Shown in pieces: positions 1-64,000 of a DNA stretch of 64,000 nucleotides (positions are counted from its first letter, which is position 1; each line of letters starts with the position of its first letter). This stretch comes from a virus. The notes under the pieces were generated by a model, which had not been told where the DNA came from, made no database searches, and saw only the letters and a list, made by a program, of their open reading frames with translations. The position numbers and the translations under genes were made by a program. The stretch is from the UHGV virus genome UHGV-1455077. One strand, given 5' to 3'.

Positions 1-2
1 TG

Positions 3-248
3 AATCCTTATTCAGGTTTATTTGAATTATTTGCTGAACAATTAATGTGCAATGGTAAATTTGTTCTTTCAAAAGAAGGTTCTTGGGTTGCATATTATTC
101 ACTTTTAACAGGTGAACAAATTTTCAAAAAATATCGTAAAGATATTACAAATGAAGATTATGATATGATTATGAAAGATTATGTTAATTTTCAAAATAAT
201 AAATTTGATTTAAAACCTGTTGAAAAAAATCCATTAGAATTTGAATAA
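3..248 (+). CDS. hypothetical protein, 5' end outside window (frame 3 is open from position 3; the track ORF 45..248 is its internal Met)
   Basis: No stop codon between position 3 and 248 in this frame; AT-rich codon usage typical of the window. Confidence 0.4.
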   Translation, partial: NPYSGLFELFAEQLMCNGKFVLSKEGSWVAYYSLLTGEQIFKKYRKDITNEDYDMIMKDYVNFQNNKFDLKPVEKNPLEFE

Positions 249-255
249 AAAACTC

Positions 256-285
256 TTGACAATTCTATTTTATATGATAAGTTAA
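256..285 (+). promoter_or_regulatory. sigma70-like promoter (TTGACA at 256-261 with an AT-rich -10 downstream)
   Basis: cttgacaattctattttatatgataagtt upstream of RBS aggaga and ATG at 327. Confidence 0.5.
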
Positions 286-326
286 TATCCGTAAGTGGTT
301 ATTAACTTATTTTTTAGGAGAAAATA

Positions 327-548
327 ATGACAGTTAGTATTTTTTGTATTTTAATTGTTTTGGGTATTGTATGTTGTTCATATCTAAAATATAAAAGTTG
401 GGTTTCTCACGAAGATTTCCGTGAAAAACTTAAAAATGATAAGGGTTTTATGAAATTGTATGAAGAATACAAAAATTTTGTAGAACAGAATCCTGATTTT
501 AATAAACATAAAACTGAAATTGAAAACTTTATGAAAGGAAAAAATTAA
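327..548 (+). CDS. small membrane protein (N-terminal TM helix)
   Basis: MTVSIFCILIVLGIVCCSY hydrophobic N-terminus; RBS aggaga; ATGA overlap with the downstream gene. Confidence 0.55.
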   Translation: MTVSIFCILIVLGIVCCSYLKYKSWVSHEDFREKLKNDKGFMKLYEEYKNFVEQNPDFNKHKTEIENFMKGKN

Positions 549-1702
549 TGATTAAACAATTTGTGGGTATTTTTGGTCTTATTGCTGTTGTCGTATTGGT
601 TTGGCTATCTGGCTCGTTGTTTGAAACAAATAAATTTGGTAATTATCAGATTAAACAAGCCGCAATGACTGGTACAATTTCTGTAAGAAATGAACCTGGT
701 TTCTATTGGCAGGGTGGTGGTTCAATTGTAACGTATCCTGTATCAGAAGATGTTAATTTTGAAACAGAAAATTTGAAAGTAAGATTTAATGATGGTTCAG
801 TTGCAAGTGTAGTTGGTACTGTAAAATTTAAGTTGCCAACTGACCCTGAAAAGCAGAAAGAATTGCATAGAGATTATGGAAATTATGATAATGTTGAAAA
901 GAACTTGATTGTTCGTAATGTTAGTGAAGCTTTGTCTAATACTGCAACTTATATGGTAGCTGAAGATTCTTATGCATCAGGACGTGCTGTATTCTCTGAT
1001 TTGGCAATGCAACAGTTGAAAGATGGTATTTTTAAGACATCAACTAAAACTGTTGAAGTAATTGATACTGATGGAACTAAATTTAAAAAGAAAGAAATTA
1101 GAGTAGTTTATGATGAAAATGGTAATCCTGTAATTCAGAAACCTTCTTTGCTTAAACATTATGGTATTGAAATCTTGCAGTTTGTTGTAAATGACTTTGA
1201 ATATGATGAAAAAATTAAGGATTTGATTGCTCGTAAAAAAGATGCTGAACAGAATAAAGTTGTAGCTATGGCAAATGCTGAAAAAGCAAAGCAGGATGCT
1301 ATTACTGCCGAAGAACAAGGTAAAGCTCGTGTAGCAGAAGCTCGTGCTAATGCAGAAGTTGAAAAAATTACTGCGGTAGTTGAAGCCCAGAAGAAAGCAG
1401 AAGTTGCAGAATTGGAAGCAAAACAGGCAAAATTTGAAGCCCAGAAAATTGCTGAAAAGGGTAAGGCTGAAGCAGAAGTTGCACGGCAGAAGGTTGCCGC
1501 TGGTTTGACACCATTGGAAAAAGCAACTCTTGAAAAAGAAACAGCTATTGGTGTAGCACAGCAGTTGGCTAATGTTAAATTCCCAGACACTATGGTTATT
1601 AGTGGTGGTTCAGATGGAAAAGCTAATCCTTGGGATGCTGTTGGTTTGAATCAGATGATGGAAATTACAGCAAAAATTAAAAACGCTAAAATGATTCAGT
1701 AA
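548..1702 (+). CDS. SPFH/band-7 (stomatin/HflKC/prohibitin-like) membrane protein
   Basis: N-terminal TM segment, SPFH-like core, C-terminal Ala/Glu/Lys-rich coiled coil (AEKAKQDAITAEEQGKARVAEARANAEVEK...). Confidence 0.65.
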   Translation: MIKQFVGIFGLIAVVVLVWLSGSLFETNKFGNYQIKQAAMTGTISVRNEPGFYWQGGGSIVTYPVSEDVNFETENLKVRFNDGSVASVVGTVKFKLPTDPEKQKELHRDYGNYDNVEKNLIVRNVSEALSNTATYMVAEDSYASGRAVFSDLAMQQLKDGIFKTSTKTVEVIDTDGTKFKKKEIRVVYDENGNPVIQKPSLLKHYGIEILQFVVNDFEYDEKIKDLIARKKDAEQNKVVAMANAEKAKQDAITAEEQGKARVAEARANAEVEKITAVVEAQKKAEVAELEAKQAKFEAQKIAEKGKAEAEVARQKVAAGLTPLEKATLEKETAIGVAQQLANVKFPDTMVISGGSDGKANPWDAVGLNQMMEITAKIKNAKMIQ

Positions 1703-1703
1703 T

Positions 1704-1730
1704 AAAAAGGTGGGAAAACCCACCTTTTTT
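1704..1730 (+). terminator. rho-independent terminator
   Basis: aaaaggtgggaaaacccacctttttt. Confidence 0.85.
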
Positions 1731-1808
1731 ACAAATAAAATTTTAATATTTGATTTTAAGATAATAAAATGATAAATTCTTTATGTAAAAAATATTAGGA
1801 GATTTTTA

Positions 1809-2045
1809 ATGACTGATGAAGATATTTACTACATATGGAATATATTAAAAGAATTTATTCAATCTAAAGATAGAGAAGAAGCATCATTGGCAATGCTAGA
1901 ATACGTTTATAATAATGATGGTTGCGTTGCTTCAATTAGAGATGCCGCTCAAGAAGAAGATGATGAATTTATAGTTAATTTAATTGATAAACATCAAGAA
2001 GATTTATTAGATGCTTATGATGATGGATATGAGGAAGATTGGTAA
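1809..2045 (+). CDS. hypothetical acidic protein
   Basis: ORF with RBS aggaga; ATGxxTAA overlap with the next gene. Confidence 0.5.
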   Translation: MTDEDIYYIWNILKEFIQSKDREEASLAMLEYVYNNDGCVASIRDAAQEEDDEFIVNLIDKHQEDLLDAYDDGYEEDW

Positions 2046-2500
2046 TGCAATATTTTCAATTTATTAAAAAAGATGAAACAAAATTAGAAGAAGTTTTAAA
2101 TTATTTTAATGATGAATATGAATTAGCCCGTGAAGAAATTAAAATTAAAGGAAGATTAAATAAATGTATTGCAGAATTACCTTCCTTATTTGAAATTAGA
2201 TTTTCTCAATTACAAGAATTAGAAGCAATTTTAGCTTATTTTAATAATAAATTAAATGGATTAAGAGGTTCAATTTATAGACAATTACAAGAACATTCAA
2301 AAAGACAGTTAAATTCAACTGATATTAAACAATATGTTGATAGTGATGAAAAAGTTCTTGCAATGCAAACAATTATTAATGAAATTGCATTAGTTAGAAA
2401 TAAATTTATTTCATTGTCAAAAGGATTTGAAACTAAAAATTGGCAGTTAAGTAATTTAACAAAATTACAATGTGCAGGCTTAGATGATATTCAAATTTAA
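2039..2500 (+). CDS. hypothetical protein
   Basis: 153-aa ORF, translationally coupled to upstream. Confidence 0.5.
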   Translation: MVMQYFQFIKKDETKLEEVLNYFNDEYELAREEIKIKGRLNKCIAELPSLFEIRFSQLQELEAILAYFNNKLNGLRGSIYRQLQEHSKRQLNSTDIKQYVDSDEKVLAMQTIINEIALVRNKFISLSKGFETKNWQLSNLTKLQCAGLDDIQI

Positions 2501-2518
2501 CTAATTTTGTGAGGAATA

Positions 2519-2929
2519 ATGAAAGTTTATACAACTGTTAAAACACATCAAAATTTTAGTAATATTGGTGTTGTTTTGTTAAGTGATAAAAATGACATAT
2601 ATATGATGAATAATTTTCAAGTTTCTGAAAAAGATAATGTCAAATCTCATATTTATGGAATTAAAAGAGCATTGAGTTTTGTTAAAAATATGAAGCTTTT
2701 ATATGCCAAAAATGATATGGAAATATTAATTCCAGAAGACATTGAATTAAAAAAATTTCAAGAAAGTATTGCAAATGATGAATATATTGTAATGGTTTCA
2801 AAACAATTAGATATTAATGTAGTATCAAAAGAAAATTTATTGCCTAATGATGATTACTTTAAAATGATTGCAAAACATCAATTAAAAAATATTATAAATC
2901 CTATTTTTAATATTAAAGAACGAGAGTAA
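2519..2929 (+). CDS. hypothetical protein
   Basis: 136-aa ORF with RBS gaggaataATG. Confidence 0.5.
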   Translation: MKVYTTVKTHQNFSNIGVVLLSDKNDIYMMNNFQVSEKDNVKSHIYGIKRALSFVKNMKLLYAKNDMEILIPEDIELKKFQESIANDEYIVMVSKQLDINVVSKENLLPNDDYFKMIAKHQLKNIINPIFNIKERE

Positions 2930-2950
2930 ATAATTAAAAAGGATATTTTT

Positions 2951-3187
2951 ATGAATAAAGAACAAGCATATTTAAGTATTATTAATGCAACTATTCGAAC
3001 ATTGAATGAATGTATTCAAAGAATAGATTCTCACGTCAGAAATTATTCTCAAACTCATCCAGTTTCTTCTAAAGAAAGTGATGAACATATGAATTATGTT
3101 GAAAATGTTATTAAAGTTTTAACTCGTATTGCTAAAGTTGTTAGTTCAAGAGCAAATACTGTATATAAAGCAGGAAAATATGATTAG
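2951..3187 (+). CDS. hypothetical protein
   Basis: 78-aa ORF. Confidence 0.4.
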   Translation: MNKEQAYLSIINATIRTLNECIQRIDSHVRNYSQTHPVSSKESDEHMNYVENVIKVLTRIAKVVSSRANTVYKAGKYD

Positions 3188-3253
3188 ACTTAATAAATAT
3201 TTAAAGATAATGAAATAAATTGTTATCTGTATAATTTATTTAAGGAGAAATTT

Positions 3254-3985
3254 ATGGGAAGACCTCTTGCTGGTTTTGGATTTTTTAATGCCGAAAAAAG
3301 ATTTGATGCTGAAGCAGAAAACTTTGAAAAAGTTAAAATTCACGCATTTTTAGAACAAGATGCTGAACCTGCTGTATGGGTAAAAAATACTCAATATGAA
3401 GTTGGTGATAAAGTTAAAAATGGTTCAAAATATTATATTTGCACAACAGCTAATTCACAAGCAACATTTAAAGCAAAAGAAACTGCTCCTGCCGCTTGGG
3501 TTGCCGCAACTGCATATAATGTTGGTGATAAAGTAACAAATAGTGGTTTATATTATATTTGTAAAACTGCTCATACTTCAAGTGATGACTTTGCAACTGA
3601 TTCAGCAAATTGGGATTCATACACATTAATTACCTACTGGACAGAATATACTTTAGGTGGTGGTGCAATTGAAGATGCAAAAATTATTAAACAAACAGGA
3701 TATAACAAATATTTAGTATCTGCTTCTGCTGATGTAAATCGTCAAGGTATTGTTATGTTAGTTGATAAAACTGATGCAACTGTTGCTGGAACTGCTTATA
3801 TTTCAGTAACTAAGTTAGCTGATTCATCAACTAAATATGCAAGTAAAATCGTTCGTAATGTTATTGAAACATTTGATGGTGAAGTTTTAACTTATCAATA
3901 TGATTTAACCGAAGAAGATGGCGAATTTTCAGGTGCATTTAATAAAGATAAAACAGTTGTTGAATGTTATCCAGAAGTATTTTAA
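3254..3985 (+). CDS. protein with two CBM5/12-like carbohydrate-binding repeats
   Basis: Repeats AVWVKNTQYEVGDKVKNGSKYYICTTAN and AAWVAATAYNVGDKVTNSGLYYICKTAH (W..T.Y.VGDKV.N.S.YYIC pattern); RBS aaggagaa. Confidence 0.5.
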   Translation: MGRPLAGFGFFNAEKRFDAEAENFEKVKIHAFLEQDAEPAVWVKNTQYEVGDKVKNGSKYYICTTANSQATFKAKETAPAAWVAATAYNVGDKVTNSGLYYICKTAHTSSDDFATDSANWDSYTLITYWTEYTLGGGAIEDAKIIKQTGYNKYLVSASADVNRQGIVMLVDKTDATVAGTAYISVTKLADSSTKYASKIVRNVIETFDGEVLTYQYDLTEEDGEFSGAFNKDKTVVECYPEVF

Positions 3986-4060
3986 TTAATATTTGACATT
4001 TAATCTAATTAAACCTATCATTAATTTGATAGGTTTAATTTTTAATATAAGGAAAAAATA

Positions 4061-4564
4061 ATGACAGTTAGAGTTGGTAAATTTGAAAAAATTAGTTTAG
4101 AACAATGGCATAAAGATTTTGACAACGATTCATCTAAAATTGTTGATAAAATGTTAAATGAAATTATTAAAATTCCAACCAGAGCTACAAAAGGGTCGGC
4201 AGGTTATGATATTGTTACACCATTTGATATAGATTTGCAACCAGGTGAATCAAGAAAAATCCCGACAGGATTAAAATGTCAAGTAGATAATGGTTGGTTT
4301 CTTGGTATTTTTCCAAAATCTGGTCTTGGTTTTAAATATTCGTTAAGATTAGGTAATTCAGTTGGTATTATTGATGAAGATTATCATAATAATGAAAACA
4401 ATGAAGGTCATATTTGGGTTAAAATTCAAAATGATGGATATAAAGAAGTTCATATAGATGCTGGTAAGGCATTTTGTCAAGGTATTTTTTTGCCATATGG
4501 TATTACTTATGATGATAAAACAGAAGGTGTTAGACAAGGCGGATTAGGTTCTACTAATTCATAA
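4061..4564 (+). CDS. dut: dUTP pyrophosphatase (trimeric dUTPase)
   Basis: dUTPase motifs: KGSAGYDIV, PKSGLG, GIIDEDYH, RQGGLGSTN. Confidence 0.85.
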   Translation: MTVRVGKFEKISLEQWHKDFDNDSSKIVDKMLNEIIKIPTRATKGSAGYDIVTPFDIDLQPGESRKIPTGLKCQVDNGWFLGIFPKSGLGFKYSLRLGNSVGIIDEDYHNNENNEGHIWVKIQNDGYKEVHIDAGKAFCQGIFLPYGITYDDKTEGVRQGGLGSTNS

Positions 4565-4591
4565 AAAGAGGGTTTAATAACCCTCTTTTTT
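4564..4591. terminator. bidirectional rho-independent terminator between convergent genes
   Basis: aaagagggtttaataaccctctttttt. Confidence 0.8.
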
Positions 4592-4991
4592 AATATCCAC
4601 AAGTGTACCATCTTCTTATATTTAAACCGTTACCAGAATAGAAATGAATTACAAATGAAGAATTAGTTACACTTACTATTGTTGCAGGAATATGCCAACC
4701 TGTAACAGTTTGTGACCAAGCACCATTAAATCCAGTTGTTTGAGTTATAAAATAATCAGAATTTGTATAAGGTTTGTGTAATTGAATTGTAATTTCAGAA
4801 TCAACTGCATTATAAGATTGTCCACCTTGTTCAATCCAGCCATCTGACCAAACACGATACCATTCAGTTCCTTCATTCCAAGTTTCAATGATATATTTTC
4901 TATTTTCTAAATTAATTAATCGGTTATTTATTTCATCTAATTTTGAAATTAATTCATCTACTCGTGATATAGGTAATTTACTTGTATCCAT
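4590..4991 (-). CDS. small fibre/whisker-like protein: N-terminal coiled coil plus conserved C-terminal domain (W.R.WSDGW.EQ.G ... CGY)
   Basis: Paralogue of 37183..37584 and 56649..57053; shares the YR.WSDGW.EQ motif with the C-termini of 61025..64000 proteins. Confidence 0.6.
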   Translation of the reverse strand: MDTSKLPISRVDELISKLDEINNRLINLENRKYIIETWNEGTEWYRVWSDGWIEQGGQSYNAVDSEITIQLHKPYTNSDYFITQTTGFNGAWSQTVTGWHIPATIVSVTNSSFVIHFYSGNGLNIRRWYTCGY

Positions 4992-5090
4992 TTGAATTAT
5001 CCCCTTTGTCTGTATTTATTAAATACAGACAAACTTTATAAAGAAAAAATTATACAATAAATATTATTATATTGATAGGAGAATATACTA

Positions 5091-5609
5091 ATGTTTAATG
5101 AAATAGTTACTCAATATGGTTCATCTGAACCTATTAAATCCTCTGTAACAACTTCTGAAAGTTCGGATAAAAAAATTGTTATTTCTTTTCCTTTATTGAT
5201 GAGAATTATGGAGTGGTGTCACGAAGATGCTAAAGATGATGTTGAAATGCACAAAGTAATGGAAAAATTAATAGCATTTAATGATGGTATGAATCCATTA
5301 ACTATTGATGTTTATGATTGCTTAATTGCAGATGTATCAGAAAATAATTGTCAAGATATGGTAGAACCTATGCAAACAGGTTGTTTTTCTGAATATGATA
5401 TGACTGATGCCGTTAGTGCTGTAAAAAAATCATATGATGAAATGATACCTTTAGATACCAAATCTTTTTCTTGGGAAAAAGGTTTAGATGATAATTCTAC
5501 AACAATTACATTAAATGGTGATGAAGAATGTTCTTCTGAACAACCACAAGAAGTTGATGCAGAATTAGAAGAAGAAATTCAAAATTTAATTAATTTAAGT
5601 AAATTATAA
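5091..5609 (+). CDS. hypothetical acidic protein
   Basis: 172-aa ORF with RBS taggagaa. Confidence 0.45.
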   Translation: MFNEIVTQYGSSEPIKSSVTTSESSDKKIVISFPLLMRIMEWCHEDAKDDVEMHKVMEKLIAFNDGMNPLTIDVYDCLIADVSENNCQDMVEPMQTGCFSEYDMTDAVSAVKKSYDEMIPLDTKSFSWEKGLDDNSTTITLNGDEECSSEQPQEVDAELEEEIQNLINLSKL

Positions 5610-5621
5610 TTAGGAATATTA

Positions 5622-8360
5622 ATGGCAATTAATTGGATAACACCTCAAGGAATATTAATAAATGATTATGAAGAAACACCTGTAAATAATTTATTCATAC
5701 AGGTTGAGCCAACTAATGCAATTATTGAAAAAATTGCTGGGGAATATCCAATGAATATGGATTTAAACTACGTTGAACCAGGAAAATATCAATTAGTCAG
5801 TTCAACAGGCAAATTACCAATTGTAAATGAAGAAACAAATTATTATTTCACATTAAGAGCATCTGTTGATGATGAATATTCTGACAGATGGTTTGGAATA
5901 ACAATTTTAAATAAAACAACCGATTGGAATATGCCTGAAACGGCATTTGAATATTCTGAAACATCATACGTTTCATTACAATTAAAATTATTAAATGCTC
6001 AAGGTAATGAAGAATTTTTTAAAATATCTGGTGAATTGCCACCAAATTTATTAATTAATAAAACTGGTTTAATTTATGGAATTGTAAATGAACAAGAAAA
6101 AGAAAAAACATTTTATTTTACAATTGGGGTTAGAAGAAATGATGAAGTTATTTTAACAAAAGATTTTAGTATAAAAGTTGTAAAATTATCTTCATTAAAT
6201 GAACCAATATGGATTACTGAAGCAGGTTTTTTAGGTGTATTAAATTATGATGAAGTTTCAACATTATTTGTAAAAGCATATGACCCTAATAATTTGCCAA
6301 TTACCTATACATTATCAACATCAGGAAATGATAATTTACCACCAGGTTTAACATTAGATACAAATACTGGAAAAATTAATGGTCGTTTGTCAACAAGATA
6401 TACTGATACTTGGAATTTTTCTGTTAATGTAAACAATGGAGAATATACAGTTTCCAGAGATTTTTATATTAATACAAATGTGATTTCTGAAAATAATAAA
6501 ATTGAATGGGTTTCTGAATCATTATTAGGAAATATTGCAATTGGTAATAACGTTTATATACAATTAGAAACTAATTCTAAAAAAACAGTTAATTATACTA
6601 TTGTAAGTGGTCAATTACCAGATGGATTAACATTTTCTTCAACTGGTTCAATAAACGGCGTATTATCATATCAAGATATTAAATCATATTCATTTATTGT
6701 TGAAGCATCAAATGGTTCAAATGTTATTCAAAAAGAATTTACTATTAATGTAGTTAAAGGCTTAGGTCAAAATGCATTAAAATGCTTTTATTATATTAAT
6801 AATGAATATATGGTTGAATATAATGAAATGAAAAATTCTTTTGATGTTGAAACAGCTTATCAACCATTAAATATTAAATATGATATTGCTACAAAACCTC
6901 GTATTGATATTTGTACTTTGAATTGTTTTGATAAAATTTTATTAAAACATTTATTAAACTTTAATACAACTGATACTTATCATTGGAAAAGAACAGTAAA
7001 ACAAAATTTTAATAATGAATATTCTGTATATTATAAAGAATTACAAGAAGATAATAGCGATTCTAATACATATCATATTGCTGGAAATAAAACATTTATT
7101 AAACCATCAGAAACTTCACCAACAGGTTGGGTTACAGAATATAATGATACACCAATTCAACCAAATGATACTTTAGGAAATGATTGGATTGATGGAAAAA
7201 CATATTATATTAACTCATTTAATGAAAAAATTTATATAGAATACTTAAATGATTCTATGTATTATGAAACTGAATCATTAAAAATTGTACCAAGTGGAAC
7301 ACCAATTTTTAAAGAACAAGTATTATTTCAAAATGAATTAATAGAATATCTTTATATATTAAAAGATGGTGTAAAATATTTTGTTACTAATGCGGCTGAT
7401 AATCAATTGTTAAATGTAGAAACACAAACTGTTTTAGCGGATACCCGTGAAAATATTGAACCATTAAAAGATGAAAAAACTCGTAGATGGTTCTTTATTC
7501 CAAATAGTTCATTAAGTATTGTACCAGCATCAGTATCTGGAATTCGAGATATATTGAATACTCAAATATTTGTTGAAAAAAATAATAATGAAAATGTTGT
7601 ATATGATGTTGCAACTCAAGTTATTATTGATGGAATTGATACAAGTAAGAAATTCATTATTAAATGGGATGAAAAAAGAAAAACATATTATACTGAATTT
7701 AATGGGGAAGAAGTATATTTAGATGTTTATGCAATTCTTGATACCGACCCAACAAAAACTCCAATTCAAGTTGAAGGTTTTATCAATGGAACAAATTATC
7801 AATTAGTTCGTGTATGGCAACAATTTAATAATACAGATGTTGATTATTTAAATTATTTAATATATGAAAAAGGAACTAATAAATTAGAAGAAAATATAAT
7901 TTTTGAATTAGATTGGAATCGTGGTAATGAGTTTGTGATTCAAAATGGTGTTGTTCATTTTATTAGTTACATAGATAATCCTTGGATGTATAAACCTGAA
8001 TTAAATGAATCTGTTGGTTATGGAGAAGAAATCGTATTACCTTATATTTTAGATTATGATGTAAGAGATATTGATAGTAAACCGTATATATATTTCTTTG
8101 ATAAAGCCAACGAGTCATTAATTGAATGGAAAGAAAGATATTTTCCAACTCTTGATTTATTTTATTCAAATCTTAATACAAATGTGGTATCATTATCTGA
8201 ATTAAATCAAAAAGAAAGAAAAGGTGAATATTGGACTGGTAAAAAATTTGTATTTTTTGAAGTAACATTTGAACCAATTTATAATAAAAATATTGACATA
8301 TTTGGGATTCAATTTTATAATCATAATCAACCTAATTCACCAGAATTTCAATTAATTTAG
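5622..8360 (+). CDS. large structural protein with repeated putative Ig-like (BIG/cadherin-like) domains
   Basis: Repeated ELPPNLLINKTGLIYG / LPPGLTLDTNTGKINGRLS / LPDGLTFSSTGSINGVLS motifs. Confidence 0.55.
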   Translation: MAINWITPQGILINDYEETPVNNLFIQVEPTNAIIEKIAGEYPMNMDLNYVEPGKYQLVSSTGKLPIVNEETNYYFTLRASVDDEYSDRWFGITILNKTTDWNMPETAFEYSETSYVSLQLKLLNAQGNEEFFKISGELPPNLLINKTGLIYGIVNEQEKEKTFYFTIGVRRNDEVILTKDFSIKVVKLSSLNEPIWITEAGFLGVLNYDEVSTLFVKAYDPNNLPITYTLSTSGNDNLPPGLTLDTNTGKINGRLSTRYTDTWNFSVNVNNGEYTVSRDFYINTNVISENNKIEWVSESLLGNIAIGNNVYIQLETNSKKTVNYTIVSGQLPDGLTFSSTGSINGVLSYQDIKSYSFIVEASNGSNVIQKEFTINVVKGLGQNALKCFYYINNEYMVEYNEMKNSFDVETAYQPLNIKYDIATKPRIDICTLNCFDKILLKHLLNFNTTDTYHWKRTVKQNFNNEYSVYYKELQEDNSDSNTYHIAGNKTFIKPSETSPTGWVTEYNDTPIQPNDTLGNDWIDGKTYYINSFNEKIYIEYLNDSMYYETESLKIVPSGTPIFKEQVLFQNELIEYLYILKDGVKYFVTNAADNQLLNVETQTVLADTRENIEPLKDEKTRRWFFIPNSSLSIVPASVSGIRDILNTQIFVEKNNNENVVYDVATQVIIDGIDTSKKFIIKWDEKRKTYYTEFNGEEVYLDVYAILDTDPTKTPIQVEGFINGTNYQLVRVWQQFNNTDVDYLNYLIYEKGTNKLEENIIFELDWNRGNEFVIQNGVVHFISYIDNPWMYKPELNESVGYGEEIVLPYILDYDVRDIDSKPYIYFFDKANESLIEWKERYFPTLDLFYSNLNTNVVSLSELNQKERKGEYWTGKKFVFFEVTFEPIYNKNIDIFGIQFYNHNQPNSPEFQLI

Positions 8361-8369
8361 GAGAATGAA

Positions 8370-8642
8370 ATGCCTATGATTTTTTTTGAAGCTGATAAAT
8401 TGAAAGATTTATCAAACATTGACCTTATACATAAACAACAAGAAATAGAAGAAAAACTATCTAATATTAAAAAGAATTTAATTTCACCTGATATTTTAGC
8501 ATCTATGAATATGATGAATGAATATTATAATAATGAAATTGAAAGAAGAATTATTTCTGGTGATTTAGATATGGATGAAATTGAGGAAATTGAAGAAGAA
8601 AACTTTTTTAAGAATTTAAATAATGGAAAATCAAGTAATTAA
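8370..8642 (+). CDS. hypothetical protein
   Basis: 90-aa ORF with RBS aggagaatgaaATG. Confidence 0.45.
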   Translation: MPMIFFEADKLKDLSNIDLIHKQQEIEEKLSNIKKNLISPDILASMNMMNEYYNNEIERRIISGDLDMDEIEEIEEENFFKNLNNGKSSN

Positions 8643-9153
8643 TTTAGGAAATAGAATTATTGATACTGATGGTAATGTTGTCTATTGTATAGACGCATTG
8701 ATTGAATTATTATACAATGGAGAAATACCTTCGGAAATATTATTTCCATATAATAATGAGGATGTTTTATTATTTAATAAATTTTCATATGAAAACTTTG
8801 ATGATATTTTATATAAATTGCCTGAAAAATTATTAACAACAAAAGAAAGACAAAACGATTGGTTTTTTCCTGATTATTATAAAGAAATTAATTTAGAAGA
8901 TTATTTCTTAAATTTATGTCAAACGGATATTGAAAAACAAAGAGTTATTGAAGAAACAAAATTATATAATGAAAAAGGATTTGATAATTTTTTAAGATTT
9001 TGTATATTCTTTTCTGATAAAATTAAAGAAAATAATTGGGTAATTGGCGTTGGCAGAGGTTCATCTTGTGCATCATATCTATTGTATTTGCTAAAAATAC
9101 ATTTAGTTGATTCTATAAAATATAATTTAGATATTAAAGAATTTTTAAAATAA
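8623..9153 (+). CDS. hypothetical protein
   Basis: 176-aa ORF overlapping upstream. Confidence 0.45.
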   Translation: MENQVINLGNRIIDTDGNVVYCIDALIELLYNGEIPSEILFPYNNEDVLLFNKFSYENFDDILYKLPEKLLTTKERQNDWFFPDYYKEINLEDYFLNLCQTDIEKQRVIEETKLYNEKGFDNFLRFCIFFSDKIKENNWVIGVGRGSSCASYLLYLLKIHLVDSIKYNLDIKEFLK

Positions 9154-9168
9154 TCAGGGAGAGAATAA

Positions 9169-9540
9169 ATGGATAAAGAATTTTTAAATAATTTATTTCT
9201 ATGGCTTCAAGAACTTTACAATAATACAACAGGCGGACAATTTGGTGAATATGATGAAATAGAAACATATGGTGATGTAAATGAAAATGGCTATCCTGAA
9301 ATAATTAAAATTGAAAAACGCCCAATAGAAGAATTATATGAAATTGTTGATAAGCCAGAAGGAACAAAACAAGAATTTGAGGATGAATGTTATGATGATA
9401 TTCCAACAGCTTATAAATTTTTAACTTATGAGTATTGCGACCAATGGAGAAATGGTGGTTATTCAGGAGATGATTATGCTGGACATATGTATTACCCATT
9501 GCCAGATGGTAAATTTATGAAAGTTTATTATTCCTGCTAA
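9169..9540 (+). CDS. hypothetical protein
   Basis: 123-aa ORF with RBS gggagagaataaATG. Confidence 0.45.
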   Translation: MDKEFLNNLFLWLQELYNNTTGGQFGEYDEIETYGDVNENGYPEIIKIEKRPIEELYEIVDKPEGTKQEFEDECYDDIPTAYKFLTYEYCDQWRNGGYSGDDYAGHMYYPLPDGKFMKVYYSC

Positions 9541-9542
9541 TT

Positions 9543-9624
9543 TTTTTTATTTTTCCTATTGACAAGTAATTTTTATATGTTATATTAACCTTATCAAAAA
9601 CAACAATGAAAGGTTAATAAGATG
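9543..9624 (+). repeat. promoter and 5'UTR module, copy 1 of an 82-bp exact repeat (TTGACA 9559-9564; the RBS lies in the 3' arm of an 8-bp hairpin)
   Basis: Identical to 29536-29617; ttaacctt...aaggttaa hairpin includes the RBS of the downstream ATG. Confidence 0.7.
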
Positions 9625-10080
9625 ACATTATACATTAACAAAGCACTTTACACCGATGTTCAATCTTGGAAAGTTATTGAATTGGATGAAGAAAAAGGTG
9701 AAGCAACTGTTATTGAAGTTGAAAAAAAGCCTGAAAATTTGAATTATGAGCTTGGTGGTTTTGTAGCTCATTTTAGCAATCTTAATGAAGCTTTTAGAAA
9801 TGCTCCTATTGTTGAAGTTAAAAATGCCAAACCTTTTAAATTGTATCGCAGAAAAAATGGTTGGTTTAAAAAACAAAATGTTGGTTATTCTCTTGACAAA
9901 AGGATTGTTGATTTAAATAATCTTAAAAAAGAACCAAATACAACTATTGTTGTTGATGAATTTTCAGTTCATTTTTTGAAAACAACAAAAACAGGTAAAC
10001 TTAAAGAAACATTCACAAAATTTTGTGATTTAAATGCAATGTCTGAAAATTGCAATTACTTTTACGACTACAATTTTTAG
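9622..10080 (+). CDS. hypothetical protein
   Basis: 152-aa ORF downstream of the repeated promoter module. Confidence 0.5.
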   Translation: MTLYINKALYTDVQSWKVIELDEEKGEATVIEVEKKPENLNYELGGFVAHFSNLNEAFRNAPIVEVKNAKPFKLYRRKNGWFKKQNVGYSLDKRIVDLNNLKKEPNTTIVVDEFSVHFLKTTKTGKLKETFTKFCDLNAMSENCNYFYDYNF

Positions 10081-10094
10081 TAAGGATAAAAACA

Positions 10095-10499
10095 ATGCCA
10101 TTGACCGATGATATTTTGGAAATATTAAAAGACCAACTGCAAAAAACAAATGATAACATTGCAGTTCTTGAAAAAAAGAAATTTGAAATTCAAGAAGGAA
10201 TTCAAAAATATATTCTCCAAGCAAAATTATATGAAACAGATTTCGTACCATATAAAGGTCAATGGCTTGATGAAATTACTTTAATTATTGAAGATAATTC
10301 TGGTATTCATCATATACATTATGATGGTGCATCTGTTGATAATAATGCTCATATTTCAGCATATCATACTGGAGAATTTAGTCATTGGGGATATAGTTGG
10401 AGTGATAAAGACCAATCTTATGTATATGATACCTGCTTTGATAATACAAAATTCCCCGTTAAAATAATTGGTTTTTATGATGTTAAAATGGATGAATAA
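10095..10499 (+). CDS. hypothetical protein (start moved to MPLTDD)
   Basis: The track start at 10050 overlaps the upstream gene; ATG at 10095 has an RBS-like aaggataaaaacaATG. Confidence 0.45.
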   Translation: MPLTDDILEILKDQLQKTNDNIAVLEKKKFEIQEGIQKYILQAKLYETDFVPYKGQWLDEITLIIEDNSGIHHIHYDGASVDNNAHISAYHTGEFSHWGYSWSDKDQSYVYDTCFDNTKFPVKIIGFYDVKMDE

Positions 10500-10844
10500 A
10501 TGCTAATAGAAGATGAAGAATTTTTTAAAAATAGTGCTAAAATTAATAGATTATATGCCGAAAATAAAAAAGGGTGCTGTAAATTTGTTAAAATAGATAC
10601 AGATTATCCAAAAATTATTGATGTTTTAGTTGAAGTTGGTATTGTAGAATCAAAAAGTCAATGCAGAAGATTAATTGAACAAAATGGTATAACAATTGAT
10701 GAATCTTGGGAATGTGAACAAAAACCAACAGATATTAATTGTATTGTTGACTTATCTATAGATGATTTTTTTGATGTTAGAATTGGGAAGAAAAAGCATT
10801 TTAGAATTTTTTGTTTAACTCCTAAAGAATTTTTAAAAAATTAA
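10500..10844 (+). CDS. hypothetical protein, possible S4-like RNA-binding fold
   Basis: SKSQCRRLIEQNGITIDE resembles S4 domain helix-loop; weak. Confidence 0.3.
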   Translation: MLIEDEEFFKNSAKINRLYAENKKGCCKFVKIDTDYPKIIDVLVEVGIVESKSQCRRLIEQNGITIDESWECEQKPTDINCIVDLSIDDFFDVRIGKKKHFRIFCLTPKEFLKN

Positions 10845-10980
10845 AAAAGTTTTGGACTTGGAAAAATCTTAATAGAAATAGAATTACAATTAAATTTATT
10901 GATTTAATTTTTCTTAAATGTTATTGGAATATTAAATTATTTAATAAAATAAATATTATCATATTAATAGAGGAATTAAA

Positions 10981-11316
10981 ATGATTGTTGATATTAACTT
11001 AAATAAACCAAATGTTTTTCAAAGTGAAGATTTATTAAATGTTTTGATAATGGATTATAAAAAATTAAAAAATAAAATTAATAATGTTCAAATTTCTATG
11101 ACAGATAGAAATTTATATAAAACTTTACTGCAATATGAAACTTCCTATATGGATGGAGTAGATTTAGAATATTTAGGAGATGGCGGTAATAAACAAAGTA
11201 AAGAATTCTATGTTAATTTTATTGCTATGGTTTTAGAAGCTAAAAAAAGAAATTTGCCATTAAATTATGAAAAATTGATAAGAAATATTGAATATGTTTG
11301 GGCAAATTATTATTAA
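10981..11316 (+). CDS. hypothetical protein
   Basis: 111-aa ORF with RBS agaggaattaaaATG. Confidence 0.45.
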   Translation: MIVDINLNKPNVFQSEDLLNVLIMDYKKLKNKINNVQISMTDRNLYKTLLQYETSYMDGVDLEYLGDGGNKQSKEFYVNFIAMVLEAKKRNLPLNYEKLIRNIEYVWANYY

Positions 11317-11388
11317 TAACATTTTTTGTTATTTTTAGTGATATATAAATAGATTCTAAAAATTTTTTAAATTTTTTATAAAAAATTC

Positions 11389-11417
11389 TTGACAAGTAAA
11401 ATTATTTATATTATATA
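11389..11417 (+). promoter_or_regulatory. sigma70-like promoter
   Basis: ttcttgacaagtaaaattatttatattatata (TTGACA, ~17 bp spacer, TATATA). Confidence 0.55.
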
Positions 11418-11641
11418 TGAATGTACAGAGAGGAAATAAGGTGAAATACCTTATTGAGAGAATTTAGTAAGAAGTACAATGAAAAATTTTCGATGGTGTA
11501 TAAAAGCAACACTCTGACTGCTATAAAAGTATTTTACAATATTTTTAATAGAGATATTATAAAATATTTTTAAGGTTTTTAATTTATTATTATAAATATC
11601 TTATGAACAAATAAATATTTTATGAAAAAAGAAAAAAATTC

Positions 11642-11670
11642 TTGACAAGTAAAATAAATAAGTTTATAAG
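11642..11670 (+). promoter_or_regulatory. sigma70-like promoter
   Basis: ttcttgacaagtaaaataaataagtttataag. Confidence 0.55.
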
Positions 11671-11806
11671 ATAGATATTGAAAAGGAAAAAAGTGATACA
11701 CAGTAATGTGGAAAATAATTCAAGAGATTATCAAATGTTTGCGATTAAACCTGCAAGCAAAAGGGCTTATATGTAACTATACAAAGGTATAAAATAGATA
11801 CAAAAT

Positions 11807-11843
11807 AAGCTCTAAAAGAAAATCTTTAGAGCTTTTTCTTTTT
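11807..11843 (+). terminator. rho-independent terminator
   Basis: aagctctaaaagaaaatctttagagctttttcttttt. Confidence 0.75.
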
Positions 11844-11867
11844 AATAAAAATAAATTAAAAAAGTTC

Positions 11868-11896
11868 TTGACATTAAAAAATAAATGATGTATAAG
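11868..11896 (+). promoter_or_regulatory. sigma70-like promoter (near-duplicate of 11963)
   Basis: aaaaagttcttgacattaaaaaataaatgatgtataag. Confidence 0.55.
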
Positions 11897-11962
11897 AACA
11901 AACATTGAAAGAAATTGAAAACATAAGTTGAAAAATCTTTCAAAAATAAATTAAAAAAGTTC

Positions 11963-11991
11963 TTGACAAACAAAATTAAATAGTTTATAAA
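11963..11991 (+). promoter_or_regulatory. sigma70-like promoter (near-duplicate of 11868)
   Basis: aaaaagttcttgacaaacaaaattaaatagtttataaa. Confidence 0.55.
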
Positions 11992-12438
11992 GAACACATA
12001 AAGAACGAAAGTTCTTGTTATAAAAGAAAAAATGGAGACCTTGCTCCTTGATAAACTTCAAATAATCTAAATCACCAAGGGATAACCTGACGACTATATG
12101 GTGTAACAGCAGATATAGAGAACGGTTAGAGGGAGATAGCAAAAACCCCTCAATTTATATAAGTGGTTAATAATGTGGAACTCATAAAAGTAATATTATA
12201 AGTATGCGATAAACGACATAGATGTAAGTGAAAGTAATATGAAATGAACGGAGTTTAAATTCCATAGACCATATGCGAAAAGATTAGGTATGGACACTTT
12301 TTAGTTTATTAACCATTTATATAAATTTATTTGAGCAACAAGATATTCGGGTCTCTACCGAATACGTTAGAACCTTCGGCGATTTTAGCAACAGTTCTTC
12401 ACGATAATTACGATAAGATTATCAAAGATTTTTTTAAT

Positions 12439-12524
12439 GCAGAGTTATACCGTAGGAGTAGCGGGACAGACTGTAAATCTGTTGCCTTTTGGCTCGGGTG
12501 GTGCGACTCCATCACTCTGCACCA
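12439..12524 (+). tRNA. tRNA-Tyr (GTA), type II
   Basis: Acceptor GCAGAGT/ACTCTGC; anticodon stem ACAGA/TCTGT; loop CTGTAAA; long variable arm; T-arm GGTGG-TGCGACT-CCATC; CCA encoded. Confidence 0.7.
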
Positions 12525-12534
12525 TTATTTTAAT

Positions 12535-12610
12535 GGCACTCTAGCAACCACGGTTGATGCGTCTGTCTGAAGAACAGAATAACTCGGTTCGACTCCGAGG
12601 GGTGCCACCA
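12535..12610 (+). tRNA. tRNA-Phe (GAA)
   Basis: Acceptor GGCACTC/GGGTGCC (one G.U pair); T-arm CTCGG-TTCGACT-CCGAG; anticodon loop CTGAAGA; CCA encoded. Confidence 0.6.
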
Positions 12611-12618
12611 ATTTTATT

Positions 12619-12698
12619 CGGGTAGTTGGGGAGTTTGGTTACCCCGCTTGCTTTGGGAGCAAGAGAACTCGCAGGTTCGAATCCTGCCTACCCGACCA
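12619..12698 (+). tRNA. tRNA-Pro (TGG)
   Basis: Acceptor CGGGTAG/CTACCCG; D-stem GGGG/CCCC; anticodon stem CTTGC/GCAAG; loop TTTGGGA; T-arm GCAGG-TTCGAAT-CCTGC. Confidence 0.7.
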
Positions 12699-12782
12699 TT
12701 TTTAATAAATTAAATGTTCCAATAGTTTCTAACTAGCTAGTAGAATAAAGGATAATAACCTTTTTGGAACGCCGAGTTTCTT

Positions 12783-12860
12783 GGGCCAGTAGTTCAGTTA
12801 GGGAGAACGCCTGCTTTGCAAGCAGGATGTCGTGGGTTCGATTCCCACCTGTGTCCACCA
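12783..12860 (+). tRNA. tRNA-Ala (TGC)-like with imperfect acceptor stem (possible pseudogene)
   Basis: Body closely resembles bacterial tRNA-Ala (AGTTCAGTTAGGGAGAACGCCTGCTTTGCAAGCAGG...GTGGGTTCGATTCCCAC), but 5' GGGCCAG pairs poorly with 3' CTGTGTCC. Confidence 0.4.
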
Positions 12861-13146
12861 ATTTTTAAAAAGATTTGTGATAGGTGAAAACTATCATAAA
12901 AATGGGTAAATGCATACCGTTAGTCACAAGCATTCGGAGTCAGCCGCTTCGTTAGATAAGGGTATCGCCGTTTGAGATTTTAAGCGTTATTAATAAATCT
13001 CACCAGTTAGGTAGACAACTCCTGATTTGACTAATCCAGAACATTAGGTGAAGATGTTTTTAATATATATTGAAAAGAGAAGCCGAGCGTCACTCGCTCT
13101 AAAGGAGTAATTGTAAATCGCTCACCAATTTATTTAAGTTTAAAAA

Positions 13147-13491
13147 ATGATAGAATTAAGAAATTGTAAAAAACACGGTTTAACAGAATTTTCATATCAT
13201 AAATCTGGTAATAGATGGAGATGTAAAAAATGTATGGTTGAAGCTGTTAAATTAAGAAGGAAAAAAATTAAAGAAAAAGCTGTCGAATATAAAGGTGGAA
13301 AATGCGAAATCTGTGGATATAATAAATGTATAGATGCATTAGAATTTCATCATTTAAATCCAAAAGAAAAAGATTTTGGAATTGGAGAAAAAGGTTATAC
13401 TCGCAGTTGGATAAAAATTCAAGAAGAACTTGATAAATGTATTATGGTGTGTGCAAATTGCCATAGAGAAATACATAATAAAGATACGTAA
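13147..13491 (+). CDS. HNH homing endonuclease with zinc-binding motifs
   Basis: CKKC...CEICGY...EFHHLNP...CANCHREIH; sits inside the tRNA cluster. Confidence 0.85.
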   Translation: MIELRNCKKHGLTEFSYHKSGNRWRCKKCMVEAVKLRRKKIKEKAVEYKGGKCEICGYNKCIDALEFHHLNPKEKDFGIGEKGYTRSWIKIQEELDKCIMVCANCHREIHNKDT

Positions 13492-13498
13492 TTTTTAT

Positions 13499-13575
13499 TC
13501 TGACGTAGCTCAGTTGGTTAGAGCGTTCGCCTGTTAAGCGAAGGGTCATAGGTTCAAGTCCTATCGTCAGAGCCA
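13499..13575 (+). tRNA. tRNA-Asn (GTT)
   Basis: Acceptor TCTGACG/CGTCAGA; D GCTC/GAGC; anticodon stem TTCGC/GCGAA; loop CTGTTAA; T-arm ATAGG-TTCAAGT-CCTAT; G73 then CCA. Confidence 0.8.
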
Positions 13576-13770
13576 ATATTTAATAAAAAATTTGTATGAA
13601 AGCTAGTGAGTAATACAGATAGTTTAACCCATCTGTACTTCAACAGGGTTCTTGCCATAGAAATAAATGGTCGTTGGATAGAAAATGTCAATGTTATGAA
13701 AAGGAACATTCAAAGTTTTAGTTTTTGAGTGGTAGTTACTAAATTAACAAATAAACTACCATACTTTTAT

Positions 13771-13846
13771 GGTTCGGTGACAGAACGATTAATGTACCCG
13801 TCTGCAAAACGGTGTTTAGTGGGTTTGACTCCCACCCGAATCTCCA
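13771..13846 (+). tRNA. tRNA-Cys (GCA), atypical D-arm
   Basis: Acceptor GGTTCGG/CCGAATC; anticodon stem CCGT/ACGG with loop CTGCAAA; T-arm GTGGG-TTTGACT-CCCAC; T73 then CCA. Confidence 0.5.
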
Positions 13847-13871
13847 TTATTGTTTTTTCAAAATTTTTAAG

Positions 13872-14010
13872 AATGGTGAGAAATTGATTTACATAGACTG
13901 GAAATCCGTGTGTAGAAAGTTCGATTCTTTCCCCATCGACCATTTAACGGTGGGTAGCTCATTGGTAGAGCAACGTAAAATGATAATCAATTGTTATGTT
14001 CCTTCTTAAT
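13872..14010 (+). ncRNA. structured tRNA-like RNA unit A (permuted)
   Basis: Order along the strand: aatggtgagaaattgatttacatag leader; T-arm GAAAG-TTCGATT-CTTTC; acceptor 3' strand CCCATCG-A-CCA; 5-nt spacer; acceptor 5' strand CGGTGGG; D-arm GCTC-ATTGGTA-GAGC. The unit is closed by AATTGATT (13882-13889) pairing with AATCAATT (13985-13992). Confidence 0.55.
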
Positions 14011-14029
14011 TTTAAAAGTTTTGGTAGTT

Positions 14030-14067
14030 GGAAGTTAAGCTTTTGGGGCAGGAGCAACTTAACTTCC
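14030..14067 (+). ncRNA. strong 10-bp hairpin of unknown role
   Basis: GGAAGTTAAG ... CTTAACTTCC with an 18-nt loop. Confidence 0.3.
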
Positions 14068-14483
14068 ATCTATTGATGCGTGTCCTGATTTAATTAATTA
14101 CCTTCTCGTGGTTCAGGATGTAAGTAAGAATTGCAGTTTTTGACATAAGACAATTCTGAAACTAAAGATTAATATTAAAATGATTTAATTGAAGTATAGT
14201 AAATTAAATAAGTTGATTAAATAAGTGAGCAAGATAGAATCAACTAAAGGTAATAATATGCAGATTATATGCCGAACTACTAACGCTTAAGGTAGATGTA
14301 GGAAATAACCTCGGTAGGGCAATTTAATTGTTAATCTCTTAGAAGTCCTAAAAAAATAAACCGTTTTAAAAAACTGCGTTAAATTAAAATTTTGAAATTG
14401 TTGTTCTCCTTTCATTGTTTTTCATACAACAAGAGTAAAAATATTCTTAGTATCGGGAGAGGTAATATCTTATCTCTCTCTTT

Positions 14484-14663
14484 TTATAAAAATGCTGGCA
14501 ATATTGGTTCGAATCCAATATGTATATCTTATCCTAAAAATTACTATTATAGTATTAGATTTAAATAGTAATGATATGTCAAATTTAATAAGAACGTGTT
14601 ATTGAATTATATACATTAGTTTAATGGTAGAACCCCAGCATTTCTATAAGAAGATTTTTATGG
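14484..14663 (+). ncRNA. permuted tRNA-like element
   Basis: The 3' half (GCTGG, variable loop, ATTGG-TTCGAAT-CCAAT, ATGTATA-T; 14494-14527) lies about 80 nt upstream of the 5' half (TATACAT-TA-GTTT-AATGGTA-GAAC-C-CCAGC; 14610-14639). Acceptor 7/7 and anticodon-stem 5/5 are complementary across the two halves. Outer closing stem ATAAAAAT/ATTTTTAT. Confidence 0.55.
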
Positions 14664-14735
14664 GTGTATAAGTCAACGGTTAGACTAACAGCCTTTTAAG
14701 CTGTAGATTCGGGTTCGATTCCTTTATAATCAATA
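14658..14735 (+). tRNA. tRNA-Lys (TTT)-like with degenerate 3' end (possible pseudogene)
   Basis: Acceptor 5' GGGTGTA; D AGTC/GACT; anticodon stem ACAGC/GCTGT; loop CTTTTAA. The T-arm is truncated (CGGG-TTCGATT-CC) and there is no matching acceptor 3' strand. Confidence 0.35.
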
Positions 14736-15219
14736 ATGTATAAGAAAAATAACAAATTTCTTTCTTGATAATTAGGTAATGAAATTAATGCCTAATTATG
14801 ACAAGTATTTAACAAAATTTTCTGACTCTAATCAAAGAATTAGTGATTGATAGTTTAAGAATTATCTGTATACGTGAATGACACCCTTTATCAACGTTTG
14901 CATACATAACTGCATAAATCAAGATGGGTTAGGTGGTCGTTTATCCGTTTCACCTTTCATATGATAAACAAAACGAAAAACGGATTGCATTTTTTATAAT
15001 ATTCAAAATGGGTATTAGATAAGATATTGGTAGCTAGATAACCCAATATATGATAAAAACCATTATTGATAAGGTTTAAGATTTCGACCTTTAACCCAAT
15101 GGAAATCCAGTTTATCTATTGTACTTGGTTAACAATAGCGTAGAATTGGTCATTCTCAAAAAGGTACGTAAGCCTTTTTATATTAAATAAATATCTTATA
15201 TAATTTATGAGGTATTAAA

Positions 15220-15642
15220 ATGAAATTAATTGACATATTAGCATTATTTAAAGCTATAAAAAATACTGCTAAAAAATATCATTGGAAAACTGTTGGCACA
15301 ACATTTATGTCTGACCATTTATTATTTGATAGAATTTATGATGATATTGATGATGACCAAATTGATACAATTGTTGAACAATATTATATGGGTCTTGGAA
15401 GAAAAGATATTGATGATTTAGATAATTTAATTGCATTATCTGCTCAATATGAAGGACAGTCTTTTACTGCTTCTTCTGAAAATTTATTAATGATGTATCA
15501 AGAATTAGCAAGAATGATGAATACATTTTTAGTAAATGTTGAAAAATTAAATTTATTAAGAGGTATAAATTCTGAATTAGATAATATTGCATCAACAATT
15601 ACTCAATTATATGGTTTAGTAACTGCAAGATTAATTCAGTAA
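15220..15642 (+). CDS. hypothetical protein
   Basis: 140-aa ORF with RBS tgaggtattaaaATG. Confidence 0.5.
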   Translation: MKLIDILALFKAIKNTAKKYHWKTVGTTFMSDHLLFDRIYDDIDDDQIDTIVEQYYMGLGRKDIDDLDNLIALSAQYEGQSFTASSENLLMMYQELARMMNTFLVNVEKLNLLRGINSELDNIASTITQLYGLVTARLIQ

Positions 15643-15673
15643 TTTATAAATTTAATATTATAAACATTTAAAT

Positions 15674-15750
15674 GACCCCATCGTCTAAATGGTTAGGATA
15701 CCACCCTTTCAAGGTGAAGATTACGGGTTCAAATCCCGTTGGGGTCGCCA
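15674..15750 (+). tRNA. tRNA-Glu (TTC)
   Basis: Acceptor GACCCCA/TGGGGTC; close to bacterial tRNA-Glu (TCGTCTAAATGGTTAGGATACCACCCTTTCAAGGTG); T-arm ACGGG-TTCAAAT-CCCGT; G73 then CCA. Confidence 0.8.
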
Positions 15751-15978
15751 ATTTTGGTTGCTATCGGAAATCAAGTGCGAATTTATGATATGATATATCG
15801 GATAAATCATATGGAAAAATGGTAACTTGTGGTACGCCAAACTTAATATGTACCGATAATGTATTAAGTTAAAAATAGCGTTTTAATATTCAATTTGTCC
15901 TTGCCTTTACTTTATAAAGGACTTACAGGCGAGGGGGTGGTCTGGAGTTTAAATAGAGGAAAGTCCCCCAACATTTTT

Positions 15979-16052
15979 GGTGTATTAGTTTAATGGTAAA
16001 ACTCCCGACTGTCTATCGGAAATCAAGGGTTCGATTCCCTTATACACCGCCA
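15979..16052 (+). tRNA. tRNA-Asp (GTC)
   Basis: Acceptor GGTGTAT/ATACACC; loop CTGTCTA; T-arm AAGGG-TTCGATT-CCCTT; G73 then CCA. Confidence 0.75.
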
Positions 16053-16107
16053 TTTTTTATTTTATGGGAATATTATCATTCGATATTATATTTTTATCTA
16101 TCAAATA

Positions 16108-16320
16108 GTGATAAATCAACAGCTTAAGATTAGGACACTTAATAAATGAAACAATGTAATTTTTGTGTGTAGTAAAATTTATTGGTAGTAATTTATTAAT
16201 ATATGGAAAATCTAATGAATCATTAATGTAGAAATACACAACTTTAATGATAGTGAAAAATAATTGTCAATGGTATTTCAAACAATTGTTTGATTTGATA
16301 TATAACCACGATATAATTAT
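16108..16320 (+). ncRNA. two further ATAGTGA-leader units (H at 16108, I at 16250), reduced versions of the structured RNA family
   Basis: aatagtgataaatcaac... and gatagtgaaaaataattg ... caattgtttg. Unit I has the closing stem AATAATTG/CAATTGTT with one G.U pair. Confidence 0.35.
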
Positions 16321-16377
16321 ATAATCAAGGTTTTACCTTGGTATTCCCCACCAAATTTATTAGAAGGATTTTTAATA

Positions 16378-16704
16378 ATGAAATATAAAAAGAAATATAT
16401 TGTAGTTGGTGCATACAAGATGAAAGATAATACAATTAATTATTCTTTTTATTATATGAATGAATGCTTTTTAAATACTTTTGCAACAACTTATTCATTA
16501 AATGAAGCTAAAGAAATTGTTAAACAGCTTTATAAAAATGTTAAAAAAGTTAATAAGCTAAAGAAAAATCGAAAAAGATATACATATTTCATTGTTAAAG
16601 CACATACATCAAAAACAAAATTATCTAATGGAAAATATTTATATATTAATAGAGATATACTTGATGAATTTAGTTCATATTGTATTAAATGTGAAATTAA
16701 ATAA
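16378..16704 (+). CDS. hypothetical basic protein
   Basis: 108-aa ORF with RBS agaaggatttttaataATG. Confidence 0.45.
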   Translation: MKYKKKYIVVGAYKMKDNTINYSFYYMNECFLNTFATTYSLNEAKEIVKQLYKNVKKVNKLKKNRKRYTYFIVKAHTSKTKLSNGKYLYINRDILDEFSSYCIKCEIK

Positions 16705-17021
16705 AAATGAGATATATGCCTAATGTTTTCGGTAAAAAATCAAGAAAACAAATGCCTAAATGGTCAAGACATATATCAATAGTCTGTGGTACCAAATTCC
16801 GTAAGGTTCAGCGGGAACTCCTGTATTTATACTTTCCTGCTGGTAAAAAGTTCAGTCATCGAACATAGAATGACCAAACCAGCGATAAAGGTGGAAAGCC
16901 TTTAACAATATATGTGTAGATATGGCGAAAGTTGGTAAAAGCTCCGAGTGATATTGGTTTTAGGTTGTTTGAATTTTGAAGGTTAAAATTCAATTCCTTT
17001 TTCTATGTATATAATTAATTT

Positions 17022-17097
17022 GGGTGTGTAACTTAATTGGTAGAGAAACTGACTCTTAATCAGTATGATGAGGGTTCGAGTCCCTCTGCACCCACCA
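17022..17097 (+). tRNA. tRNA-Lys (CTT)
   Basis: Acceptor GGGTGTG/TGCACCC; anticodon stem ACTGA/TCAGT; loop CTCTTAA; T-arm GAGGG-TTCGAGT-CCCTC; A73 then CCA. Confidence 0.75.
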
Positions 17098-17113
17098 ATA
17101 TGTAAATTTAATT

Positions 17114-17189
17114 GCACCCATAGGCTAATTGGACAAACCCAAAGTCTTCTAAACTTTTATTACAGGTTCGAGTCCTGTTGGGTGTGCCA
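17114..17189 (+). tRNA. tRNA-Arg (TCT)
   Basis: Acceptor GCACCCA/TGGGTGT; anticodon stem AAAGT/ACTTT; loop CTTCTAA; T-arm ACAGG-TTCGAGT-CCTGT; G73 then CCA. Confidence 0.7.
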
Positions 17190-17199
17190 TTTATAAAAA

Positions 17200-17337
17200 A
17201 TGATGAAACGGTGTGGCGGTGTACACGTCTGAAAGTAATAGACCTAGACTTTTAGTTTGAAAGTGAAAGCTAAACAAAGGTATTACCGTTAGAGGAAGTA
17301 AGAAGTCATTGGTTCAACTCCAATTTTCATCACAAAT
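17200..17337 (+). ncRNA. unusually long (~137 nt) tRNA-like element
   Basis: Perfect 7-bp acceptor pairing TGATGAA/TTCATCA flanks a T-arm (CATTGG-TTCAACT-CCAATT). No encoded CCA. The body is too long for a canonical tRNA. Confidence 0.35.
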
Positions 17338-17413
17338 GCTCGGTTAGTTCAGTTGGAAGAACACCGCTTTTACACAGCGGGGGTCGGCAGTTCGAACCTG
17401 TCACCGAGTACCA
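17338..17413 (+). tRNA. tRNA-Val (TAC)
   Basis: Acceptor GCTCGGT/ACCGAGT; D GTTC/GAAC; anticodon stem CCGCT/AGCGG; loop TTTACAC; T-arm GGCAG-TTCGAAC-CTGTC; A73 then CCA. Confidence 0.8.
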
Positions 17414-17422
17414 AAAAATATC

Positions 17423-17451
17423 TTGACAATAAATAAAATAAATTATATAAT
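17423..17451 (+). promoter_or_regulatory. consensus sigma70 promoter (TTGACA-17-TATAAT)
   Basis: tcttgacaataaataaaataaattatataat, immediately upstream of tRNA-Gln. Confidence 0.65.
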
Positions 17452-17461
17452 AAAGTTATAT

Positions 17462-17535
17462 TGGAAAGTCATCTAAGGGTAGGATAGCGGACTTTGACTC
17501 CGTTCATACTGGTTCGAATCCAGTCTTTCCAGCCA
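17462..17535 (+). tRNA. tRNA-Gln (TTG)
   Basis: Acceptor TGGAAAG/CTTTCCA; anticodon stem GCGGA/TCCGT; loop CTTTGAC; T-arm ACTGG-TTCGAAT-CCAGT; G73 then CCA. Confidence 0.7.
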
Positions 17536-17819
17536 TTTTTTAACTGGGGTTATGACTGTTATTCCCCATTCAGGTAAATGATACAGCTATTGTTATGAAG
17601 TAACACGTTGAGGAATACTATCGTGAAAAAGTATTGGTTTGTTGGTTATTTGTTAGATATGTCAAAGTTTTGGAATTCCCAAAAACCTGAAATCAACAGG
17701 GTATAATAAAACATCCTTGAGTTATATTAAGTTTGTCTTAAAGCATTTAATATAAACATTAAAGTTTTATTCGTGAATACTGAAACAATGTTAAGTACGT
17801 TAATCTTAACAATGTTAAT

Positions 17820-17911
17820 GGAATGTTACCCAAGTCTGGTGAAGGGGACTGTTTGCTAAACAGTTAGGAGCAGTAATGTTCGCAGAGGTTCAAATCCTCT
17901 ACATTCCGCCA
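17820..17911 (+). tRNA. tRNA-Ser (GCT), type II
   Basis: Acceptor GGAATGT/ACATTCC; anticodon stem ACTGT/ACAGT; loop TTGCTAA; long variable arm; T-arm AGAGG-TTCAAAT-CCTCT; G73 then CCA. Confidence 0.75.
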
Positions 17912-17941
17912 TTTTGAAAAATAATTTTTCAAAAAAAGTTC

Positions 17942-17970
17942 TTGACAATATAAATTAAATATATTATATT
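17942..17970 (+). promoter_or_regulatory. sigma70-like promoter
   Basis: aaaaagttcttgacaatataaattaaatatattatatt. Confidence 0.55.
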
Positions 17971-18374
17971 AAGTTCATAAGGAGTTACCATTAGTCCTTA
18001 AATCACAATCATAATGGCGTTAGAATATCACGAGACGATATTTGGTTTGTAGTTATCCAGAACTATAATGTCACAATACGGACATTTCGTAAATTTAAAA
18101 ACTGTATTGCGTGGCTGATTACCCATACCATTACGACAAGATGGTTAAAAAATTTAGGTTAAAATGTGATTCCTATAAATCAAAAAAGACATTCTTTTAC
18201 TATTTTAGAGTTAGAAAATAGCGTTCATAATTAGAGTGAAATTATCGGTGAATTTGATATTACATCGTGATAAAAAATATTGAAGGAAGGAAAACCGTGT
18301 TGAAACCTTATTTAATCATTGTTATAAATGATTCGTGGTGATTCAATAACTATTACGTGAATATAGTTTTTAAT

Positions 18375-18452
18375 AGGCTCGTGGTGTTAATGGTTGGCAC
18401 GTTCGCCTGATAAGCGAGAGGTTTGTGAGTTCGAATCTCACCGAGCCTACCA
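18375..18452 (+). tRNA. tRNA-Ile (GAT)
   Basis: Acceptor AGGCTCG/CGAGCCT; anticodon stem TTCGC/GCGAG; loop CTGATAA; T-arm GTGAG-TTCGAAT-CTCAC; A73 then CCA. Confidence 0.75.
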
Positions 18453-18487
18453 AATTAAAATTAATTTTTTGTGGGAGTATAAAATAA

Positions 18488-18700
18488 ATGCCAATGGAAA
18501 AGAAAGTTCTTACACAGGAAGAAAAAGAACTTAAAAAGAAAGAACAAGAATTTAATAAACATATGAATCAAGTATGGAAGCTAAGACCATATAAAATTAA
18601 TGGAATTTCTAAGAATGTTGGTAAAGCTCCAAAATGTAATACAAAAGTTAAAACTGAAAGACCAGTTGAAATGGTAAATCAGAAAAAGAAAAAGAAGTAA
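18488..18700 (+). CDS. small Lys-rich hypothetical protein
   Basis: 70-aa ORF with RBS gggagtataaaataaATG. Confidence 0.4.
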   Translation: MPMEKKVLTQEEKELKKKEQEFNKHMNQVWKLRPYKINGISKNVGKAPKCNTKVKTERPVEMVNQKKKKK

Positions 18701-18841
18701 TTAAAAAATATTTTTAATCGAAATTGAGTAAATCTTGAATATTTTATATTTGCAAGATAAATGCGATAGAGTAGCGAGAATCGAACGCTTGTAACAAATG
18801 TTCGGCTGTTAGAGTTCAGTATAAAAACTCATTTTTCTTAT

Positions 18842-18921
18842 TCTCTGGTAGCTAAACTGGTTGTAGCGGCGGTCTTATAAACCGTGTCTTTATGTGAGTT
18901 CAAGTCTCATCCAGAGAACCA
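18842..18921 (+). tRNA. tRNA with anticodon TAT (Ile, reads AUA)
   Basis: Acceptor TCTCTGG/CCAGAGA; D GCTA/TAGC; anticodon stem GCGGT/ACCGT; loop CTTATAA; T-arm GTGAG-TTCAAGT-CTCAT; A73 then CCA. Confidence 0.6.
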
Positions 18922-19319
18922 TTTTAAAAAATTTTTCAGAAATATATAAAATGGAACAAATGCTAGATAGTTCAATTCTATCAATCTTGTTAAAGATAAA
19001 GGACGGTATTTGAAAAGGTTTGAAGCCCATTATATTACTGAAATTTGGTTCAGACAATATCCATACAGCCGTATAACGTGTGGTGAGCCAATTAATTTAT
19101 GGGTCGCTCCCAATTAACGAATGGGTCTGATGACTTTTATAATTTTTCAATAAGAAAAAGTGTTGCAACAACCATTGATATAAAATCGTTTGCTAACAAG
19201 TTCGTGTATATCATATATGGTTAATAATGTTAGAGGAATAATTTGATATTTTGACTATGTAGAAAATATCCGATAGATTGGATAATCTTCATAAATCATT
19301 CGTTAAGTGATTATTTTAA

Positions 19320-19394
19320 TGCGGAATAGAGCAGAGGTAGCTTAACTGGCTCATAACCAGGAGGTCGGGCGGTTCGAATCCCCCTTCCGCAACA
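19320..19394 (+). tRNA. tRNA-Met (CAT), elongator-like; 3' end reads ACA rather than CCA
   Basis: Acceptor TGCGGAA/TTCCGCA (1:72 paired); D GAGC/GCTT; loop CTCATAA; body similar to bacterial Met tRNAs. Confidence 0.65.
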
Positions 19395-19497
19395 TCTAAC
19401 AAAAGCAAAACCTTTACGTGGTGTTAGATATAAGTAATTCGATTTGAATGAAACCAATTTGCTTAATTATTGAAAAATAGATATTTAAGGTTCAATA

Positions 19498-20163
19498 ATG
19501 TATTACCTAATTTATAAAATAACTAATAATGTAAATAATAAAATCTATATTGGAAAACATCAAACGGAAAATAAAGATGATGATTATATGGGTTCTGGAA
19601 AAATAATAAAAAGAGCTATTGAAAAATATGGTATAGATAAATTTACAAAAGAAATATTATATGAATGTAATTCATTAGAAGAAATGAATGAAAAAGAAGC
19701 AGAAATTGTTGATGAAGAATTTGTTGTTCGTTTAGATACATATAATATTAAATTAGGTGGTCAAGGTGGATGGGATTATGTCCATAAATATACTGATTGG
19801 AATGGATTTAAATATATAAATTCACAAAAGTTAAATAATAAATCGAATCAGTATAAAATATCTGCTGAAAAACTTAAAAATGATGAAAAATATGCAAAAG
19901 AATTTTCTTTAAAAATTTCTAATGGATTAAAATTATATTACCAATTACATAATAATCCATTTAAAGGGAAAAAACATACAATTGAATCAAAAATAAAAAT
20001 TGGTAAAGCAAATGCTATTAAACAAGCTGGTGAAGGAAATTCCAATTATGGAAAATGTTGGATTTATAATGAAGAATTAAAAGAAAATAAATCTATTAAA
20101 AAAGAAAATTTACAATCTTGGTTAGAGAAAGGTTGGAAAAAAGGGAGAAAAATGAAATTTTAA
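19498..20163 (+). CDS. GIY-YIG homing endonuclease
   Basis: N-terminus YYLIYKITNNVNNKIYIGKH...YMGSG matches the GIY-YIG motif. Embedded in the tRNA cluster. Confidence 0.8.
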   Translation: MYYLIYKITNNVNNKIYIGKHQTENKDDDYMGSGKIIKRAIEKYGIDKFTKEILYECNSLEEMNEKEAEIVDEEFVVRLDTYNIKLGGQGGWDYVHKYTDWNGFKYINSQKLNNKSNQYKISAEKLKNDEKYAKEFSLKISNGLKLYYQLHNNPFKGKKHTIESKIKIGKANAIKQAGEGNSNYGKCWIYNEELKENKSIKKENLQSWLEKGWKKGRKMKF

Positions 20164-20294
20164 ATTATTTATATAATTTAATTTTTTACTGGTAGGTACG
20201 AAGATAGCTCAAATACCTCGTTAAACTAAATAGTCGTGCTATCCGCAAACCTTTAGGAAGTAAATGGCGTTATAAGTAACTTCCTGTTTATAAT

Positions 20295-20369
20295 GGCAAT
20301 GTAGTGAAAAGGTTATCACGACTGACTCATATTCAGTAATTTCAAGTTCGATTCTTGACATTGCTACCA
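20295..20369 (+). tRNA. tRNA with anticodon CAT (Met, or Ile2 if lysidinylated)
   Basis: Acceptor GGCAATG/CATTGCT (G1.U72); D GTGA/TCAC; anticodon stem ACTGA/TCAGT; loop CTCATAT; T-arm TCAAG-TTCGATT-CTTGA; A73 then CCA. Confidence 0.65.
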
Positions 20370-20399
20370 TTCATTATTAACTTGTGGGATATTAATTTA

Positions 20400-21563
20400 A
20401 TGACAAATTACATTATAAATAATAATATCGTCAGAATTTTTGGCGAAGATGAAATCAATATTAAACCAGAAATTCCATTAGGAACATATTTGGTTAAAGA
20501 AAATGAATTAACAGGTGAATTGTTTTTAGAAAGAACAGCAGATTTTGTAAAGCCTGAAAAAATATATGGAGAATGTGAATTCCAATCTGAACGAATTATT
20601 AAAACATTTAAAGACAGACCTAATAATACTGGAGTTCTTTTAAATGGTGCAAAAGGTTCAGGAAAAACATTTTTAACTAAGTATATTTCCTATAAGCTTT
20701 TAAAAGATAATTATCCAACAATAATTATTAATGATATATTTAGTCCAACAAAGTTATCTTTATTAATTCAAACAATTAGTGAACCTTGTGTCATTATTTT
20801 TGATGAATTTGAAAAAATTTATCAATCAAATAAAAAAGATGATTTGCAAAACCCACAGAATGGTTTACTTTCATTGCTTGATGGTTTATTTCAAACTAAA
20901 AAGCTATTCATCTTTACTTGTAATGATGATAGTAATATTTCAGATTTGATGAAGAATAGACCTGGTAGAATTTTTTATAAATTGGAATTTAAAGGAATTA
21001 CTGAAAAAACAATTGAAGAATATTGTGAAGAAAAATTAAATAATAAATCATATATTTCTCAAATTTTTAGTATTCGTAAAATGATTAAAGATTTTACCTT
21101 TGATATTTTACAAGCAATTGTTGAAGAAGTTAATCGTTATAATGAAACTCCTTTAGATGTTGTTAAAATGCTTAATGTAACTCCAGAATCTTTATATGCA
21201 AAATATACTGTATCAATTAAGCCATTAAAGAATCAACAAATTGTAAAATTTGAAAAATCTTTATGGGTAAATCCATTATCTTCAGAAGAAGAATCAGTAT
21301 GGATTTATAGAACTAAAACATCAAATGCAGATGATAATAAATATGTTGTTGAAGACGAGGATATTAAAATTTGTGAGCTTAGTTGTGAAACTGATGATGA
21401 TGAAGATAATAATGTTAAAACAGTTACTGATTATTTTCCAGTATCATTGCTTACAATGGTATCATCTAACAAAAATACTTATGTGTATCAGAATGAAGAA
21501 TATCAGGTTACTTTAACTAAAAAGATTATTGATACTGATGATATGTGGAAGTATGCATTTTAA
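20400..21563 (+). CDS. AAA+ family ATPase (start moved to MTNYIINN; the track start at 20355 overlaps the tRNA)
   Basis: Walker A GAKGSGKT and Walker B IIFDEFE. Confidence 0.7.
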   Translation: MTNYIINNNIVRIFGEDEINIKPEIPLGTYLVKENELTGELFLERTADFVKPEKIYGECEFQSERIIKTFKDRPNNTGVLLNGAKGSGKTFLTKYISYKLLKDNYPTIIINDIFSPTKLSLLIQTISEPCVIIFDEFEKIYQSNKKDDLQNPQNGLLSLLDGLFQTKKLFIFTCNDDSNISDLMKNRPGRIFYKLEFKGITEKTIEEYCEEKLNNKSYISQIFSIRKMIKDFTFDILQAIVEEVNRYNETPLDVVKMLNVTPESLYAKYTVSIKPLKNQQIVKFEKSLWVNPLSSEEESVWIYRTKTSNADDNKYVVEDEDIKICELSCETDDDEDNNVKTVTDYFPVSLLTMVSSNKNTYVYQNEEYQVTLTKKIIDTDDMWKYAF

Positions 21564-21859
21564 AAAATTATTGACATATAAAAAATATTATGTTAATTGT
21601 TATAACAAAAGGGAAAATAAAAAACGCCCCTCTGTTAGAAATATATGAGTAGAAATAACAAGTCGTTAAGAAGATTCGCCTTATCTAACAAGGTTAAAGA
21701 GTTTTTTCCTAAAGATGATTTAGGTTTGATGATAAATCAGTAAAAAATATATTGACATATGTTAATTATTATGATATATTTAATTATATTTTAATTTTAA
21801 GTAATATATTAAAATCATTTAATAATTGGTTGGCAAGACCAATAGGATGCCTTTTTAAG

Positions 21860-22330
21860 GCAATGAAAGTAAAATCTTTCTTTTAATATATGAAGATAAA
21901 TTATGTCGTGAATGATTTAGTCGGAGAGATAAGCGACTAAGATAAAATAAAAAAATCTCAAATTCCATAGACGTATGGACGGCATAATAAATTAAATTGT
22001 TGTAACTCAAACAATGGGTAGCCTGCCCATAAGAGTATGCTGGATAATCTGAAAAGATTTGAAGGTAGTTGTGAGTAATACGAATCATAAGGTTGAAATA
22101 GCCACGGTTGGCTAACCGTGAGTGACGTAAGAACCAGACAAATCGTACAGATGAATAGGTCTGATGGCTGTATCTGGTTGGGAGTAGTCATTCTCCCCAT
22201 CCATTAAGCAAAGGAGTAATTAACCTTTGTGGGTGTGACTGAATAATGTGTCGTATGAGGGGCTTGTTGGTAGTCAGGAGTCCAACCAATAATTTAATTT
22301 TAACAGTTTGTGGCAGTCGTTCTGTTTAAA
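21860..22330 (+). ncRNA. GC-elevated structured noncoding region, candidate large ncRNA or ribozyme
   Basis: About 450 nt with no credible ORF and locally GC-rich paired segments (gggtagcctgccc..., ccacggttggctaaccgtg..., gggagtagtcattctcccc). Follows two TTGACA promoters at 21571 and 21752. Confidence 0.3.
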
Positions 22331-22353
22331 AACTCTGCCTTTTTAAACAAACA

Positions 22354-22455
22354 GATAGTGATTATTAGATTTACATAGTTCGATTCTATATTTTTTCATA
22401 TAAAAAGGAAAAATGCCAAAAGGGTGGCGTTTACAATCTAATGAATTTTCTTCTG
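22354..22455 (+). ncRNA. structured RNA unit B (ATAGTGA leader, reduced core with T-loop)
   Basis: gatagtgattattagatttacatag + TTCGATT ...; closing stem ATTAGATT/AATCTAAT. Confidence 0.45.
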
Positions 22456-22472
22456 TTTATTTAAAAATTTTC

Positions 22473-22545
22473 GATAGTGAGTATAAGATTTACATAGACC
22501 AGACTTTTAATCTGACATTTACAAAATCTTATAGATTGTTCTTCG
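22473..22545 (+). ncRNA. structured RNA unit C
   Basis: gatagtgagtataagatttacatag + hairpin CAGA-CTTTTAA-TCTG; closing stem TATAAGATT/AATCTTATA. Confidence 0.45.
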
Positions 22546-22564
22546 AATTAATACTTTTTTGTGA

Positions 22565-22662
22565 ATAGTGAGATATTAGGTTTACATAGCTAAAGTGGTT
22601 AAAGCATTTGACTTGAAATCAAAGTATTGTAGGTTCGATTCCTACTGTAATTTTAACTTAAT
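22565..22662 (+). ncRNA. structured RNA unit D, containing a complete class-I tRNA-like fold with anticodon TGA (22580-22653)
   Basis: Leader aatagtgagatattaggtttacatag. tRNA-like: acceptor GTTTACA/TGTAATT (one U-U), D GCTA/AAGC, anticodon stem TTTGA/TCAAA, loop CTTGAAA, T-arm GTAGG-TTCGATT-CCTAC. Closing stem TATTAGG/CTTAATA. Confidence 0.5.
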
Positions 22663-22727
22663 AAAATGTTCTTTCACAAATTTAATTATTTGACACTTTA
22701 TTATAAATGTTATATAAATAATAATAT

Positions 22728-22813
22728 GGAAGGTAACTGGCTGGATGAAGACACCGACTTGAAATCGGCTGGGCGTAACTGCTTTGGGGGTTCGAGTCCC
22801 TCACCTTCCGCCA
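22728..22813 (+). tRNA. tRNA-Ser (TGA), type II
   Basis: Acceptor GGAAGGT/ACCTTCC; loop CTTGAAA; long variable arm; T-arm GGGGG-TTCGAGT-CCCTC; G73 then CCA. Confidence 0.7.
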
Positions 22814-22820
22814 TTTTTAT

Positions 22821-23514
22821 TTGGTATTGTGGGATATGATAAAAGTAAGTAGAAAAGAATACGAAAATAATCCAGAAAAATATATTATATATTGTACAAA
22901 ATGTAAAAAACCAATAATATTTAAAGATTATAGACATTATTGTGATAGAGTTAATAAAATTAATATTAGACATCATCAACCATTTTGTTCAAAAGAATGC
23001 TCATATGAATATCATAGATTATTTACAAATAAAGGAATTTGTGATTTTTGTGGTAAAGAGTTTATTAGACAAAATGTTTATGGGGATAAAAGACAAAAAC
23101 ATACATTTTGTTCACAAAAATGTTCTGCAAAATATTTTAATAGTCATAAAAAATTTGGTTATAGAAAATCAAAAGCTGAAGAATATATTGTAAGTCAATT
23201 AAAAAAAAGATTATCCGTATTTAAATATTAAAGAAAATGATGTATCAACAATAGGTAAAGAACTTGATATTTATTTACCAGATTTAAATTTAGCATTTGA
23301 AATTAATGGTATAGTTCATTATAAACCTATATATGGAAAAGAAAAGTTAAATAAAATACAAAATAATGATTTTTTTAAAAAAGAATTATGTGAAAGTAAA
23401 AATATTTTATTGACAATAATTAATATAAGTGATATAAAAGTATTTAAAGAGAATTTAATTATAAATAAATATAATTACATTAAAGAAATTATAAGTAATA
23501 CAATGCCACGATAG
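22821..23514 (+). pseudogene. frameshifted homing-endonuclease-like gene: Zn-ribbon N-terminal ORF (22821..23231) plus endonuclease-like continuation in another frame (~23233..23514)
   Basis: N-terminal ORF has CxxC pairs (CTKCKK, CSKECSYEYH, CDFCGKEF, CSQKCS). The downstream frame encodes KELDIYLPDLNLAFEINGIVHYKP..., a Vsr/DUF559-type endonuclease core motif, with no ATG of its own. Confidence 0.5.
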
Positions 23515-23580
23515 CTCAACTGGCAGAGCAACCGATTTGTAATCGGTAGGTTGGGGATTCGACTTCCTCTCGTGGCACCA
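23505..23580 (+). tRNA. tRNA-Thr (TGT)
   Basis: Acceptor GCCACGA/TCGTGGC; D GCTC/GAGC; anticodon stem ACCGA/TCGGT; loop TTTGTAA; T-arm GGGGA-TTCGACT-TCCTC; A73 then CCA. Confidence 0.8.
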
Positions 23581-23711
23581 GATTTTAATAAGCTCCCCCG
23601 CTAAAGATACTTTGTGTATACAGCGAATATGGGTCAAAGTTTAAACTTTGCATTAAATTATAATAATTGTACAATAAAAAATTATGTGAGCATTTTTTAA
23701 TTTTGTATGGT

Positions 23712-23790
23712 AATAGTGACTTAAAGAATTACATAGATAACTGATTATTGTCTGCCAAAACAAGAAATTCTTTAAAATTATTCTTTACCA
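23712..23790 (+). ncRNA. structured RNA unit E
   Basis: taatagtgacttaaagaattacatag...; closing stem TTAAAGAATT/AATTCTTTAA (10 bp). Confidence 0.45.
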
Positions 23791-23805
23791 TTTAAACTAT
23801 TTTAG

Positions 23806-23945
23806 CAATAGTGAGAAAAGGATTTACATAGGTTTGTAACCCGTTGGTAATTGGTTCGAATCCAATCAAGTAATTGAAATATATTATTTGTAGCTCATTG
23901 GTAGAGCAACGATAAAAAATAATCCTTTATTATGTTCTTTGCTAA
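23806..23945 (+). ncRNA. structured tRNA-like RNA unit F (permuted, same architecture as unit A)
   Basis: Leader caatagtgagaaaaggatttacatag; T-arm ATTGG-TTCGAAT-CCAAT; acceptor 3' CAAGTAA. A few nt downstream, acceptor 5' TTATTTG (7/7 complementary) and D-arm GCTC-ATTGGTA-GAGC. Closing stem AAAGGATT/AATCCTTT. Confidence 0.55.
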
Positions 23946-23953
23946 CAAATATT

Positions 23954-24062
23954 TGGTGATAGTGATTAATTAGGTTTACATAGCTTAATGGTTAGAGCAT
24001 TGATTTAACACATCAAACGTTACAGGTTCAACTCCTGTTGTAATTAATACCTAATTTACTAT
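23954..24062 (+). ncRNA. structured RNA unit G, containing a complete class-I tRNA-like fold (23974-24046) with anticodon loop TTAACAC
   Basis: Leader tgatagtgattaattaggtttacatag; acceptor GTTTACA/TGTAATT; D GCTT/GAGC; anticodon stem TTGAT/ATCAA; T-arm ACAGG-TTCAACT-CCTGT; closing stem TAATTAGG/CCTAATT. Confidence 0.5.
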
Positions 24063-24082
24063 TCTTCACCAGTTCAATTTTG

Positions 24083-24115
24083 CACCCAAGAACATATGTT
24101 CTTGGGTATTTTTTT
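24083..24115 (+). terminator. rho-independent terminator closing the tRNA/ncRNA island
   Basis: cacccaagaacatatgttcttgggtattttttt. Confidence 0.8.
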
Positions 24116-24125
24116 ATATAAGTTA

Positions 24126-24155
24126 TTGACAAATCATCTATAAATGAAGTATATT
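24126..24155 (+). promoter_or_regulatory. sigma70-like promoter
   Basis: ttgacaaatcatctataaatgaagtatatt. Confidence 0.5.
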
Positions 24156-24181
24156 AATAAAAAACGTAAAAAGAGGTAAAA

Positions 24182-24481
24182 ATGAGCTATATTACAAATG
24201 AAGATGAACATCAACATATGACATTGTTTGTCTATTTTCCTTGTTCATTAGGTTATGAATGTGCAAAAATTATATTGCAACCTGGTGAGAAATTTTTTGC
24301 TAATGATGATGAAATTATTATGAAAATAGATAATAATAAAAATCCATTAAATAAAGATTTTGTAGGAATTAAAAACGGTGTTTTATATGCTGTTGGTCAA
24401 GAAATATATAAATTAGGAATGTTTAGAGAAAAACCTAAACAAATGACATTTGCCACGACAATGTTTAAATATACAGAATAA
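24182..24481 (+). CDS. hypothetical protein
   Basis: 99-aa ORF with RBS aagaggtaaaaATG. Confidence 0.45.
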   Translation: MSYITNEDEHQHMTLFVYFPCSLGYECAKIILQPGEKFFANDDEIIMKIDNNKNPLNKDFVGIKNGVLYAVGQEIYKLGMFREKPKQMTFATTMFKYTE

Positions 24482-24505
24482 ATTAATTATAAGGATTAAT
24501 AAATT

Positions 24506-24688
24506 ATGGATTATAATGAAGAATGGACTTTAGCTGATATTGATAATAATCACGATACACAGATGCTCAATGAATATTTTTCACAAAAAAGTATTAAAGA
24601 AAGAATATTAGAAAATAAAGAAAAATATCGTGCAGAACAAATACTTAAAACTAAAATGATTAAAGAAAATTTAGGTCAAAAAAGATAA
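24506..24688 (+). CDS. hypothetical protein
   Basis: 60-aa ORF. Confidence 0.35.
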   Translation: MDYNEEWTLADIDNNHDTQMLNEYFSQKSIKERILENKEKYRAEQILKTKMIKENLGQKR

Positions 24689-24760
24689 AAAAAGTAGTTG
24701 ACTAATAAAACTAAAAATGTTATAAAAACAATGTAAAATTAACTTATGGAGTGTTGAAAA

Positions 24761-26047
24761 ATGAAAACAAATAAAGCTGAAAAGAAACCAGCAATTTACA
24801 CTAATGAAGGTGGTAAAGCATCTCATATTAGTGATTTAGAAGAATTGAAAAGAGCAACAATGTCTTGTTTGCTTTGGGAAGATAACTTCTATGAAGATGG
24901 TGTATCAATTGCTGACAGAATTACCTCTTTAGTTAAAAATTGTATTGATAAAGGTCATTATGATGATGTAATTGATATTTTGAAAACTGTAAAATTTGAT
25001 ATGAGATTACGTCATTGTCCATTGTGGATGATTGTTGCAATTTATAAAGCAGGTAAAACTATTGATAAGAATGTTATTGCATCTATTCTTACAAGACCAG
25101 ATGATATGGGAGAATTACTTTCTCTTTATCGTAAAGACCAAGCAAATGCACCTATTCCAAATGCTATGAAAAAAGCTATGGCTATTGCCATTACTAAATT
25201 TGATGAATATCAATTGGCTAAATGGAATCGTGATGCTAATTACAAATTGGTTGATATTGTAAACATTTGTCATCCACAAGTAACTGAAGCTATTGATAAG
25301 TTGGTTAAAGGAACTTTAGAAACTCCAAAAACTTGGGAAGTTCTTCTTTCTGCCGCTGGTTCTGATAAAGAAAAGAAAAAAGAAGCTTGGTTGGATTTGA
25401 TTGAAACTAATAAATTACCTGATATGGCTCTTTTGAAGAATATTCGTGGTATGTTGGATGTAGGTGTTTCTAAAAACACATTGGTTGACCGTATTAATAA
25501 TATTAAAAATGGTAGATTATTGCCAATTGATTATATTAGAGCGGCAAATACAAATCCATCATTGGAAAATGAAATTGAAAAGAAATTCTTAAATTGCTTT
25601 GAAAAACCTTCTTTGAATGGTAAGACTGCAATTTTAGTAGATGTGTCAGGTTCTATGGATGGAGAAAGATTAAATTATGCAAATGCATTAGCGATGATTG
25701 GTCGTGAAATGTGTGAAAATGTTGATATTTACTCATTCTCTAATGAAGTCAAATTCATTCCAAATCGTAGAGGATTTGCTTTAGCAGAAGCTATTGATAA
25801 ATCACAATACCATAATGGAACTTATATGTGGGATGCTATTAGTACAGTTGAAAAAGCTCATTACGATAGATTAATTGTTATTACTGATGAGCAAACAATG
25901 GGTATGCCACACAACGCAGTTATTAAAAATGCATACATTATTAATGTTGCACCATATAATAAAGGTGTTGGTTACAATAATGGTTACAAACATATTAATG
26001 GTTTTTCAGATAAAGTATTTAATTATATTACTGAAATTGAAAAATAA
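24761..26047 (+). CDS. rsr: Ro60/Rsr-like protein (TROVE-like N-terminal region plus C-terminal vWA domain with MIDAS)
   Basis: N-terminal LKRATMSCLLWEDNFYEDG resembles the Ro60 LHRFLCFGSEGGTYY region. C-terminal AILVDVSGSMDG (DxSxS MIDAS) and a vWA-like fold. Size (428 aa) is appropriate. Confidence 0.6.
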   Translation: MKTNKAEKKPAIYTNEGGKASHISDLEELKRATMSCLLWEDNFYEDGVSIADRITSLVKNCIDKGHYDDVIDILKTVKFDMRLRHCPLWMIVAIYKAGKTIDKNVIASILTRPDDMGELLSLYRKDQANAPIPNAMKKAMAIAITKFDEYQLAKWNRDANYKLVDIVNICHPQVTEAIDKLVKGTLETPKTWEVLLSAAGSDKEKKKEAWLDLIETNKLPDMALLKNIRGMLDVGVSKNTLVDRINNIKNGRLLPIDYIRAANTNPSLENEIEKKFLNCFEKPSLNGKTAILVDVSGSMDGERLNYANALAMIGREMCENVDIYSFSNEVKFIPNRRGFALAEAIDKSQYHNGTYMWDAISTVEKAHYDRLIVITDEQTMGMPHNAVIKNAYIINVAPYNKGVGYNNGYKHINGFSDKVFNYITEIEK

Positions 26048-26084
26048 TTAAATAAATATAATAAACAAACCCGATAGGCTTCTT

Positions 26085-26160
26085 ATTTAATGAGTAGTAT
26101 GGGTATATTGGTTAAAGTTAGACTTGCCCCCCTCTGCTACTCACATCAATAAATGCTTCT
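26085..26160 (+). ncRNA. candidate Y-RNA-like stem-loop immediately downstream of the Ro60-like gene
   Basis: GAGTAG-TAT-GGGTA...TGCCC-CCCTCTG-CTACTC: two helices separated by an asymmetric internal loop. The next 240 nt are noncoding. Confidence 0.35.
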
Positions 26161-26404
26161 CGTTAGTCCACGAAGATTAACCGCCTAGATATTGATGAGT
26201 TTAAATACAGCACAATTATCTTTCTGGAATTGACCAGATAAGTTTATTAATATTCCTAGGTTCAATTAATAAATGGGTAGATTTATTTTTAACTTAATAA
26301 ATTCCAATCAAAAAATTTAATTATAAGTATTAAAATATAAGTTGGAGTTTAGTGTTAATTAATTTAACAAGAAGGATTGATTTCTTTCTTGTTAAATTAT
26401 TTTT

Positions 26405-26641
26405 GTGAAAAAGGATATGAAAATGTTAAATTTGAAAAGTATTTTAAATGATAATATGAGAGTTAAATTTGATTTTTATCGTGATGGTGCTTTATGGTAT
26501 TCAACAATGAATGGGTTTCAATTTCCTGTTCCTGTGAGAACTTTAGCCGCAACATCAATATTAAAAGCTAATGATAAAGCAACAGCATTCAGTTATTATA
26601 TTAAAAAATACTATAATGAATTAAATAAAAATAAGGAATAA
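26405..26641 (+). CDS. hypothetical protein
   Basis: 78-aa ORF. Confidence 0.4.
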   Translation: MKKDMKMLNLKSILNDNMRVKFDFYRDGALWYSTMNGFQFPVPVRTLAATSILKANDKATAFSYYIKKYYNELNKNKE

Positions 26642-26646
26642 TTTTT

Positions 26647-27066
26647 ATGAAAATGCAATTTTATGTTAGTACAAAAGAAATAAGTGAAAATAATTATTTG
26701 TATGGTGTAATGTCAATGATTAATGATGAACCATTTGATTTTATTGTTGGTCAAATGAATGGAGAAAAGGATGATATTATTAATTTAATATCTAAAAATA
26801 CATTGATAAAAAATAAAACAGTATTGAAAAATAATTATTATACTTTTAAATATGAGGATTTATATACAACAAAAAAAATGTTATCAAAATTTCATACAGA
26901 TGATTTTTATAAATCATATTCAAAAGAACAGCAAACTGATTTAGATGCTTTGCCAGCATTATTTCTTTCGGATACAACAAAAATGATGCCATTAAATAAA
27001 AAGATGAATAATTATAAACAAATGCTTCAATATTATCAGATAACAAAAGAAAAAAATCGGAAATAA
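26647..27066 (+). CDS. hypothetical protein
   Basis: 139-aa ORF followed by a terminator. Confidence 0.45.
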   Translation: MKMQFYVSTKEISENNYLYGVMSMINDEPFDFIVGQMNGEKDDIINLISKNTLIKNKTVLKNNYYTFKYEDLYTTKKMLSKFHTDDFYKSYSKEQQTDLDALPALFLSDTTKMMPLNKKMNNYKQMLQYYQITKEKNRK

Positions 27067-27083
27067 AAAATCCGATTTTTTTC
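27053..27083 (+). terminator. rho-independent terminator
   Basis: aaaatcggaaataaaaaatccgatttttttc, followed directly by promoter ttcttgacag. Confidence 0.75.
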
Positions 27084-27085
27084 TT

Positions 27086-27147
27086 GACAGTTAATTTTTT
27101 TATGTTATATTGACCTTATCTTAAACAATTAAAGGAATATAACAATG
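27086..27147 (+). promoter_or_regulatory. sigma70-like promoter plus leader, related to the 9543/29536 repeat
   Basis: ttgacagttaatttttttatgttatattgaccttatcttaaacaattaaaggaatataacaATG. Confidence 0.5.
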
Positions 27148-27219
27148 ATTTATCTTTTCTTTGCCTGCGTAATTTTTTTCATTATTTTTAATGATTCTAT
27201 TGGTTAATGGAGAAAAATT

Positions 27220-27459
27220 ATGAAATGGTACACACAACAAGATATGCCTTATGGAAAAGACCCAATTGTGATTAAAACAATTGATAAACAAATATTTGTT
27301 GGTAATCATCAACATATCCATAATTCAAGTCTTAAGCATAAATTTAAGAATGAAGAACAATGGGTATTAACGACTAATCAAAATAAAATTGAATGGTCAA
27401 AGGTTAAAGAATGGCATTATGTTCGTAAATTTATTGAAGTAATAGAAAGGAATTTTTAA
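27220..27459 (+). CDS. hypothetical protein
   Basis: 79-aa ORF. Confidence 0.4.
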   Translation: MKWYTQQDMPYGKDPIVIKTIDKQIFVGNHQHIHNSSLKHKFKNEEQWVLTTNQNKIEWSKVKEWHYVRKFIEVIERNF

Positions 27460-27460
27460 A

Positions 27461-27730
27461 ATGTCAAATTATCTAATAATGGTCTATGGTTTTTCTCATT
27501 GGACTTGGATTTACGATTTTAAAAATAAAAAATGGGATAGATTTAATTGGTGTAATAAAAACGCTAATGAAAAATTTATTGAAGTTGTTAAAACTCATCA
27601 TACTTTATTTTTTAATGCAACTGAAATGGAAGAAGCATATACAAAATTTGATGAAGATGAACTTGAATATATGGGTTTTGAAAATCCTAATTGGAAAGAT
27701 TTTGTAAAGGTTGTTAGTTATGTTTGTTAA
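27461..27730 (+). CDS. hypothetical protein
   Basis: 89-aa ORF. Confidence 0.4.
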   Translation: MSNYLIMVYGFSHWTWIYDFKNKKWDRFNWCNKNANEKFIEVVKTHHTLFFNATEMEEAYTKFDEDELEYMGFENPNWKDFVKVVSYVC

Positions 27731-28070
27731 AAAAATATTGATTTTTTGGATTACATTAATTACACTTGTTTTATGTATTTCTATAAGTGAAGCTAATGCA
27801 AAATATGTTATTGCATCAAGTTATCAATATTCAACTGATGATTTTGCAACACTTATAGAAATTTCTGAATTAAAAGGTTGCCAATTAAAAGGTAATATTT
27901 TTAATATTTCAAATAATGTAATTGGTATATTAATGGAATGTCCTCATAATTTTGATTATGATAAAATCTTTGAAAGATATATGGAAATTATGGATAATGA
28001 ACATATGGAAATTATGGATAATGAACATATTAAAATTGAAATGCCACGAGATATAGGAAGATTTCTATAA
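27711..28070 (+). CDS. secreted or membrane protein (signal peptide) with a short internal tandem repeat
   Basis: Hydrophobic N-terminus ILIFWITLITLVLCISISEANA; 24-nt direct repeat encoding MEIMDNEH twice. Confidence 0.4.
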   Translation: MLVMFVKKILIFWITLITLVLCISISEANAKYVIASSYQYSTDDFATLIEISELKGCQLKGNIFNISNNVIGILMECPHNFDYDKIFERYMEIMDNEHMEIMDNEHIKIEMPRDIGRFL

Positions 28071-28082
28071 ATATTTTAACAA

Positions 28083-28171
28083 TGGTGGACGTAGCCAAGT
28101 TGGTCGAAGGCGTTAGATTGTGGCTCTAATACATTAGAAACATCGTGGGTTCGAATCCCACCGTTCACCCC
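28083..28171 (+). tRNA. tRNA-His (GTG) with G-1 and C73, unusually long variable region
   Basis: G(-1) + acceptor GTGGACG/CGTTCAC + C73 + CCA; anticodon stem TTAGA/TCTAA; loop TTGTGGC; 15-nt variable region; T-arm GTGGG-TTCGAAT-CCCAC. Confidence 0.55.
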
Positions 28172-28174
28172 AGA

Positions 28175-28252
28175 TGGCTCGTTAGGCGAATTGGCATAGC
28201 CGTCTGTCTTAGGTACAGATGTTTGGGGGTTCGAGTCCCTCACGAGCTACCA
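28175..28252 (+). tRNA. class-I tRNA with anticodon TAG (would decode CUA Leu, but lacks the long variable arm)
   Basis: Acceptor GGCTCGT/ACGAGCT (G1.U72); anticodon stem GTCTGT/ACAGAT; loop CTTAGGT; 5-nt variable loop; T-arm GGGGG-TTCGAGT-CCCTC; A73 then CCA. Confidence 0.5.
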
Positions 28253-28285
28253 AAAATTAAATAATCTATTTTGAGAGTAATATAA

Positions 28286-28843
28286 ATGTCAGACATACAA
28301 AAAGTTAAACAAGAAGAAGTCATTTATTGTGATGATGAATCTAAATGGGATAAAATTAAAGAAAAGTTTGATGATATTCTTTATGAAATATTACCTCGTT
28401 TTTTATATAGATTTTTACATAATTTATTTAATTTATCTATGTGGAGAGGAAAAATTAGAAGATTTTTCCAAAGAATAATAAGAGGATGGGATGATTCTGA
28501 TACTTGGTCATTAGATACAACTTTTTATCAATGGTTTTTACCAAGATTTAAAAGATTTCAAGAATTAAATTGTGGTTATTCTTGTGGTTATGAAACATTT
28601 GAACAATGGGATAATGAGTTAAAAGAAAAAATTTATGAGTTGGAAATGCTTATTAAATATATGGATGATAATAAAAATTTTCCAATTAACAAATATTTAA
28701 CAAGTGAATTTATTAAAGAATTTGATATTGATAATAATAAAATTAAAAATGACAAATCTTATCATAATTTATGGGCATATACAGCTTGTTTAGAAAATTT
28801 TAATAATTGGTTTGGTAAAAAAATTAATCATTTGTGGTGGTAA
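28286..28843 (+). CDS. hypothetical protein
   Basis: 185-aa ORF. Confidence 0.45.
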   Translation: MSDIQKVKQEEVIYCDDESKWDKIKEKFDDILYEILPRFLYRFLHNLFNLSMWRGKIRRFFQRIIRGWDDSDTWSLDTTFYQWFLPRFKRFQELNCGYSCGYETFEQWDNELKEKIYELEMLIKYMDDNKNFPINKYLTSEFIKEFDIDNNKIKNDKSYHNLWAYTACLENFNNWFGKKINHLWW

Positions 28844-29186
28844 AAAATGTTTAAAGATTTATGGTTTGAAATTAAAGAATGGTTATATGCTATTTGTTGG
28901 CTATTTAAATAAAAGTTGGAAAAGAAATTATAAAGGAAAACATCAATAGAAGGAATCATAATGGCAACATTAAGTAAAGATTCTAAATATTATGATATTT
29001 CCAATGGCTCAAGAAAATATATAAAATATATTACCAAAAGAAAAGCCAGAAGAAATTTTAAAAAAGGATTGATGGAAGTTAATTCTAAAAAATTAATTGG
29101 CTGTAAAGAATATTATTTCGATAGATATTGGTAAATAAAAAAAGAATTAAAAATAATTATTATGTCAAACTTAATTACTATGTTTT

Positions 29187-29477
29187 ATGGAAAATAAAGA
29201 TAGTTTAATTTTTCAGATGTACCACGTTAATAACGGTAAGTCCTTTGATTCAAAAAATTGTGTGCTTCTAATGGATTCAAAAGTTCATAAGTACCCAGAA
29301 GAAAAGTGTCCGTTTTGTAATAGTGTTCTGGAAGAAGGTCATTCAAAGGATTGTATGATGTATGAATATCCAGAAATATCTATTTGGTGGTTTATTTTAC
29401 CCATATTACTGTTAATTATGACAGGTTATATGTGGTTAAAATTTAAAATAAATGAATATCGTAAGCGAAAAAAATAA
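29187..29477 (+). CDS. hypothetical protein with C-terminal TM helix and CxxC motif
   Basis: KCPFCNS...; hydrophobic WWFILPILLLIMTGYMWL. Confidence 0.4.
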   Translation: MENKDSLIFQMYHVNNGKSFDSKNCVLLMDSKVHKYPEEKCPFCNSVLEEGHSKDCMMYEYPEISIWWFILPILLLIMTGYMWLKFKINEYRKRKK

Positions 29478-29502
29478 TTTTTGCAACTAATTTTTTCATT
29501 TT

Positions 29503-29542
29503 AAGTGTATTACTGCTTGTGAAAGTCGTATACACTTTTTTT
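29503..29542 (+). terminator. rho-independent terminator
   Basis: aagtgtattactgcttgtgaaagtcgtatacacttttttt. Confidence 0.7.
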
Positions 29543-29617
29543 ATTTTTCCTATTGACAAGTAATTTTTATATGTTATATTAACCTTATCAAAAACAACAA
29601 TGAAAGGTTAATAAGAT
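29536..29617 (+). repeat. promoter and 5'UTR module, copy 2 (identical to 9543-9624)
   Basis: 82 bp identical, including TTGACA, -10, leader hairpin and RBS. Confidence 0.7.
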
Positions 29618-29813
29618 GTCTAAAATTGCTAAATTTGTTTTAAGATTTGGTTACAAAGATAAATTTGTTTTAAAAACAGGTAATTTATATTCTGAACGTG
29701 GCGTTAACTCCATTGAAGAAGCTAATCAATTAGTTAAAGAAGCAAATATGAAAATGTTTGATGAGGTAACTTTATTTAATCAGCGTAATTGGAGCATCGT
29801 TAAAAAGTATTAA
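29616..29813 (+). CDS. hypothetical protein
   Basis: 65-aa ORF downstream of the repeated promoter module. Confidence 0.45.
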   Translation: MSKIAKFVLRFGYKDKFVLKTGNLYSERGVNSIEEANQLVKEANMKMFDEVTLFNQRNWSIVKKY

Positions 29814-29820
29814 AAAAGAC

Positions 29821-29849
29821 TTGACAATATTGCAACTCCTTGTATAATA
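29821..29849 (+). promoter_or_regulatory. perfect consensus sigma70 promoter TTGACA-N17-TATAAT
   Basis: ttgacaatattgcaactccttgtataat. Confidence 0.7.
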
Positions 29850-29893
29850 CCAGTTATACAAGGAGTTTTTTATTTATAAAAAGGAATAAAATA

Positions 29894-30160
29894 ATGTGTA
29901 ACTATGATATTGATGTTTTATATGTCAGATTAGAAAACGCTGAAAAGAAAATTGCAGAATTAACAAATACTTTAAATGAAGTTATTAGAATTAATAACTT
30001 ATTTACTAAAGAATATCCAATAACAGTACCAATGGTAACAAAATTAATGGAAAAAACAGGTGAATGTTATTATACCTGTGAAAAAGCATTAATTAAAAAT
30101 CACGGTGATATGGAAAAAGCATTAGCGGGATTGGTTCGTTATACAAAGGAAGATATATGA
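29894..30160 (+). CDS. hypothetical protein (start moved to MCNYDID, RBS aaaaaggaataaaataATG)
   Basis: The track start at 29840 lies inside the promoter. Confidence 0.45.
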   Translation: MCNYDIDVLYVRLENAEKKIAELTNTLNEVIRINNLFTKEYPITVPMVTKLMEKTGECYYTCEKALIKNHGDMEKALAGLVRYTKEDI

Positions 30161-30423
30161 AAACACCAATTAAAATTAAACCCTGTTCTTGTGGTTGTAA
30201 ACATCCAAAATTTTATTCAGAAATGAATAAAGAGAAAACAACTGTCCATAATAATGAAGATGGTATAATGCTAGAAAAAGAAAACTGGTTTCCAGTAGGA
30301 ACAGCTTATTTTGGAACAGTAAAATGTAATGTTTGTGGTAAAACTAATGAAATGATTTCGTGGGGAACATCTTGGGAATCTTGTGCTAAAATTGCTATTG
30401 AAGATTGGAATAAAGACAAATGA
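30157..30423 (+). CDS. hypothetical Cys-containing protein
   Basis: ATGA overlap with upstream; CSCGCKHPK...CNVCGK. Confidence 0.45.
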   Translation: MKTPIKIKPCSCGCKHPKFYSEMNKEKTTVHNNEDGIMLEKENWFPVGTAYFGTVKCNVCGKTNEMISWGTSWESCAKIAIEDWNKDK

Positions 30424-30638
30424 TAGGTATGGAAAAAATTCTTGCTGAAATATTAATTGATAAGCAAAAAGAAGTAATTGCTCAATATGAAGAAATAATT
30501 AAAAAGAAAAATGAACAATTAATAAAAGAAATGAAAAGAGCTAACGAATTGTTTCAATTATCATATAAGAGAAAATTAAGAATTCAAGAATTAGAAAATG
30601 AATTATCTCAACTTAAAAATGAAAGAAATAAATTATGA
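30420..30638 (+). CDS. hypothetical coiled-coil protein
   Basis: Overlapping start and stop; heptad-rich. Confidence 0.4.
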   Translation: MIGMEKILAEILIDKQKEVIAQYEEIIKKKNEQLIKEMKRANELFQLSYKRKLRIQELENELSQLKNERNKL

Positions 30639-31048
30639 AAAAATATAAATGTACTTGGGGAAGTATTGAACAAATAATATGTTGTAATTCAGAAGATGAA
30701 GCAAGAGAGGAATTTGTATCATCTCTTATTTCTGATGAAGAATTAAATAATTTTTATTTTTATGAAGATTTACGTTTTGAAACAAAAGTTCAAGAAATTT
30801 TAAATATTGAAGTTGGTAAATGTTATCTGTCAAGAGATGGTAGAAAATGCTTTGTTTATTCTAAACCAAAATGCTTAAATGATACTTTTTTATTTAGCCG
30901 TGAAGAATTTCCAGATGATGTATTTTGGGAAACAAAATTAGATACAAAATTTTATCAATGCGATTCATCAGGAAAGATTTATAAAGATTATTGTGATAAT
31001 GAATTAAAAGAAATATTTAAAAATTTTGATTTAGTAGAGGAAATTTAA
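30635..31048 (+). CDS. hypothetical protein
   Basis: 137-aa ORF, translationally coupled. Confidence 0.45.
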   Translation: MKKYKCTWGSIEQIICCNSEDEAREEFVSSLISDEELNNFYFYEDLRFETKVQEILNIEVGKCYLSRDGRKCFVYSKPKCLNDTFLFSREEFPDDVFWETKLDTKFYQCDSSGKIYKDYCDNELKEIFKNFDLVEEI

Positions 31049-31050
31049 TT

Positions 31051-31293
31051 ATGACAAAAACAGAAATAACTAATAGTGGTATATATGGATTTGGATTATT
31101 AATTATTATATTTTTATTTACACTTACATTAGCAATACCTGGTTGTATAGCTTATGACCAACAAAAAAGTAATCTTCGGTCAGAGGTTATAAATGATTTA
31201 TGCAATCAAAATAATGGAAAATATGATTTTTATGTATTAGATAAAACAACTTATCATTATATTGAAAAGGTCAATGAAAATGGCAGAAAATAA
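31051..31293 (+). CDS. small membrane protein
   Basis: TM segment GFGLLIIIFLFTLTLAIPG. Confidence 0.4.
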   Translation: MTKTEITNSGIYGFGLLIIIFLFTLTLAIPGCIAYDQQKSNLRSEVINDLCNQNNGKYDFYVLDKTTYHYIEKVNENGRK

Positions 31294-32017
31294 TAATTAT
31301 ATAAATTTTGATGGTAGTTATCCTCTTGTTAAAGAAGATGATACAGGTATAAGACCTGCGGGAAAACCTGATGAATGTTTTTATTGTGGTAGTAAAGTTG
31401 GTGAACCTCATAAACACGGATGTGTTACAGTTGTAAAAAAAGTTAAGTTAAAAGCAACAATTGAATATGAAAAAGAAGTTCCCGCCGATTGGGATGATGA
31501 ACAAATTTATTATCATTACAATTTAGGCACTTGGTGTGCAAATAATATTGTTGATGATTTAAAAGATTACATTGATGAATTAAATGAATATAATGATTGT
31601 TTATGTCATTATTCTGAAATAGAAGTTATTGAGGAACAAAAAATGAATGATATAAAAATTGAAAAGATAGATGTTAATTGTCCAGCAAGACCATTAAGTG
31701 AAGATTTTCAAGAATATTTTGATAAGTTATATGGTCGTCCTTGTACAGATATGTATGATTTTGAATTTCTTACTCTTGAAGAATGTGAAGAAAAAGGTTT
31801 AGATTGGGGTTGGAAATCTAAAAAGAAAGAAAATATTACAGAAGACCAAAAGATTAAAAAACAACGTGAAAAATATTCATATTTAGATATGAAACCTCTC
31901 ATTGTTACAGAAGAAATGACTAATATATCAACAGGTATAACTGAACAAGTTACAAATGAATTAAAAAAAGTTATTGATGAAGCAATTTTGGAAAGGCTAT
32001 TTGAAAATGAATATTAA
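31262..32017 (+). CDS. hypothetical acidic protein
   Basis: 251-aa ORF. Confidence 0.45.
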   Translation: MKRSMKMAENNNYINFDGSYPLVKEDDTGIRPAGKPDECFYCGSKVGEPHKHGCVTVVKKVKLKATIEYEKEVPADWDDEQIYYHYNLGTWCANNIVDDLKDYIDELNEYNDCLCHYSEIEVIEEQKMNDIKIEKIDVNCPARPLSEDFQEYFDKLYGRPCTDMYDFEFLTLEECEEKGLDWGWKSKKKENITEDQKIKKQREKYSYLDMKPLIVTEEMTNISTGITEQVTNELKKVIDEAILERLFENEY

Positions 32018-32465
32018 TGCAAAAATGTTCGAATTATTAAAATCAATATATCCTAAAATTGTAGCAGAACAGCTTACTTCTGTTCAATCTATTACTTCAA
32101 ATTTTAATGATGAATTAAGAAAAGAAATAGTTATTCCAGAATTTTATCAACAAATTATTGATGAAATTTCTAGTATGAAAACAAATTTTCGTTTCATTCA
32201 TTATGATAATCGTTTTGATAAAATTTCAGGTCACATTAATTTAGTAAATTATGACACACATATTTTTACTGGAAATTTAAAAAGCGAAAGTATCAAAGAC
32301 AAATATTTTGATATGTATAAAGAAGATATTGACATTATTAAAAATATTTGTAAGAATTACAATGTTAATGTTGAATTTAAATTATCTGATTTACATTGCT
32401 TTGCATTTGGGTGGTGTAATATAATTGATATGGAAATAAAGAAGAAAGATGAAAATAATGGCTGA
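32007..32465 (+). CDS. hypothetical protein (start uncertain; MNINAKMF or MFELLKS)
   Basis: The track start overlaps the upstream gene by about 40 nt. Confidence 0.4.
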   Translation: MNINAKMFELLKSIYPKIVAEQLTSVQSITSNFNDELRKEIVIPEFYQQIIDEISSMKTNFRFIHYDNRFDKISGHINLVNYDTHIFTGNLKSESIKDKYFDMYKEDIDIIKNICKNYNVNVEFKLSDLHCFAFGWCNIIDMEIKKKDENNG

Positions 32466-32937
32466 TAATCTAAATAGGTATATTATAAAATTATGTAATG
32501 ATTTACAAGATGGTAAAGAATTATTTTATGAAATCCCTTTATTTGATAATATTGAAAAAATTATAAATGATAAAAATATGATTGATGAAAAACAAATTAA
32601 AAATAATTTTCAAATATTCATTTCTGCATTAAATCATTTACCAAGAAATAGTTTTATATTTAAAACAATTATAATTAAAAAACCAACTAATAGTAATGAT
32701 ATTACAAATAAATTGCAAAAATGGTTTCAAGAAAGTTTAGAAAATTTAGGTGATTTATTAAATTATGCTATTGGTTTTGAATTAGATAATATTGAAGATT
32801 TAATTTGGAAAAATAATCCTAAATATGCTATTTATAAAACACCCATAGGATTACTTAAAATATTTCCAATGACTTGGTTTTGTAACGATAATTTTGAAAT
32901 ATTGTGCAGTAAAATTATTAATGGAGATAATAAATGA
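32449..32937 (+). CDS. hypothetical protein
   Basis: 162-aa ORF. Confidence 0.45.
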   Translation: MKIMADNLNRYIIKLCNDLQDGKELFYEIPLFDNIEKIINDKNMIDEKQIKNNFQIFISALNHLPRNSFIFKTIIIKKPTNSNDITNKLQKWFQESLENLGDLLNYAIGFELDNIEDLIWKNNPKYAIYKTPIGLLKIFPMTWFCNDNFEILCSKIINGDNK

Positions 32938-32957
32938 AAATAAAAAGGAAATAATAA

Positions 32958-33188
32958 ATGCAAAAACTAAATATTAAAATGCCACGCCCTATGCCTGATG
33001 ATTATAATATTGAATTAGAAAAAGGCAATTATATTGTTAAAGATACTAGAGGTAATTTTTATATTGATACTTGGTTAGATAATACAATGGGATTTTATTG
33101 TTGGGAACTTGATGCTTTATCAGAAATTGTATGTAAATTGCCTGATTGTGAAACTTTAATGAAAATTTTGGAAGACTATAAAAATTAA
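32958..33188 (+). CDS. hypothetical protein
   Basis: 76-aa ORF. Confidence 0.4.
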   Translation: MQKLNIKMPRPMPDDYNIELEKGNYIVKDTRGNFYIDTWLDNTMGFYCWELDALSEIVCKLPDCETLMKILEDYKN

Positions 33189-33200
33189 GGAGATTTTTAT

Positions 33201-33518
33201 ATGAAAAAAATATTTTTAGTTATTTTAATGTGTTTAATTTCATATAATGCAAATGCAGGAATATTTACATATTTGGAAGCATCAGGTGCTAATAATGCGG
33301 CTAATAAGGCATTAAATAGTCAAGAACAATTAAATAATAGACTTATTCGTTTAGAAAACGAAATAATTCAAATAAAAAATGAAATTGTTGAAAATAGAAA
33401 GTATTTAATTATAATTAAAGAACATTTGAAAGCAGATGAAAAAGAAATTGTTAAGAAACAGGTTTCTTATCCTATAATGCCTAATAATGAATTAAAAAAT
33501 TATACAATACGATATTAA
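33201..33518 (+). CDS. secreted coiled-coil protein (signal peptide)
   Basis: MKKIFLVILMCLISYNANAG signal-like N-terminus; RBS aaggagatttttatATG. Confidence 0.45.
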   Translation: MKKIFLVILMCLISYNANAGIFTYLEASGANNAANKALNSQEQLNNRLIRLENEIIQIKNEIVENRKYLIIIKEHLKADEKEIVKKQVSYPIMPNNELKNYTIRY

Positions 33519-33526
33519 AGGACAAA

Positions 33527-34090
33527 ATGAATAATATAACATTTATTTCTAATGGTAATGTAAAAGATTACCCAAGTCAACCTGTTAGTTATACATTAAC
33601 TTGGAAAAGACAAACAATAAATTTTAATAAGGAAACAGAAATGCAAGATAAAATTTTAAACGCTTATAAGCAGGCAGTTAAAGAAAATGATTTTTGGAGA
33701 AAGAAAGTTTTAACTACTTTACGCTCTGAAATTAAAAATATGGAAATTATGCTTCGTCCAAAAAATTTAACACCAACTGATGCAGATATTCTTTGTGTTA
33801 TTCAAAAAATTATTAAACAAGATAAAGAAGCACTTGGTATGTTTATTGAAAGTGGACGACAAGATTTGATTGATGCAACTAATACTGAAATTACAATTCT
33901 TGAAGAATTTTTACCAACACAATTAACAAATGATGAAATTGATAATATCATCAAACAAGAAATTGAAAATAATAGCTATTCATCAATGAAAGATATGGGC
34001 AAATTGATGGGATATTTTAAGAATAATTATTCTGGTCAATGTGATATGGGATATGTATCTAAGAAAATTAAGGAGATGTTAAATGGATAA
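33527..34090 (+). CDS. GatB/YqeY-domain protein
   Basis: C-terminal pattern TILEEFLPTQLTNDEIDNIIKQEI...MKDMGKLMGYFKNNYSGQCDMGYVSKKIKEML matches the YqeY / GatB C-terminal domain. Confidence 0.5.
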   Translation: MNNITFISNGNVKDYPSQPVSYTLTWKRQTINFNKETEMQDKILNAYKQAVKENDFWRKKVLTTLRSEIKNMEIMLRPKNLTPTDADILCVIQKIIKQDKEALGMFIESGRQDLIDATNTEITILEEFLPTQLTNDEIDNIIKQEIENNSYSSMKDMGKLMGYFKNNYSGQCDMGYVSKKIKEMLNG

Positions 34091-34340
34091 TATATTTGCA
34101 GGATTATCTAAAAAGCAAATATTATTAATATTGATGATGGCATATAAATGTAGTACATTAGTATCTCCATTAGATATGAAAAAAATTTACAATATTTCTT
34201 ATGATAGAAATTTTTCAGAATTTTTAAAAGATTTATGTTATAAAATTGATAATAATGAAATAATGAATATTGATAATGATTATTTTTATTCAAAAGTTTT
34301 AAATAATTTAGAAAATGAATTAATAAATGAGGAAAAATAA
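34083..34340 (+). CDS. hypothetical protein
   Basis: 85-aa ORF. Confidence 0.4.
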   Translation: MDNIFAGLSKKQILLILMMAYKCSTLVSPLDMKKIYNISYDRNFSEFLKDLCYKIDNNEIMNIDNDYFYSKVLNNLENELINEEK

Positions 34341-34827
34341 AATGTTTAAACTAATCGGTAATACTATTGATAAAATGATGTCAAGTTTTGATAAATGTTT
34401 CGATAAATTCGATAAATTGGATAAATGTATAGATAAATTTGAAAGTAATTTTGCAGGTGGTACATTTACAAATTGTAACTTTAAAAGTTTTAGAATTTCA
34501 AGTAAAGAAAAAAATAATATTCAAATTGGTAATAAAACGTATAATGGTAAAAATATTAGAGGTGTTAATAATAAAATTATTATTGATGATAATATTGTGC
34601 TTGATTCTTCTGAAATTCCTATAATTATTATTAATAGTGATGTTGATGGTATAGATGCCACTTCTGTAATAGTTAATGGTAATGTTAATGGAGATATTGA
34701 TTGTACATCTATTAAAGTAGCTGGAAATGTAAAAGGTGATATAGATGGTACAAATGTTACTATTGAAGGAAATTATGAAGGCAATATTGATGGACTAAAT
34801 GTTACAATTAATAACAAAGGAAAATAA
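34327..34827 (+). CDS. beta-helix repeat protein (bactofilin-like repeats)
   Basis: NVNGDIDCTSIKVAGNVKGDIDGTNVTIEGNYEGNIDGLNVTIN repetitive pattern. Confidence 0.35.
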   Translation: MRKNKMFKLIGNTIDKMMSSFDKCFDKFDKLDKCIDKFESNFAGGTFTNCNFKSFRISSKEKNNIQIGNKTYNGKNIRGVNNKIIIDDNIVLDSSEIPIIIINSDVDGIDATSVIVNGNVNGDIDCTSIKVAGNVKGDIDGTNVTIEGNYEGNIDGLNVTINNKGK

Positions 34828-35042
34828 TGAAAAACGAAAGTTGTATAATATCAGATGTTCTTGATTGTGATGGTTTATATCAAGTAACATATAATAGAAA
34901 ATGCAATAATTGTGATTATCAAGAATTAAAAGATAGAAAATTTGTTCAAGTTTTAAAAAATGGATATACTCAAGATATTGATAATTGGCGTTGTCCAAAA
35001 TGTAATTCATTAAATATTACTCAAATAATTGCAGATAAATAA
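34827..35042 (+). CDS. zinc-ribbon protein
   Basis: CNNCDY...CPKCNS. Confidence 0.4.
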   Translation: MKNESCIISDVLDCDGLYQVTYNRKCNNCDYQELKDRKFVQVLKNGYTQDIDNWRCPKCNSLNITQIIADK

Positions 35043-35074
35043 GTTAAAATAATAAACTTAAAAAGGAGTCTGTT

Positions 35075-35362
35075 ATGACATTTAAAGAAATTTGGACATC
35101 ATTTTGTGATAAAACAAAAGAACAAGGAATTAAGGCTTGGGAAGGCATCAAACAAGTATGTTCATCATCTTTTACAATTTTAAAAAATGCAGTTGTTGGT
35201 TTCTTTACAGGAATCTATAATTGGTTAATTGAAATTGTAACTGGTGTAGGTAAAATTGCTATGGCATTAATTTCATTTGTTTTTACTGCAATTGGTTCAG
35301 CTATTTTTGCAACATTAAAATTATGTTTAGATAAATTAGTTGATTGGGTAATGAAATGGTAA
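35075..35362 (+). CDS. small membrane protein
   Basis: Hydrophobic segments; RBS aaaaggagtctgttATG. Confidence 0.45.
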   Translation: MTFKEIWTSFCDKTKEQGIKAWEGIKQVCSSSFTILKNAVVGFFTGIYNWLIEIVTGVGKIAMALISFVFTAIGSAIFATLKLCLDKLVDWVMKW

Positions 35363-35429
35363 TCTAATTTAAATTAGACTAATCTATACTATATAAATAA
35401 ATGCATAATAAAGAAAAAAGGATTTTATT

Positions 35430-36098
35430 ATGCATTTTTTATTTTCAACAATAAGTGGTTTTATTGAATCAATCTGGCGTAGATGGTATGGTGGTTGGAT
35501 TGAAGGAACTATGGAAGATAAATTACCTAAATGGTTATATAGATTTTTATCTTCTCGTGGAACACAAACTATTTTTAATTTAATTGTTTTATTTGGCATC
35601 TTTATGCTTAATCCTATATGGACGACAACACCATTGTCTTCTTGGTTAATTTCTCACGGAATATATGATTGGTGTATAGCATCAATAATGTCAATTATTA
35701 TACAATTTGAATTTTGGAGTCGAGGACACGGCCCAGCATTTGATGAAGGCAGAGGAATACCAACACAAGAAACAATAGATAGATACCAAAAAGTTTGGTG
35801 GGTGTTCATTCCGAATAAATTAGTTCCTAAAGAACATTGGTATGGTTTTCTTTATGATTTTATTTGGATGTGGACAAGATATACTATTGGATTATTCTTA
35901 ATGATTCCATTTTTATGGTCATTTAATATTCTTTGGTTAGGCTTAATTACAACAAGCATTTATGCATTATGTTGGACTTTATATGAACGAGAACCTTGGA
36001 TATTTCCATTAATACCGTGGAAAATGACATCAGTCGCTACACAATTAGCTGAATTATTAGTAGGGTTTGTAGTAGGTTTTTGGCTAATGTGGTTTTAA
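35430..36098 (+). CDS. polytopic membrane protein, Trp-rich
   Basis: Several predicted TM helices (IFNLIVLFGIFML, WLGLITTSIYALCW, LLVGFVVGFWLMWF). Confidence 0.45.
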   Translation: MHFLFSTISGFIESIWRRWYGGWIEGTMEDKLPKWLYRFLSSRGTQTIFNLIVLFGIFMLNPIWTTTPLSSWLISHGIYDWCIASIMSIIIQFEFWSRGHGPAFDEGRGIPTQETIDRYQKVWWVFIPNKLVPKEHWYGFLYDFIWMWTRYTIGLFLMIPFLWSFNILWLGLITTSIYALCWTLYEREPWIFPLIPWKMTSVATQLAELLVGFVVGFWLMWF

Positions 36099-36137
36099 TA
36101 TTTTGTAGAAAAGTGTTATACATTTTCTACAAAAATC

Positions 36138-36165
36138 TTGACATTATTAAAAATTATGATATAAT
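36138..36165 (+). promoter_or_regulatory. sigma70 promoter TTGACA-N16-TATAAT
   Basis: tcttgacattattaaaaattatgatataat. Confidence 0.6.
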
Positions 36166-36197
36166 AAATATAATTTTTAATTTATTGGAGAAATAAA

Positions 36198-36548
36198 ATG
36201 TTGAATTATGAAAAATACAAAAATACATTAAAACCTGCACCAAGATTTTATGATGAATGTATTGAACTTAAGAAATTACAAAAACTTAATGAATTAACTC
36301 CTGCTCAACAGTTAAGAGTAAAAGAATTAGAAAATTTTATTGAGAACGCCAAAAAGCAAGCCGATTTATATGATGCTGAAGAAAAGCAATTGCGTGACCT
36401 TTGGATTAATGATTTGTATGAAGAATATGGTGTAAAAGATAATCCTAAAGCAGATGATGCTTACCATCTTGCTTATGAATATGGACACGCTTATGGATAT
36501 TCTGACATTGAAAATTATTTTAGTGATTTAGTAGAACTTATTAAATAA
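36198..36548 (+). CDS. hypothetical protein
   Basis: 116-aa ORF with RBS ttggagaaataaaATG. Confidence 0.45.
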   Translation: MLNYEKYKNTLKPAPRFYDECIELKKLQKLNELTPAQQLRVKELENFIENAKKQADLYDAEEKQLRDLWINDLYEEYGVKDNPKADDAYHLAYEYGHAYGYSDIENYFSDLVELIK

Positions 36549-36634
36549 ATTTAATATTATTTAAATTTTCCTATTGACAAATAAAAAACTGGTGTTAATA
36601 TAACATCAGTTTTTAACTTATATGGAGATAAAAA

Positions 36635-37171
36635 ATGACCACTTTAACAACAACAATTTGCTGGAATCCTTTTATCTTGAATGGCAGACGAGTTACTAAC
36701 ATCATTTTTTATAATGATGAAGGAATTATGTTTGAAACACATCGTGGTTGGTTTGGCAATGGAAATAATGTTTTCAGAACATTAAATGTTGGTGATGTTA
36801 AAACTCGTAGAGTTACTGCTTTGGAGAAAATGGATAAAAAAGAGAATTTCTGTGTTACAACAAAAATTCCTTATTCAAATGATAAAGGTTATGTCCTTTA
36901 CTTGTATGTTGATGGTGAAGGTATTCAACTTATTAAAGAAGAAGAAAAAGAAGAAATTTTTTCTCCTACACAAATTAGAAAATATGTTGAGCGTACAATT
37001 AGATTGTACGGGATTATGATTGATTTGGAAGAAACTTTAAAATTTATTGATAATGAATTTGGTAAAAAAGTTAAAGAATTTCAAAAAGAATTAGAAAGTT
37101 TTGGAATCAAACTTAATTGTTGGGATGCAGAAAACATTTTAAAACATTATGAATTTGTAAGGCGGTCTTAA
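36635..37171 (+). CDS. hypothetical protein
   Basis: 178-aa ORF with RBS tatggagataaaaaATG; promoter TTGACA at 36585. Confidence 0.45.
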   Translation: MTTLTTTICWNPFILNGRRVTNIIFYNDEGIMFETHRGWFGNGNNVFRTLNVGDVKTRRVTALEKMDKKENFCVTTKIPYSNDKGYVLYLYVDGEGIQLIKEEEKEEIFSPTQIRKYVERTIRLYGIMIDLEETLKFIDNEFGKKVKEFQKELESFGIKLNCWDAENILKHYEFVRRS

Positions 37172-37186
37172 TGACCGCTTTTTTAA
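37159..37186. terminator. bidirectional terminator between convergent genes
   Basis: aaggcggtcttaatgaccgctttttt. Confidence 0.65.
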
Positions 37187-37584
37187 TAACCATAAGCATA
37201 CCAAATAGTATGACGGTTATGATAACAAGAAAATGATGATGTTGTTCGTGTACCTCTATTTATTGTAGCATTTCTTGAATTGTCAGATGTGCTTGATGGG
37301 TCTGATTCTGAAAATAAAACTTCATAATTTGTTGTTGTAAATTCTTTTAACAATTGAACTGTTACTGTTGCACTAGTTCCAGATGTTATGATACTTCCTT
37401 GTTCAATCCAGCCATCTGACCAAACTCTATACCAATCATCTCCATTGGAATATGTTTCAATAATATGTTTATGTGATTCTAGTACACTTATTCTATTTGA
37501 TAATGAAGTAATATTGTTATTAATTTCTTCAAGTTTTGTTAATAATTCGTCAACACGAGAAATAGGTAATTTACTGCTATCCAT
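37183..37584 (-). CDS. small fibre/whisker-like protein (paralogue of 4590..4991 and 56649..57053)
   Basis: MDSSKLPISRVDEL... coiled coil, then WYRVWSDGWIEQG and C-terminal YGY. Confidence 0.6.
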   Translation of the reverse strand: MDSSKLPISRVDELLTKLEEINNNITSLSNRISVLESHKHIIETYSNGDDWYRVWSDGWIEQGSIITSGTSATVTVQLLKEFTTTNYEVLFSESDPSSTSDNSRNATINRGTRTTSSFSCYHNRHTIWYAYGY

Positions 37585-37626
37585 TGAATTATCTCCTTTA
37601 TTTCTATTTAATAAATAGAAATAAAC

Positions 37627-38160
37627 TCAATATTTAATGAAGTAATTAACTATTGAAGCAGGTGGTTGAACGGTATTTGATTTACCATAAATTGAATTAT
37701 ATGAATTTAAATTACCATTGATAATAATTTTACGTGGAGCATTACTTCCTGTATCAGCACCACCATTAGCATTTTCTATAGCTCCAGAATCACTTCCTGA
37801 AATAGAGCCTGTATTATTTTGTAAGCCAATAAATCTACCGTGGGCTTCTACTAAATAAAATGAACCACTCATATCTACATTTGGTAAACCAGCTTCAATT
37901 TCCTGACCTAAAGATTGATTATCATTTATCATTTGAAGAAATTTACCTTTGTAATTAGGCACATTAAATGTTGTTGTGCCGTCACCAAAGCCAAAAGTTG
38001 TTCCAATAATTTCAAATAAATCTACATAATCAGTTCTTGATACTTCCTGACCGTCACATAAAAGCCAACCATTTTTATATGTTCTTAATGAATATGTTAA
38101 ATCACCTGGTTCAACACCATCATCAATACGATTCATTTTAATTTTTGATATATCAGCCAT
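37627..38160 (-). CDS. phage tail-collar domain protein
   Basis: GWLLCDGQEVSRTDYVDLFEIIGTTFGFGDGTTTFNVPNYKGKF matches the tail-collar fold. Paralogue of 60506..61024. Confidence 0.7.
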   Translation of the reverse strand: MADISKIKMNRIDDGVEPGDLTYSLRTYKNGWLLCDGQEVSRTDYVDLFEIIGTTFGFGDGTTTFNVPNYKGKFLQMINDNQSLGQEIEAGLPNVDMSGSFYLVEAHGRFIGLQNNTGSISGSDSGAIENANGGADTGSNAPRKIIINGNLNSYNSIYGKSNTVQPPASIVNYFIKY

Positions 38161-38253
38161 ATTAACCCCTTTGAAGTTATTTAATAAATAACTTCAAACC
38201 TTTTTAATGATTCTTCAATGAATAAATATTTGTATAGTTTTAAAGGTTATTAA

Positions 38254-40923
38254 ATGGCTGAAATTTTAGGAAGTAAATTAAAAATTAATTCAATTGATAT
38301 TATCCCTTCTACCATCAATCATAATGATGAATATTTAAAAGTAGCAACGGATGAAACTACTTATGAATATGTTTCTAATCAAGATGTTAAAAATGAATTA
38401 AATATATCTTATGAAAAAAATGCTGTTGTAAATAAAGGTTATAATAAAACTTACGATTTATCTTTAACTAATTTCTCAACAGGTTTATTAACATCAAATT
38501 ATAGTAATGGTTTTGTTATTACAACAAATGGTTCACAATATGATAGTAGTTGGTCAGTATTAAATGCTTTCAATGGAATAATATTAGGCGAATGGTATTC
38601 CGCAAAAGCTGATAACATTTATCTTCAAATACAAACCCCTGTTCCAATGGCTTATACAGGAATATTGAGAAGGGTTATTGATTGGTATGATAATGTTAGA
38701 GCATTTGAACCTTTAAATTTTGTTGTTGAAGCATCAAATGATGGGCAAACATTTGTTGAAATGTTAAATCAAACAGAAGTATCATTAGCACCTGCAAATG
38801 TTTATGAATATACTTTTAATGAAAATAAAGTAAAATATTTATATTGGCGTATAAGATACCCAACTGCTGGCGTAACTGGACAAAGATTTTCATATTGCTT
38901 TTTAGGAGAAATTGAACCAAATTTGTTTACTCAAACAGAATATCAGAAAAATAAATTGGTAAAATTAACTCCATTTTGGATGCAAGAATTAATTACTTAT
39001 AGAACAACTTATTCAAATGAAAATGGAACTGTATCTGGAAGTGATAATATAACAGAATATAATGCAAACAATCAAATGTGGCAAGCATTTAGAGGTCGTG
39101 TTGATACATCAAATCAAGGTTGGATGTCAGCAAATACTCAAGCAGTCCCTTGTGATTTAATTTATACCCCAACAGAAATTTATACGTCAGGTTATTATTC
39201 TTTTTCATTTAGAAAAGGTATTTGGGGTGATACTTGGGGTTATACTCCTACTAATGTTGCGATACTTATTGTTGATGAAAATGATGCCGAACACGTAGTA
39301 TGGCATAGAGTTATGCATTATATTAATCCAGCAACATTTTCAACTGAAATTTTATATATTCCATATAATTTTAAACAAGTTAAATGGAGAATAATTTCAA
39401 AATATTCAACACACGTTTCAATGGGTTGGTGTCAAGTATTAAAATGTAAAAATGAAAATGAATTTAATGTTGGTACACTTAGACAAGATTATAATATCTT
39501 TATGGCTAATAAAGGAACAAATTTAAGAGCTGGTGGATATTTTCATAATCCGCATATTGAATTTAATGTTGATGAAAATAATCCATTAGACGTTACATTT
39601 CCTGATAATTCTAAAAAAACATTTACATCATTAAATGCGATAGATATTAAACCTCAAAAAAAATTTCGTTTAATTACTCCAAAACATTTAGAATCAGATA
39701 CATATAATTCAGCAATATTTGGAGAAATTAGTAATAATACAGATTATGTAAATATTGTTCAAGGAACTTGTACAGGAGTTGGTTCACAATTAGATGCTTC
39801 AAGATATTTTTGGAGAGCTATGTGTACTGATGTTAGAACAGCAGATGATTGTTGGCTTACTACAAATAATGGTGCATTAGGTGGCCCAATTTATAAATGG
39901 AATCAAATGAAGCCAAAAGGAAAATATGTATTTAAATTTAATACAGGTTGGTGGAAAGATACTAATGGATATTCTGCATCTGAAGTTAGAGTTCACGTAA
40001 GAAATGGCGATTCAGATGAATGGAAAACTGTTTGGAATGTCGTAAATATACCAGCAACTTATTCAACTTATTGGTGGTCACCAGTTATTGATATTAATTT
40101 TGAATTTAATCAAGTTTATTTTGAAATGGTATCACGAAACCAATCATATCACGGTGGTCTTGCTTGCTGTGCAGTTTTCCAAGAATGTGATTATGATTAT
40201 CAAATTGTAACTGGAGTTGCTGAAAAAGAAAGATATTTATTTGAAAGAGCATATCAATATGCATATGATTATCAAGAATCACAAAACCTTTATTTGAAAA
40301 AAGATGGAATAGTATATGGTTTATCAAATAATGTTTATAGACAAGCCGAACAACCAGCAGAACCAGTAGAAAATGATATTTGGTATGATAATAAACAAGA
40401 ACCATTAAGAGTATATCAATACAAAAATAATGAATGGATATTATTTAATGATGTATTATTAGGTAACTTTAATTTAATTAATGGTATGATTCAAACATTT
40501 CACGAAAATCCATATAATGATAATGGAACTTATAAAAATTCAGATTGTATTTGGTCAACAGAATTGACATTATCTGATGAAGCAACTATATTTGATGGCG
40601 ATGTATTTTCTATTGTTAATTTAATATCAAATGTTTATCATAATTTAAATATTCAAGATACAACTAAGTATAAAGCTGAATGTTATTTAAAATGCGTTGC
40701 TGAAGATTGTGGCTATGAACCAGGTGATATTGGTATGGGTACAGTTGTAATGTTAAGTGATACATTGTTTGCTCAACCAATACCATATTTAACAAAAAAT
40801 ACAATTGGTATTTGGACATCTAATTTAAATACTGGTTGGAGAGTAATACATAAATGGTCTGGACAAATTGTTAATGCAAATTGTAATAATTGGAGATTAG
40901 TATTTAAGATAAGGGAATTATAA
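38254..40923 (+). CDS. large receptor-binding/tail protein with discoidin (F5/8 type C)-like carbohydrate-binding domains and a conserved C-terminal module
   Basis: W..AF.G..W...........Y...........P..FVVEASNDGQTF patterns. C-terminal CGYEPGDIG...NTGWRVIHKW...NWRLVFKI is shared with the next two genes. Confidence 0.6.
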   Translation: MAEILGSKLKINSIDIIPSTINHNDEYLKVATDETTYEYVSNQDVKNELNISYEKNAVVNKGYNKTYDLSLTNFSTGLLTSNYSNGFVITTNGSQYDSSWSVLNAFNGIILGEWYSAKADNIYLQIQTPVPMAYTGILRRVIDWYDNVRAFEPLNFVVEASNDGQTFVEMLNQTEVSLAPANVYEYTFNENKVKYLYWRIRYPTAGVTGQRFSYCFLGEIEPNLFTQTEYQKNKLVKLTPFWMQELITYRTTYSNENGTVSGSDNITEYNANNQMWQAFRGRVDTSNQGWMSANTQAVPCDLIYTPTEIYTSGYYSFSFRKGIWGDTWGYTPTNVAILIVDENDAEHVVWHRVMHYINPATFSTEILYIPYNFKQVKWRIISKYSTHVSMGWCQVLKCKNENEFNVGTLRQDYNIFMANKGTNLRAGGYFHNPHIEFNVDENNPLDVTFPDNSKKTFTSLNAIDIKPQKKFRLITPKHLESDTYNSAIFGEISNNTDYVNIVQGTCTGVGSQLDASRYFWRAMCTDVRTADDCWLTTNNGALGGPIYKWNQMKPKGKYVFKFNTGWWKDTNGYSASEVRVHVRNGDSDEWKTVWNVVNIPATYSTYWWSPVIDINFEFNQVYFEMVSRNQSYHGGLACCAVFQECDYDYQIVTGVAEKERYLFERAYQYAYDYQESQNLYLKKDGIVYGLSNNVYRQAEQPAEPVENDIWYDNKQEPLRVYQYKNNEWILFNDVLLGNFNLINGMIQTFHENPYNDNGTYKNSDCIWSTELTLSDEATIFDGDVFSIVNLISNVYHNLNIQDTTKYKAECYLKCVAEDCGYEPGDIGMGTVVMLSDTLFAQPIPYLTKNTIGIWTSNLNTGWRVIHKWSGQIVNANCNNWRLVFKIREL

Positions 40924-42836
40924 TGACACAAGTTAATCCAAAAGTAGAATATGATAATTTAGAAGGATTTCCATCATATGATGGAAATGAAATTCATTAT
41001 CTTAAAAGTACAACTGATTTAGTTAATTTAAAAGATGTTTCTGTGAATGAAATTAAAACAGAAATGGATTTTAATAATCCTCAAAAATTAAATTATAATT
41101 ATATTCAAGAAGCTCCTGCAAATATTTTACAAGATATTAAAAAAGAAATTTTTACATTTCCTGTAATGACTGCCAACGAAACAACTGTTGGAGATATTAC
41201 TTATATTGCTTCTTCATCATCACAATATAATGATACTTATGCCGCTTGGAAAGCATTTACAGGTACATTTGCGGCAGAAACTGATGCTTGGCAATCAGTT
41301 GCATTACCAACTGTTGATGCTCCACAATGGCTTAAAATATATTGTGGTGGGCAAGATATTTTTCCATTATATTGGACATTTGGAAATTGTGGTTCTTATA
41401 CACGCTCAATGAAAAATTTTGTTATTCAAGGTTCTAATAACGATACTGAATGGACTGATTTAGTAACTGATATTAATTATTCAAATATAGCTAATGATAC
41501 ATTTTTTGTTTATTCAACTATTAAAAATCAATCATTTAAATATTTTAGAACACTTATTACCACAGGAAATGCAACTGATTTGGTAAAAATTGGTAATTGG
41601 TCAATGATTGGTTATTTAAATTCATCTACTATTACAATTCCATCAAACATTGATGAAAATAATCCATTAAAATATGTAGATGATAATGGTACTGTTCATA
41701 CAATTACAACTCCATTATCTATTAATGTCCAGCCAAATAGTTATACTAATATTGTACCTCATATGAATAGTAATGAAGAACAAGGTTGGACATTAACAAG
41801 TAATAGAATGAATGGATATGCATATGCTCAACCATATTTTATGACAAGTGGAATTAACACGCAAGGTTTTCATTGTAATACCGCTATTGCTACAAATAAC
41901 ATAAGCTATGTAAGTTATGCTAAAGATACAACATTTACTCCAGTAGCATTTAAAATTAAAAATAGATGGGATTATGGAAGTGGTATTGCTTATGAAGCAA
42001 TTATTGGTTTTAATGTTAAAAATGAAAAATCAAATGTTTTATATAGAACTAATCAACATTATCGTTTAGCCCAAAATACTTGGCAAGAATTTAAATTACA
42101 AAGAATTGAACCTTGTACTTCATTTATTATTGAAGCATTTAATAGTGATAATACAAATTCATATCATAATTATGGCAGAGGATTTGAAATTTTAGTAGAA
42201 GATAATAATGGTACAGATTTCTTAGAATGGAGTACATCATATATCTTTTTAAATACTACAACTAATCAATTGATTGAAGAAAAAGGTAAATTTACTATTT
42301 CGCAAATAATTCCAGCAACTCCTAAAAATAATGACCTTTGGTTAAGTATTTTAGATAAGAGCAGAGTTTATAAATTTGATGGTACAAATTGGAATTTAAC
42401 AACATATATACCCATTGCTATGATTGTATTTAATTATTATCAAATAGCAAAGGTATATAACTATCCAATAAATGCTAACTGGTATGATTTAACAACTAAA
42501 TCTATGTGGAAATCTGCGGAATTAATGCCTGCAACAAATGCGTGGATAATGTATCCTCATAATCAACAAATGCAAAATATTAAAAATAAATTTTATGACG
42601 TAATATTAATTAATAAAGTTGCTGAATTTGGCTATGAACCAGGTGATATTGCTGAAGGAATTTCTATGGATTATGTTGCAACAGATAATCGTTATCCAAT
42701 GATTTATTTAGATGATGAATTAATTGGTATTCATACTGGAACTTTAAATACAGGTATTTCAATACTACAAAAAAATAGTTCAACTGAACAATATATTACA
42801 TTAGCTAATTGGCGTTTAATATTTAGAATATGGTAA
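40923..42836 (+). CDS. receptor-binding/tail protein paralogue (discoidin-like domain plus shared C-terminal module)
   Basis: YAAWKAFTGTF...WLKIYCGG...FVIQGSNNDTEW; C-terminal FGYEPGDIAEG...NTGISILQK...NWRLIFRIW; ATGA overlap with upstream. Confidence 0.6.
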   Translation: MTQVNPKVEYDNLEGFPSYDGNEIHYLKSTTDLVNLKDVSVNEIKTEMDFNNPQKLNYNYIQEAPANILQDIKKEIFTFPVMTANETTVGDITYIASSSSQYNDTYAAWKAFTGTFAAETDAWQSVALPTVDAPQWLKIYCGGQDIFPLYWTFGNCGSYTRSMKNFVIQGSNNDTEWTDLVTDINYSNIANDTFFVYSTIKNQSFKYFRTLITTGNATDLVKIGNWSMIGYLNSSTITIPSNIDENNPLKYVDDNGTVHTITTPLSINVQPNSYTNIVPHMNSNEEQGWTLTSNRMNGYAYAQPYFMTSGINTQGFHCNTAIATNNISYVSYAKDTTFTPVAFKIKNRWDYGSGIAYEAIIGFNVKNEKSNVLYRTNQHYRLAQNTWQEFKLQRIEPCTSFIIEAFNSDNTNSYHNYGRGFEILVEDNNGTDFLEWSTSYIFLNTTTNQLIEEKGKFTISQIIPATPKNNDLWLSILDKSRVYKFDGTNWNLTTYIPIAMIVFNYYQIAKVYNYPINANWYDLTTKSMWKSAELMPATNAWIMYPHNQQMQNIKNKFYDVILINKVAEFGYEPGDIAEGISMDYVATDNRYPMIYLDDELIGIHTGTLNTGISILQKNSSTEQYITLANWRLIFRIW

Positions 42837-42844
42837 GGTAAAAA

Positions 42845-44551
42845 ATGGCAAATAAAACAAGTTATAAAAATGTTGAAGGATTAGTACCATTACAAAATAA
42901 TGGTGGTAAATTTATTGGTATAAAAAATAACCAATTACAAGCAGTATCTAATATGGAATTATTAGATGCATTTAATATTAGTCAACGAGTACCATTTAGT
43001 AAAAATGCTTGTTCTAATAATTTTATTAAACCATATGGAATTATTTCAAGTGGTAATGAAATAACTTTATATCCTATGAAATTAATGGATTCAACAAATA
43101 CAGTAGAAATAAATTTAACACAGACATTAACAAAAAATATGAATTTATTTGCTGAAGGTAATAATCAGGGTTGTAAAGATAATTCTTACACAAAATGGCA
43201 ACAACCGATTATGACTGGTGAATATGCTCCAATGGGTCGTTGCTATCAATCTCAAGGAACTATGACTTCTGCACCTTATATGGCTATGGATGGTATTATA
43301 GATTCTCCATTAAATCAATGGTTAGCATCAACAATTAATTCAACTTGGATTTATGTTAATCCTAATCCAATTATTGTCGAATCATTATATTTACATAATA
43401 CTAATACTATAAACAGAAGTAGAGATTTGGATATTTTTGTCAATGAAAATATTGAAGATAAAATATTATCTGATTATGTATGTTCTCCTGATATATACGA
43501 TGTCAATTATGTTAATATACCTTATGAAAATCGTAAAGAATCAACATCTATTGGTATATTAGTTAAAACTGCATTTGTTGGCACAACAGTTGGATTTACT
43601 GAAATTGAAATTAATGCAAAAACAAAATATGTTCAGCCAAAAACATATTATAATGTATTTTTAATTATGAATGAAGATAAAACTAAAGTAGATTTTATTA
43701 TTTCATCAGATGCAAAACCAATAATGCCAACTGGATTTGAGAATGGTTTTTATGCATATGTTAAACAAGTTCAAACTGATATAATTTATACAGTATTTGA
43801 AACTTCTTTAGGAGATGGATTAGTTTTTGATTTATCTCGTGATTTAATTATTACTAATTGTAACAACCAAACATCTATAATTACAAATGAATTACCAATA
43901 TTAAAATTTAATGATACTGATTTAACAAAAGAAATAATTCATACTGTTTATTGTAAAATGGATGGTACAGTATATGATAGAACATCAAAATTTTATAAAA
44001 ATATTGATAATTTACCAGTAGCCACAGAAGTTGGTGAAGTAGCATTTGTTACAAGTAAATATGCTGATGGTAAAGCATTTGAATGGAATGGTGAAAGTTG
44101 GGTAGAATTTAATGATGTTCCTTTATGTGAAGTTTATAGATATAATAATAAAACAATAGCTATAAATCAATTTCCTTGTAATAATAATTTTTATATTAAT
44201 GCTATTCAAAATAATGTATGGATTCATAAAGAAACATTGAAATTAGGTTATAATTATATTATTCCCCATAATTTAAATATTGAAGACATTACAGATTATA
44301 AATTTGATTGCCAACTTTTATGTGTAAATGCAGATGCAGGATATATGGCAGGAGAAATAGCTATGTGTCCAACACGTTTATTTAATACTTCTAATAATAT
44401 TAAAAATATTCAACCTTATTTAACTAAAAACTATATTGGTTTAATGTCAGGAACTGTTAATGCTGGTTTTTGGGTTGTACATAAAACAAGAGGTTATGCG
44501 TGGGATATTAATATAAACAAATGGCAACTTGTGTTTAGGATTTGGAAATAA
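42845..44551 (+). CDS. receptor-binding/tail protein paralogue
   Basis: C-terminal AGYMAGEIAMCP...NAGFWVVHKTRGY...KWQLVFRIWK. Confidence 0.6.
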   Translation: MANKTSYKNVEGLVPLQNNGGKFIGIKNNQLQAVSNMELLDAFNISQRVPFSKNACSNNFIKPYGIISSGNEITLYPMKLMDSTNTVEINLTQTLTKNMNLFAEGNNQGCKDNSYTKWQQPIMTGEYAPMGRCYQSQGTMTSAPYMAMDGIIDSPLNQWLASTINSTWIYVNPNPIIVESLYLHNTNTINRSRDLDIFVNENIEDKILSDYVCSPDIYDVNYVNIPYENRKESTSIGILVKTAFVGTTVGFTEIEINAKTKYVQPKTYYNVFLIMNEDKTKVDFIISSDAKPIMPTGFENGFYAYVKQVQTDIIYTVFETSLGDGLVFDLSRDLIITNCNNQTSIITNELPILKFNDTDLTKEIIHTVYCKMDGTVYDRTSKFYKNIDNLPVATEVGEVAFVTSKYADGKAFEWNGESWVEFNDVPLCEVYRYNNKTIAINQFPCNNNFYINAIQNNVWIHKETLKLGYNYIIPHNLNIEDITDYKFDCQLLCVNADAGYMAGEIAMCPTRLFNTSNNIKNIQPYLTKNYIGLMSGTVNAGFWVVHKTRGYAWDININKWQLVFRIWK

Positions 44552-44584
44552 TAAATATTCTATATAAGAAATGAAGGAAATTTA

Positions 44585-45316
44585 ATGTCTACAATTTATG
44601 ATATAGCTGGTACAACATCTGATGCTTTTAATCTTAATGGTAAAGTAACTTTCTTACAAGGTGATGAAGCTCCAGAAGTATATCAAGGTATTAATGGAGA
44701 TGTTTATTTTAGAACAAATGGTTTAATTTATTCTAAACAAAATAATACTTGGTTAAACTTATCATCTGCATCTTTACCTGATGCCGCTTCTGGTGCAGGA
44801 AAATTTATTATGTCAAATGGACAGAACTATGAATTTGCTGAAATACCTGTTCAAGATATTGCATCTAAAACAGAAGATAATGTATGGTCAGGTAATAATA
44901 CATTTACAGGTACAATAAATGGTATTTCAATGGGTTCATATTGGGGTGACTTAGCAGAATATTATGAATCTGATAATGAATATCCTAAAGGAACTTTAGT
45001 TAAATTTGGTGGTGAAAAAGAAATTACTATTGCAGATGATACTGTTAATGCTGTTATTACATCTAATCCAGGTTTTATATTAAATATGGGAATGAATAAA
45101 AAAACTCGTCAAGCAATTGCATTAGTTGGTCGTGTTCCTGTAAGAGTTATTGGTAAATGTAATAAATTTGATTATTTAACATTATCTGATGTTCCTGGTA
45201 TTGCAAGAGCATTGGAACAAAATGAATTTCCAATGAATGTTATTGCAAGAGCGTTAGAAAATAAAGATGAAATTAAAGAAGATTTAGTTCTTTGTGTGGT
45301 CAAACTTGACTTATAA
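44585..45316 (+). CDS. tail-fibre-like protein
   Basis: Sits in the structural block; Gly/Asn-rich beta-rich composition; followed by a terminator. Confidence 0.4.
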   Translation: MSTIYDIAGTTSDAFNLNGKVTFLQGDEAPEVYQGINGDVYFRTNGLIYSKQNNTWLNLSSASLPDAASGAGKFIMSNGQNYEFAEIPVQDIASKTEDNVWSGNNTFTGTINGISMGSYWGDLAEYYESDNEYPKGTLVKFGGEKEITIADDTVNAVITSNPGFILNMGMNKKTRQAIALVGRVPVRVIGKCNKFDYLTLSDVPGIARALEQNEFPMNVIARALENKDEIKEDLVLCVVKLDL

Positions 45317-45340
45317 ATATGATTATTGAAAACTAATTAA

Positions 45341-45376
45341 AAATCTCTTATGATGAATACCATAAGAGATTTTTTA
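45341..45376 (+). terminator. rho-independent terminator
   Basis: aaatctcttatgatgaataccataagagatttttt. Confidence 0.75.
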
Positions 45377-45395
45377 TAATAAATAGTTAATATAA

Positions 45396-46118
45396 ATGGA
45401 GAAAATAATGGTAGAGTTTTCATACGATTTAATAAAAACAAATAAAGTAGAAAGAAATGATGAAAATGGTAAAAAAATTATTGAATTATTACCACAAACA
45501 GATATTACATCAGACGAATTATTAGAATTATTAAATTATGTTTATAATTTAGAAAATAATGAAGAATTTAAAGATACAATTCTTTTACAATTAAAAGGCT
45601 TAAACAAAAATCTTTTAATTGATGCCTTTAAATATTCATTATCAAGAGAAGATTTAAAAGACCCAATAATGATTTTAAATATTATTAATCTTATTAAAAT
45701 TTATAATAATTTAAATGATAATTTCTTTCAAGATGAAAACATTTATATTTCTTCAAAAGCTGATTTATTAGATATTAAGAAAAATTTGAAACCTGAATTA
45801 AAAGAATTTGTAAAGAAAGTTAGTATTTACTTTTTATCAGTTATTAAATCATATAATAAAGTAACTTATACTTCACTTGATACTTTTGAAATATTACCTA
45901 ATATTTACAGAACTATCTTTTTATCATCAGACTTTTTAACATTATCAGGTATTTTTTCAGTTTCAGAACCATTTAATACAGAAGAATGTGTAACAATCAA
46001 AGATTCTTTTACTTATGTGTCGGCATTTTTAACAAAGAATTTAATTGGATTAAATTTTATGGATTCATTCTTCAAAAATTTAGAACAAAATAAACCTATT
46101 GAAAATAAGGAAGAATAA
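45396..46118 (+). CDS. hypothetical protein
   Basis: 240-aa ORF; ATGA overlap with the next gene. Confidence 0.45.
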   Translation: MEKIMVEFSYDLIKTNKVERNDENGKKIIELLPQTDITSDELLELLNYVYNLENNEEFKDTILLQLKGLNKNLLIDAFKYSLSREDLKDPIMILNIINLIKIYNNLNDNFFQDENIYISSKADLLDIKKNLKPELKEFVKKVSIYFLSVIKSYNKVTYTSLDTFEILPNIYRTIFLSSDFLTLSGIFSVSEPFNTEECVTIKDSFTYVSAFLTKNLIGLNFMDSFFKNLEQNKPIENKEE

Positions 46119-46765
46119 TGGCTGTACAAAAAGGTGAATTAATTGTATATCAGGATTTAATTGATTTTGTATTAACAAATATTAAATCACATTGTTCAAA
46201 TATTGATGCATTTGCAAGTAATGTTCCTGTATCTTTAAGAAATGGGTCAAGTTATGTATTAGCATCTACACCTGGTGGTAATGGAACTGTTACAGCCACA
46301 GGTACAGTTAATGATGGTTTATTAGTTACCGTTTCAAGTGCAACTGTTGAACAACAATTAAATGATTTTTTAGTTGCTAGAGGTATTAAAAATAAACCTG
46401 ATAGAGTTGTAGCATTTAAAGATATTATGAATTTTTACAATAATATTGCTTCATTTTTAGCTACAAAATTAATGTTTGTAAGTAATAGTTTTGGTAGTGG
46501 TACTTTTATTTTTTATAATAGTGCAAATACATCATTTCCTTCTGTTAATTTAGATATTACAAGTATTGATTTTACTAATCCAGAAGTTAAAACAAGTATA
46601 ACTGATTTAATGAACGCAATTAATAATGTTTCAAATACACATTATGCCGCTACAACTATTGTTTATACTTGTTCATCAAGTAGTTCATCTAGTTGTTCTT
46701 CATCAAGTAGTTCATCTAGTTGTTCTTCATCAAGTTCAATGTTTATTGCATATATGGATATATAA
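46118..46765 (+). CDS. protein A of a paralogous pair; C-terminal Cys/Ser-only tail (CSSSSSSSCSSSSSSSSCSSSSS); candidate substrate of the downstream radical SAM cassette
   Basis: Shares MA(V/I)Q..., NFL, F..TKL.F..S and YNSANTS/YTANTS patterns with the next ORF. The tail is encoded by a 27-nt tandem repeat. Confidence 0.55.
   Translation: MAVQKGELIVYQDLIDFVLTNIKSHCSNIDAFASNVPVSLRNGSSYVLASTPGGNGTVTATGTVNDGLLVTVSSATVEQQLNDFLVARGIKNKPDRVVAFKDIMNFYNNIASFLATKLMFVSNSFGSGTFIFYNSANTSFPSVNLDITSIDFTNPEVKTSITDLMNAINNVSNTHYAATTIVYTCSSSSSSSCSSSSSSSSCSSSSSMFIAYMDI
46670..46738 (+). repeat. 27-nt tandem repeat (~2.5 copies) encoding the CS-rich tail
   Basis: tgttcatcaagtagttcatctagt / tgttcttcatcaagtagttcatctagt / tgttcttcatcaagttca. 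Confidence 0.8.
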
Positions 46766-47316
46766 TGGCTATACAAAATATTACATATAATGAAATTGTT
46801 GAAGCAGTTAAAAATTATGCAAAAAGTAACTGTATGAATATTGCTAATTTTGGAGCTATTCCAGCGGCATTTAAAGCAGGATATTCTTTATCAGGAGATA
46901 TTAGTTCATCGGGAAATAGATATACATCTAAATATGTTGTTACAATTACTAGAGCTGTTTCGCAAGTAGCTTCAAGTGTAGTTGATACAGATATGAATAA
47001 TTTTTTAACAAGCATAAATGTTGCTAATAAATTAAATGACAATATTCCTGCAAGTGAATTTATTAATTTTATAAATGATATGGTAAGTTTTTGTTCAACA
47101 AAATTATGTTTTGCTACCAGTCAATATGATGGCAATAGATATTTAATTTATTATACAGCAAATACTTCTTATTCATCAGTAGTTTCTATTACAACAAATA
47201 ATCAATTAAAACTTATTGAAGCAAGTGATGTTAATTCAATCTTAAATATGCTTTTTAATGTTGTCAAACAAAATATTAGAAATGTACCTTGTACATATAA
47301 TATTGCATTATCTTAA
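46765..47316 (+). CDS. protein B of the paralogous pair (no CS tail); start at TAATG overlap (MAIQNITYNE)
   Basis: The track start at 46720 is an in-frame upstream Met inside protein A. Homology to A begins at MAIQ. Confidence 0.5.
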   Translation: MAIQNITYNEIVEAVKNYAKSNCMNIANFGAIPAAFKAGYSLSGDISSSGNRYTSKYVVTITRAVSQVASSVVDTDMNNFLTSINVANKLNDNIPASEFINFINDMVSFCSTKLCFATSQYDGNRYLIYYTANTSYSSVVSITTNNQLKLIEASDVNSILNMLFNVVKQNIRNVPCTYNIALS

Positions 47317-47363
47317 TTTTTTTAATATAATTATTTCCATAAACTATTTTAAGGATATTTTTT

Positions 47364-48230
47364 ATGAATTGTAAGCCTGTATACGAATTTTTATTATGGG
47401 ATAATTGTAATAATAATTGTAAATTCTGTTGGCAACGAGAAAATCCAAGAATTTTTAATAAACAACAACGAGAAAAAATATTAAATAATGTAATTAAATT
47501 TATTGAAAGTAGTAAATTTAAAAAAGGCAGTCATATTCTTATCGTTGGTGGAGAAATATTTGATAAACCTTCTGATTTTGAAATGCTCGATGCTTTCTTT
47601 TGTAAAATTCTTGAATTTATGATTGCTGGAGTAATTGATTTATTATATATTAATACAAATCTTATCTATAAAGATTTAACTGGTATTGTCCGCTTATTAC
47701 AAAGAATAAAAATATTAAATTTATTTGATAAATTAAGATTTACAACTTCTTATGATACAGAAGGAAGATTCAAATCATTAGAAGATAAAGATTTAATGTT
47801 ATCTAATTTAAAACTTCTTACAGGTATATATGATAAACTACAAACAGTTACAAATGTAATTTTAACTAAACCAACTTGCCAAGCAATTATTAATAAAGAA
47901 TTTAGTATTAAAGACTTTATGAATAATTTTAATTGCTGGGTTAATCTTATTCCGTATATTGTATTAAATAATGATTTGACGGCTAACAGAGAAGAAATAT
48001 TTAATGCTTTGCAATTTGTTGATGAAGAAAATAATGGATATTTACAAAAATACATTACTAATTTGGATTTAGCTCAAGATAAATTATTATATATGTTTAA
48101 AGATGGTAGATTTCAATTTTGTAGTTGTGAAAATGCAGATTGTGGACATTCAATCAATTTTAAAAAATATTCTAATACTAATGAATGTTTTATATGTGAT
48201 TTAAAGGAATTATTTAATGGAAAACTTTAA
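47364..48230 (+). CDS. radical SAM enzyme, paralogue 1
   Basis: N-terminal CNNNCKFC (CxxxCxxC); GGE motif ILIVGGEIF; C-terminal CGHS...CFICD cysteine motif. Confidence 0.8.
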   Translation: MNCKPVYEFLLWDNCNNNCKFCWQRENPRIFNKQQREKILNNVIKFIESSKFKKGSHILIVGGEIFDKPSDFEMLDAFFCKILEFMIAGVIDLLYINTNLIYKDLTGIVRLLQRIKILNLFDKLRFTTSYDTEGRFKSLEDKDLMLSNLKLLTGIYDKLQTVTNVILTKPTCQAIINKEFSIKDFMNNFNCWVNLIPYIVLNNDLTANREEIFNALQFVDEENNGYLQKYITNLDLAQDKLLYMFKDGRFQFCSCENADCGHSINFKKYSNTNECFICDLKELFNGKL

Positions 48231-49137
48231 GAATAGAAATCGTTTTATTCAATATGAATTATGGAAAGATTGTAGTTTAGGTTGCAAATTTTGTTTTAAT
48301 AAAAAACAAAAAGATGCCGATAAAATAGAATCATTGTTATTTGTTATTGATAAATTAGATAATCCAGAAGTTTTAGATTATAATGAAGTTGGTTTTATTG
48401 GCGGAGAATTTTTTAATGGTGAAATAGCTAAACCAAAAGTAAAACAATTATTTTATAATTTGTTTAAAAAACTTTCAACAATGCATTTTGAAAAAATATA
48501 TATAACAGGTGCATTAATGTATGATATGAATACTTATTTAATTCCTTTTTTAGATTATTTAAAAGAAATTAAATTATTAGATAAAACTTTATTCTGTACA
48601 TCCTATGATTTAAAATATCGTTTTTATACAAAAGAAAGAGAAGATTTATGGAAAAATAATATGTTATTACTTCATAAATTATATCCTGAATTAAAATTAC
48701 ATACAGAAACTGTTATTACACAATATTTTATAGATGCTGTATTAAATGATGAATTTAGTATAACTGATTTTTGTAACACTTATCATACAAGATTAGATTA
48801 TATTGAACCTACATCAGGATTATATTATAAAGATAAGCAAGAATGTATAAAAGATATTCCAGATTTTTTTCCTACAAAAGATAGTTTTATTGATTTTATG
48901 ATGAAAACAGGTGTAGAATCAAATGAAATTGATTTAAAAACATTTTTATCTATGGAAATACGTTCTAATAAATTATATTATTTAGATGAAGGCATTAGAT
49001 GTGTATCAGCCGATAGACGAGAAAATGACGGAATGATAGTTCCAAAAAATAATTCAGTTAAGTATGAAATAGGTTTTTCAGATTCAGATGATAATATGCC
49101 AGAATTAGTTAGAGATTTTTGTTTAACAGTAGGATAA
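48217..49137 (+). CDS. radical SAM enzyme, paralogue 2
   Basis: CSLGCKFC; VGFIGGEFF; lacks the C-terminal CGH motif. Confidence 0.75.
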   Translation: MENFKNRNRFIQYELWKDCSLGCKFCFNKKQKDADKIESLLFVIDKLDNPEVLDYNEVGFIGGEFFNGEIAKPKVKQLFYNLFKKLSTMHFEKIYITGALMYDMNTYLIPFLDYLKEIKLLDKTLFCTSYDLKYRFYTKEREDLWKNNMLLLHKLYPELKLHTETVITQYFIDAVLNDEFSITDFCNTYHTRLDYIEPTSGLYYKDKQECIKDIPDFFPTKDSFIDFMMKTGVESNEIDLKTFLSMEIRSNKLYYLDEGIRCVSADRRENDGMIVPKNNSVKYEIGFSDSDDNMPELVRDFCLTVG

Positions 49138-49141
49138 CATT

Positions 49142-50131
49142 ATGGATTTAATAGATTGGTGGATAAACTTAGAACCTTTGTCAGTAGAAGAAAAAAAATT
49201 ATTAACTTCTTCAAGAAATGATGAATTTATAGATAAAATTTTTACAGTATCATTGACATCAGAATTTATTAAAAGATTACCAAATTGTAATTTATCTAAT
49301 GAATATCAAGTACGTGTAGATAATTGTGCAACGAATTTAATTCAAAGTTTATTTAATACATATATTGATGATGATACTCTTGTTATATATACCGAAAATG
49401 AGCATTATAAAATTAAAGGAATTCTTGATGCATTTAAAAATAAATTGGTATTAAGTTATAATGATATACTTAAATTAAATATGTCTAAAATAGCTTCTCA
49501 ATTATCTAAATTCAAAAAAGTTTTTGTTTATATTATTGGAACTCAATTATCAAGTGGAGAAATAACTTCTCAATATTTTTTCATAAAATTAAAAGAATTA
49601 TTAAATACTTATAAATGTCAATATAAATTAGTTTTAGATGATGTTCACGGAATGTTTTTTGTCCCTCGTGATTATAGCATATTTGATTATATTATTGGAA
49701 CAACACACGCCCTCATTCCATCATATCATATGGGGATTTTAATTGGTAAAGAAAATATGGATAAATTTGGAAGAATACAATATCAATGGGAAGATGAATA
49801 TCTTAGAGCATTAGATGTATTATTAAAAAGAAAAGAAAAAATTTATCAATTTAAATATATAATGGAACAAAGTTTAGCTAAAATTATTTCTGAAGGTAAA
49901 TGTCATTTATTAACTCAAACTGCCCCACATTTGTTTACTTTAAAAACCGACCAATTACAATATAATCAAGAATTTAAAGATGAATTGGATAAGTATGGAA
50001 TAAGGTTAGAAGGGGTTAATGAAGAATTAAAATATATTTTATGTAGAGTATCACAATTTATTATTAATCCTAATATATTAAAAGAAGGTATTGAAACATT
50101 AAATATTGTATTAAACTATATGTATGAATAA
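49142..50131 (+). CDS. hypothetical protein embedded in the radical SAM cassette
   Basis: 329-aa ORF with no recognisable motif. Confidence 0.45.
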   Translation: MDLIDWWINLEPLSVEEKKLLTSSRNDEFIDKIFTVSLTSEFIKRLPNCNLSNEYQVRVDNCATNLIQSLFNTYIDDDTLVIYTENEHYKIKGILDAFKNKLVLSYNDILKLNMSKIASQLSKFKKVFVYIIGTQLSSGEITSQYFFIKLKELLNTYKCQYKLVLDDVHGMFFVPRDYSIFDYIIGTTHALIPSYHMGILIGKENMDKFGRIQYQWEDEYLRALDVLLKRKEKIYQFKYIMEQSLAKIISEGKCHLLTQTAPHLFTLKTDQLQYNQEFKDELDKYGIRLEGVNEELKYILCRVSQFIINPNILKEGIETLNIVLNYMYE

Positions 50132-50142
50132 GGAAAAAAATT

Positions 50143-51069
50143 ATGGGTAATATGGTTCAATTTGGAGTTTGGTCTAATTGTTGTAATGCGTGTGATTTTT
50201 GTTTACGTGAAGAAAGAATTCCATATAGCAAAGAAAAACAATTATATTATTTAGATATGATTAAAAAGAATATTGAATATATTGATTGGAAAGATAAATT
50301 TTCATATGGAATTTCATTACTTGGCGGAGAATTATATTACATTACTGATAAAGATTTACAAAAATCATTTCTTGAATTAATTGATGTTATTATTGAAAAA
50401 GTATTAAAAGTTTCTACTAATCCAGAATGTAAGTATTCAACTGTTACAAATGGATTATACGACCCTGCATTTTTATATCAAGTTATTGATAAAATTGTTA
50501 ATGAAGTAGGATTAAAAGCAATTGATGTTAATTTTTCATATGATTTAAAATACAGATTTAAATCAGAAGAAGACCGTTTAAAATGTTTAAAAAATATTAA
50601 TGATTTTCATTCAAGATATGATTATAATGTTGGTGTGCAAATGATTATGACACAATATGTTATTAATGAATGGAAAGCTGGACGATTTGATGTCAATAAA
50701 TTTATGGAAGAAGAAATTCCAGGAAATTATTTAACGTTTTTATATCCACATCCTGTAAGAACAGGTAAAAAATTAGATGATTTTAATTTTAACAGAAATG
50801 ATTTTTTAGATTTTATTCAATATTTAAAAGATGAATGTTATAATGTTTATTTGTCATTTTTACATTCAACAAAAAATTCAGGAACTTTTAAATATACAGG
50901 CTTACAAAATCGTATTCATCCATCAGTTAATGCCCAGCCTGTATTATCAGATGGTAAAGAAATTATAAATCAAGAATGTGGTCATTCTATCATATATAAA
51001 TGTTATAGCGATTGTGATGATTGTGTCTTATGCGATTTAAAAAATTTTGATGAGGAAGTATATCTATGA
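50143..51069 (+). CDS. radical SAM enzyme, paralogue 3
   Basis: CCNACDFC; SLLGGELYY; C-terminal ECGHSIIYKCYSDCDDCVLCD. Confidence 0.8.
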   Translation: MGNMVQFGVWSNCCNACDFCLREERIPYSKEKQLYYLDMIKKNIEYIDWKDKFSYGISLLGGELYYITDKDLQKSFLELIDVIIEKVLKVSTNPECKYSTVTNGLYDPAFLYQVIDKIVNEVGLKAIDVNFSYDLKYRFKSEEDRLKCLKNINDFHSRYDYNVGVQMIMTQYVINEWKAGRFDVNKFMEEEIPGNYLTFLYPHPVRTGKKLDDFNFNRNDFLDFIQYLKDECYNVYLSFLHSTKNSGTFKYTGLQNRIHPSVNAQPVLSDGKEIINQECGHSIIYKCYSDCDDCVLCDLKNFDEEVYL

Positions 51070-52052
51070 AAAAACAAATGCAATTTGAATTATGGGACGA
51101 ATGTAATTCTAAATGTACTTTTTGTCATTTATGTAATAAAAATGGAAATACTCCAAATAATATAAAATTAGAAATGCTTCAAGATACATTAGATAAAATT
51201 TCTGATTTATCAATTTATTCTGAATATAATACAATTGGTTTTATTGGTGGGGAATTTTTTCAAGGACAACTTAATACGCCTGAAATTAAATCTAAATTTA
51301 TGGAATTGATGGATAAGGCTTGTTGGTTATTAAATAATGATTATATAGATAATGTTTGGATTAATGCTACATTAACAATTGGAAATCAAGATGATTTATA
51401 TGCCGTTTTAAAGCGTTTTGAGGGGCATAAAGGAAATTTATGGATACTTACCTCATTTGATACATTAGGACGCTTCCACACCCAAAAAATGAAAGATAAT
51501 TGGGATTATCATATGAAGAATATTCATAATTTATATCCAGAAATTAAATTTAATATTACTACTATTTTATCAGGTGATTTTATTGAACGCTATTTAAATG
51601 ATGAAATAAATTTTGAGCAATTTATGCAAGAATATAATGCTTCATTATTTTTTAAAGTTCCTGCATTACAAAAAGAATATTATCATACTAATAAAGAAAT
51701 GAATGATAAAATTGGTTATTTTTTTCCTACACGGGATTTATTTTTAGAATTTTTATCAAAATTTAGACAAACAGAACATCCTGATTTATGGAATAAATTA
51801 TTTAATATTGAATATCGTGCCGATACATTATATTGTAAAGAAAATGGCGATGATATAGAAATAACTCGTTCTAAAGATAATAATTATATGGAAACAATTA
51901 TAGATACAACCATTAATGAACAAATGGAAAGAGTAAAAGAAAAGCAAATGGATTATATTATGGATTGCGGGCATTTAAGTACATATAATTCTTATATAGA
52001 TGAAGATGGTTGTGCATTATGTGATAAGTTAATGTTTGAAGAACTAATATAA
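51066..52052 (+). CDS. radical SAM enzyme, paralogue 4
   Basis: CNSKCTFC; IGFIGGEFF; FFQGQLNTPEIKSKFMEL; C-terminal DCGHLSTYNSYIDEDGCALCD. Confidence 0.8.
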   Translation: MKKQMQFELWDECNSKCTFCHLCNKNGNTPNNIKLEMLQDTLDKISDLSIYSEYNTIGFIGGEFFQGQLNTPEIKSKFMELMDKACWLLNNDYIDNVWINATLTIGNQDDLYAVLKRFEGHKGNLWILTSFDTLGRFHTQKMKDNWDYHMKNIHNLYPEIKFNITTILSGDFIERYLNDEINFEQFMQEYNASLFFKVPALQKEYYHTNKEMNDKIGYFFPTRDLFLEFLSKFRQTEHPDLWNKLFNIEYRADTLYCKENGDDIEITRSKDNNYMETIIDTTINEQMERVKEKQMDYIMDCGHLSTYNSYIDEDGCALCDKLMFEELI

Positions 52053-52072
52053 ATATTTCAAAAGGTAAAATA

Positions 52073-53023
52073 ATGAGTAAACAGATGCAATTTGAGTTAT
52101 GGCAAGAATGCAATTCTAAATGTAAATTTTGTTATTTAGGAAAAGAAAATTGTCATACACCAGATGAATTAAAATTACAATCTTTACAAAATGCAATTGA
52201 TAAAATTTCTGATTTATCAATTTATTCTGAATATGATACTTTATCATATCTGGGTGGAGAATTTTTTCAAGGACAACTTAATACGCCCGAAATTAAATCT
52301 AAATTTATGGAATTGATGGAAAAAACCGCTTGGTTATATGATAATGATTATATTAAACACGTATGGATTTATGCTACATTAACTATCGGCGACCAACAAG
52401 ATTTATATGATACTTTGAAATTATTTAATAAAAAAGATGAATTATGGATTTTAACATCATATGATACAATTGGTAGATTTCATACTAAAAAGATGTTTGA
52501 TAATTGGGATTATCATATGAAGAATATTCATAATTTATATCCAGAAATTAAATTTAACATTACTACTATTTTATCAGAAGACTGTATAGACAAGTATTTA
52601 AATGATGAATTGTCATTTAAAGATATGATGGAAGAATATCATTGTTCATTCTTTTTTAAGCAATGCGGCAATGGTTCTTATACAAAAGAAGAAATGAATA
52701 CAATTATTCCTCACTTCTTTCCACCTAGAGATAAATTTATTGACTTCTTACAAAAATTCCGCAATGAAGAAAATGATGAAATGTGGAATAAATTATTTAA
52801 TATTCATTATAGAGCAGATAGTTTGTATAGGAATTTCAATGATAAAAATCATCAAATGGAATTAAATGTTCGTCATAAAGATTCATTAAATGAAATTGAA
52901 AATGATAATAAAGATGAAATGGAAACAAATGAATGTGGTCATTTAAAAGTTTATGCGGCATATATTGATTGTGATGAGTGTGTACTTTGTGATAAATTAA
53001 TGATAGAAGAATTTTTAAAATAA
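52073..53023 (+). CDS. radical SAM enzyme, paralogue 5 (very recent duplicate of 4)
   Basis: CNSKCKFC; LSYLGGEFF; DNA stretches >50 bp identical to paralogue 4; C-terminal ECGHLKVYAAYIDCDECVLCD. Confidence 0.8.
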   Translation: MSKQMQFELWQECNSKCKFCYLGKENCHTPDELKLQSLQNAIDKISDLSIYSEYDTLSYLGGEFFQGQLNTPEIKSKFMELMEKTAWLYDNDYIKHVWIYATLTIGDQQDLYDTLKLFNKKDELWILTSYDTIGRFHTKKMFDNWDYHMKNIHNLYPEIKFNITTILSEDCIDKYLNDELSFKDMMEEYHCSFFFKQCGNGSYTKEEMNTIIPHFFPPRDKFIDFLQKFRNEENDEMWNKLFNIHYRADSLYRNFNDKNHQMELNVRHKDSLNEIENDNKDEMETNECGHLKVYAAYIDCDECVLCDKLMIEEFLK

Positions 53024-53033
53024 GGAAATATAA

Positions 53034-53510
53034 ATGATTACAATTGAAAATAATGATAATGATATTATGATTGAAAATGATGTCAATCAACCATATGTAA
53101 AAAAAATTATATTAAATAAAAGTATTACTATTAAAGCACAAACTAATACTTCTTTTGATATTAATACTGTCTTTAAATTTACTGATAATAATGATTTTGC
53201 ATTTGTTGAAGGTGTTATTGTTGATGCAAAAGATTATTATGTAGTTGGAGAAGTATATAGTTTAGACCGCCAAAATAATAAATTATCTTTATTAATTGGT
53301 AATAATTCAAATGTATCTTATACAATTCCAGCAGGAACTCATATTGCTAATATCTATACATTAGCAAAAAATTTTAGTGGTAATGTTATATATAATAATG
53401 GAAATATTGCAGTAATAGATTATAATAACTATTATAAAGTTAGTGATACAACTTTAACTGAATTTCCAGATGGAAAAAAAGCTATAACAATTAATTTAGA
53501 TAAAGAATAA
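53034..53510 (+). CDS. hypothetical protein embedded in the radical SAM cassette
   Basis: 158-aa ORF; ATGA overlap with the next gene. Confidence 0.45.
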   Translation: MITIENNDNDIMIENDVNQPYVKKIILNKSITIKAQTNTSFDINTVFKFTDNNDFAFVEGVIVDAKDYYVVGEVYSLDRQNNKLSLLIGNNSNVSYTIPAGTHIANIYTLAKNFSGNVIYNNGNIAVIDYNNYYKVSDTTLTEFPDGKKAITINLDKE

Positions 53511-54466
53511 TGAGTTTACAAATACAATATGAATTATGGAGAGAGTGTAATTGTAAATGTACATATTGCACTCTTGGAATAGATAATTGCTTAACAAGTA
53601 ATGAATTAAAACTTCAATCAATGCAAACAGCAATTGATGAAATGAAACAATTTAAATCAAATGAACATCAAACAGTTGGTTTTATTGGTGGAGAGTTTTT
53701 TCAAGGACAACTTAATACACCTGAAATTAAATCTAAATTTATGGAATTAATTACAGAAGCAAATAATTTATTAAATAATAATATTGTAAAAGATTTATGG
53801 CTTAATGCATCATTATTAATCGGTAATCAAGATGATTTATATGAAGCAATAAATTTAATTAATGATAAAACAAAACTATGGGTTTTAACATCATATGATA
53901 CAATTGGTAGATTTCACACATCTAAAATGTTAGATACTTGGAAATATCATATGAATAAACTTCATAATGATTATCCAGAAGTTAAATTAAACACTACAAG
54001 TATTTTAACGGGTGATTTTATTGAAAAATATTTAAATGATGAATTTGATATTGAAGATTTTAAAGCTAAATATCATACCAATTTATTTTTAAAAACAACT
54101 GTTAAACCTGGTCATTTAAGCCATTTAACAAAACAAGAAATTAATGATAAGATAGGTAATTTTTTTCCTACACAAGAAAAATTTCAAGAATTTTTATTTA
54201 CATATTATTCACGTGAAGGAGAAGATGAATATCATAAATTGTTTAGTAATGATTTAAGAGCCGATGAGGTTCGTAAAAATTTCAATGATGAAAATAAAAG
54301 AAATATTAAATTTATAAGAGATAAAAACACTCTTGAAGAAACAATTGATTGTATTGATGAACATATTGATAATTTATCTTGTGGTCATTCATCTATCTAT
54401 CAATCTTATGTTGATTCAGATGATTGTTCAATATGTGATAAACAACAAATTTTGGATATAATTTAA
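53510..54466 (+). CDS. radical SAM enzyme, paralogue 6
   Basis: CNCKCTYC; VGFIGGEFF; C-terminal SCGHSSIYQSYVDSDDCSICD. Confidence 0.8.
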   Translation: MSLQIQYELWRECNCKCTYCTLGIDNCLTSNELKLQSMQTAIDEMKQFKSNEHQTVGFIGGEFFQGQLNTPEIKSKFMELITEANNLLNNNIVKDLWLNASLLIGNQDDLYEAINLINDKTKLWVLTSYDTIGRFHTSKMLDTWKYHMNKLHNDYPEVKLNTTSILTGDFIEKYLNDEFDIEDFKAKYHTNLFLKTTVKPGHLSHLTKQEINDKIGNFFPTQEKFQEFLFTYYSREGEDEYHKLFSNDLRADEVRKNFNDENKRNIKFIRDKNTLEETIDCIDEHIDNLSCGHSSIYQSYVDSDDCSICDKQQILDII

Positions 54467-55101
54467 TGCCTGATTTTGAAAAAAATAATTATTATAAAAT
54501 TATAGATATAAAAACAAATGCTATTATTTGTGCAGGGAAGATTGCATTTATTAAACAAACTAAAGATATGCCTATTCTAATTAGTTTTGATAATAAATTC
54601 TTCTTCAATTCCGAAGGAACTTCAAAATATAAAGTTGTTAAATCTGATACAGAGGTTGATGTTCCTTTATTAAGAAATATTATATTAGAATCTTATAAAA
54701 TATGCTTATATGAAGATTATTTTAATTATCCTGATTATGATATATTTAGAGAATATGATATTAATGAATTAGATGAGCCAGTTATTAAATTAGTTACTAT
54801 ATTAAATAAATTTGATGATATTGAAACCACAGGAAGTTGTTGCGGACACGGTGATAATTATTTATGGGTTGATATTATGTTTCATTCGTTATCATCTATT
54901 AATTTAATTATTGATTTATTAAATGATGATAAATGGAATAATAAATTTATTTTAAGTAATTATTATACTAATAAAAATAAATCTAATTATTCTGTTATGC
55001 TACATTTACGTTCATTTACTAAAGGTGAAGAAGCATATAAAGATGCTAGTTTATTAGCAGATGATTTACAAGAAATTTATGAATTACTTTATGGATTATA
55101 A
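54466..55101 (+). CDS. hypothetical protein following the radical SAM cassette (contains a TTGSCCGHGD motif)
   Basis: 211-aa ORF with ATGxxTAA coupling to radical SAM 6. Confidence 0.45.
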   Translation: MPDFEKNNYYKIIDIKTNAIICAGKIAFIKQTKDMPILISFDNKFFFNSEGTSKYKVVKSDTEVDVPLLRNIILESYKICLYEDYFNYPDYDIFREYDINELDEPVIKLVTILNKFDDIETTGSCCGHGDNYLWVDIMFHSLSSINLIIDLLNDDKWNNKFILSNYYTNKNKSNYSVMLHLRSFTKGEEAYKDASLLADDLQEIYELLYGL

Positions 55102-55144
55102 ATGATATTTAGATTTTAAATAATTTATTATAGAAATAAACTAT

Positions 55145-55176
55145 AAAAAAGAGAGCTTTTTAAAGCTCTCTTTAAC
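55145..55176. terminator. bidirectional terminator between convergent genes
   Basis: aaaaaagagagctttttaaagctctctttaac. Confidence 0.75.
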
Positions 55177-56551
55177 TATCACCTTGAGCAAAAATTATTC
55201 TAAAAGCTACTGTTGGACCATCAAATGTGTAACCTATTGTAAATTTTTGTCCTTTTCTAACAGGAAAATAAAGAACATCATTAACACCACTTGTTGACCA
55301 TTTTATTGCAATTGTATTTTCATCAACGCTAGTTGATGGTAAATCATTATCATAAGCAATCATATATTGACCACTAGCAGTTGCTTGTTTAACAAATTGA
55401 ATATATCCATTTGCTAATGCTGTATAAGTTGTTCCAGATACACCTAATTCTAAATCAACATATTTAGAAGAAGGCATTGCTTGTTCTGCAATAAAAGTCG
55501 TATCATTTTTATCTAATAATTGATTTGTATTATATGGATTAAAAGAAATTATTTTACCTAAATTATTAGATATTGCTGTTCCACAAATATATCTTTGTTG
55601 ATTATCCCAAGTAGTTCCATTATAATAAAACATTTTATTATCATTTAAAACAAAATAATTTCCATTTCCAAAAACTTCTTCTTTTGTTTTAATGGTAAAT
55701 ATTGGTCTAAATAAAAGGGAATTAGATTGTTGAATAAAAATATATCCATTTCTTTCAATAGTTTCATTATAAATTAATACATTTGTTGTAATCGTTTCAA
55801 TATTATTTAAACTACCATCTGAATTTCTATTATTTGGAATCAATCCTTTAACTCCAGGTAATGCAAATATTGTTGAACCAATAAAACCCAATCCATTAAA
55901 TATCTGGTCAATAGAAATAATTCCAGTACCATTTGTTATATTTAATAAACTAAATGGCAACGAACAACCATTTTGCCAATTTGCTCCATTATCAATAGTA
56001 TATTTAATAATATTATTTGCAGTATCATACCAAAAAGCATATGTTGCAGTAACGGTTGGTGCAGTATCTCCACTAAATTGTTGAGTTGATATTACCAATG
56101 CTTGAATTAAATTTGTTGGTAATAAACAAGCCATATGTTGGTTAGAAGCATAGGTTGATGCATTAAAACTAATATCATTCTCAATTATTTTAATATCAAA
56201 TTTTTTAGTAGTACCATCAGTTTCAAAACCATTAGGAATATATAATTTACTACCTGCTTTTAAAGTAATCGTATTATCTGAATTTAATTCTACTTTAATA
56301 TCTTGAGGTATTTCAGTAATGCAATTAGTAACTTGATTATAACCTATTTGTTCTTCACGCCATATTAAATTAGTGCCATCATTACTTAATATTTGTTGAC
56401 TTGTTTCAGTATTAAATTCTGGTATTGCTCCACCGTCAGGAGTTATATAAAATTCATTTTCAACTAATTGTCCAGCTTCTTTTAATTCTTCATATTTTGC
56501 TGAACTCATTTTATTAAATTTTAATTGTGCAATATCTGTATTTGTTGTCAT
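55172..56551 (-). CDS. tail fibre / receptor-binding protein (start probably MTTNTD with RBS aaggaaaag; the track gives 56581)
   Basis: Paralogue of 57378..58643 (ITLKAGSKLY, QVFNGLGFIG, FDKNDTTFI shared motifs). Confidence 0.6.
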   Translation of the reverse strand: MTTNTDIAQLKFNKMSSAKYEELKEAGQLVENEFYITPDGGAIPEFNTETSQQILSNDGTNLIWREEQIGYNQVTNCITEIPQDIKVELNSDNTITLKAGSKLYIPNGFETDGTTKKFDIKIIENDISFNASTYASNQHMACLLPTNLIQALVISTQQFSGDTAPTVTATYAFWYDTANNIIKYTIDNGANWQNGCSLPFSLLNITNGTGIISIDQIFNGLGFIGSTIFALPGVKGLIPNNRNSDGSLNNIETITTNVLIYNETIERNGYIFIQQSNSLLFRPIFTIKTKEEVFGNGNYFVLNDNKMFYYNGTTWDNQQRYICGTAISNNLGKIISFNPYNTNQLLDKNDTTFIAEQAMPSSKYVDLELGVSGTTYTALANGYIQFVKQATASGQYMIAYDNDLPSTSVDENTIAIKWSTSGVNDVLYFPVRKGQKFTIGYTFDGPTVAFRIIFAQGDS

Positions 56552-56612
56552 AATAAACTTTTCCTTGATAAACTTATACAAATATTTATTTTAAAATTAT
56601 TGATAATAAAGT

Positions 56613-56639
56613 TTGTGGATATTTATTAAATATCCACAA
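56613..56639. promoter_or_regulatory. 27-bp perfect palindrome in a divergent promoter region, candidate operator (copy 1)
   Basis: TTGTGGATATTTATTAAATATCCACAA; identical copy at 60458-60484. Confidence 0.6.
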
Positions 56640-56648
56640 AGGGGATAA

Positions 56649-57053
56649 TTGATGACTGATATAAGTAAAATAGATATGGAACGAATTAATGGATTACTTG
56701 ATAAACTTGAAGAAGTAACTGATAAACTTAATTCAATGAAATATGTTGTGGAAACTGGTGGAGATTCAACGCAATGGTATAGAAAATGGAATGATGGTTT
56801 TATAGAACAATGGGGGAATATAATTTTTTCACAATCTGCTGGAAGTTATACTAATCAAACAACAACATTACCAATAGCATTTTCTTCAACTGCATATTAT
56901 ATAACACTTATTGCAACAAATTCAAATAATCAACAAAGTCACACCTGTGGTATTTTAGTTAAAAATAAAAATTCATTTAATTGGTCATCATCATATTGGT
57001 GGGCAAGAGATGCATATGTTTCAAGCTTTAATTGGTATGCGTGTGGATATTAA
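56649..57053 (+). CDS. small fibre/whisker-like protein (paralogue of 4590 and 37183)
   Basis: MMTDISKIDMERINGLLDKLEE coiled coil, WYRKWNDGFIEQWG, C-terminal ACGY. Confidence 0.6.
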   Translation: MMTDISKIDMERINGLLDKLEEVTDKLNSMKYVVETGGDSTQWYRKWNDGFIEQWGNIIFSQSAGSYTNQTTTLPIAFSSTAYYITLIATNSNNQQSHTCGILVKNKNSFNWSSSYWWARDAYVSSFNWYACGY

Positions 57054-57082
57054 AAAAGAGAGGTTTTAAAACCTCTCTTTAT
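57052..57082. terminator. bidirectional terminator
   Basis: aaaaagagaggttttaaaacctctctttatt. Confidence 0.75.
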
Positions 57083-57378
57083 TCTTTTGGATATTTTTCT
57101 TTAATTGATTTAATTAATGTTTGCCAGTTATTTGTTCCATCTTCTAAATCGTGATATATCATATCTAACTGTTCAGCTAATGGTGGATATTCTTTTAATC
57201 TATTATTAATAGCAACAGCATTATGTGATTCAGATTCTTTAATATATTCTCCATTAACTAAAATATATTTTTCATTTGTTTTCACTATTTTATCAAATTC
57301 CATAAGAGGAATAGATTCAATTTCTTTCTTTGTATTTTTAACTACAATAATCTTGTTATTTTGATAACCTAACCACAT
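57079..57378 (-). CDS. hypothetical protein
   Basis: 99-aa ORF whose stop overlaps the upstream gene start. Confidence 0.45.
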   Translation of the reverse strand: MWLGYQNNKIIVVKNTKKEIESIPLMEFDKIVKTNEKYILVNGEYIKESESHNAVAINNRLKEYPPLAEQLDMIYHDLEDGTNNWQTLIKSIKEKYPKE

Positions 57379-58643
57379 TATATTTCCCCTTTTGCATAGA
57401 TAAATTTAAAACTAATTAAATTTGTAAATTCAGTATCAAACAATATTTGACAAGTTTCACCTTTTAAAACAGGTATAATTGTTCTTAAATATTTGTCTGC
57501 ACTTCTTGATGCATAACAATAACCATAATTTAAACCACTTCTTATAATAGCTATATCAACCCAGTTTGGCCCTTGCCCATCTATACTGAAATAACCATTT
57601 GCTGGAGCAATATAAGTTGCTCCTGATGCTCCTAAAGTTAATGAAACATATTTACTACCTGGCATAACTTGTTGTGTAATAAATGTAGTATCATTTTTAT
57701 CAAATAATTGATATGCATTATTAAAACTAAATGTAGTAATTTTTCCAGAAGCATCAGTTAAAAATGTTCCAATTGGACATACTACCCAATCATTTAACCA
57801 TCCATTTGAAATATCATTTAAAACATATTTCCATTTATTTTCATTTGGAGAATACCAAATAGAATATGTAGATAATGTTGGTGCATTATTTTGATAATAA
57901 ACTTTTGATGTTTCTAAAAACTCTAATTGTCTTTCATCATCTGAAACTCTAGCAAATAATGTATATGATGTATTTGGAGCTAAAGATATTGTCCAATAAG
58001 TTAAAGTAGGTAAAATTTTTACAATATTATTTTGACTTCCATCATCATTGTTACCATTTGGAAATATATAAGTATTTCCACCATTTTTAATTATTGTATT
58101 TCCAATAAAACCAAATCCGTTAAATACTTGGTCAATAGATGTCCAAGATGTTGTAGTAGATGTTCCAATAGCAAATGGAAAAGAACATTCTTGCCAACCA
58201 TCAGTTGTATCCAAATAACATTTTTTATCAGTTGTATTAAAATAAATTTTAAATGTTGCAGTTGATTCGGGTAATTCAGATACAGTTTCACCTGTTAAAA
58301 ATCCAGTTAATAATACATCATAATCTTTAGAAAGTGCTAACATAACTTGACCATCATAATTTGCATTTGCACTTGTAATATCTGTTGTGGTAGTTTTCAT
58401 AATACCATTACCATTATAAACTTTACTACCTGCTTTAAGTGTAATTGTACCATTATTTAATTCAAGTTTAATATCTTGAGGTATTTTTGTTAAACAGTTT
58501 GTAATTTGACCATAAGTCCAATATGGTTTAGAACCATTATTACTTAACATCATTCCTGATGTTTCATCATTCATTAATGGCATTTGAACACCATTTAACA
58601 TAATTTTTTGACTAAGTTCATTGTTACCTAAATATAATGTCAT
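57378..58643 (-). CDS. tail fibre / receptor-binding protein paralogue
   Basis: Shared motifs with 55172..56551. Confidence 0.6.
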   Translation of the reverse strand: MTLYLGNNELSQKIMLNGVQMPLMNDETSGMMLSNNGSKPYWTYGQITNCLTKIPQDIKLELNNGTITLKAGSKVYNGNGIMKTTTTDITSANANYDGQVMLALSKDYDVLLTGFLTGETVSELPESTATFKIYFNTTDKKCYLDTTDGWQECSFPFAIGTSTTTSWTSIDQVFNGFGFIGNTIIKNGGNTYIFPNGNNDDGSQNNIVKILPTLTYWTISLAPNTSYTLFARVSDDERQLEFLETSKVYYQNNAPTLSTYSIWYSPNENKWKYVLNDISNGWLNDWVVCPIGTFLTDASGKITTFSFNNAYQLFDKNDTTFITQQVMPGSKYVSLTLGASGATYIAPANGYFSIDGQGPNWVDIAIIRSGLNYGYCYASRSADKYLRTIIPVLKGETCQILFDTEFTNLISFKFIYAKGEI

Positions 58644-60397
58644 TATTCACCCCAATCTACTATTGTTGCCGCAATATATGTTTTTAAAATTTTGTACATT
58701 TCCATCCAGTATGTTGTATTTGTTAATTCTGTTCCCGCTGGAATATTATCTTGTAATCCTAAATAACCATATTGAGCTGTACTATCTTCATATGTTACAA
58801 AATCACTAGCAATATATGCTTTACTTGAATCCCAATCACCTTTAGGATTAATACCTTTACCACTTGTAATATCTACTGGAGTTGGGTTTTCTAAACCACC
58901 GTCATTTGTCCAAGATAATGTATAACCATTTTCCATAGGAGTTAATTCTGGAGTAAATGTTATACCTTCTGTACCAATATTAAGATTGTAAAAATATTTT
59001 AAATCTACTAATGTTCCAGCAGTTAATCCAGAAACTAATGTAACTGTTTTTTTATCTGTTCCTAATGTATAAGCCGCAGAAGTTAATTCTGTATTACCAA
59101 CATTTACAGACAATACTGATTTATCATAAATTTCGTGAGAAGCTACAAAAGTTGTTTGTCCTTCTGTGGCTGTAAATGATTCAACAATTCTTTGTGCATA
59201 ATTAGTATAGATAGAAATTGTTTCAGGATTATCTAAATTTTTATTATTTGTAAATGAAATTGTTGCTTCGTGTGCATCTTGTGTTGTATGTGGTGTATAT
59301 GTAACACCATCAGAAATAACAACGTCCGTTGGATTAGGCAATCCAGCATCATTTGTCCAAGATAATGTTGTATCCAAACCAACTTTAGTTTGAGTTGGAG
59401 TATAGGTTGCACCATCTTTTATAATAACAGTATTTGGATTTTCCAATTCTCCATCATTTGTCCAAGATAATGTTGTTTCTGTTCCTGTTTTAGATTGTGA
59501 AGGAATAAATGTAACACCATCATAGATATGAGAATCTGCTGGGTTTTCTAAACCACCGTCATTTGTCCAAGATAATGTTGTATCTCTATCAACTTTATTA
59601 ATATGAGGAGTATAAGTTGCACCTACTTGAATCTCTAAATTATTAAACCAAGATAATTGAACTCTTGTTCCTATTGGAACAGCATTTTTTAAAACAACGG
59701 TATCTAAAGTTTCATTTAAATCCCATTCAGAATTTAAAATAACTGAATTTTCAATATTAACAGTAATTAAATCTTTTTTAAGAACTTTTTCACCTAAAGG
59801 AAAATCAGTTGTACTTTCTAAAGTTGTTGTAAATGATTTTGAAACAATTTGAGATACGTTTGTTGGAATAATCATATTACCATATACAATTACTTCAATA
59901 TTATTACCTGGTTCAACTGGCTCATTAAAAGTAAGAGTTTTACCATCTTCAGCTAATGTATAGTTATTTGATTGTAATAAAAGGTTATTAATATTAACTG
60001 ATAAAGATTCTTTGTTAGCAACTGCATCATCTAATACAACACTTGTAATTTCATTTACAGGGTCATAGAAAAATTTAGATGATTTAAAATAACCTGCTAA
60101 TAATTGCCATTTATTAAAATCAAATGGTTCTTGAGCTGTATGTTCCATTCTACATTGAAATAAACTATTATTATATGAAACAATATCGCCAACACGGTAA
60201 GTAATACCAGGTGTCCAAATTGTTGAAGTATTATCACCACCTGTACCACCAATATCGTGAGCAACTTCATCAGGTGTTAAATATTGAGCAAAACCATCAT
60301 TATTAATTTTTACATAAGTATTAGGATTATCCTTAAAAGGTGATTGAAATTCATCAATCATACTTGTTGTAATTTTTATATTTGGTGTTCCAACCAT
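58643..60397 (-). CDS. tail fibre protein with four tandem ~30-aa repeats (start moved to MVGTPNIKITTSM)
   Basis: Repeats ...TYTP..TK...DTTLSWTNDGGLENP.... The track N-terminal extension to 60565 runs through the palindromic operator and intergenic promoter. Confidence 0.6.
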   Translation of the reverse strand: MVGTPNIKITTSMIDEFQSPFKDNPNTYVKINNDGFAQYLTPDEVAHDIGGTGGDNTSTIWTPGITYRVGDIVSYNNSLFQCRMEHTAQEPFDFNKWQLLAGYFKSSKFFYDPVNEITSVVLDDAVANKESLSVNINNLLLQSNNYTLAEDGKTLTFNEPVEPGNNIEVIVYGNMIIPTNVSQIVSKSFTTTLESTTDFPLGEKVLKKDLITVNIENSVILNSEWDLNETLDTVVLKNAVPIGTRVQLSWFNNLEIQVGATYTPHINKVDRDTTLSWTNDGGLENPADSHIYDGVTFIPSQSKTGTETTLSWTNDGELENPNTVIIKDGATYTPTQTKVGLDTTLSWTNDAGLPNPTDVVISDGVTYTPHTTQDAHEATISFTNNKNLDNPETISIYTNYAQRIVESFTATEGQTTFVASHEIYDKSVLSVNVGNTELTSAAYTLGTDKKTVTLVSGLTAGTLVDLKYFYNLNIGTEGITFTPELTPMENGYTLSWTNDGGLENPTPVDITSGKGINPKGDWDSSKAYIASDFVTYEDSTAQYGYLGLQDNIPAGTELTNTTYWMEMYKILKTYIAATIVDWGE

Positions 60398-60457
60398 TTC
60401 AATTTTCCTTATATATTCATATAAGATATTTATAAAAAAATTTAGGAATAAAAAAGT

Positions 60458-60484
60458 TTGTGGATATTTATTAAATATCCACAA
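60458..60484. promoter_or_regulatory. 27-bp perfect palindrome, copy 2
   Basis: TTGTGGATATTTATTAAATATCCACAA inside the 36-bp repeat aaagtttgtggatatttattaaatatccacaaaggg. Confidence 0.6.
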
Positions 60485-60505
60485 AGGGTTATTTTGGAAA
60501 TAGTT

Positions 60506-61024
60506 ATGGCTGATATTAGTAAAATTAAAATAGATAGAATTGATGGTCTTGAAGAAGAACTTCAAAAAGTATCATCACCTGGTGATTTATGTTATTCATT
60601 ATGTACTTCAAAAACAGGTTGGCTTTTATGTGATGGAACAAGTTATTCAGTTTCAGATTATCCAAACTTATTTAATGTCATTGGTTATACCTTTGGTGGA
60701 AGTGGAGATAATTTTAATGTGCCTAATTACAAAGGTAAATTTCTTCAAATGATAAATGATAATCAATCTTTAGGTCAGGAAATTGAAGCTGGTTTACCTA
60801 ATATTGTAGGTAAATTTTCAGGAAGATGTATATTAAATGATTCTATACAATATTCAGGTGCCCTTTATGAAGATAATACATATACTACTCAATTAGCTGG
60901 TGGTACATCAGGTAATCATACTAGAGGTATTGGTTTTAATGCATCAAAATCAAATACAATTTATGGTAAGTCAAATACAGTTCAACCACCTGCTTCATTA
61001 GTTAATTACTTCATCAAATATTAA
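60506..61024 (+). CDS. phage tail-collar domain protein (start moved to MADISKIKIDR)
   Basis: GWLLCDGTSYSVSDYPNLFNVIGYTFGGSGDNFNVPNYKGKF; paralogue of 37627..38160. Confidence 0.7.
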   Translation: MADISKIKIDRIDGLEEELQKVSSPGDLCYSLCTSKTGWLLCDGTSYSVSDYPNLFNVIGYTFGGSGDNFNVPNYKGKFLQMINDNQSLGQEIEAGLPNIVGKFSGRCILNDSIQYSGALYEDNTYTTQLAGGTSGNHTRGIGFNASKSNTIYGKSNTVQPPASLVNYFIKY

Positions 61025-62320
61025 TTAATATCCTTCTGCTTGCCAATAACCAGCAGTAATTGTCATACCTGTTGTTGTAATATTAGTTGCTCCAACAGTT
61101 GTTGTTAATGGTATATTTTCAAATGCAACAGGAAATACTGGATTAGCATTATTTCCCCATTGTTCTTTCCATCCGTCTGAATAAATTCTATATCCAATTG
61201 TTGTTGCTTGTTCTTTAACTACAAAATGATGCTCAAAACTTGAAGTTAAATCTCGTGTTGGAAAATAAGAACTTAATTGTGAAGATGTTGCTTTAAATCT
61301 ACCAATTAATTTATATCTATTTGTTGGTTCAACATCAGAATAAATGAAATCATCATTTATAAAATCATAATATACATTATATGTTACATTAATTTTTAAT
61401 GATTCTGTATTAAAGTATTCAATTTTCATATAACCATTAGAACCATTATAAGCAATAGTATTACTACCAGAAGTATTTGAATCTCCACCTTTACCATATG
61501 TTTCATAAACTGGTGTGCCACCATTTTTATAACCACCATTTGCTCCATAATTTCCTGAAACACCATCTAAATTAAATACTTCTTCTTCAATAGTAAAATT
61601 AATTACTGTTGTTAATCCACCAGTCTTTGCGGCTTCTGCTCCACTTCTCCACCAAGAATGTCCACCAAAACCACCAGGTGTTGAAATATATTGGCTATCT
61701 GATAATTTTAATATTGTTGCTCCACCTGTATCACCAGTTGCATTCATATCTAAACCATATTTTGCATTACCACCTTGACCAACAGTTAAAGTATAAGTTC
61801 CTTCTGCTAAAAATACTTTACATTGATATGCTGAACCAGATGCACCTGCGGATGATGCAGATGAATTACTTGATTGTGTTCCTGCTCCGCCACCACCAGC
61901 ACCAACAGTTGTAATAATATAAAAACCAGAAGGTAAATATTTTTGAATAGTTTGTGGTGTATCACTTTCAAATAATATTTCTCCAGCAGTTAAATCAATT
62001 TCACTTTCATCAGCAAATTTTAAGTTTTTTACTGTTGGTTTATTAAAAATATATAATTTTTCTGTTTCTTCATCATAAAATGAGCCTTCACTTATAATAA
62101 GTCTATTATCAAAATTTGATAAAGTTAAACCATTATTATATTCACGTAATGCCATATGAGAAACTAAATCATCTTGTGGAATATAATTAATTGTTTTCTC
62201 ATCTTCAAAAACTGCAATGTTATTTGCATTATTAAATGGTTTAATATTTAATTCTAAACGTGGATTTGATATTTTTACACTCATTTTAATAGCCTTTTGC
62301 AAACCAATAACCAGCGGCAA
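61025..62320 (-). CDS. tail fibre / receptor-binding protein with Gly-rich region and conserved C-terminal domain
   Basis: GAGGGGAGTQSSNSSASSAGASGS...; C-terminal IGYRIYSDGWKEQWGNNANPVFPVAF...GY. Confidence 0.6.
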   Translation of the reverse strand: MPLVIGLQKAIKMSVKISNPRLELNIKPFNNANNIAVFEDEKTINYIPQDDLVSHMALREYNNGLTLSNFDNRLIISEGSFYDEETEKLYIFNKPTVKNLKFADESEIDLTAGEILFESDTPQTIQKYLPSGFYIITTVGAGGGGAGTQSSNSSASSAGASGSAYQCKVFLAEGTYTLTVGQGGNAKYGLDMNATGDTGGATILKLSDSQYISTPGGFGGHSWWRSGAEAAKTGGLTTVINFTIEEEVFNLDGVSGNYGANGGYKNGGTPVYETYGKGGDSNTSGSNTIAYNGSNGYMKIEYFNTESLKINVTYNVYYDFINDDFIYSDVEPTNRYKLIGRFKATSSQLSSYFPTRDLTSSFEHHFVVKEQATTIGYRIYSDGWKEQWGNNANPVFPVAFENIPLTTTVGATNITTTGMTITAGYWQAEGY

Positions 62321-63278
62321 TTGTCATTCCTGTACGAGTAACAGCAGAAGCCCCTCTTGAAATAGATAATGGAATTTCATTAAATGCTACTGGAAATACA
62401 GGATTAACTAAATTACCCCATTGTTCTTTCCATCCGTCTGAATAAATTCTATATCCTGTCGTTCCTGATTGCTCTTTAATTATATATCTATTTTGATATG
62501 ATGTTGCTAAATCTTGTGTTGGATAATAACGAACAATTGAGGTGCTATCACTTGCAGTTACAAAATAGCCTATTTCTCTAAATACTTCTCCATTATTTTC
62601 AAAATCAGTATCTGCACTTTGTGATAGTACATAAGGATATAATGCATTAGGTTGTAATGTTGGCATATCAATAATGAAATCTTGAGTAATTTCTAAATAT
62701 TTTTTATCTAATATTTTTTTATAATGATATTCATTATTAATCGGAACATAATATAATAATTCATCACCTTCATTCATTATTGGTTTATCTGCATAACTTG
62801 TTATAATCATATCATATTCATTAATATGATTTTTAATACGGCAAAGATAATATTTTAATGTTTCTCCTGTTGATGAATCTAATCCGCCATCACCATTTGT
62901 ATTATATAAATTAGTTGTATATCTTACTTGATAATTATTAACTGTTAAATCCATCGGTTGAAATTGATATGTTACATTAATATCCCATAATGGATAATTT
63001 GAATGAAAATGCTGTTGATTAGAATTTATTTCAAGATAGTAATCACAAACTGTATCTAAAAAGGTATGCCCTTTTGTAAGCATTAATTGCCCATTTACCA
63101 TTTTAAATGTTAATCCAGAAGAAGCATTTGAAAGATTATATTTTTCTGCAAGTTCAGTTGAAGAAATAGTATCTAATGCAGAAGCGTTTGAATTTATTAC
63201 AACAAATCCATTATTATCAGGCAATGGACGTTCAAATCTATTAAATTTTATTTTATTTGTCATATTAATATCCTTCAA
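62286..63278 (-). CDS. receptor-binding protein paralogue (same C-terminal domain)
   Basis: C-terminal TGYRIYSDGWKEQWGNLVNPVFPVAF...AKGY. Confidence 0.6.
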   Translation of the reverse strand: MKDINMTNKIKFNRFERPLPDNNGFVVINSNASALDTISSTELAEKYNLSNASSGLTFKMVNGQLMLTKGHTFLDTVCDYYLEINSNQQHFHSNYPLWDINVTYQFQPMDLTVNNYQVRYTTNLYNTNGDGGLDSSTGETLKYYLCRIKNHINEYDMIITSYADKPIMNEGDELLYYVPINNEYHYKKILDKKYLEITQDFIIDMPTLQPNALYPYVLSQSADTDFENNGEVFREIGYFVTASDSTSIVRYYPTQDLATSYQNRYIIKEQSGTTGYRIYSDGWKEQWGNLVNPVFPVAFNEIPLSISRGASAVTRTGMTIAAGYWFAKGY

Positions 63279-64000
63279 CCTTCCAATTTCTTGCTGTAAT
63301 TGTCATACCTGTTGTTGTAACATTTGTAGCATCTCTTTCAACAATTTGTGGTATTCTAATAAAAGCAACAGGAAATGTTGGATTAGCATTATTTCCCCAT
63401 TGGACTTTCCATCCATCTGAATAAATTCTATATCCAATTGTTTCAAGTGATTCAGCAATAACATTACCGTGCATAAATGATTCTTCAAGAGTTAATGATG
63501 GATAAAAATATTCAGTTTCATTTAAAATATTTGTGTTATAAAAACCTATTTTAGCATATTCAGTATATCCATCAGGCAAAGTTGGAATGTTATCAATTGA
63601 AGTTAATATTTTTCCTTCTTTATTTTCTCCACCTATTGCAAAAATATTATATGATTGATTAGGTATTCTAAAATCGTGATAATATGCAACAATTATAAAT
63701 CTTCCTATTGATACATATCCTTCTGCGTGTGTTGAAGCATAATTAACATATCTAAAATAACTATATTCTTTTAAAGTTTCTTTTGCTTGATATTCATTAA
63801 TAGCATTTTCCACAGTATTTGGAATAATATCTTTATTATTAACAGAAACCAATATGTCCCAATTAACTCCATCTTGAGAAGCTAAAATATCAAAAACTGT
63901 TCCACTTGTTGTTGCATCAGCTTGTCTATTTTGAATAACAAATTTTTCAACTCTTATTGGAAATATTGTTTTATATTGTAGCCAATGTGGATATTCCGTA
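63265..64000 (-). CDS. receptor-binding protein paralogue, N-terminus beyond window end
   Basis: The reading frame stays open from the track Met at 63852 to position 64000. C-terminal IGYRIYSDGWKVQWGNNANPTFPVAF...EGY. Confidence 0.5.
   Translation of the reverse strand, partial: TEYPHWLQYKTIFPIRVEKFVIQNRQADATTSGTVFDILASQDGVNWDILVSVNNKDIIPNTVENAINEYQAKETLKEYSYFRYVNYASTHAEGYVSIGRFIIVAYYHDFRIPNQSYNIFAIGGENKEGKILTSIDNIPTLPDGYTEYAKIGFYNTNILNETEYFYPSLTLEESFMHGNVIAESLETIGYRIYSDGWKVQWGNNANPTFPVAFIRIPQIVERDATNVTTTGMTITARNWKVEGY

Follow-up and report, generated by a model that had tools for sequence, protein, structure and literature searches.

The tRNA gene array and its interruptions

The DNA analysed (the window) is a stretch of 64,000 nucleotides from a phage genome, and all of its 22 tRNA genes are carried on the plus strand, as are the other genes, RNAs and tRNA-like pieces described below. 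With default settings, ARAGORN reports 21 tRNAs, every one of them on this strand, between positions 12535 and 28252, and relaxed settings yield three more (Tyr, Cys and a type-II Ser). The Rfam tRNA model gives 23 matches at its gathering score, and in the rest of the 64 kb no credible tRNA match is found with either ARAGORN or this model. Twenty of the 22 genes are located in the interval 12439-24050, for which the original prediction had claimed about 20 canonical tRNAs. The 22 tRNA-model matches in this interval consist of 18 sound genes, which are exactly those of the predicted list, two decayed copies and the heads of two Y-RNA-like units; rather than rejecting most of the tRNAs, ARAGORN and Rfam accept them.

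The array is opened by a type-II tRNA-Tyr (GTA; 12439-12524; CCA encoded, T-loop TGCGACT; Rfam tRNA 29.8 bits, relaxed ARAGORN), which is 88% identical to the annotated tRNA-Tyr of Enterococcus phages. It is followed by genes that, unless stated otherwise, are found by both ARAGORN and Rfam, namely tRNA-Phe (GAA; 12535-12610), tRNA-Pro (TGG; 12619-12698), tRNA-Asn (GTT; 13499-13575; Rfam 73.6 bits), tRNA-Cys (GCA; 13771-13846; Rfam 46.8 bits, relaxed ARAGORN), tRNA-Glu (TTC; 15674-15750), tRNA-Asp (GTC; 15979-16052), tRNA-Lys (CTT; 17022-17097), tRNA-Arg (TCT; 17114-17189), tRNA-Val (TAC; 17338-17413), tRNA-Gln (TTG; 17462-17535), the type-II tRNA-Ser (GCT; 17820-17911), tRNA-Ile (GAT; 18375-18452) and tRNA-Ile (TAT; 18842-18921), two tRNAs with a CAT anticodon, of which one (19320-19393) is of the elongator Met or Ile2 type and does not encode CCA while the second is found at 20295-20369, a true type-II tRNA-Ser (TGA; 22728-22813; CCA encoded; relaxed ARAGORN, Rfam tRNA-Sec-like match of 30.7 bits) with an orthologue at 6779-6861 of the related locus L003, and tRNA-Thr (TGT; 23505-23580). 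Beyond the interval, tRNA-His (GTG; 28085-28172), whose long form (88 nt, variable region of 15 nt) is kept in L130, L131 and L006, precedes tRNA-Leu (TAG; 28176-28252; ARAGORN, Rfam). The terminal CCA, predicted for most of the tRNAs, is encoded in 20 of the 22 genes.

The four protein genes predicted between the tRNAs are confirmed by family matches. The HNH homing endonuclease gene (13147-13491; phrog_2255, E = 3.4e-33; Pfam HNH, 20.4 bits) has no match at that position in L130 or L131. The GIY-YIG homing endonuclease gene (19498-20163; phrog_314, E = 3.8e-45) is part of a mobile cassette, of which 65-70% identical copies, sharing an upstream segment with it, are found beside tRNA-His in L001 and L006, and between the Met tRNAs of L130 it is missing. 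In the frameshifted homing-endonuclease-like gene (22821-23504), the zinc-finger N-terminal part and the C-terminal part are encoded in different frames, the latter in the +1 frame past an A8 run at about 23199-23206; the fused protein matches homing-endonuclease families over both halves (phrog_559 and phrog_9084), and the gene is absent between the Ser and Thr tRNAs of L003. Presence, absence and position of the endonucleases vary among the relatives and, in comparison with loci that lack them at the respective sites, all three genes are insertions; they have invaded the tRNA array and rearranged it. The AAA+ ATPase gene (20401-21563; Pfam AAA, E = 6.8e-12; phrog_2376, E = 1.5e-86) is syntenic in L004 and L130; its listed TTG start at 20355 overlaps a tRNA, and the ATG at 20401 is the likely start. 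Promoters had likewise been predicted among the tRNAs, and five near-consensus sigma-70 sites are present on the plus strand, albeit with a total of promoter-like sites that is not above chance. A consensus promoter is located between tRNA-Val and tRNA-Gln (17423-17451, plus strand).

The tRNA set had also been proposed to compensate for an A/T-rich codon usage. The phage ORFs indeed strongly favour A/T-ending codons (AAA for 91% of Lys, GAA for 96% of Glu, AAT for 93% of Asn, AGA for 65% of Arg and CAA for 91% of Gln), and by simple wobble the set reads 73% of 14,732 codons. The fit breaks down for Leu: for UUA, which makes up 73% of the Leu codons, the window provides no tRNA, whereas the rare CUA (2%) has one. 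With nearly one tRNA per codon box, the set is thus no selected subset; the codon argument agrees with the proposal without being discriminating.

Decayed copies and other structured RNAs

Both degenerate copies that had been predicted are decayed. The tRNA-Ala (TGC)-like gene (12783-12860, with the tRNA call at 12783-12856; ARAGORN, Rfam 55.5 bits) retains G3:U70 and ACCA, but is probably decaying, since its acceptor stem contains one extra base and two mismatches; an orthologue was not found in the loci of the relatives. In the tRNA-Lys (TTT) at 14661-14733, as identified by comparison with the copies of the relatives, identity to these copies amounts to 97% over the first 62 nt, while other sequence has taken the place of the 3' part of the T-stem, the acceptor strand and CCA; L003, L130 and L133 still have the canonical 3' acceptor strand with its CCA. 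A predicted 137-nt tRNA-like element (17200-17337) is present, with an acceptor-like stem of 7-8 bp, a T-arm, a D-like hairpin, an aberrant loop at the anticodon position and an insert of about 60 nt, and without CCA; with z = -1.3, its fold does not stand out, and the element is conserved to 93% in L130 and L131. The supposed duplication of a 3' fragment of tRNA-Asp at 15758-15780 is reduced to an exact 15-nt copy (15759-15773) that derives from the middle of this tRNA, not from its 3' end. A further permuted tRNA-like element (P3, 14478-14655; fold z = -6.1) is closed by a 9-bp stem and comprises a T-arm at 14503, an acceptor-like stem of 7 bp carrying a long insert, and a segment resembling a D-arm. 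The UAGUGA element described below is missing from P3, which gives no match in the relatives, i.e., it is specific to the window.

Downstream of a plus-strand promoter at 21752-21780, a large structured RNA (21985-22345) with a conserved core of about 300 nt was recognized. Of its 60 pairs, 43 show compensatory changes, and the family recurs in the tRNA islands of other large phages; among the Rfam families, none was assigned, with just sub-threshold manA matches.

Y-RNA-like units and the Ro60 gene

Seven units of one common architecture are found at 13867-14009, 22349-22679 and 23707-24072. In each of them, an outer stem is followed by a conserved UAGUGA/URUUCU bulged element, a middle stem, a UUACA helix and a variable, tRNA-derived head; the outer and the middle helix, of 7 bp each, are built from the unit's own 5' and 3' ends. 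In the bulged element, 5' U-A/G-G-U-G-A faces 5' U-R-U-U-C-U/C. The heads of U1 (13867-14009; fold, covariation) and U6 (23802-23945; fold, covariation) are circularly permuted tRNA mimics devoid of an anticodon loop, made up in U1 of T-arm, closed acceptor hairpin and D-arm; both units align over the whole Rfam YrlA model (42.5 bits, E = 1.3e-6, and 35.4 bits, E = 1.5e-4, respectively), at scores far below the gathering score of 69. U2, U3 and U5, supported by fold and covariation, have hairpin heads, two of the three with anticodon-loop-like 7-nt loops: U2 (22349-22458) carries a T-arm-like hairpin and two further hairpins, U3 (22468-22552) a short stem with the loop CUUUUAA, which is identical to the anticodon loop of tRNA-Lys(UUU), and U5 (23707-23791) a hairpin with the loop CUGAUUA. 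The U3 stem covaries in the orthologue at 6512-6596 of L003. Complete cloverleaves with an exposed anticodon arm and without CCA form the heads of U4 (22559-22679), called as tRNA-Ser-TGA at 22579-22654 (ARAGORN; Rfam 61.2 bits), and U7 (23953-24072), called as tRNA-Val-AAC at 23974-24046 (ARAGORN; Rfam 59.3 bits), both likewise supported by fold and covariation; in U4, a long variable arm is missing and the acceptor helix runs on into the middle stem of the unit. An intrinsic terminator with a 10-bp stem and a T run (24084-24115, plus strand) ends the transcription unit containing U5-U7, and the next promoter is located at 24126-24155. The original picture of tRNAs and pseudogenes is therefore incomplete, since some of the tRNA-like sequence, two confident tRNA calls among it, is accounted for by these units.

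In an alignment of the stems of 14 units, 97.2% of the cells are paired versus 42-60% in slid controls, a measure in which the alignment, made by us from the same sequences, favours structure, which does not apply to compensatory changes. The latter are seen in 13 of the 18 stem pairs, with up to four pair types per position; both stems covary strongly, and an A-U pair within the conserved element is replaced by G-C in U1 (UGGUGA/UGUUCC). On four of the five measures, none of 500 shuffles reached the observed value. Among 235 viral loci with a loose match (about 1 Mb in the second set alone), none contained a unit by the full definition, which was matched twice in reversed-sequence controls.

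The gene at 24761-26047, 0.7 kb downstream of U7, encodes a Ro60/Rsr orthologue with a TROVE domain (Pfam TROVE, E = 2.5e-17) and a vWA domain with a DVSGS MIDAS motif. It belongs to phrog_850 (E = 1.7e-28), has more than 5,000 homologues and matches the Thermus phage Ro60 structures 9KOP and 9L5Y over residues 14-427 (E = 1.9e-13). The original prediction did not mention this gene. Y RNAs are usually encoded within 2 kb of the Ro60 gene; four of the seven units are 2-11 kb away from it. The same units in the same order are found in L003, L004 and L130-132, where, in L004, one unit directly abuts the Ro60 gene; the heads are kept with compensatory changes in the orthologues, in genomes whose Ro60 is 59-86% identical. 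No units were found within 10 kb of Ro60 in L001, L006 and L007 (Ro60 76-78% identical), so that co-occurrence is established for those loci alone in which Ro60 neighbours the tRNA island. At least five units are present within 600 nt upstream of the Ro60 gene of L133; their element, (C/A)GGCGAG, approaches the published Ro60-contact motif GNCGAAN0-1G (PMC4201824), whereas the UAGUGA of the window is no literal match to GNCGAA. A phage Ro60 has been described to bind two upstream Y-like RNAs via a motif in the bulge between two stems (PMC12135203).

Competing explanations and the proposed role

It appears unlikely that all aberrant tRNA-like pieces, the units included, are functionless decaying duplicates or scars of homing-endonuclease recombination. 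Decay is real at this locus, as seen from the lost 3' end of tRNA-Lys (TTT) and the damaged acceptor stem of the Ala copy; the 15-nt Asp fragment, the window-specific P3 and the 137-nt element with its unexceptional fold would all fit, and the array is visibly rearranged in comparison to L130 and L003. However, the seven units hold their two stems through many compensatory substitutions despite differing sequences, which decay would not yield; they are conserved in position and type where Ro60 is just 59-86% identical, and they share an invariant bulged element, with a Ro60 gene alongside. To consider the units as DNA-level repeats, such as miniature inverted-repeat elements, recombination sites or terminator cassettes, is hardly plausible. 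They are clustered, with terminal inverted repeats and a terminator after U7, but these repeats vary from copy to copy and covary, which implies selection for RNA pairing and not the conserved ends of a transposable element; furthermore, tolerance of G·U pairs is confined to the plus strand, every copy is co-oriented with the tRNAs, and the heads carry tRNA tertiary-interaction motifs.

Decoding tRNAs, with the flanking stems as processing signals and release by RNase P/Z and CCA addition, are a quite unlikely identity of the cloverleaf units and their orthologues. The Rfam tRNA scores of 59-61 bits, the regular anticodon loops (7 nt, U33 and A37 present) and the covarying anticodon and T stems would agree with it, as would the YrlA of M. 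smegmatis, an RNase P substrate to which CCA is added (PMC4201824). On the other hand, G·U is found at position 1-72 and U·U at 2-71, CCA is missing in contrast to 20 of the 22 true tRNAs, and identical flanking stems also surround heads of a non-tRNA type. The main SerRS identity element is missing from a Ser-UGA tRNA that lacks the long variable arm; this is the case for U4, with the true type-II tRNA-Ser(UGA) only 75 nt downstream, and at the same syntenic position the anticodon varies among UGA, AAC and GUU.

The window is thus still aptly described as a large repertoire of phage tRNAs with homing endonucleases in between and two decayed copies, and the best reading of the locus, with a probability of roughly 70%, is a tRNA island combined with a divergent multi-copy family of phage Y RNAs for Ro60. 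What is observed here is the gene content, the architecture and covariation of the RNAs, their conservation in relatives and the linkage to Ro60; the seven copies of this Y-RNA-like family very probably partner the adjacent Ro60, to which they would bind. The RNA-gene island of this phage of about 217 kb combines two systems: a tRNA array of 22 genes, 20 of them intact, serving 17 amino acids plus the decayed Ala copy and predicted to be read rightward from several strong sigma-70-type promoters, and the Y-RNA-like units interspersed in it, which would be released by cleavage of the polycistronic tRNA transcripts. The phage Ro60 would bind the units at the conserved bulged element. Complexes of Ro60, Y RNA and PNPase are known; the tRNA-like heads may tether Ro60 to tRNA-recognizing factors of the host or the phage, for example PNPase, and RNA turnover or repair would thereby be modulated during infection.

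Y-RNA-like units and the Ro60-like gene

The ORF 24761-26047 (+) encodes a 428-amino acid protein with the domain order of Ro60/Rsr, which is a TROVE domain (63.6 bits against a Pfam cut-off of 23) followed by a vWA domain, for which the profile matches are weak and the MIDAS motif DVSGS (DxSxS) was read in the translation. Its sole relatives of solved structure are entries of the Ro60 of Thermus phage phiLo (9KOP, 9L5Y), matched over the full length with an E value of 1.9e-13. The gene is 100% identical to a copy on a 216,815-bp IMG/VR contig, further relatives with 86%, 72-78%, and 59-60% protein identity are located on metagenomic contigs of about 26 kb to about 390 kb, and a megablast search with a 17-kb query returned tRNA-sized matches only and no close relative among cultured phages. 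An uncultured phage of large (jumbo) size is, therefore, the source of the window, which is AT-rich (GC 22-36% in 2-kb windows) and whose genes lie, up to about 55 kb, almost exclusively on the + strand. Upstream of this gene, seven structured units are found, all on the + strand, namely, U1 (13867-14009), U2 to U4 (within 22349-22679), and U5 to U7 (within 23707-24072), ending 10.8 kb, 2.1-2.4 kb, and 0.7-1.0 kb, respectively, before position 24761; as is characteristic of YrlA, they are thus near a Ro60/TROVE gene on the same strand. They would probably (at roughly 70%) represent a multicopy, divergent Y-RNA-like family for the adjacent Ro60 gene. The original prediction had described 12439-24050 as a tRNA repertoire with homing endonucleases and tRNA pseudogenes; the tRNA island with its homing endonucleases stands, while the Y-RNA-like family, including two confident tRNA calls, had been overlooked.

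In a permissive Rfam scan, two full-length but sub-threshold YrlA matches were obtained (13890-14003 and 23817-23931), and reading of the sequence revealed the recurrent signature ATAGTGA-N-GATTTACATAG with the 3' partner TRTTCT. From 5' to 3', a unit is composed of a 7-bp outer stem, the element U(A/G)GUGA, a 7-bp middle stem, UUACAUAG, a head, the 3' strand of the middle stem, URUUC(U/C), and the 3' strand of the outer stem; this layout is recovered in the minimum-free-energy folds of all copies. When the stems of 14 units from three genomes were aligned in a fixed register, 97% of the cells were paired versus 42-60% with the partner strand slid, a figure that is inflated since the register was derived from these same sequences. 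Unaffected by this bias are the compensatory changes in 13 of the 18 pairs; in the outer and middle stems, a position may show up to four pair types. U1 has G-C in place of an A-U pair of the conserved element, which argues for a short helix made up of A-U, G-C, a bulged U, G·U, and A-U. The unit definition is specific: applied in full, it gave two matches in reversed controls and, among the matches listed, none in 235 loosely matching viral loci. Loose IMG/VR scans for the 5' signature each returned at least about 120 loci, almost all of them single chance matches, and filtering with the full definition left the window's own lineage only, again among the matches listed. Allowing one mismatch, the 9-mer TTTACATAG occurs 40 times in the window versus 43 expected and shows no enrichment; exact copies and the whole-unit architecture alone are informative.

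The heads are of several types. U1 and U6 have tRNA mimics in circularly permuted order, following the YrlA design and comprising a T-arm, a closed acceptor-like hairpin, and a D-arm, and these elements covary, also in the orthologues, which have the same permuted module. U2 carries a T-arm-like hairpin. In U3 and U5, the head is a short stem with a 7-nt loop, CUUUUAA and CUGAUUA, respectively; the loop of U3 is that of the tRNA-Lys-UUU anticodon arm, and the two loops match, exactly or nearly, the anticodon loops of tRNA-Lys-UUU and tRNA-Ile-GAU. U4 and U7, finally, display complete cloverleaves, called tRNA-Ser-TGA (22579-22654) and tRNA-Val-AAC (23974-24046) at 61.2 and 59.3 bits with the Rfam tRNA model and called by ARAGORN as well.

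On this basis, U4 and U7 might be taken for decoding tRNAs, and the cloverleaf with its T-loop, the GG of the D-loop, and the 7-nt anticodon loop would be in accordance with such a role. A 7-bp acceptor stem with a free 3' discriminator and CCA is missing; pair 1-72 is G·U, 2-71 is U·U, CCA is not encoded, and the helix runs directly into the middle and outer stems of the unit. Bacterial tRNA-Ser requires a long variable arm, and the variable region of the "Ser" head of U4 measures 5 nt; a true 86-nt tRNA-Ser(TGA) follows 75 nt downstream, at 22728-22813. At the matching syntenic units of relatives the loops read UGA, GUU, AAC, or GAU, and the anticodon stem covaries at five of five pairs. A MITE-like origin of the repeated units was also considered and rejected, because their terminal repeats covary instead of being conserved. 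The reading as a Y-RNA-like family is, thus, the preferred one.

For comparison, metagenomic loci of related or large phages (L numbers) were inspected. L003, with a Ro60 of 72% identity, contains one unit each of the permuted, hairpin, and cloverleaf types; tRNA-Ser(UGA) and tRNA-Thr follow the hairpin and cloverleaf units in the same order as in the window. In L004 and L130-L132 (Ro60 identity 86%), six units are present, the last of which stops some 120 nt short of the start codon of Ro60, and at least five units with the element (C/A)GGCGAG are packed within 600 nt upstream of Ro60 in L133 (59% identity, higher GC). No units occur within 10 kb of Ro60 in L001, L006, and L007, the main tRNA islands of which lie elsewhere. 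At the Rfam gathering level, L001, L007, and L008 yielded tRNAs only, and beside the Ro60 gene of seven distant Ro60-encoding phage loci, tRNAs but no YrlA were detected.

Directly after the Ro60 stop codon, a noncoding stretch of about 300 nt (26048-26404, +) can be aligned across the relatives without exception, also where no units are nearby, and a terminator-like hairpin (26360-26399) closes it; the copy of the window has an insertion of about 95 nt and a deletion compared to the others. Net covariation support was not obtained for this stretch (term +0.17), which may be an RNA gene, a 3' UTR, or the leader of the next ORF. With relaxed thresholds only, a possible degenerate Y-like unit (CGGTGA...TTACATCG) was picked up at 18239-18334 (+), in a 460-nt gene-free stretch past the promoter 17942-17970; it may be a false positive. 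The segment 14478-14655 (+) adjoins the decayed tRNA-Lys(UUU), is very stable (z = -6.1) and window-specific, and does not contain the UAGUGA element. It resembles a circularly permuted tRNA, with a T-arm, a 7-bp acceptor-like stem, a D-arm-like segment, and a 9-bp closing stem, and has nested within it, at about 14540-14620, the degenerate unit-like sequence TAGTA..ATTAGATTTAAATAG..ATTTAAT..TGTTAT. The gene-free stretches 14010-14470 and 14734-15219 (+) are 86-92% identical to L130 and L131 (80-87% for other noncoding segments), and the first part of the former is 73% identical to L003. They include several GC-rich hairpins, a terminator-like stem is located at 14455-14480, and in L130 a tRNA-Asn is placed midway in the counterpart of 14734-15219.

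The tRNA island and its inserted genes

ARAGORN and the Rfam tRNA model identified 21 and 23 tRNAs, respectively, which without exception are + strand genes within 12.4-28.3 kb, and relaxed ARAGORN settings added Tyr-GTA, Cys-GCA, and the type-II Ser-TGA. The 18 sound tRNAs listed in the original prediction agree exactly with these calls; His-GTG and Leu-TAG are located 4 kb past the end of the interval it covered. CCA, said to be encoded in most tRNAs, is present in 20 of the 22 true genes. Two copies regarded as degenerate are indeed so: the acceptor stem of Ala-TGC is damaged, and Lys-TTT matches the copies of relatives for 62 nt, after which the canonical T-stem, acceptor strand, and CCA are gone. 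The 137-nt element at 17200-17337 has the acceptor and T-arm features that had led to its description as tRNA-like, its fold being unexceptional; since it folds no better than shuffled sequences (z = -1.3), it is not claimed as a functional RNA. The duplicated fragment of tRNA-Asp, thought to derive from the 3' end, is an exact 15-nt repeat of the middle of the tRNA.

The proposed compensation for an AT-rich codon usage was assessed with 14,732 codons from 56 ORFs. A/T-ending codons are overwhelmingly used and the tRNA set reads 73% by simple wobble; the match is, however, weak evidence, because the set amounts to nearly one tRNA per codon box, and UUA as the commonest Leu codon has no tRNA in the window while the rare CUA has one. 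Gly and Trp tRNAs are likewise missing from the window. Stop-codon usage (49 TAA, 5 TGA, 2 TAG) gives no sign of recoding. A tRNA-SeC(TCA) called at 36743-36819 (+) by relaxed ARAGORN only is probably spurious, because it lies inside the ORF 36635-37171 and both default ARAGORN and gathering-level Rfam are silent. Concerning the promoters placed between the tRNAs, five sites agree with the consensus at 11-12 of 12 positions, and only these are worth citing, since the total of promoter-like sites (115 versus 122 expected) is not above chance; together with a strong terminator at 24084, the five organize the region. The tRNA-His at 28085-28172 (+) measures 88 nt, of which 15 make up a variable region that looks unpaired, and G-1 is encoded. 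L130, L131, and L006 share the long form at 94-99% conservation, and L001 has a normal tRNA-His of 75 nt; Thg1-like enzymes are encoded by relatives.

The HNH, GIY-YIG, and AAA assignments were confirmed by PHROG and Pfam profile matches. The endonuclease gene at 22821 is frameshifted as proposed; its ORF resumes in the +1 frame past an A8 run, and both halves of the fused protein are covered by matches to homing-endonuclease families. All three endonuclease genes are missing at the corresponding sites in L130 or L003 and are, therefore, real insertions; the PHROG family matches and this presence/absence polymorphism among related genomes characterize them as homing endonucleases. In L001 and L006, the GIY-YIG gene and its upstream segment (65-70% identity) are found beside tRNA-His instead of tRNA-Met. 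Dense co-oriented tRNAs, encoded CCA, a codon-usage match, and intervening homing endonucleases are equally features of the tRNA arrays of T4-like, T5-like, mycobacteriophage, and jumbo phages, from which there is no essential difference, and, taken by itself, the array is nothing unusual in a large phage. As a whole, the region combines a phage tRNA island into which homing endonucleases have moved, the probable Y-RNA-like family, and a large, structured, and unclassified RNA.

Several other genes were noted in the window and around Ro60 in the comparison loci. Two genes of the window belong to families with tRNA- or translation-related associations: 10500-10844 (+), 1.6 kb before the tRNA island, codes for a small S4/TyrRS-C-terminal-like RNA-binding protein, and 33527-34090 (+), downstream of the island, for a protein of the YqeY (GatB-like) family (E = 4.5e-38). 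YqeY recurs near Ro60 in L001, L004, and L006. Near Ro60 there are also genes for a Thg1-like tRNA-His guanylyltransferase in L001 (17563-18378) and L007, for a Tpt1/KptA RNA 2'-phosphotransferase in L003 (14307-15005), and for an enzyme of the CCA-adding/poly(A) polymerase family in L008 (1-645), and a TnpB/Cas12f-like gene is situated directly upstream of Ro60 in L007 (8252-9628). A tandem series of seven or eight similarly long ORFs (288-329 amino acids) occupies 47364-54466 (+), and four of them give weak radical-SAM matches (E = 6e-7 to 8e-4; the first alone above the Pfam cut-off).

A large structured RNA of phage tRNA islands

The 780-nt gene-free stretch preceding U2 holds a structured core of about 300 nt (within 21985-22345, +; promoter at 21752-21780), which is conserved even in L003. 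Homologues are present in L003 (6010-6399), L130 (8380-8769), L144 (1136-1525), and L163-L174; a 23-base composite motif retrieved the RNA from 15 viral loci on 13 distinct contigs of 5-282 kb and from two MAG contigs labelled Mycoplasmatota and rumen Bacteroidales. It is nearly always located inside a tRNA island, often just after tRNA-Met, and in two other lineages distant TROVE genes lie within a few kb; membership in one system with the Y-RNA-like units is conceivable. An alignment of 12 lineages supports 60 predicted pairs, of which 43 show compensatory changes (covariation term -16.5 kcal/mol), and the invariant blocks include AGUGACGUAAGAA and GACAAAUCGU.

As to the identity of this RNA, no Rfam family was matched at threshold. 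Group I intron, RNase P RNA, tmRNA, ROOL, and GOLLD were considered and have no Rfam support, and the RNA interrupts no gene. Matches to manA (RF01745) are consistent in four lineages and extend over the whole model length in L173 and L164, yet at 23.5-31.1 bits they are weak and stay far below the gathering score of 55.2; in the literature, manA figures as an element of 5' UTRs in marine cyanophages (PMC2864571) and not as a tRNA-island RNA of gut/rumen-type phages. ROOL and GOLLD are likewise large structured phage RNAs, often near tRNA islands, and GOLLD env-38 is located downstream of a tRNA-Met (PMC12286853). Despite the similar context, their models do not match, either with an 801-nt query at E up to 10 or in six homologue loci. 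The RNA is, thus, a candidate for a new class of tRNA-island RNA in large phages, joining ROOL and GOLLD. We know of no function assigned to either of these two.

Relation to known Y RNA systems

In YrlA and YrlB, which accompany Rsr in Salmonella, Mycobacterium smegmatis, and mycobacteriophages (PMC4201824; bioRxiv 10.1101/312249), several features of the window units are found: location on the same strand near a TROVE-vWA gene, pairing of the 5' and 3' ends in a stem, with a conserved 5' element that is short and rich in purines, an effector module built as a circularly permuted tRNA mimic, as in U1 and U6, and several Y RNAs per genome, simple hairpin types included, those of M. smegmatis deriving from a common precursor. 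The window units differ in carrying UAGUGA instead of GNCGAA, in being seven instead of two to four, and in lying dispersed over a tRNA array, at distances from Ro60 of up to 11 kb; an intact anticodon arm, lacking in YrlA, is displayed by the additional head types. U1 (42.5 bits, E = 1.3e-6) and U6 (35.4 bits, E = 1.5e-4) match the full YrlA model (RF02553, positions 1-114), albeit well below its gathering threshold of 69 bits, because the conserved element, URGUGA opposite URUUCY, has diverged. The motif GNCGAAN0-1G near the 5' end was proposed by Chen et al. 2014 as the Ro60-contact strand of YrlA and YrlB (PMC4201824), and the Ro60 of phiLo needs a CGAA motif in a bulge between two stems (PMC12135203). 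Taken literally, GNCGAAN0-1G is absent from the window units, which have the related purine-rich element U(A/G)GUGA(G/U/C). The (C/A)GGCGAG of L133 is closer to it and to the CGAA of phiLo, which makes UAGUGA a candidate for a diverged version of a known kind of Ro60 site.

Yrn1 of Deinococcus radiodurans has the nonpermuted order of D-like arm, stem-loop in anticodon position, and T-arm between paired ends (PMC4201824), corresponding to the topology of U4 and U7, but is only loosely tRNA-like, whereas U4 and U7 reach 59-61 bits as full tRNAs and the window genome holds both topologies on one stem design. The phiLo system (PMC12135203) shares with the window a phage-encoded Ro60, upstream Y-like RNAs of the stem-bulge-stem type with the contact motif in the bulge, and the lack of a PNPase of its own; it differs by its two simple RNAs, Yrl1 and Yrl2, with a CGAA motif, no described tRNA-like heads, and no tRNA island. 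A phage-encoded Ro60 together with Y-like RNAs has been described in mycobacteriophages, CcrColossus, phage G, phiLo, and some jumbo phages (PMC4201824, PMC12135203, PMC7824862). New in the present phage are the seven copies, their dispersal through a tRNA island, the diverged putative binding element that keeps the units below the Rfam threshold, and the fact that a single stem design carries heads of YrlA topology, near-perfect cloverleaf heads of the opposite, Yrn1-like topology, and plain hairpins resembling an anticodon arm. In L165, the tRNA island of another large phage that also contains the large RNA, sub-threshold YrlA matches covering model positions 23-87 occur at 12632-12708 and 3887-3967 (-), with 38.2 and 37.1 bits, so that tRNA mimics of the permuted kind may have a wider distribution among phage tRNA islands than units of the UAGUGA type.

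Known Y RNAs tether Ro60 to an effector, which is PNPase in Deinococcus, Salmonella, and phiLo, and gate the Ro60 cavity. For the tRNA-like domain of bacterial Y RNAs, the effector is still unknown (bioRxiv 10.1101/312249). Profile and family searches of the 64-kb window found no PNPase, RtcB, or RNA ligase. Beyond a conserved RNA structure next to a Ro60 gene, every step is what we infer, with Ro60 binding deduced from linkage and architecture only. By analogy, the units would most likely be excised from tRNA precursors, the phage Ro60 would bind them at the bulged element, and the tRNA-like heads would engage tRNA-recognizing factors. A modular display is conceivable, though rather unlikely, in which one Ro60-binding stem would present an anticodon arm, a whole cloverleaf, or an anticodon-less elbow, and the Ro60 particle would capture anticodon-recognizing host factors (e.g., anti-phage anticodon nucleases or tRNA-modifying enzymes), thereby protecting the phage tRNA supply encoded around the units.

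U4 and U7 are called as confident Ser-TGA and Val-AAC by standard tools, and units of relatives as Lys, Asn, or Ser; as a result, both censuses of phage tRNAs and analyses of codon compensation will arrive at wrong counts in this clade. With URGUGA opposite URUUCY and a bulged U between, the candidate Ro60 site gains a broader definition at the sequence level, and the natural variant series on one Ro60-type stem, from the anticodon-arm-like hairpin through the cloverleaf to the permuted form without anticodon, is a ready set for pull-down and binding work.

What the first reader, a model, noticed from the sequence alone, without database searches (positions are those of the whole stretch)
13872..14663. 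Circularly permuted tRNA halves: 3' half upstream of its own 5' half (three instances)
There are three cases. Case 1: T-arm plus acceptor-3' CCCATCG-A-CCA sits 5 nt upstream of acceptor-5' CGGTGGG plus a D-arm, and all 7 acceptor positions pair. Case 2: a 3' half (GCTGG, variable loop, ATTGG-TTCGAAT-CCAAT, ATGTATA) lies about 80 nt upstream of a 5' half (TATACAT-TA-GTTT..GAAC-C-CCAGC). The acceptor is 7/7 and the anticodon stem 5/5 complementary. Case 3 (23838-23915): acceptor CAAGTAA/TTATTTG, 7/7 pairing. Twelve perfect base pairs between halves cannot be chance. Permuted tRNA genes are known only from some algae and archaea that have a splicing endonuclease. Here the ends instead pair in a closing stem, so the likelier reading is a tRNA-derived scaffold (Y-RNA-like) rather than a decoding tRNA. 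Cases 1 and 3 also share a near-identical 5'-half-plus-tail segment (GTAGCTCATTGGTAGAGCAACG.TAAAA.GATAATC..TT.TTATGTTC), so the unit has been duplicated.
Basis: seen in the sequence. Interest (0 to 1): 0.85.

Follow-up and report, generated by a model that had tools for sequence, protein, structure and literature searches.

The report
Phage Y RNAs mimicking permuted tRNAs
The "back-to-front tRNA halves" are real: at least two of the three are the tRNA-like heads of Y RNAs, small RNAs expected to dock onto a Ro60 ring protein encoded nearby in this AT-rich phage (its closest relatives come from human-gut metagenomes); the RNA class (YrlA) is already known, but here it forms an unusually large, modular family.

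Summary
Observation confirmed. An unbiased structural scan finds a T arm, then a 7/7 "acceptor" hairpin, then a D arm at exactly three places in the window.

Cases 1 (13867-14009) and 3 (23802-23945) are YrlA-type Y RNAs:
- They give sub-threshold Rfam YrlA hits (42.5 and 35.4 bits; cut-off 69).
- Their 5' and 3' ends form a strongly covarying bulged stem. Its motif is RG-UGAG here and GGCGAA/GGCGAG in relatives, which matches the published Ro60-binding motif GNCGAAN0-1G.
- A TROVE/Ro60 (Rsr) gene lies at 24761-26047 on the same strand.

The same stem wraps five further RNAs (22349-22679, 23707-23791, 23953-24072). Two of them hold whole tRNA-like bodies that ARAGORN calls tRNA-Ser and tRNA-Val.

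Case 2 (14480-14653) has the same permuted head on a 19-bp helix but no Ro motif, so its assignment is tentative.

The literature already describes YrlA RNAs as circularly permuted tRNA mimics and reports them in phages. These are therefore new, divergent members of a known kind. Interest is moderate. The notable points are the seven-member modular array, exact 7-bp acceptors, and an encoded A-CCA plus spacer in case 1, which looks like a relic of a tRNA dimer.

The parts
13867..14009 (+). Y RNA unit W1 (= case 1), YrlA type. Layout: outer stem UUAAGAA (13867-73) / UUCUUAA (14003-09); bulged U 13874; GG (13875-76) / CC (14001-02); internal loop with 5' UGAGA and 3' GUUAUGUU; inner stem AAUUGAUU (13882-89) / AAUCAAUU (13985-92); UACAUAG 13890-96; V or anticodon-like arm AUAGA-CUGGAAA-UCCGU (13893-909); T arm 13915-31; closed acceptor 13932-38 / 13948-54 with loop A-CCA-UUUAA; D arm 13957-71.
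   Evidence: YrlA 42.5 bits, E 8e-8; R1 53.7 bits; this is a seed sequence.
14480..14653 (+). Case 2: a permuted tRNA-like head on a long helix. Layout: helix CUUUUUAUA-A-AAAUGCUGG (14480-98) / CCAGCAUUU-C-UAUAAGAAG (14635-53); T arm 14503-19; acceptor 14520-26 / 14610-16 closed by an 83-nt insert (14527-609); D arm 14619-33. It has no Ro-type motif. It abuts tRNA-Lys(UUU) at 14661.
   Evidence: z = -3.6; same architecture at the same place in sister phages, with unalignable sequence; 28.9 bits.
14455..14480 (+). An 11-bp hairpin followed by a U-run (terminator-like) immediately 5' of case 2. Sister phages have a hairpin at the same place (GGAGAGA-UUAA-UCUCUCC).
22349..22458 (+). Y-stem unit W2: the same outer stem, loop and inner stem. 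Its head holds a T-arm-like hairpin AUAG-UUCGAUU-CUAU plus two small hairpins.
22468..22549 (+). Y-stem unit W3. Its head is a small hairpin CAGA-CUUUUAA-UCUG, whose loop resembles a Lys(UUU) anticodon loop.
22559..22679 (+). Y-stem unit W4. Its head is a whole tRNA-like body in normal arm order (ARAGORN 'tRNA-Ser(UGA)', 22579-22654). It has a short variable region and no CCA, and its acceptor is stacked on the Y stem.
   Evidence: The anticodon differs in orthologues: UUU in L002, GUU in L003/L004/L134.
23707..23791 (+). Y-stem unit W5, with a small-hairpin head.
   Evidence: z = -2.7.
23802..23945 (+). Y RNA unit W6 (= case 3), YrlA type. Layout: outer stem UUAGCAA / UUGCUAA; bulged U; AG / CU; inner stem AAAGGAUU / AAUCCUUU; V arm AUAGG-UUUGUAA-CCCGU; T arm 23850-66; closed acceptor 23867-73 / 23884-90; D arm 23893-907.
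   Evidence: YrlA 35.4 bits, E 1.4e-4; R1 60.1 bits; this is a seed sequence.
23953..24072 (+). Y-stem unit W7. Its head is a whole tRNA-like body in normal order (ARAGORN 'tRNA-Val(AAC)', 23974-24046) with no CCA. The orthologues have anticodon UGA.
   Evidence: z = -3.5.
24084..24107 (+). Intrinsic-terminator-like hairpin plus U-run that closes the W5-W7 cluster. A promoter-like site follows at 24126-24155 (TTGACA-18-TATATT), ahead of the rsr operon.
   Evidence: consensus matches only.
24761..26047 (+). Ro60/Rsr orthologue, 428 aa, with a TROVE domain and a weak vWA domain. It is the presumed protein partner of the Y RNAs.
   Evidence: PF05731, E 2.5e-17, 63.6 bits against a cut-off of 23. 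(the only two PDB sequences matched are 9KOP/9L5Y, the Thermus phage phiLo Ro60; E 1.9e-13 over residues 14-427). (homologues annotated as TROVE or RNA-binding protein in many phages).

Best explanation
Cases 1 and 3 are phage-encoded Y RNAs of the YrlA type, and case 2 may be one too.

Architecture. Each RNA's 5' and 3' ends pair into a two-part stem. From the outside in, this is an outer helix of 6-7 bp, one bulged nucleotide, a 2-bp RG/CY step, a conserved asymmetric internal loop (5' YGAR, 3' ...UUCY), and an inner helix of 7-10 bp. This stem is the docking site for the ring-shaped Ro60/Rsr protein encoded at 24761-26047. The far end of the RNA is a tRNA mimic. Because the strand enters at the anticodon or variable side, the arms come in the order V arm, T arm, 'acceptor' hairpin, D arm. 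On the DNA this looks like a 3' tRNA half placed upstream of its own 5' half.

Proposed function (inferred). By analogy with characterised Ro60-Y RNA particles, the stem gates or occupies the Rsr ring, and the tRNA-like elbow recruits a tRNA-binding or RNA-decay partner. Host PNPase is the precedent. This would redirect RNA decay or tRNA quality control during infection.

Predicted processing (inferred). The acceptor hairpins are exactly 7 bp, and case 1 encodes A-CCA. RNase P probably opens them, giving a two-piece RNA with a tRNA-like CCA end, as shown for M. smegmatis YrlA.

What is shown here: the sequence architecture, the covariation of both stems and of the tRNA-like arms, the linkage to rsr in many phages, and the motif kinship with GNCGAA.

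What is inferred: Rsr binding, the identity of the partner, RNase P cleavage, and the biological role.
For: 1. Rfam. YrlA (RF02553) is the only non-tRNA family that hits cases 1 and 3 with low E-values. True neighbouring tRNA pairs in the same array (Phe-Pro, Lys-Arg, His-Leu) give no YrlA hit.
2. Partner gene. A TROVE/Ro60 gene lies on the same strand, 816 nt downstream of W6.
3. Y stem. It is shared by 19 distinct units from the window and three relatives. 94.7% of cells are paired, against 59% when shuffled and at most 52% when slid. 15 of 16 pairs show compensatory changes. The covariation score is 0.927 against 0.235. MFE folds of W1-W7 each recover both helices.
4. Motif. It reads U(A/G)G-UGAG in the window and (A/C)(G/A)G-CGA(A/G) in L005/L146, including an exact GGCGAAUG. 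That matches the published Ro-binding motif GNCGAAN0-1G (PMC4201824).
5. tRNA-like core. All 7 acceptor pairs and 4 of 5 T-stem pairs show compensatory changes. The Levitt 15-48 pair covaries (C-G 7, A-U 4, U-A 3), which is the same signature Chen et al. reported.
6. Orthologue comparison. The closed acceptor of case 3 keeps its pairing through a double change between window and L003: CAAGUAA/UUAUUUG becomes CAGAUGA/UCAUUUG.
7. Generality. A covariance model of the permuted core finds non-seed hits of 44-60 bits 60-300 nt upstream of rsr, on the same strand, in at least 10 further phage loci. Real tRNA-tRNA junctions score 34 bits or less.
8. Precedent. Phage Ro60 with upstream Y-like RNAs that bind it, and with it form ternary complexes with host PNPase in vitro (PMC12135203). 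[quoted passage not shown]
Against: - Both Rfam hits are well below the family's gathering score (42.5 and 35.4 against 69). The model's middle helix does not align.
- The window's motif is UGAG, not CGAA.
- Case 1 lies 10.8 kb from rsr. Published YrlAs lie within about 4 kb.
- Case 2 has no Ro-type motif. It scores in the range of dimeric-tRNA junctions with my model (28.9 bits), and its D stem is degenerate in sister phages.
- The 'anticodon' closing stem CGU/ACG is only 3-4 bp and competes with a V-arm pairing.
- There are no expression or binding data.
- The covariation alignments were hand-curated, and most tRNA-core rows were selected for perfect pairing. The percentage-paired figures are therefore inflated, although the variety of pair types is not.
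Confidence: 0.8

Rival explanations
1. Decaying tandem tRNA genes. Two adjacent copies of the same tRNA lost the 5' part of the first and the 3' part of the second. That leaves T arm + acceptor-3' + CCA + spacer + acceptor-5' + D arm as inert debris. This is the 'dimeric tRNA' false positive that Chen et al. warn about.
For: - Case 1 keeps a discriminator A, CCA and a 5-nt spacer, typical of the short spacers between neighbouring tRNAs in this array.
- The array contains homing-endonuclease genes (HNH, GIY-YIG) that could break genes.
- A real tRNA-tRNA junction (17303-17367) scores 33 bits with my permuted-core model.
- A dimeric-tRNA origin of YrlA is the published evolutionary model (bioRxiv 10.1101/312249).
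Against: - The flanks are not random debris. They form a stem with compensatory changes in 15 of 16 pairs across 19 units.
- Acceptor pairing between the 'halves' is maintained by double substitutions in orthologues and is exactly 7 bp in every lineage.
- The arrangement is linked to rsr in many unrelated phage loci.
- This is best seen as the origin of the elements, not their present state.
Confidence: 0.05
2. Genuine circularly permuted tRNA genes. The transcript would be cut in the closing stem and ligated into a circle, then opened at the acceptor by RNase P/Z to give a working, decoding tRNA, as in Cyanidioschyzon merolae.
For: - All four arms are present in permuted order.
- The 7-nt loop of the V arm has the anticodon-loop signature Y-U-NNN-R-A.
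- Acceptors are 7 bp, and case 1 has A-CCA.
- Wang et al. raise this possibility for YrlAs (bioRxiv 10.1101/312249).
Against: - No bulge-helix-bulge motif is visible. The ends form a long Ro-type stem with a conserved internal loop.
- No splicing endonuclease or RtcB-type ligase was found among the window ORFs scanned.
- The anticodon-like stem is poor in the window (AUAGA/UCCGU with an A.C mismatch).
- In case 2 there is no anticodon loop at all; the stem simply continues for 19 bp.
- The anticodon-like loops change freely between sister phages.
Confidence: 0.03
3. tRNA decoys or anti-defence RNAs. The heads (permuted tRNA, whole tRNA-like bodies, Lys-like anticodon hairpin) would act mainly as baits for host anticodon nucleases or other tRNA-targeting defences. 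Rsr would serve only as a stabiliser, or not be involved at all.
For: - Seven units carry different tRNA-like heads on one stem.
- The anticodon-like loops (UUU, UGA, GUU, UGU, AAC) vary quickly between sister phages while the stems are kept.
- The units sit inside a tRNA island, a region generally linked to countering tRNA-directed defence (own knowledge; PMC7824862 for RNA repair in jumbo phages).
Against: - There is no direct evidence.
- The conserved part is the Ro-type stem and the tRNA elbow, not the anticodon loops.
- The known biochemistry of Ro60/Y RNA points to exoribonuclease tethering (PMC4201824, PMC12135203).
- This reading is compatible with, rather than exclusive of, the best explanation.
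Confidence: 0.1

Closest known systems
YrlA (Y RNA-like A; Rfam RF02553), the tRNA-mimicking bacterial and phage Y RNAs bound by Rsr/Ro60 (Chen et al. 2014, PMC4201824; structure in Wang et al. 2018, bioRxiv 10.1101/312249)
   Same: - 5'/3' stem with a purine-rich motif on the 5' strand.
- Head with V, T, closed acceptor (AS) and D arms in that order.
- U8-A9 and G18-G19, a T-loop UUCGA, and a covarying Levitt pair.
- Encoded near rsr and on the same strand.
- Occurs in phages.
   Different: - Scores below Rfam's gathering cut-off.
- The motif is RG-UGAG instead of GNCGAA in this phage.
- The acceptor is always exactly 7 bp, which is rare among YrlAs (M. smegmatis is the described case).
- Case 1 encodes A-CCA plus a spacer in the loop.
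- There are seven paralogous units per genome.
- One unit lies 10.8 kb from rsr.
Thermus phage phiLo Ro60 with Yrl1/Yrl2 (PMC12135203; PDB 9KOP, 9L5Y)
   Same: - A phage-encoded Ro60. It accounts for the only two PDB sequences matched by the window protein.
- Y-like RNAs lie directly upstream.
- The RNAs have a stem, internal bulge and stem, with the motif in the bulge.
   Different: - In the passages I read, Yrl1/2 are described as stem-bulge-stem RNAs with a CGAA motif, and I saw no tRNA-like head mentioned.
- phiLo has two RNAs; here there are seven or more.
- The proteins are distant relatives by sequence (phmmer E 1.9e-13; 428 against 500 aa).
D. radiodurans Yrn1
   Same: Units W4 and W7 place a tRNA-like body in native arm order (D, anticodon, T) on the Ro-binding stem. 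This is the orientation proposed for Yrn1 (PMC4201824).
   Different: - W4 and W7 are complete cloverleaves that score 59-61 bits with the Rfam tRNA model. Yrn1 is only partly tRNA-like.
- There is no sequence relationship.
Circularly permuted tRNA genes of Cyanidioschyzon merolae and some archaea (Soma et al. 2007; cited in bioRxiv 10.1101/312249)
   Same: The 3' half lies upstream of the 5' half. The acceptor is initially a closed loop. The ends pair.
   Different: Those genes yield decoding tRNAs through BHB-directed excision and ligation by the splicing endonuclease. Here there is no BHB, no endonuclease or ligase was found among the ORFs scanned, and the ends form a protein-binding stem.

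Membership tests
YrlA / Rfam RF02553 | Reaches the family's curated gathering score (69 bits) | tested here: not met
   Case 1 scores 42.5 bits and case 3 scores 35.4 bits (E 1.3e-6 and 1.4e-4 in a 17-kb search). Case 2 gives no hit.
YrlA / Rfam RF02553 | tRNA-like module with the arm order T arm, closed 'acceptor' stem-loop, D arm, and conserved elbow nucleotides | tested here: met
   T-loop UUCGAWU, G53-C61, U8 A9, D loop A..GG.A. The 15-48 pair covaries.
YrlA / Rfam RF02553 | 5'/3' stem carrying the GNCGAAN0-1G motif on the 5' strand (the presumed Rsr site) | tested here: inconclusive
   The stem is strongly supported. The motif is U(A/G)GUGAG in the window, and GGCGAA/GGCGAG in homologous units of L005/L146. 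This is kinship, not identity. Case 2 has no such motif.
YrlA / Rfam RF02553 | Encoded near a Ro60/Rsr (TROVE) gene and on the same strand (published: within about 4 kb) | tested here: met
   Rsr is at 24761-26047. Case 3 ends 816 nt upstream of it. Units W2-W7 all lie within 2.5 kb. Cases 1 and 2 lie 10.1-10.8 kb upstream, outside the published range.
YrlA / Rfam RF02553 | Physically bound by Rsr; carries tRNA-type modifications (pseudouridine 55, dihydrouridine) | not testable with these tools
   Needs RIP or EMSA and modification mapping.
Circularly permuted tRNA genes (C. merolae type) | Bulge-helix-bulge motif at the paired termini, and a splicing endonuclease or ligase to circularise | tested here: not met
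   The termini form 6-7 bp + bulge + 2 bp + a large internal loop + 7-10 bp, or a 19-bp helix in case 2. No endonuclease or RtcB was found among the 30 window ORFs scanned against Pfam. The rest of the roughly 217-kb genome was not seen.
Circularly permuted tRNA genes (C. merolae type) | Product is a canonical decoding tRNA with an intact, conserved anticodon arm | tested here: not met
   The window's V/anticodon-like stem has an A.C mismatch. Its loop differs among orthologues and paralogues. Case 2 has no loop.
Ordinary tandem tRNA genes (dimeric-tRNA artefact) | Each T arm and each D arm belongs to a complete cloverleaf detectable as a tRNA | tested here: not met
   Neither ARAGORN nor Rfam tRNA calls a gene over 13867-14009, 14480-14653 or 23802-23945. 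Real junctions score 34 bits or less with model R1, against 54-60 for cases 1 and 3, although those two are seed sequences of the model.

The most novel reading that the evidence does not exclude
The locus may capture Y-RNA evolution and diversification in the act. One Ro60-binding stem has been copied at least 7 times and wrapped around interchangeable tRNA-derived heads. These are a whole tRNA, a tRNA dimer junction still carrying discriminator, CCA and spacer, and bare T-like or anticodon-like hairpins. Together they would form a phage 'toolkit' of adaptor RNAs that steer one Rsr ring to different partners, or bait different tRNA-targeting defences. The 7-bp/CCA heads would be opened by RNase P into two-piece RNAs with a chargeable tRNA-like end.
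Probability: 0.2. Interest if true: 0.7.

Novelty: new member of a known kind. Interest (0 to 1): 0.4.

Why it matters
- It explains an odd-looking sequence pattern with a known RNP system. It also shows that Rfam's YrlA threshold misses a whole clade of phage Y RNAs, found here in human-gut and other environmental metagenomes.
- It flags a practical annotation trap. Two 'tRNA genes' called by ARAGORN and Rfam (22579-22654 and 23974-24046) are probably heads of Y RNAs, not decoders.
- For Ro60/Y-RNA specialists the locus is a compact natural experiment. It has seven paralogues with one protein-binding stem and swapped effector heads, strict 7-bp acceptors, and a head that still looks like a tRNA-tRNA junction. 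That head directly supports the proposed dimeric-tRNA origin of YrlA.
- It offers testable substrates for the open question of what the tRNA-like module recruits.

Tried and rejected
- Searching phage GenBank records with the region and with 20 kb of the window gave only generic tRNA matches or nothing. The phage has no close sequenced relative in that collection.
- A short degenerate pattern (TAGTGA-N6-10-TTTACATAG) against IMG/VR returned only single matches per contig, as expected by chance for 15 fixed bases, and was useless.
- Rfam at gathering threshold finds no YrlA in the window or in 8 related Rsr loci. Only E-value mode shows them.
- The outer pairing ACAUAG/UUAUGU suggested by the Rfam alignment was rejected. 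It is not conserved in L005, and it conflicts with the inner stem, which covaries.
- I considered that the ATAGTGA...TTTACATAG repeat might be a promoter. I rejected this because its parts are in the wrong order and spacing, and because the flanks covary as RNA helices.
- I looked for a Ro-type motif or outer stem around case 2 in the window and in L002. None was found.
- I looked for RtcB, RNA ligase or a CCA-adding enzyme in 30 window ORFs. None was found.
- An exact 27-mer from the adjacent tRNA-Lys found only the four known sister contigs, so case 2 has only two sequence variants available.
Full report
**Setting**

The window is very AT-rich (about 26% GC) and phage-like. It carries a large tRNA island on the + strand, from 12.4 to 28.3 kb. 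ARAGORN tRNAs there and Rfam. It matches IMG/VR contig IMGVR_UViG_3300045988_152892 (216.8 kb) and several human-gut metagenome contigs. No close relative exists among deposited phage genomes.

**Observation**

All three cases are present as described.

To test them without bias I scanned the window and about 50 related loci, on both strands, for the following pattern:
- a 5/5 T stem with G53-C61 and a U[UG]C[GA]A T-loop;
- directly followed by a 7-nt strand, a loop of 3-100 nt, and a fully complementary 7-nt strand;
- then U8 and a D arm with GG.

The window gives exactly three hits: 13915-13971, 14503-14632 and 23850-23907. Five shuffles of all the sources give none. The same units recur in independent assemblies, so they are not chimeric joins.

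**What cases 1 and 3 are**

- An E-value Rfam scan of the island hits one non-tRNA family at these two sites only. YrlA ('Y RNA-like') scores 42.5 bits at 13890-14003 and 35.4 bits at 23817-23931.
- Both scores are below the gathering score of 69. However, genuine neighbouring tRNA pairs in the same island give no YrlA hit, which serves as a built-in control.
- The ORF at 24761-26047 has a TROVE domain (E 2.5e-17) and a weak vWA domain.
- The only two PDB sequences it matches belong to the Ro60 of Thermus phage phiLo (9KOP/9L5Y, E 1.9e-13 over nearly its full length).
- Homologues are annotated as TROVE or RNA-binding proteins in many phages.

**The stem**

Looking upstream of the tRNA-like parts, I found the repeat U(A/G)GUGA-N8-11-UACAUAG seven times. 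All copies are on the + strand and all lie inside the island. Each copy has a 3' partner (...UUCU or UUCC). The flanks pair as follows:
- an outer helix of 6-7 bp;
- one bulged nucleotide;
- a 2-bp step, which is GG/CC in case 1 and AG/CU elsewhere, so it is compensatory;
- an internal loop;
- an inner helix of 7-10 bp;
- the conserved UACAUAG;
- a variable head.

I checked the unit coordinates by regular expression. They are W1 13867-14009 (case 1), W2 22349-22458, W3 22468-22549, W4 22559-22679, W5 23707-23791, W6 23802-23945 (case 3) and W7 23953-24072.

I then tested the stem on 19 distinct units from the window, L002, L003 and L005, with the heads replaced by GAAA:
- 94.7% of cells pair, against 59.4% in shuffles and at most 51.6% when partners are slid.
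- 15 of 16 pairs have changes on both sides.
- The covariation score is 0.927 against 0.235.

Unconstrained MFE folds of all seven window units recover both helices.

In the relative L005/L146 (Rsr 59-60% identical) the 5' loop reads AGGCGAA, AGGCGAG or CGGCGAG, including an exact GGCGAAUG. That is the GNCGAAN0-1G motif Chen et al. proposed as the Rsr-binding site (PMC4201824). More distant Rsr loci show GG(U/C)GAAG. The window's UGAG is therefore a C-to-U, A-to-G variant of the published motif.

**The head**

In W1, W6 and their homologues the order of elements is:
- UUAC;
- a 5-nt, 7-nt, 5-nt hairpin, which corresponds to Chen's 'V' arm;
- a 4-5 nt variable stretch;
- the T arm;
- a 7-bp hairpin;
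- UA;
- the D arm.

The V-arm loops have the anticodon-loop signature Y-U-NNN-R-A. The V stem is a perfect 5 bp in L171, L165 and L161, but is weak in the window.

I tested the core on 15 distinct domains:
- All 7 acceptor pairs and 4 of 5 T-stem pairs show compensatory changes.
- The covariation score is 0.945 against 0.237.
- The Levitt 15-48 position covaries (C-G 7, A-U 4, U-A 3). This is the signature that first identified YrlA as a tRNA mimic.
- Caveat: most rows had been selected for perfect pairing, so only the diversity of pair types is informative, not the percentage paired.

Between orthologues, the closed acceptor of case 3 keeps its pairing through a double substitution: CAAGUAA/UUAUUUG in the window becomes CAGAUGA/UCAUUUG in L003.

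I built a covariance model (R1) of the permuted core and ran it over 37 sources:
- Non-seed matches of 44-60 bits lie 60-300 nt upstream of rsr, on the same strand, in L155, L158, L010, L163, L011, L164, L006, L153, L169 and L170.
- Real tRNA-tRNA junctions score 34 bits or less. One example is 17303-17367 in the window.

L010 also gives a sub-threshold Rfam YrlA hit of 49.7 bits.

**Comparison with the literature**

[quoted passage not shown] They have D, T, V and AS arms (PMC4201824).
[quoted passage not shown] It also discusses an origin from dimeric tRNA transcripts (bioRxiv 10.1101/312249).
- A 3D-alignment study lists Y RNA and tRNA as the main natural example of circular permutation (PMC11472068).
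- Phage Ro60 with upstream Y-like RNAs has been shown to bind those RNAs. Together they form ternary, RYPER-like complexes with host PNPase in gel-shift assays (PMC12135203).
- TROVE proteins occur in a subset of jumbo phages (PMC7824862).

**What is unusual here**

1. There are seven units per genome on one stem design, with swapped heads.
   - W1 and W6 have permuted tRNA heads.
   - W4 and W7 have whole cloverleaves in native order. ARAGORN calls these tRNA-Ser(UGA) and tRNA-Val(AAC). They lack CCA, although nearly all other tRNAs in the island encode it. W4 has a short variable region, unlike a genuine tRNA-Ser. The anticodons differ between sister phages: UGA, UUU and GUU for W4, and AAC and UGA for W7.
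   - W2, W3 and W5 have small hairpins.
2. Acceptors are exactly 7 bp in every lineage. This is the feature that made M. smegmatis YrlA an RNase P substrate that then receives CCA (PMC4201824).
3. Case 1's acceptor loop is A-CCA-UUUAA, that is, a discriminator, CCA and an inter-tRNA spacer. Loops starting with NCCA also occur in L008 and L165. My rough estimate is about 0.2 such loops expected by chance, against the 3 observed. This looks like a little-eroded tRNA dimer junction and fits the dimeric-tRNA origin model.

**Case 2**

- It has the permuted head and a 7/7 acceptor closed by an 83-nt structured insert.
- Its 5-bp 'anticodon' stem runs on into a 19-bp helix with one A.C mismatch (z = -3.6).
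- It has no Ro-type motif.
- Sister phages keep the same architecture at the same place, directly 5' of tRNA-Lys(UUU) and 3' of a hairpin. Their sequence, however, cannot be aligned, the insert is 35 nt, and the D stem is degenerate.
- It is a real, maintained tRNA-like element. Whether it is an Rsr ligand is open.

**Mechanism**

Shown here: the architecture, the covariation and the genomic linkage.

Inferred from characterised systems:
- Rsr binds the bulged stem.
- The tRNA-like elbow recruits a tRNA-binding or decay factor, with PNPase as the precedent.
- RNase P opens the 7-bp acceptors.

Consensus scans suggest that W5-W7 form their own unit. It would run from a weak promoter-like site at 23647-23675 to a strong terminator-like hairpin at 24084-24107. 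The rsr operon would start from TTGACA-18-TATATT at 24126-24155.

**Verdict**

These are new, divergent members of the YrlA/Y RNA class, with some variant features. Interest is moderate.

Noticed in passing
window 22349-22679, 23707-23791, 23953-24072: Five further RNAs (W2-W5, W7) share the same Ro-type stem as cases 1 and 3 but carry different heads.
   Followed up: yes
window 22579-22654 and 23974-24046: The ARAGORN/Rfam 'tRNA-Ser(UGA)' and 'tRNA-Val(AAC)' calls sit inside Y stems and lack CCA. The Ser call has a short variable region. Their orthologues have different anticodons. They are probably not decoding tRNAs, which makes them an annotation trap.
   Followed up: partly
window 22728-22812: A probable genuine class-II tRNA-Ser(UGA) with a long variable arm, ending GCCA, preceded by TTGACA-N17-TATAAA. 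ARAGORN missed it, and Rfam shows it only as a weak tRNA-Sec hit (30.7 bits).
   Followed up: no
window 14661-14733, compared with L002 2336-2497: The 3' part of tRNA-Lys(UUU) differs from the sister phages. It has poor acceptor pairing and no CCA, and about 90 nt are missing relative to L002. This looks like a recombinant or decayed gene.
   Followed up: partly
window 14008-14397: A 390-nt stretch with no convincing ORF (the largest is 42 aa) is 86% conserved with sister phages and has strong hairpins (GGAAGUUAAG.../...CUUAACUUCC and UCCUGA.../...UCAGGA). It has no Rfam match and may be another structured RNA. In L002 a promoter-like site and a 77-aa ORF are inserted just before it.
   Followed up: no
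window 17200-17335: A tRNA-like sequence with acceptor GAUGAAA/UUUCAUC and T arm AUUGG-UUCAACU-CCAAU lies just before tRNA-Val(UAC). ARAGORN does not call it, and Rfam tRNA gives 21.7 bits. Its junction with tRNA-Val is the 33-bit 'dimeric tRNA' hit of model R1.
   Followed up: no
window 13147-13491 and 19498-20163: An HNH ORF and a GIY-YIG/NUMOD3 (SegE-like) homing-endonuclease ORF are embedded in the tRNA island. An AAA/STAND-like ATPase is at 20355-21563.
   Followed up: no
window 33527-34090: A YqeY-like protein (PF09424, E 4.5e-38), a GatB-related family, lies about 7.5 kb downstream of rsr.
   Followed up: no
L005 9289-9960 and L146 2465-2981: In a relative with 59-60% identical Rsr, a sigma-70-like promoter drives five Y-stem units plus one ordinary tRNA-Lys in a row, directly upstream of rsr. 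Their motif is the canonical GGCGAA/GGCGAG.
   Followed up: partly
L177 compared with window 14455-14653: The IMG/VR copy of what appears to be the same contig differs from the window at a few bases in case 2. One change (U to C) adds a mismatch in the long helix. The window therefore comes from a slightly different strain or assembly.
   Followed up: no
L007 9576-9734: A weak tmRNA-model hit (26.2 bits) and an R1 hit (35.4 bits) lie just upstream of another phage rsr. This is probably a divergent tRNA-like Y RNA.
   Followed up: no

What the first reader, a model, noticed from the sequence alone, without database searches (positions are those of the whole stretch)
22354..24062. Family of structured RNA units with a conserved leader and covarying closing stems around tRNA-like cores
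At least seven units share a 5' leader (A/G)ATAGTGA(G), then 8-10 variable nt, then (G)TTTACATAG. The units are A at 13872, B at 22354, C at 22473, D at 22565, E at 23712, F at 23806 and G at 23954, with reduced copies at 16108 and 16250. Each ends with a segment exactly complementary to its own variable 8-10 nt: AATTGATT/AATCAATT, ATTAGATT/AATCTAAT, TATAAGATT/AATCTTATA, TATTAGG/CTTAATA, TTAAAGAATT/AATTCTTTAA, AAAGGATT/AATCCTTT, TAATTAGG/CCTAATT. The sequence differs between copies but pairing is preserved. That is classical covariation evidence for a real RNA helix. A T/GTTCTT-rich tail follows each unit. The cores range from a complete class-I tRNA-like fold (D, G) to circularly permuted tRNA modules (A, F) to minimal hairpins (B, C, E). 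The architecture (ends paired in a stem, tRNA-like T-arm, D-arm and closed acceptor hairpin inside) matches what is described for bacterial YrlA/Y RNAs, and an Rsr/Ro60-like gene sits 700 nt downstream.
Basis: seen in the sequence. Interest (0 to 1): 0.9.

Follow-up and report, generated by a model that had tools for sequence, protein, structure and literature searches.

The report
Phage Y RNA array beside Ro60 gene
Seven small structured RNAs in the tRNA island of a human-gut jumbo phage are divergent relatives of the Y RNAs that partner the Ro60/Rsr RNA-quality-control protein encoded just downstream; this RNA kind is already known in phages, but two copies carry a complete tRNA shape, so gene finders mis-call them as tRNAs.

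Summary
The window contains exactly seven units: A 13867-14009, B 22349-22458, C 22470-22547, D 22558-22680, E 23707-23791, F 23802-23945 and G 23953-24072. It is: outer helix, one bulged base, an R-G/C-Y pair, a conserved asymmetric internal loop (5' UGAG opposite 3' NNUGUU), a 7-10 bp middle helix, then UUACAUAG. Both helices covary across 30 units from eight phage lineages (95% paired versus 55% shuffled). The platform lies within 1.5 kb upstream of the Rsr gene in 38 of 42 related loci, and in Xanthomonas phage Tabio and Caulobacter phage CcrColossus. Intermediate phages carry GGCGAAUG or GGCGAG where the window has AGUGAG. The "leader" is therefore an AT-drifted version of the published Ro60-binding motif GNCGAAN0-1G. 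A and F are YrlA-type (permuted tRNA-like). C and E are short hairpins. B carries a T-arm-like hairpin plus further hairpins. D and G are whole cloverleaves joined through the acceptor stem. They lack CCA, and their "anticodon" changes between near-identical phages. This is a known kind with a new variant. The copies claimed at 16108 and 16250 are not supported.

The parts
13867..14009 (+). Unit A, YrlA-type Y RNA-like gene. Outer helix TTAAGAA/TTCTTAA, bulged T, GG/CC pair, loop TGAGA opposite GTTATGTT, middle helix AATTGATT/AATCAATT, then TACATAG. The core is a T arm (GAAAG-TTCGATT-CTTTC), a 7-bp acceptor-like helix whose 3' strand is followed by an encoded ACCA (13939-13942), and a D arm (GTAGCTCATTGGTAGAGC).
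   Evidence: (Rfam YrlA 42.5 bits). Nearly identical in L121-L123 (one core substitution).
22349..22458 (+). Unit B. Same platform (outer AAACAGA/TCTGTTT, middle TTATTAGATT/AATCTAATGA). The core has a T-arm-like hairpin (ATAG-TTCGATT-CTAT) plus two further hairpins. Found only in the window lineage.
22470..22547 (+). Unit C, minimal type. Platform (outer TTCGA/TCGAA, middle TATAAGATTT/AAATCTTATA) around a single short hairpin.
22558..22680 (+). Unit D, cloverleaf type. Platform (outer TTTGTGAA/TTCACAAA, middle TATTAGGTT/AACTTAATA) carrying a complete non-permuted class I tRNA fold (22579-22654) joined through its acceptor stem. It has no CCA. The anticodon loop is CTTGAAA. ARAGORN calls it tRNA-Ser(tga).
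   Evidence: (tRNA 61.2 bits).
23707..23791 (+). Unit E, minimal type. Platform (outer ATGGTAA/TTACCAT, middle TTAAAGAATT/AATTCTTTAA) around one hairpin.
23802..23945 (+). Unit F, YrlA-type. Platform (outer TTAGCAA/TTGCTAA, middle AAAGGATT/AATCCTTT). The core is a T arm (ATTGG-TTCGAAT-CCAAT), a closed 7-bp acceptor-like helix and a D arm (GTAGCTCATTGGTAGAGC).
   Evidence: (Rfam YrlA 35.4 bits). Orthologues show compensatory changes: AAAAGATT/AATCTTTT and GAAAGATT/AATCTTTC.
23953..24072 (+). Unit G, cloverleaf type. Platform (outer TTGGTGA/TCACCAG, middle AATTAGGT/ACCTAATT) carrying a complete class I tRNA fold (23974-24046). It has no CCA. The anticodon loop is TTAACAC. ARAGORN calls it tRNA-Val(aac).
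   Evidence: (tRNA 59.3 bits).
24761..26047 (+). Rsr/Ro60-like gene (428 aa). TROVE domain followed by a vWA-like region (Pfam VWA_2 only 18.8 bits, below its cutoff of 27) with a DVSGS MIDAS motif. This is the presumed protein partner of the seven RNAs.
   Evidence: TROVE E=2.5e-17; phage phiLo Ro60 9KOP/9L5Y, E=1.9e-13, residues 14-427.
24084..24117 (+). Intrinsic-terminator-like hairpin with a T run that closes the E-F-G block. A TTGACA-18-TATATT promoter-like site for the Rsr operon follows at 24126-24155.
21752..21780 (+). Promoter-like site (TTGACA-17-TATATT with TG, 11 of 12 matches). It could drive a ~540-nt conserved non-coding stretch and then units B, C and D as one precursor.
   Evidence: Transcription is inferred, not shown.

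Best explanation
The seven units are genes for Y RNA-like non-coding RNAs (the Yrl/YrlA family) that partner the phage's own Ro60/Rsr protein.

Each RNA has two modules. The first is a shared protein-binding platform: outer helix, one bulged base, an R-G/C-Y pair, an asymmetric internal loop (5' UGAG opposite 3' NNUGUU), a 7-10 bp helix and UUACAUAG. This platform is the AT-drifted homologue of the Ro60-binding region of YrlA (GG-CGAA ... CUUGUCGCC). The second is a variable 'effector' module. It is a permuted tRNA-like domain in A and F, a whole cloverleaf joined by its acceptor stem in D and G, and short hairpins in B, C and E.

By analogy with characterised Ro60 RNPs, Rsr would bind the platform on the outside of its ring. 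The RNA would then gate the ring's cavity and/or tether Rsr to a second factor that recognises the tRNA-like elbow, such as PNPase or another tRNA-binding enzyme. Different units would give one protein several specificities.

The units are probably cut out of multi-gene precursors together with the neighbouring tRNAs. The outer helices may serve as excision signals. Unit A, with a 7-bp acceptor helix and an encoded ACCA, may be nicked by RNase P as M. smegmatis YrlA is.

Shown here: the anatomy, the covariation, homology of the platform and linkage to Rsr. Inferred: Rsr binding, transcript ends, processing and the effector.
For: - The motif is far above chance: 6 hits versus 0.01 expected. A structure scan finds only these seven units, all on the + strand.
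- Both helices covary over 30 units from eight lineages. 95.3% of cells are paired versus 54.8% shuffled. Double-change cells number 190 versus 56.5. The covariation score is 1.06 versus 0.25 (0/500 shuffles), and the slid controls give 0.12-0.26.
- G.U pairs outnumber A.C 15 to 4, which fits a + strand RNA rather than a DNA palindrome.
- Orthologous units in phages with 86%-identical Rsr show compensatory changes in both helices.
- The R of AU[R]G covaries with the Y of UUC[Y]: GG/CC versus AG/CU.
- Rfam YrlA is the best non-tRNA hit on A and F. Their D arm GUAGCUCAUUGGUAGAGC and T loop match the YrlA consensus.
- In relatives, the platform is found within 1.5 kb upstream of Rsr on the same strand in 38 of 42 metagenomic loci. 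Density is 2.0 per kb there, against 0.12 elsewhere and 0.036 on the minus strand.
- Xanthomonas phage Tabio has five units and CcrColossus about six.
- Motif series for the 5' strand: GGCGAAUG/GGCGAG (L124, Rsr 59% identical), GGCGUAG, GGUGAAG, GGUGAG (unit A), AGUGAG. For the 3' strand: CUUGUCGCC (Rfam consensus), GCUUGUUCC, AUGUUCC, UGUUCU.
- Published basis: the GNCGAAN0-1G motif, YUAY, T/D/AS arms, phage YrlAs, and RNase P cleavage plus CCA addition (PMC4201824). A phage Ro60 binds two Yrl RNAs that have a CGAA motif in a stem-bulge-stem, and recruits PNPase (PMC12135203). YrlA has a modular architecture (bioRxiv 10.1101/312249).
Against: - There is no expression or binding data.
- Neither A nor F reaches the Rfam gathering score.
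- The literal GNCGAAN0-1G motif is absent from the window.
- Single-sequence folding z-scores are modest (-1.0 to -3.0), as expected at 27% G+C.
- The register of the middle helix was chosen by a helix search, so the paired percentage for that helix is somewhat inflated. The outer helix was placed from fixed anchors, and the shuffle and slide controls address this.
- Unit A lies 10.8 kb from Rsr, outside the 4-kb rule used in the literature.
- D and G score as good tRNAs and could in principle be released as such.
Confidence: 0.85

Rival explanations
1. D and G are ordinary decoding tRNAs, and the shared flanks are a transcription or processing cassette for the tRNA island (for example an RNase III- or RNase E-type excision helix), with no link to Rsr.
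For: D and G score 61.2 and 59.3 bits on the tRNA model. They sit in a tRNA array. Their anticodon loops keep U33 and a purine at position 37. The outer helices could plausibly be processing sites.
Against: - About 20 of the 22 other tRNA calls in the window carry an encoded CCA; D and G do not.
- Their first acceptor pairs are weak and compete with the middle helix.
- D has a Ser anticodon on a class I body (SerRS needs the long variable arm; established knowledge), while a proper class II tRNA-Ser(UGA) lies 50 nt downstream.
- The anticodon of the orthologous unit changes between near-identical phages: UGA, UUU, GUU and GUA for D; AAC, AAU and UGA for G. The 19 other tRNA calls keep theirs.
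- None of the genuine tRNAs has the cassette, whereas hairpin-only units (C, E) do.
- The cassette tracks Rsr genes across unrelated phages.
Confidence: 0.06
2. The units are structured RNAs, but the conserved platform is bound by a protein other than Rsr or is a self-contained regulatory element, and the linkage to Rsr reflects only a shared genomic island.
For: Binding was not tested. Unit A is 10.8 kb from Rsr. Two small ORFs of unknown function (24182-24481, 24506-24688) lie between unit G and Rsr.
Against: Linkage to Rsr holds across lineages that share little else, with G+C from 27% to over 60% and genomes from 43 kb siphoviruses to jumbo phages. The platform maps position by position on the Rsr-binding end of YrlA, which Rsr protects from nucleases in D. 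radiodurans (PMC4201824).
Confidence: 0.07
3. The repeats act at the DNA level, as a promoter plus terminator pair, a recombination site or a miniature mobile element with inverted ends.
For: The hexamer (G/A)ATAGT resembles a -10 box. The units are dispersed and appear to reassort: in L157 the D flanks carry a G-like core.
Against: - The outer helix covaries across the supposed -10 box, so the box lies inside the folded RNA.
- The same platform is kept in phages of over 60% G+C with GGCGUAG in place of ATAGTGA.
- G.U outnumbers A.C 15 to 4, and all units lie on one strand.
- Promoter-like sites are not enriched in the region: 29 found versus 25 expected.
Confidence: 0.02

Closest known systems
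YrlA (Y RNA-like A; Rfam RF02553), including the phage YrlAs reported by Chen et al. 2014 (PMC4201824)
   Same: - Units A and F have the YrlA order: stem, YUAY, variable region, T arm, closed acceptor-like stem-loop, D arm, stem.
- Their D-arm and T-loop sequences are near-consensus.
- They lie on the same strand as an Rsr gene and upstream of it.
- The platform maps on the YrlA 5' end (GG-CGAA-..-[stem]-CUAC) and 3' end ([stem]-..CUUGUCG-CC).
- Unit A has a 7-bp acceptor helix plus ACCA, like the processed M. smegmatis YrlA.
   Different: - Scores of 42.5 and 35.4 bits are below the gathering score of 69.
- The motif is (A/G)GUGAG instead of GNCGAAN0-1G, and the 3' strand is shortened to UGUUC(U/C).
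- An extra 5-8 bp outer helix (7-10 bp with the R-G/C-Y pair) and a bulged base lie beyond the point where the YrlA model ends.
- The internal loop between the middle helix and the tRNA-like core is much larger (16 x 9 nt).
- There are seven paralogues, spread through a tRNA island.
Yrn1 of Deinococcus radiodurans
   Same: D and G share its topology. The tRNA-like part is joined to the Ro60-binding stem at the acceptor position, and the anticodon-like arm is a closed hairpin (PMC4201824).
   Different: Yrn1 has only a T arm, partial D-loop features and a 6-nt 'anticodon' loop. D and G are complete cloverleaves with 7-nt loops that pass tRNA finders. They share their platform with YrlA-type units in the same genome. 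Homology to Yrn1 was not tested.
Yrl1/Yrl2 of Thermus phage phiLo with its Ro60 (PMC12135203; PDB 9KOP, 9L5Y), and YrlB of Salmonella and M. smegmatis
   Same: Short stem-bulge-stem RNAs lie upstream of a phage Ro60 gene, with the CGAA-type motif in the internal loop. Units C and E, and partly B, are of this minimal kind. The window's Rsr matches phiLo Ro60 over its full length.
   Different: The motif sequence differs (UGAG). The phiLo sequences were not compared directly here.
Metazoan Y RNAs
   Same: The 5' and 3' ends pair into a bulged helix that binds Ro60, and a variable module sits above it. The 3' strand CUUG signature is still traceable through the phage series.
   Different: Metazoan Y RNAs have no tRNA-like module, are transcribed by Pol III, and keep both strands of the binding helix conserved.

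Membership tests
Y RNA-like RNAs of Ro60/Rsr loci (broad sense) | Encoded beside a Ro60/Rsr (TROVE + vWA) gene, on the same strand | tested here: met
   B-G lie 0.7-2.4 kb upstream of the TROVE gene at 24761-26047, on the same strand. A lies 10.8 kb upstream. In relatives, 38 of 42 Rsr loci have a unit within 1.5 kb.
Y RNA-like RNAs of Ro60/Rsr loci (broad sense) | 5' and 3' ends pair into a long stem interrupted by an internal loop or bulge that carries the Ro60-binding motif on the 5' strand | tested here: met
   Two covarying helices flank a conserved 4-5 x 7-8 nt loop in all seven units.
Y RNA-like RNAs of Ro60/Rsr loci (broad sense) | Bound by Ro60/Rsr in vivo or in vitro, as a discrete transcript of about 80-150 nt | not testable with these tools
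   No expression or binding data are available. Predicted lengths are 78-144 nt.
YrlA (Rfam RF02553) | Score at or above the curated gathering score (69 bits) | tested here: not met
   A scores 42.5 bits (E=3.4e-8) and F 35.4 bits (E=1.5e-5). The units of isolated phages Tabio and CcrColossus also stay below it, at 52.1, 42.3 and 37.3 bits.
YrlA (Rfam RF02553) | GNCGAAN0-1G motif near the 5' end (Chen et al. 2014) | tested here: not met
   The literal motif is absent: A has GGUGAG, and B-G have AGUGA(G/C/U). A graded series (GGCGAAUG and GGCGAG in L124, then GGCGUAG and GGUGAAG in other phages) at the same position in the same platform argues for homology.
YrlA (Rfam RF02553) | Near-invariant T arm and D arm with an acceptor-like stem-loop between them, and YUAY after the stem | tested here: met
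   Met for A and F. UUAC follows the middle helix in all seven units. B, C and E lack these arms, and D and G have them in tRNA order, so those five are not YrlA in the strict sense.
Canonical decoding tRNA (considered for D and G) | Cloverleaf scoring above the tRNA model threshold | tested here: met
   61.2 and 59.3 bits against a threshold of 29. ARAGORN calls them Ser(tga) and Val(aac).
Canonical decoding tRNA (considered for D and G) | A mature-type 3' end like the genome's other tRNAs (encoded CCA after a sound 7-bp acceptor stem) | tested here: not met
   D and G have no CCA, while about 20 of the 22 other tRNA calls in the window carry it. Acceptor pairs 1-2 are G.U and U.U and overlap the middle helix.
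Canonical decoding tRNA (considered for D and G) | Anticodon and identity conserved between orthologues | tested here: not met
   D is UGA, UUU, GUU, GUA or GAU, and G is AAC, AAU or UGA, across relatives whose other tRNA calls are unchanged. D pairs a Ser anticodon with a class I body.
Sigma-70 promoter / intrinsic terminator pair | The leader acts as a -10 box at the 5' edge of the transcript, and the closing stem plus T tract ends it | tested here: not met
   The outer helix covaries around the leader. The platform is kept in high-G+C phages with a different sequence. Promoter-like sites are not enriched.

The most novel reading that the evidence does not exclude
Units D and G would be a third class of Y RNA. 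In this class a complete, non-permuted tRNA mimic is grafted by its acceptor stem onto the Rsr platform, and its anticodon loop turns over between near-identical gut phages (UGA, UUU, GUU and GUA for D; AAC, AAU and UGA for G) while the rest of the RNA stays fixed. The most novel reading still open is that these are Rsr-tethered baits or decoys for host factors that read anticodon loops, such as anticodon nucleases of tRNA-targeting defence systems, Tgt or other modification enzymes. That would make the Y RNA array a counter-defence arm of the phage tRNA island. The simpler reading is that the elbow-binding partner places no constraint on the loop, so the loop drifts neutrally.
Probability: 0.12. 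Interest if true: 0.8.

Novelty: new variant of a known kind. Interest (0 to 1): 0.5.

Why it matters
Ro60 and its Y RNAs are conserved from bacteria to humans, yet what the variable module of a Y RNA recruits remains largely unknown. This phage offers a natural experiment: one Rsr gene, one binding platform and three kinds of module (permuted tRNA-like, whole tRNA, bare hairpin), with close relatives that differ by compensatory changes and by anticodon-loop swaps.

There are three practical consequences.
- The Rfam YrlA model misses these phage RNAs at its threshold.
- tRNA finders mis-count D and G as tRNA-Ser and tRNA-Val, and a CcrColossus unit is annotated tRNA-Gln. Phage tRNA inventories near TROVE genes are therefore inflated.
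- The refined platform descriptor found here locates Y RNA arrays beside most phage Rsr genes examined.

Tried and rejected
- Megablast of the region against 50,697 phage records gave no match.
- Scanning IMG/VR with the leader-to-TACATAG pattern alone returned over 119 single, mostly chance hits and was uninformative. The Rsr protein was the useful handle.
- Scanning IMG/VR for the D/G cloverleaf sequence found, outside this lineage, only ordinary tRNAs that happen to start GUUUACAUAGC and end in CCA. No further anticodon variants came from that scan.
- The Rfam alignments of A and F place the model's first stem on different segments. I rejected both registers in favour of the mapping supported by the relatives.
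- RNAalifold suggested GUGA/UUAU pairing inside the loop of A and F. It is absent in the other units, so I did not adopt it.
- The TACATA / TATGT pairing implied would cross the middle helix and is absent from B, C, E and G.
- Pfam scans of neighbouring and large ORFs gave no RNA-repair or nuclease partner.
- Two reviews on bacterial Y RNAs were not held in the library.
- The candidates at 16105 and 16250 were rejected as described in the observation check.
Full report
SETTING. The window is 26.6% G+C. It carries a tRNA island from about 12.4 to 28.3 kb, with 21 ARAGORN and 23 Rfam tRNA calls, all on the + strand. It matches a 217-kb IMG/VR contig (L120, Rsr 100% identical) and human-gut metagenome contigs. 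It is therefore part of a jumbo phage from the human gut. No sequenced isolate is close at the DNA level.

CHECKING THE OBSERVATION. ATAGTGA-N(6-14)-TACATAG occurs six times, all on the + strand, against 0.01 expected. Each half alone is unremarkable or only mildly enriched. Unit A at 13872 has AATGGTGAG. Each variable segment after the leader is complementary to a segment just before a T(G/A)TTCT tail.

The 5-8 bases before the leader pair with the bases after the tail, for example F TTAGCAA/TTGCTAA, G TTGGTGA/TCACCAG, D TTTGTGAA/TTCACAAA, E ATGGTAA/TTACCAT. The last two bases of AT[A/G]G pair with the C[T/C] of the tail across a single bulged T.

The common anatomy is therefore: [outer helix] - bulged U - [R-G / C-Y] - internal loop (5' UGAG(A) opposite 3' N2-4 UGUU) - [middle helix of 7-10 bp] - UUACAUAG - core. 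Minimum-free-energy and centroid folds of all seven units recover both helices, with z-scores of -1.0 to -3.0.

A scan of the whole window for this anatomy returns the seven units plus one probable chance hit inside an ORF. It returns none on the minus strand, and 2 and 1 in the reversed controls. The 'reduced copies' at 16105 and 16250 have the heptamer only. ATAGTGA alone occurs 12 times against 11.5 expected. These two sites lack the tail and the outer helix and are not conserved in the 86% relatives.

COVARIATION. Relatives were fetched through the Rsr protein. Phages whose Rsr is 86% identical carry orthologous units with compensatory changes in both helices:
- F middle helix: AAAGGATT/AATCCTTT, AAAAGATT/AATCTTTT, GAAAGATT/AATCTTTC.
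- G outer helix: GGTGA/TCACC, GATGA/TCATC.
- D outer helix: GTGAA/TTCAC, GCGAA/TTCGC.
- E outer helix: GGTAA/TTACC, GACAA/TTGTC.

I cut the platform out of 30 distinct units from eight lineages into fixed-length constructs. MAFFT left these gapless. Results on that alignment:
- 95.3% of cells form standard pairs, against 54.8% after shuffling.
- 190 cells have changes on both sides, against 56.5.
- The covariation score is 1.06 against 0.25 (0 of 500 shuffles reach it).
- Sliding the partner by 1-3 columns gives 0.12-0.26.
- 14 of 15 pairs show double changes, and the fifteenth is the invariant G-C.
- The R-G/C-Y pair itself splits 16 G-C to 14 A-U.

One caveat applies. The register of the middle helix was chosen by a helix search, which inflates its paired percentage. 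The outer helix was read from fixed anchors.

G.U pairs outnumber A.C 15 to 4, and all units are on one strand. This points to RNA rather than a DNA palindrome.

WHAT IT IS. The ORF at 24761-26047, 688 nt after unit G, has a TROVE domain (E=2.5e-17). It also has a weak vWA match that stays below Pfam's cutoff (VWA_2 18.8 bits versus 27) and a DVSGS MIDAS motif. It matches the solved Ro60 of Thermus phage phiLo over residues 14-427, E=1.9e-13.

Rfam's YrlA model is the best non-tRNA hit on A (42.5 bits) and F (35.4 bits). Both are below the gathering score of 69. A and F have the YrlA order of elements and near-consensus D arm and T loop.

The decisive evidence is comparative. The same platform lies directly upstream of Rsr in phages that share little else:
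- L126, L127, L128, L129 and L124.
- Most of 43 metagenomic loci.
- Xanthomonas phage Tabio, with five units.
- Caulobacter phage CcrColossus, with about six units, one of them annotated tRNA-Gln.

Overall, 38 of 42 loci with enough upstream sequence have a unit within 1.5 kb on the same strand. Density is 2.0 per kb there, 0.12 elsewhere and 0.036 on the minus strand. Of the four exceptions, one is a chimeric contig broken inside a unit, one has the units displaced by an inserted gene, and one has them downstream.

HOMOLOGY OF THE 'LEADER'. Chen et al. (PMC4201824) defined YrlA by four features: proximity to Ro60, a 5' GNCGAAN0-1G motif thought to contact Rsr, T and D arms around an acceptor-like stem-loop, and YUAY after the stem. 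The phiLo study describes a CGAA motif in a stem-bulge-stem (PMC12135203).

At the position of the window's (A/G)GUGAG, L124 (Rsr 59% identical, same UACAUAG) has GGCGAAUG, GGCGAGU, GGCGAGC and GGCGAGA. Other phages have GGCGUAG, GGUGUAG or GGUGAAG. On the 3' strand the series runs from CUUGUCGCC (Rfam consensus) through GCUUGUUCC and AUGUUCC to UGUUCU.

Read this way, the Rfam consensus ac-GG-CGAAUGCu-[uggGgaa]-CUAc ... [uucCcca]-aAaAcUuGuCG-CC-g lines up element by element with the platform. The window's leader and tail are thus the two strands of the Rsr-binding region, drifted towards A+U, with the G-C to A-U change compensated. What the phage versions add is the bulge and the outer helix.

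THE CORES.
- A and F are YrlA-type. In A the 3' strand of a 7-bp acceptor-like helix is followed by an encoded ACCA (13939-13942), then UUUAA and the 5' strand. A CcrColossus unit has the same feature. M. smegmatis YrlA, the one with a 7-bp helix, is cut there by RNase P and gains CCA (PMC4201824).
- C and E are single hairpins, of the YrlB/Yrl1-2 kind.
- B has a T-arm-like hairpin immediately after UACAUAG and looks like a deletion derivative of a D-type unit. It shares its middle helix with the D orthologue of L121.
- D and G are complete class I cloverleaves (61.2 and 59.3 bits on the tRNA model) attached through the acceptor stem. This is the topology described for D. radiodurans Yrn1, but complete.

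D and G are unlikely to be decoding tRNAs, for five reasons:
- They lack the encoded CCA that about 20 of the 22 other tRNA calls carry.
- Their first acceptor pairs are weak and overlap the middle helix.
- D combines a Ser anticodon with a class I body, next to a proper class II tRNA-Ser(UGA) at 22728-22812.
- G has an unmodifiable-looking A34.
- The anticodon is not conserved.

On the last point, D reads UGA in the window, UUU in L121, GUU in L122/L146, GUA in L153/L154 and GAU in L124/L158. G reads AAC in the window, AAU in L144 (Rsr 100% identical) and UGA in L121. The other 19 tRNA calls of L121 and L122 are identical. Between L121 and L153, three of the four differences in 128 nt fall in the 7-nt loop. 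Between the window and L144, the only difference in unit G is in the anticodon. In L157 the D flanks carry a G-like core, so cores and platforms reassort.

HOW IT PROBABLY WORKS. This part is inferred from characterised Ro60 RNPs. Rsr binds the platform on the outer face of its ring. The RNA gates the cavity and/or tethers Rsr to a factor that recognises the tRNA-like elbow. Precedents are PNPase in D. radiodurans, Salmonella and phiLo (PMC4201824, PMC12135203, bioRxiv 10.1101/312249).

The constant 7-10 bp spacing between the loop and UUACAUAG suggests both are read together.

The units probably come from precursors. A strong promoter-like site at 21752-21780 precedes a conserved ~540-nt non-coding stretch and then B-C-D. 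E-F-G end at a terminator-like hairpin at 24084-24107. The outer helices may mark excision sites.

RIVALS. The tRNA-cassette, other-protein and DNA-level readings are addressed in the rival section. Together I give them about 0.15.

NOVELTY. Phage Ro60 genes with adjacent Y RNA-like RNAs have been known since 2014, and one such RNP has been solved. Four things are new here:
- A lineage so AT-drifted that the literal motif and the Rfam threshold both fail.
- A platform descriptor with an extra covarying helix that finds arrays beside most phage Rsr genes examined.
- Seven paralogues embedded in a tRNA island.
- Cloverleaf-type units with anticodon turnover that are mis-called as tRNAs.

I found no description of the last feature in the searchable literature. 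That search covers open-access papers only.

Noticed in passing
window 21790-22345: A ~540-nt stretch with no plausible ORF follows a strong promoter-like site (21752-21780) and runs straight into unit B. It is 87% conserved in the 86%-Rsr relatives and folds better than shuffles (z = -3.3). It gives only weak Rfam hits: manA 23.5 bits at 22209-22296 and 6A 29 bits at 21913-21967. It may be an undescribed large structured RNA co-transcribed with the Y RNAs.
   Followed up: partly
window 14600-14745: The tRNA-Lys(UUU) call at 14661-14733 looks 3'-truncated compared with its intact orthologue in L121 (2344-2418). The T-stem 3' strand and the acceptor strand are replaced and there is no CCA. It also sits between two halves of another tRNA-like sequence (TATACAT ... 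ATGTATA).
   Followed up: partly
window 22821-23500: A zinc-finger (FCS-type) ORF continues in another frame, after an A8 run near 23203-23210, into what looked by eye like a Vsr/DUF559-type endonuclease region. Pfam gave no hit for 23233-23500 in the frame tested. The whole segment is absent from L121-L123, so it is a mobile, homing-endonuclease-like insertion between tRNA-Ser and tRNA-Thr, carrying a frameshift or a sequencing error. Its stop codon overlaps the start of tRNA-Thr.
   Followed up: partly
window 22728-22812: A class II tRNA-Ser(UGA) with an encoded CCA is missed by ARAGORN and by the Rfam tRNA model at gathering threshold. It appears only as a 30.7-bit tRNA-Sec hit.
   Followed up: partly
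L134 (Caulobacter phage CcrColossus JX100810) 2128-2195; L133 (Xanthomonas phage Tabio LR743528) 1860-2460: The 'tRNA-Gln' annotated in CcrColossus lies inside a YrlA-type unit of a roughly six-unit array upstream of the TROVE gene. Tabio and its relatives have an unannotated five-unit array in the 675-nt gap before their TROVE gene.
   Followed up: partly
window 13147-13491 and 19498-20163: A weak HNH-type match (E=5.9e-4, 20.4 bits, just under Pfam's cutoff) and a GIY-YIG/NUMOD3-type homing-endonuclease ORF are interspersed in the tRNA island. This fits frequent insertion and rearrangement there.
   Followed up: no
L147 (OLGE01013652.1) about 2100-2320: This metagenome contig switches from high-G+C bacterial-looking sequence with two tRNAs into the 3' half of unit G in the middle of the T arm. 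It is probably an assembly chimera formed at a shared tRNA T-arm sequence.
   Followed up: no
L157 1173-1277: In a phage with 69% Rsr identity, the unit with D-type flanks (outer GCGAA/TTCGC, middle TTATTAGATT) carries a G-like cloverleaf core. This is evidence that cores and platforms recombine as modules.
   Followed up: partly
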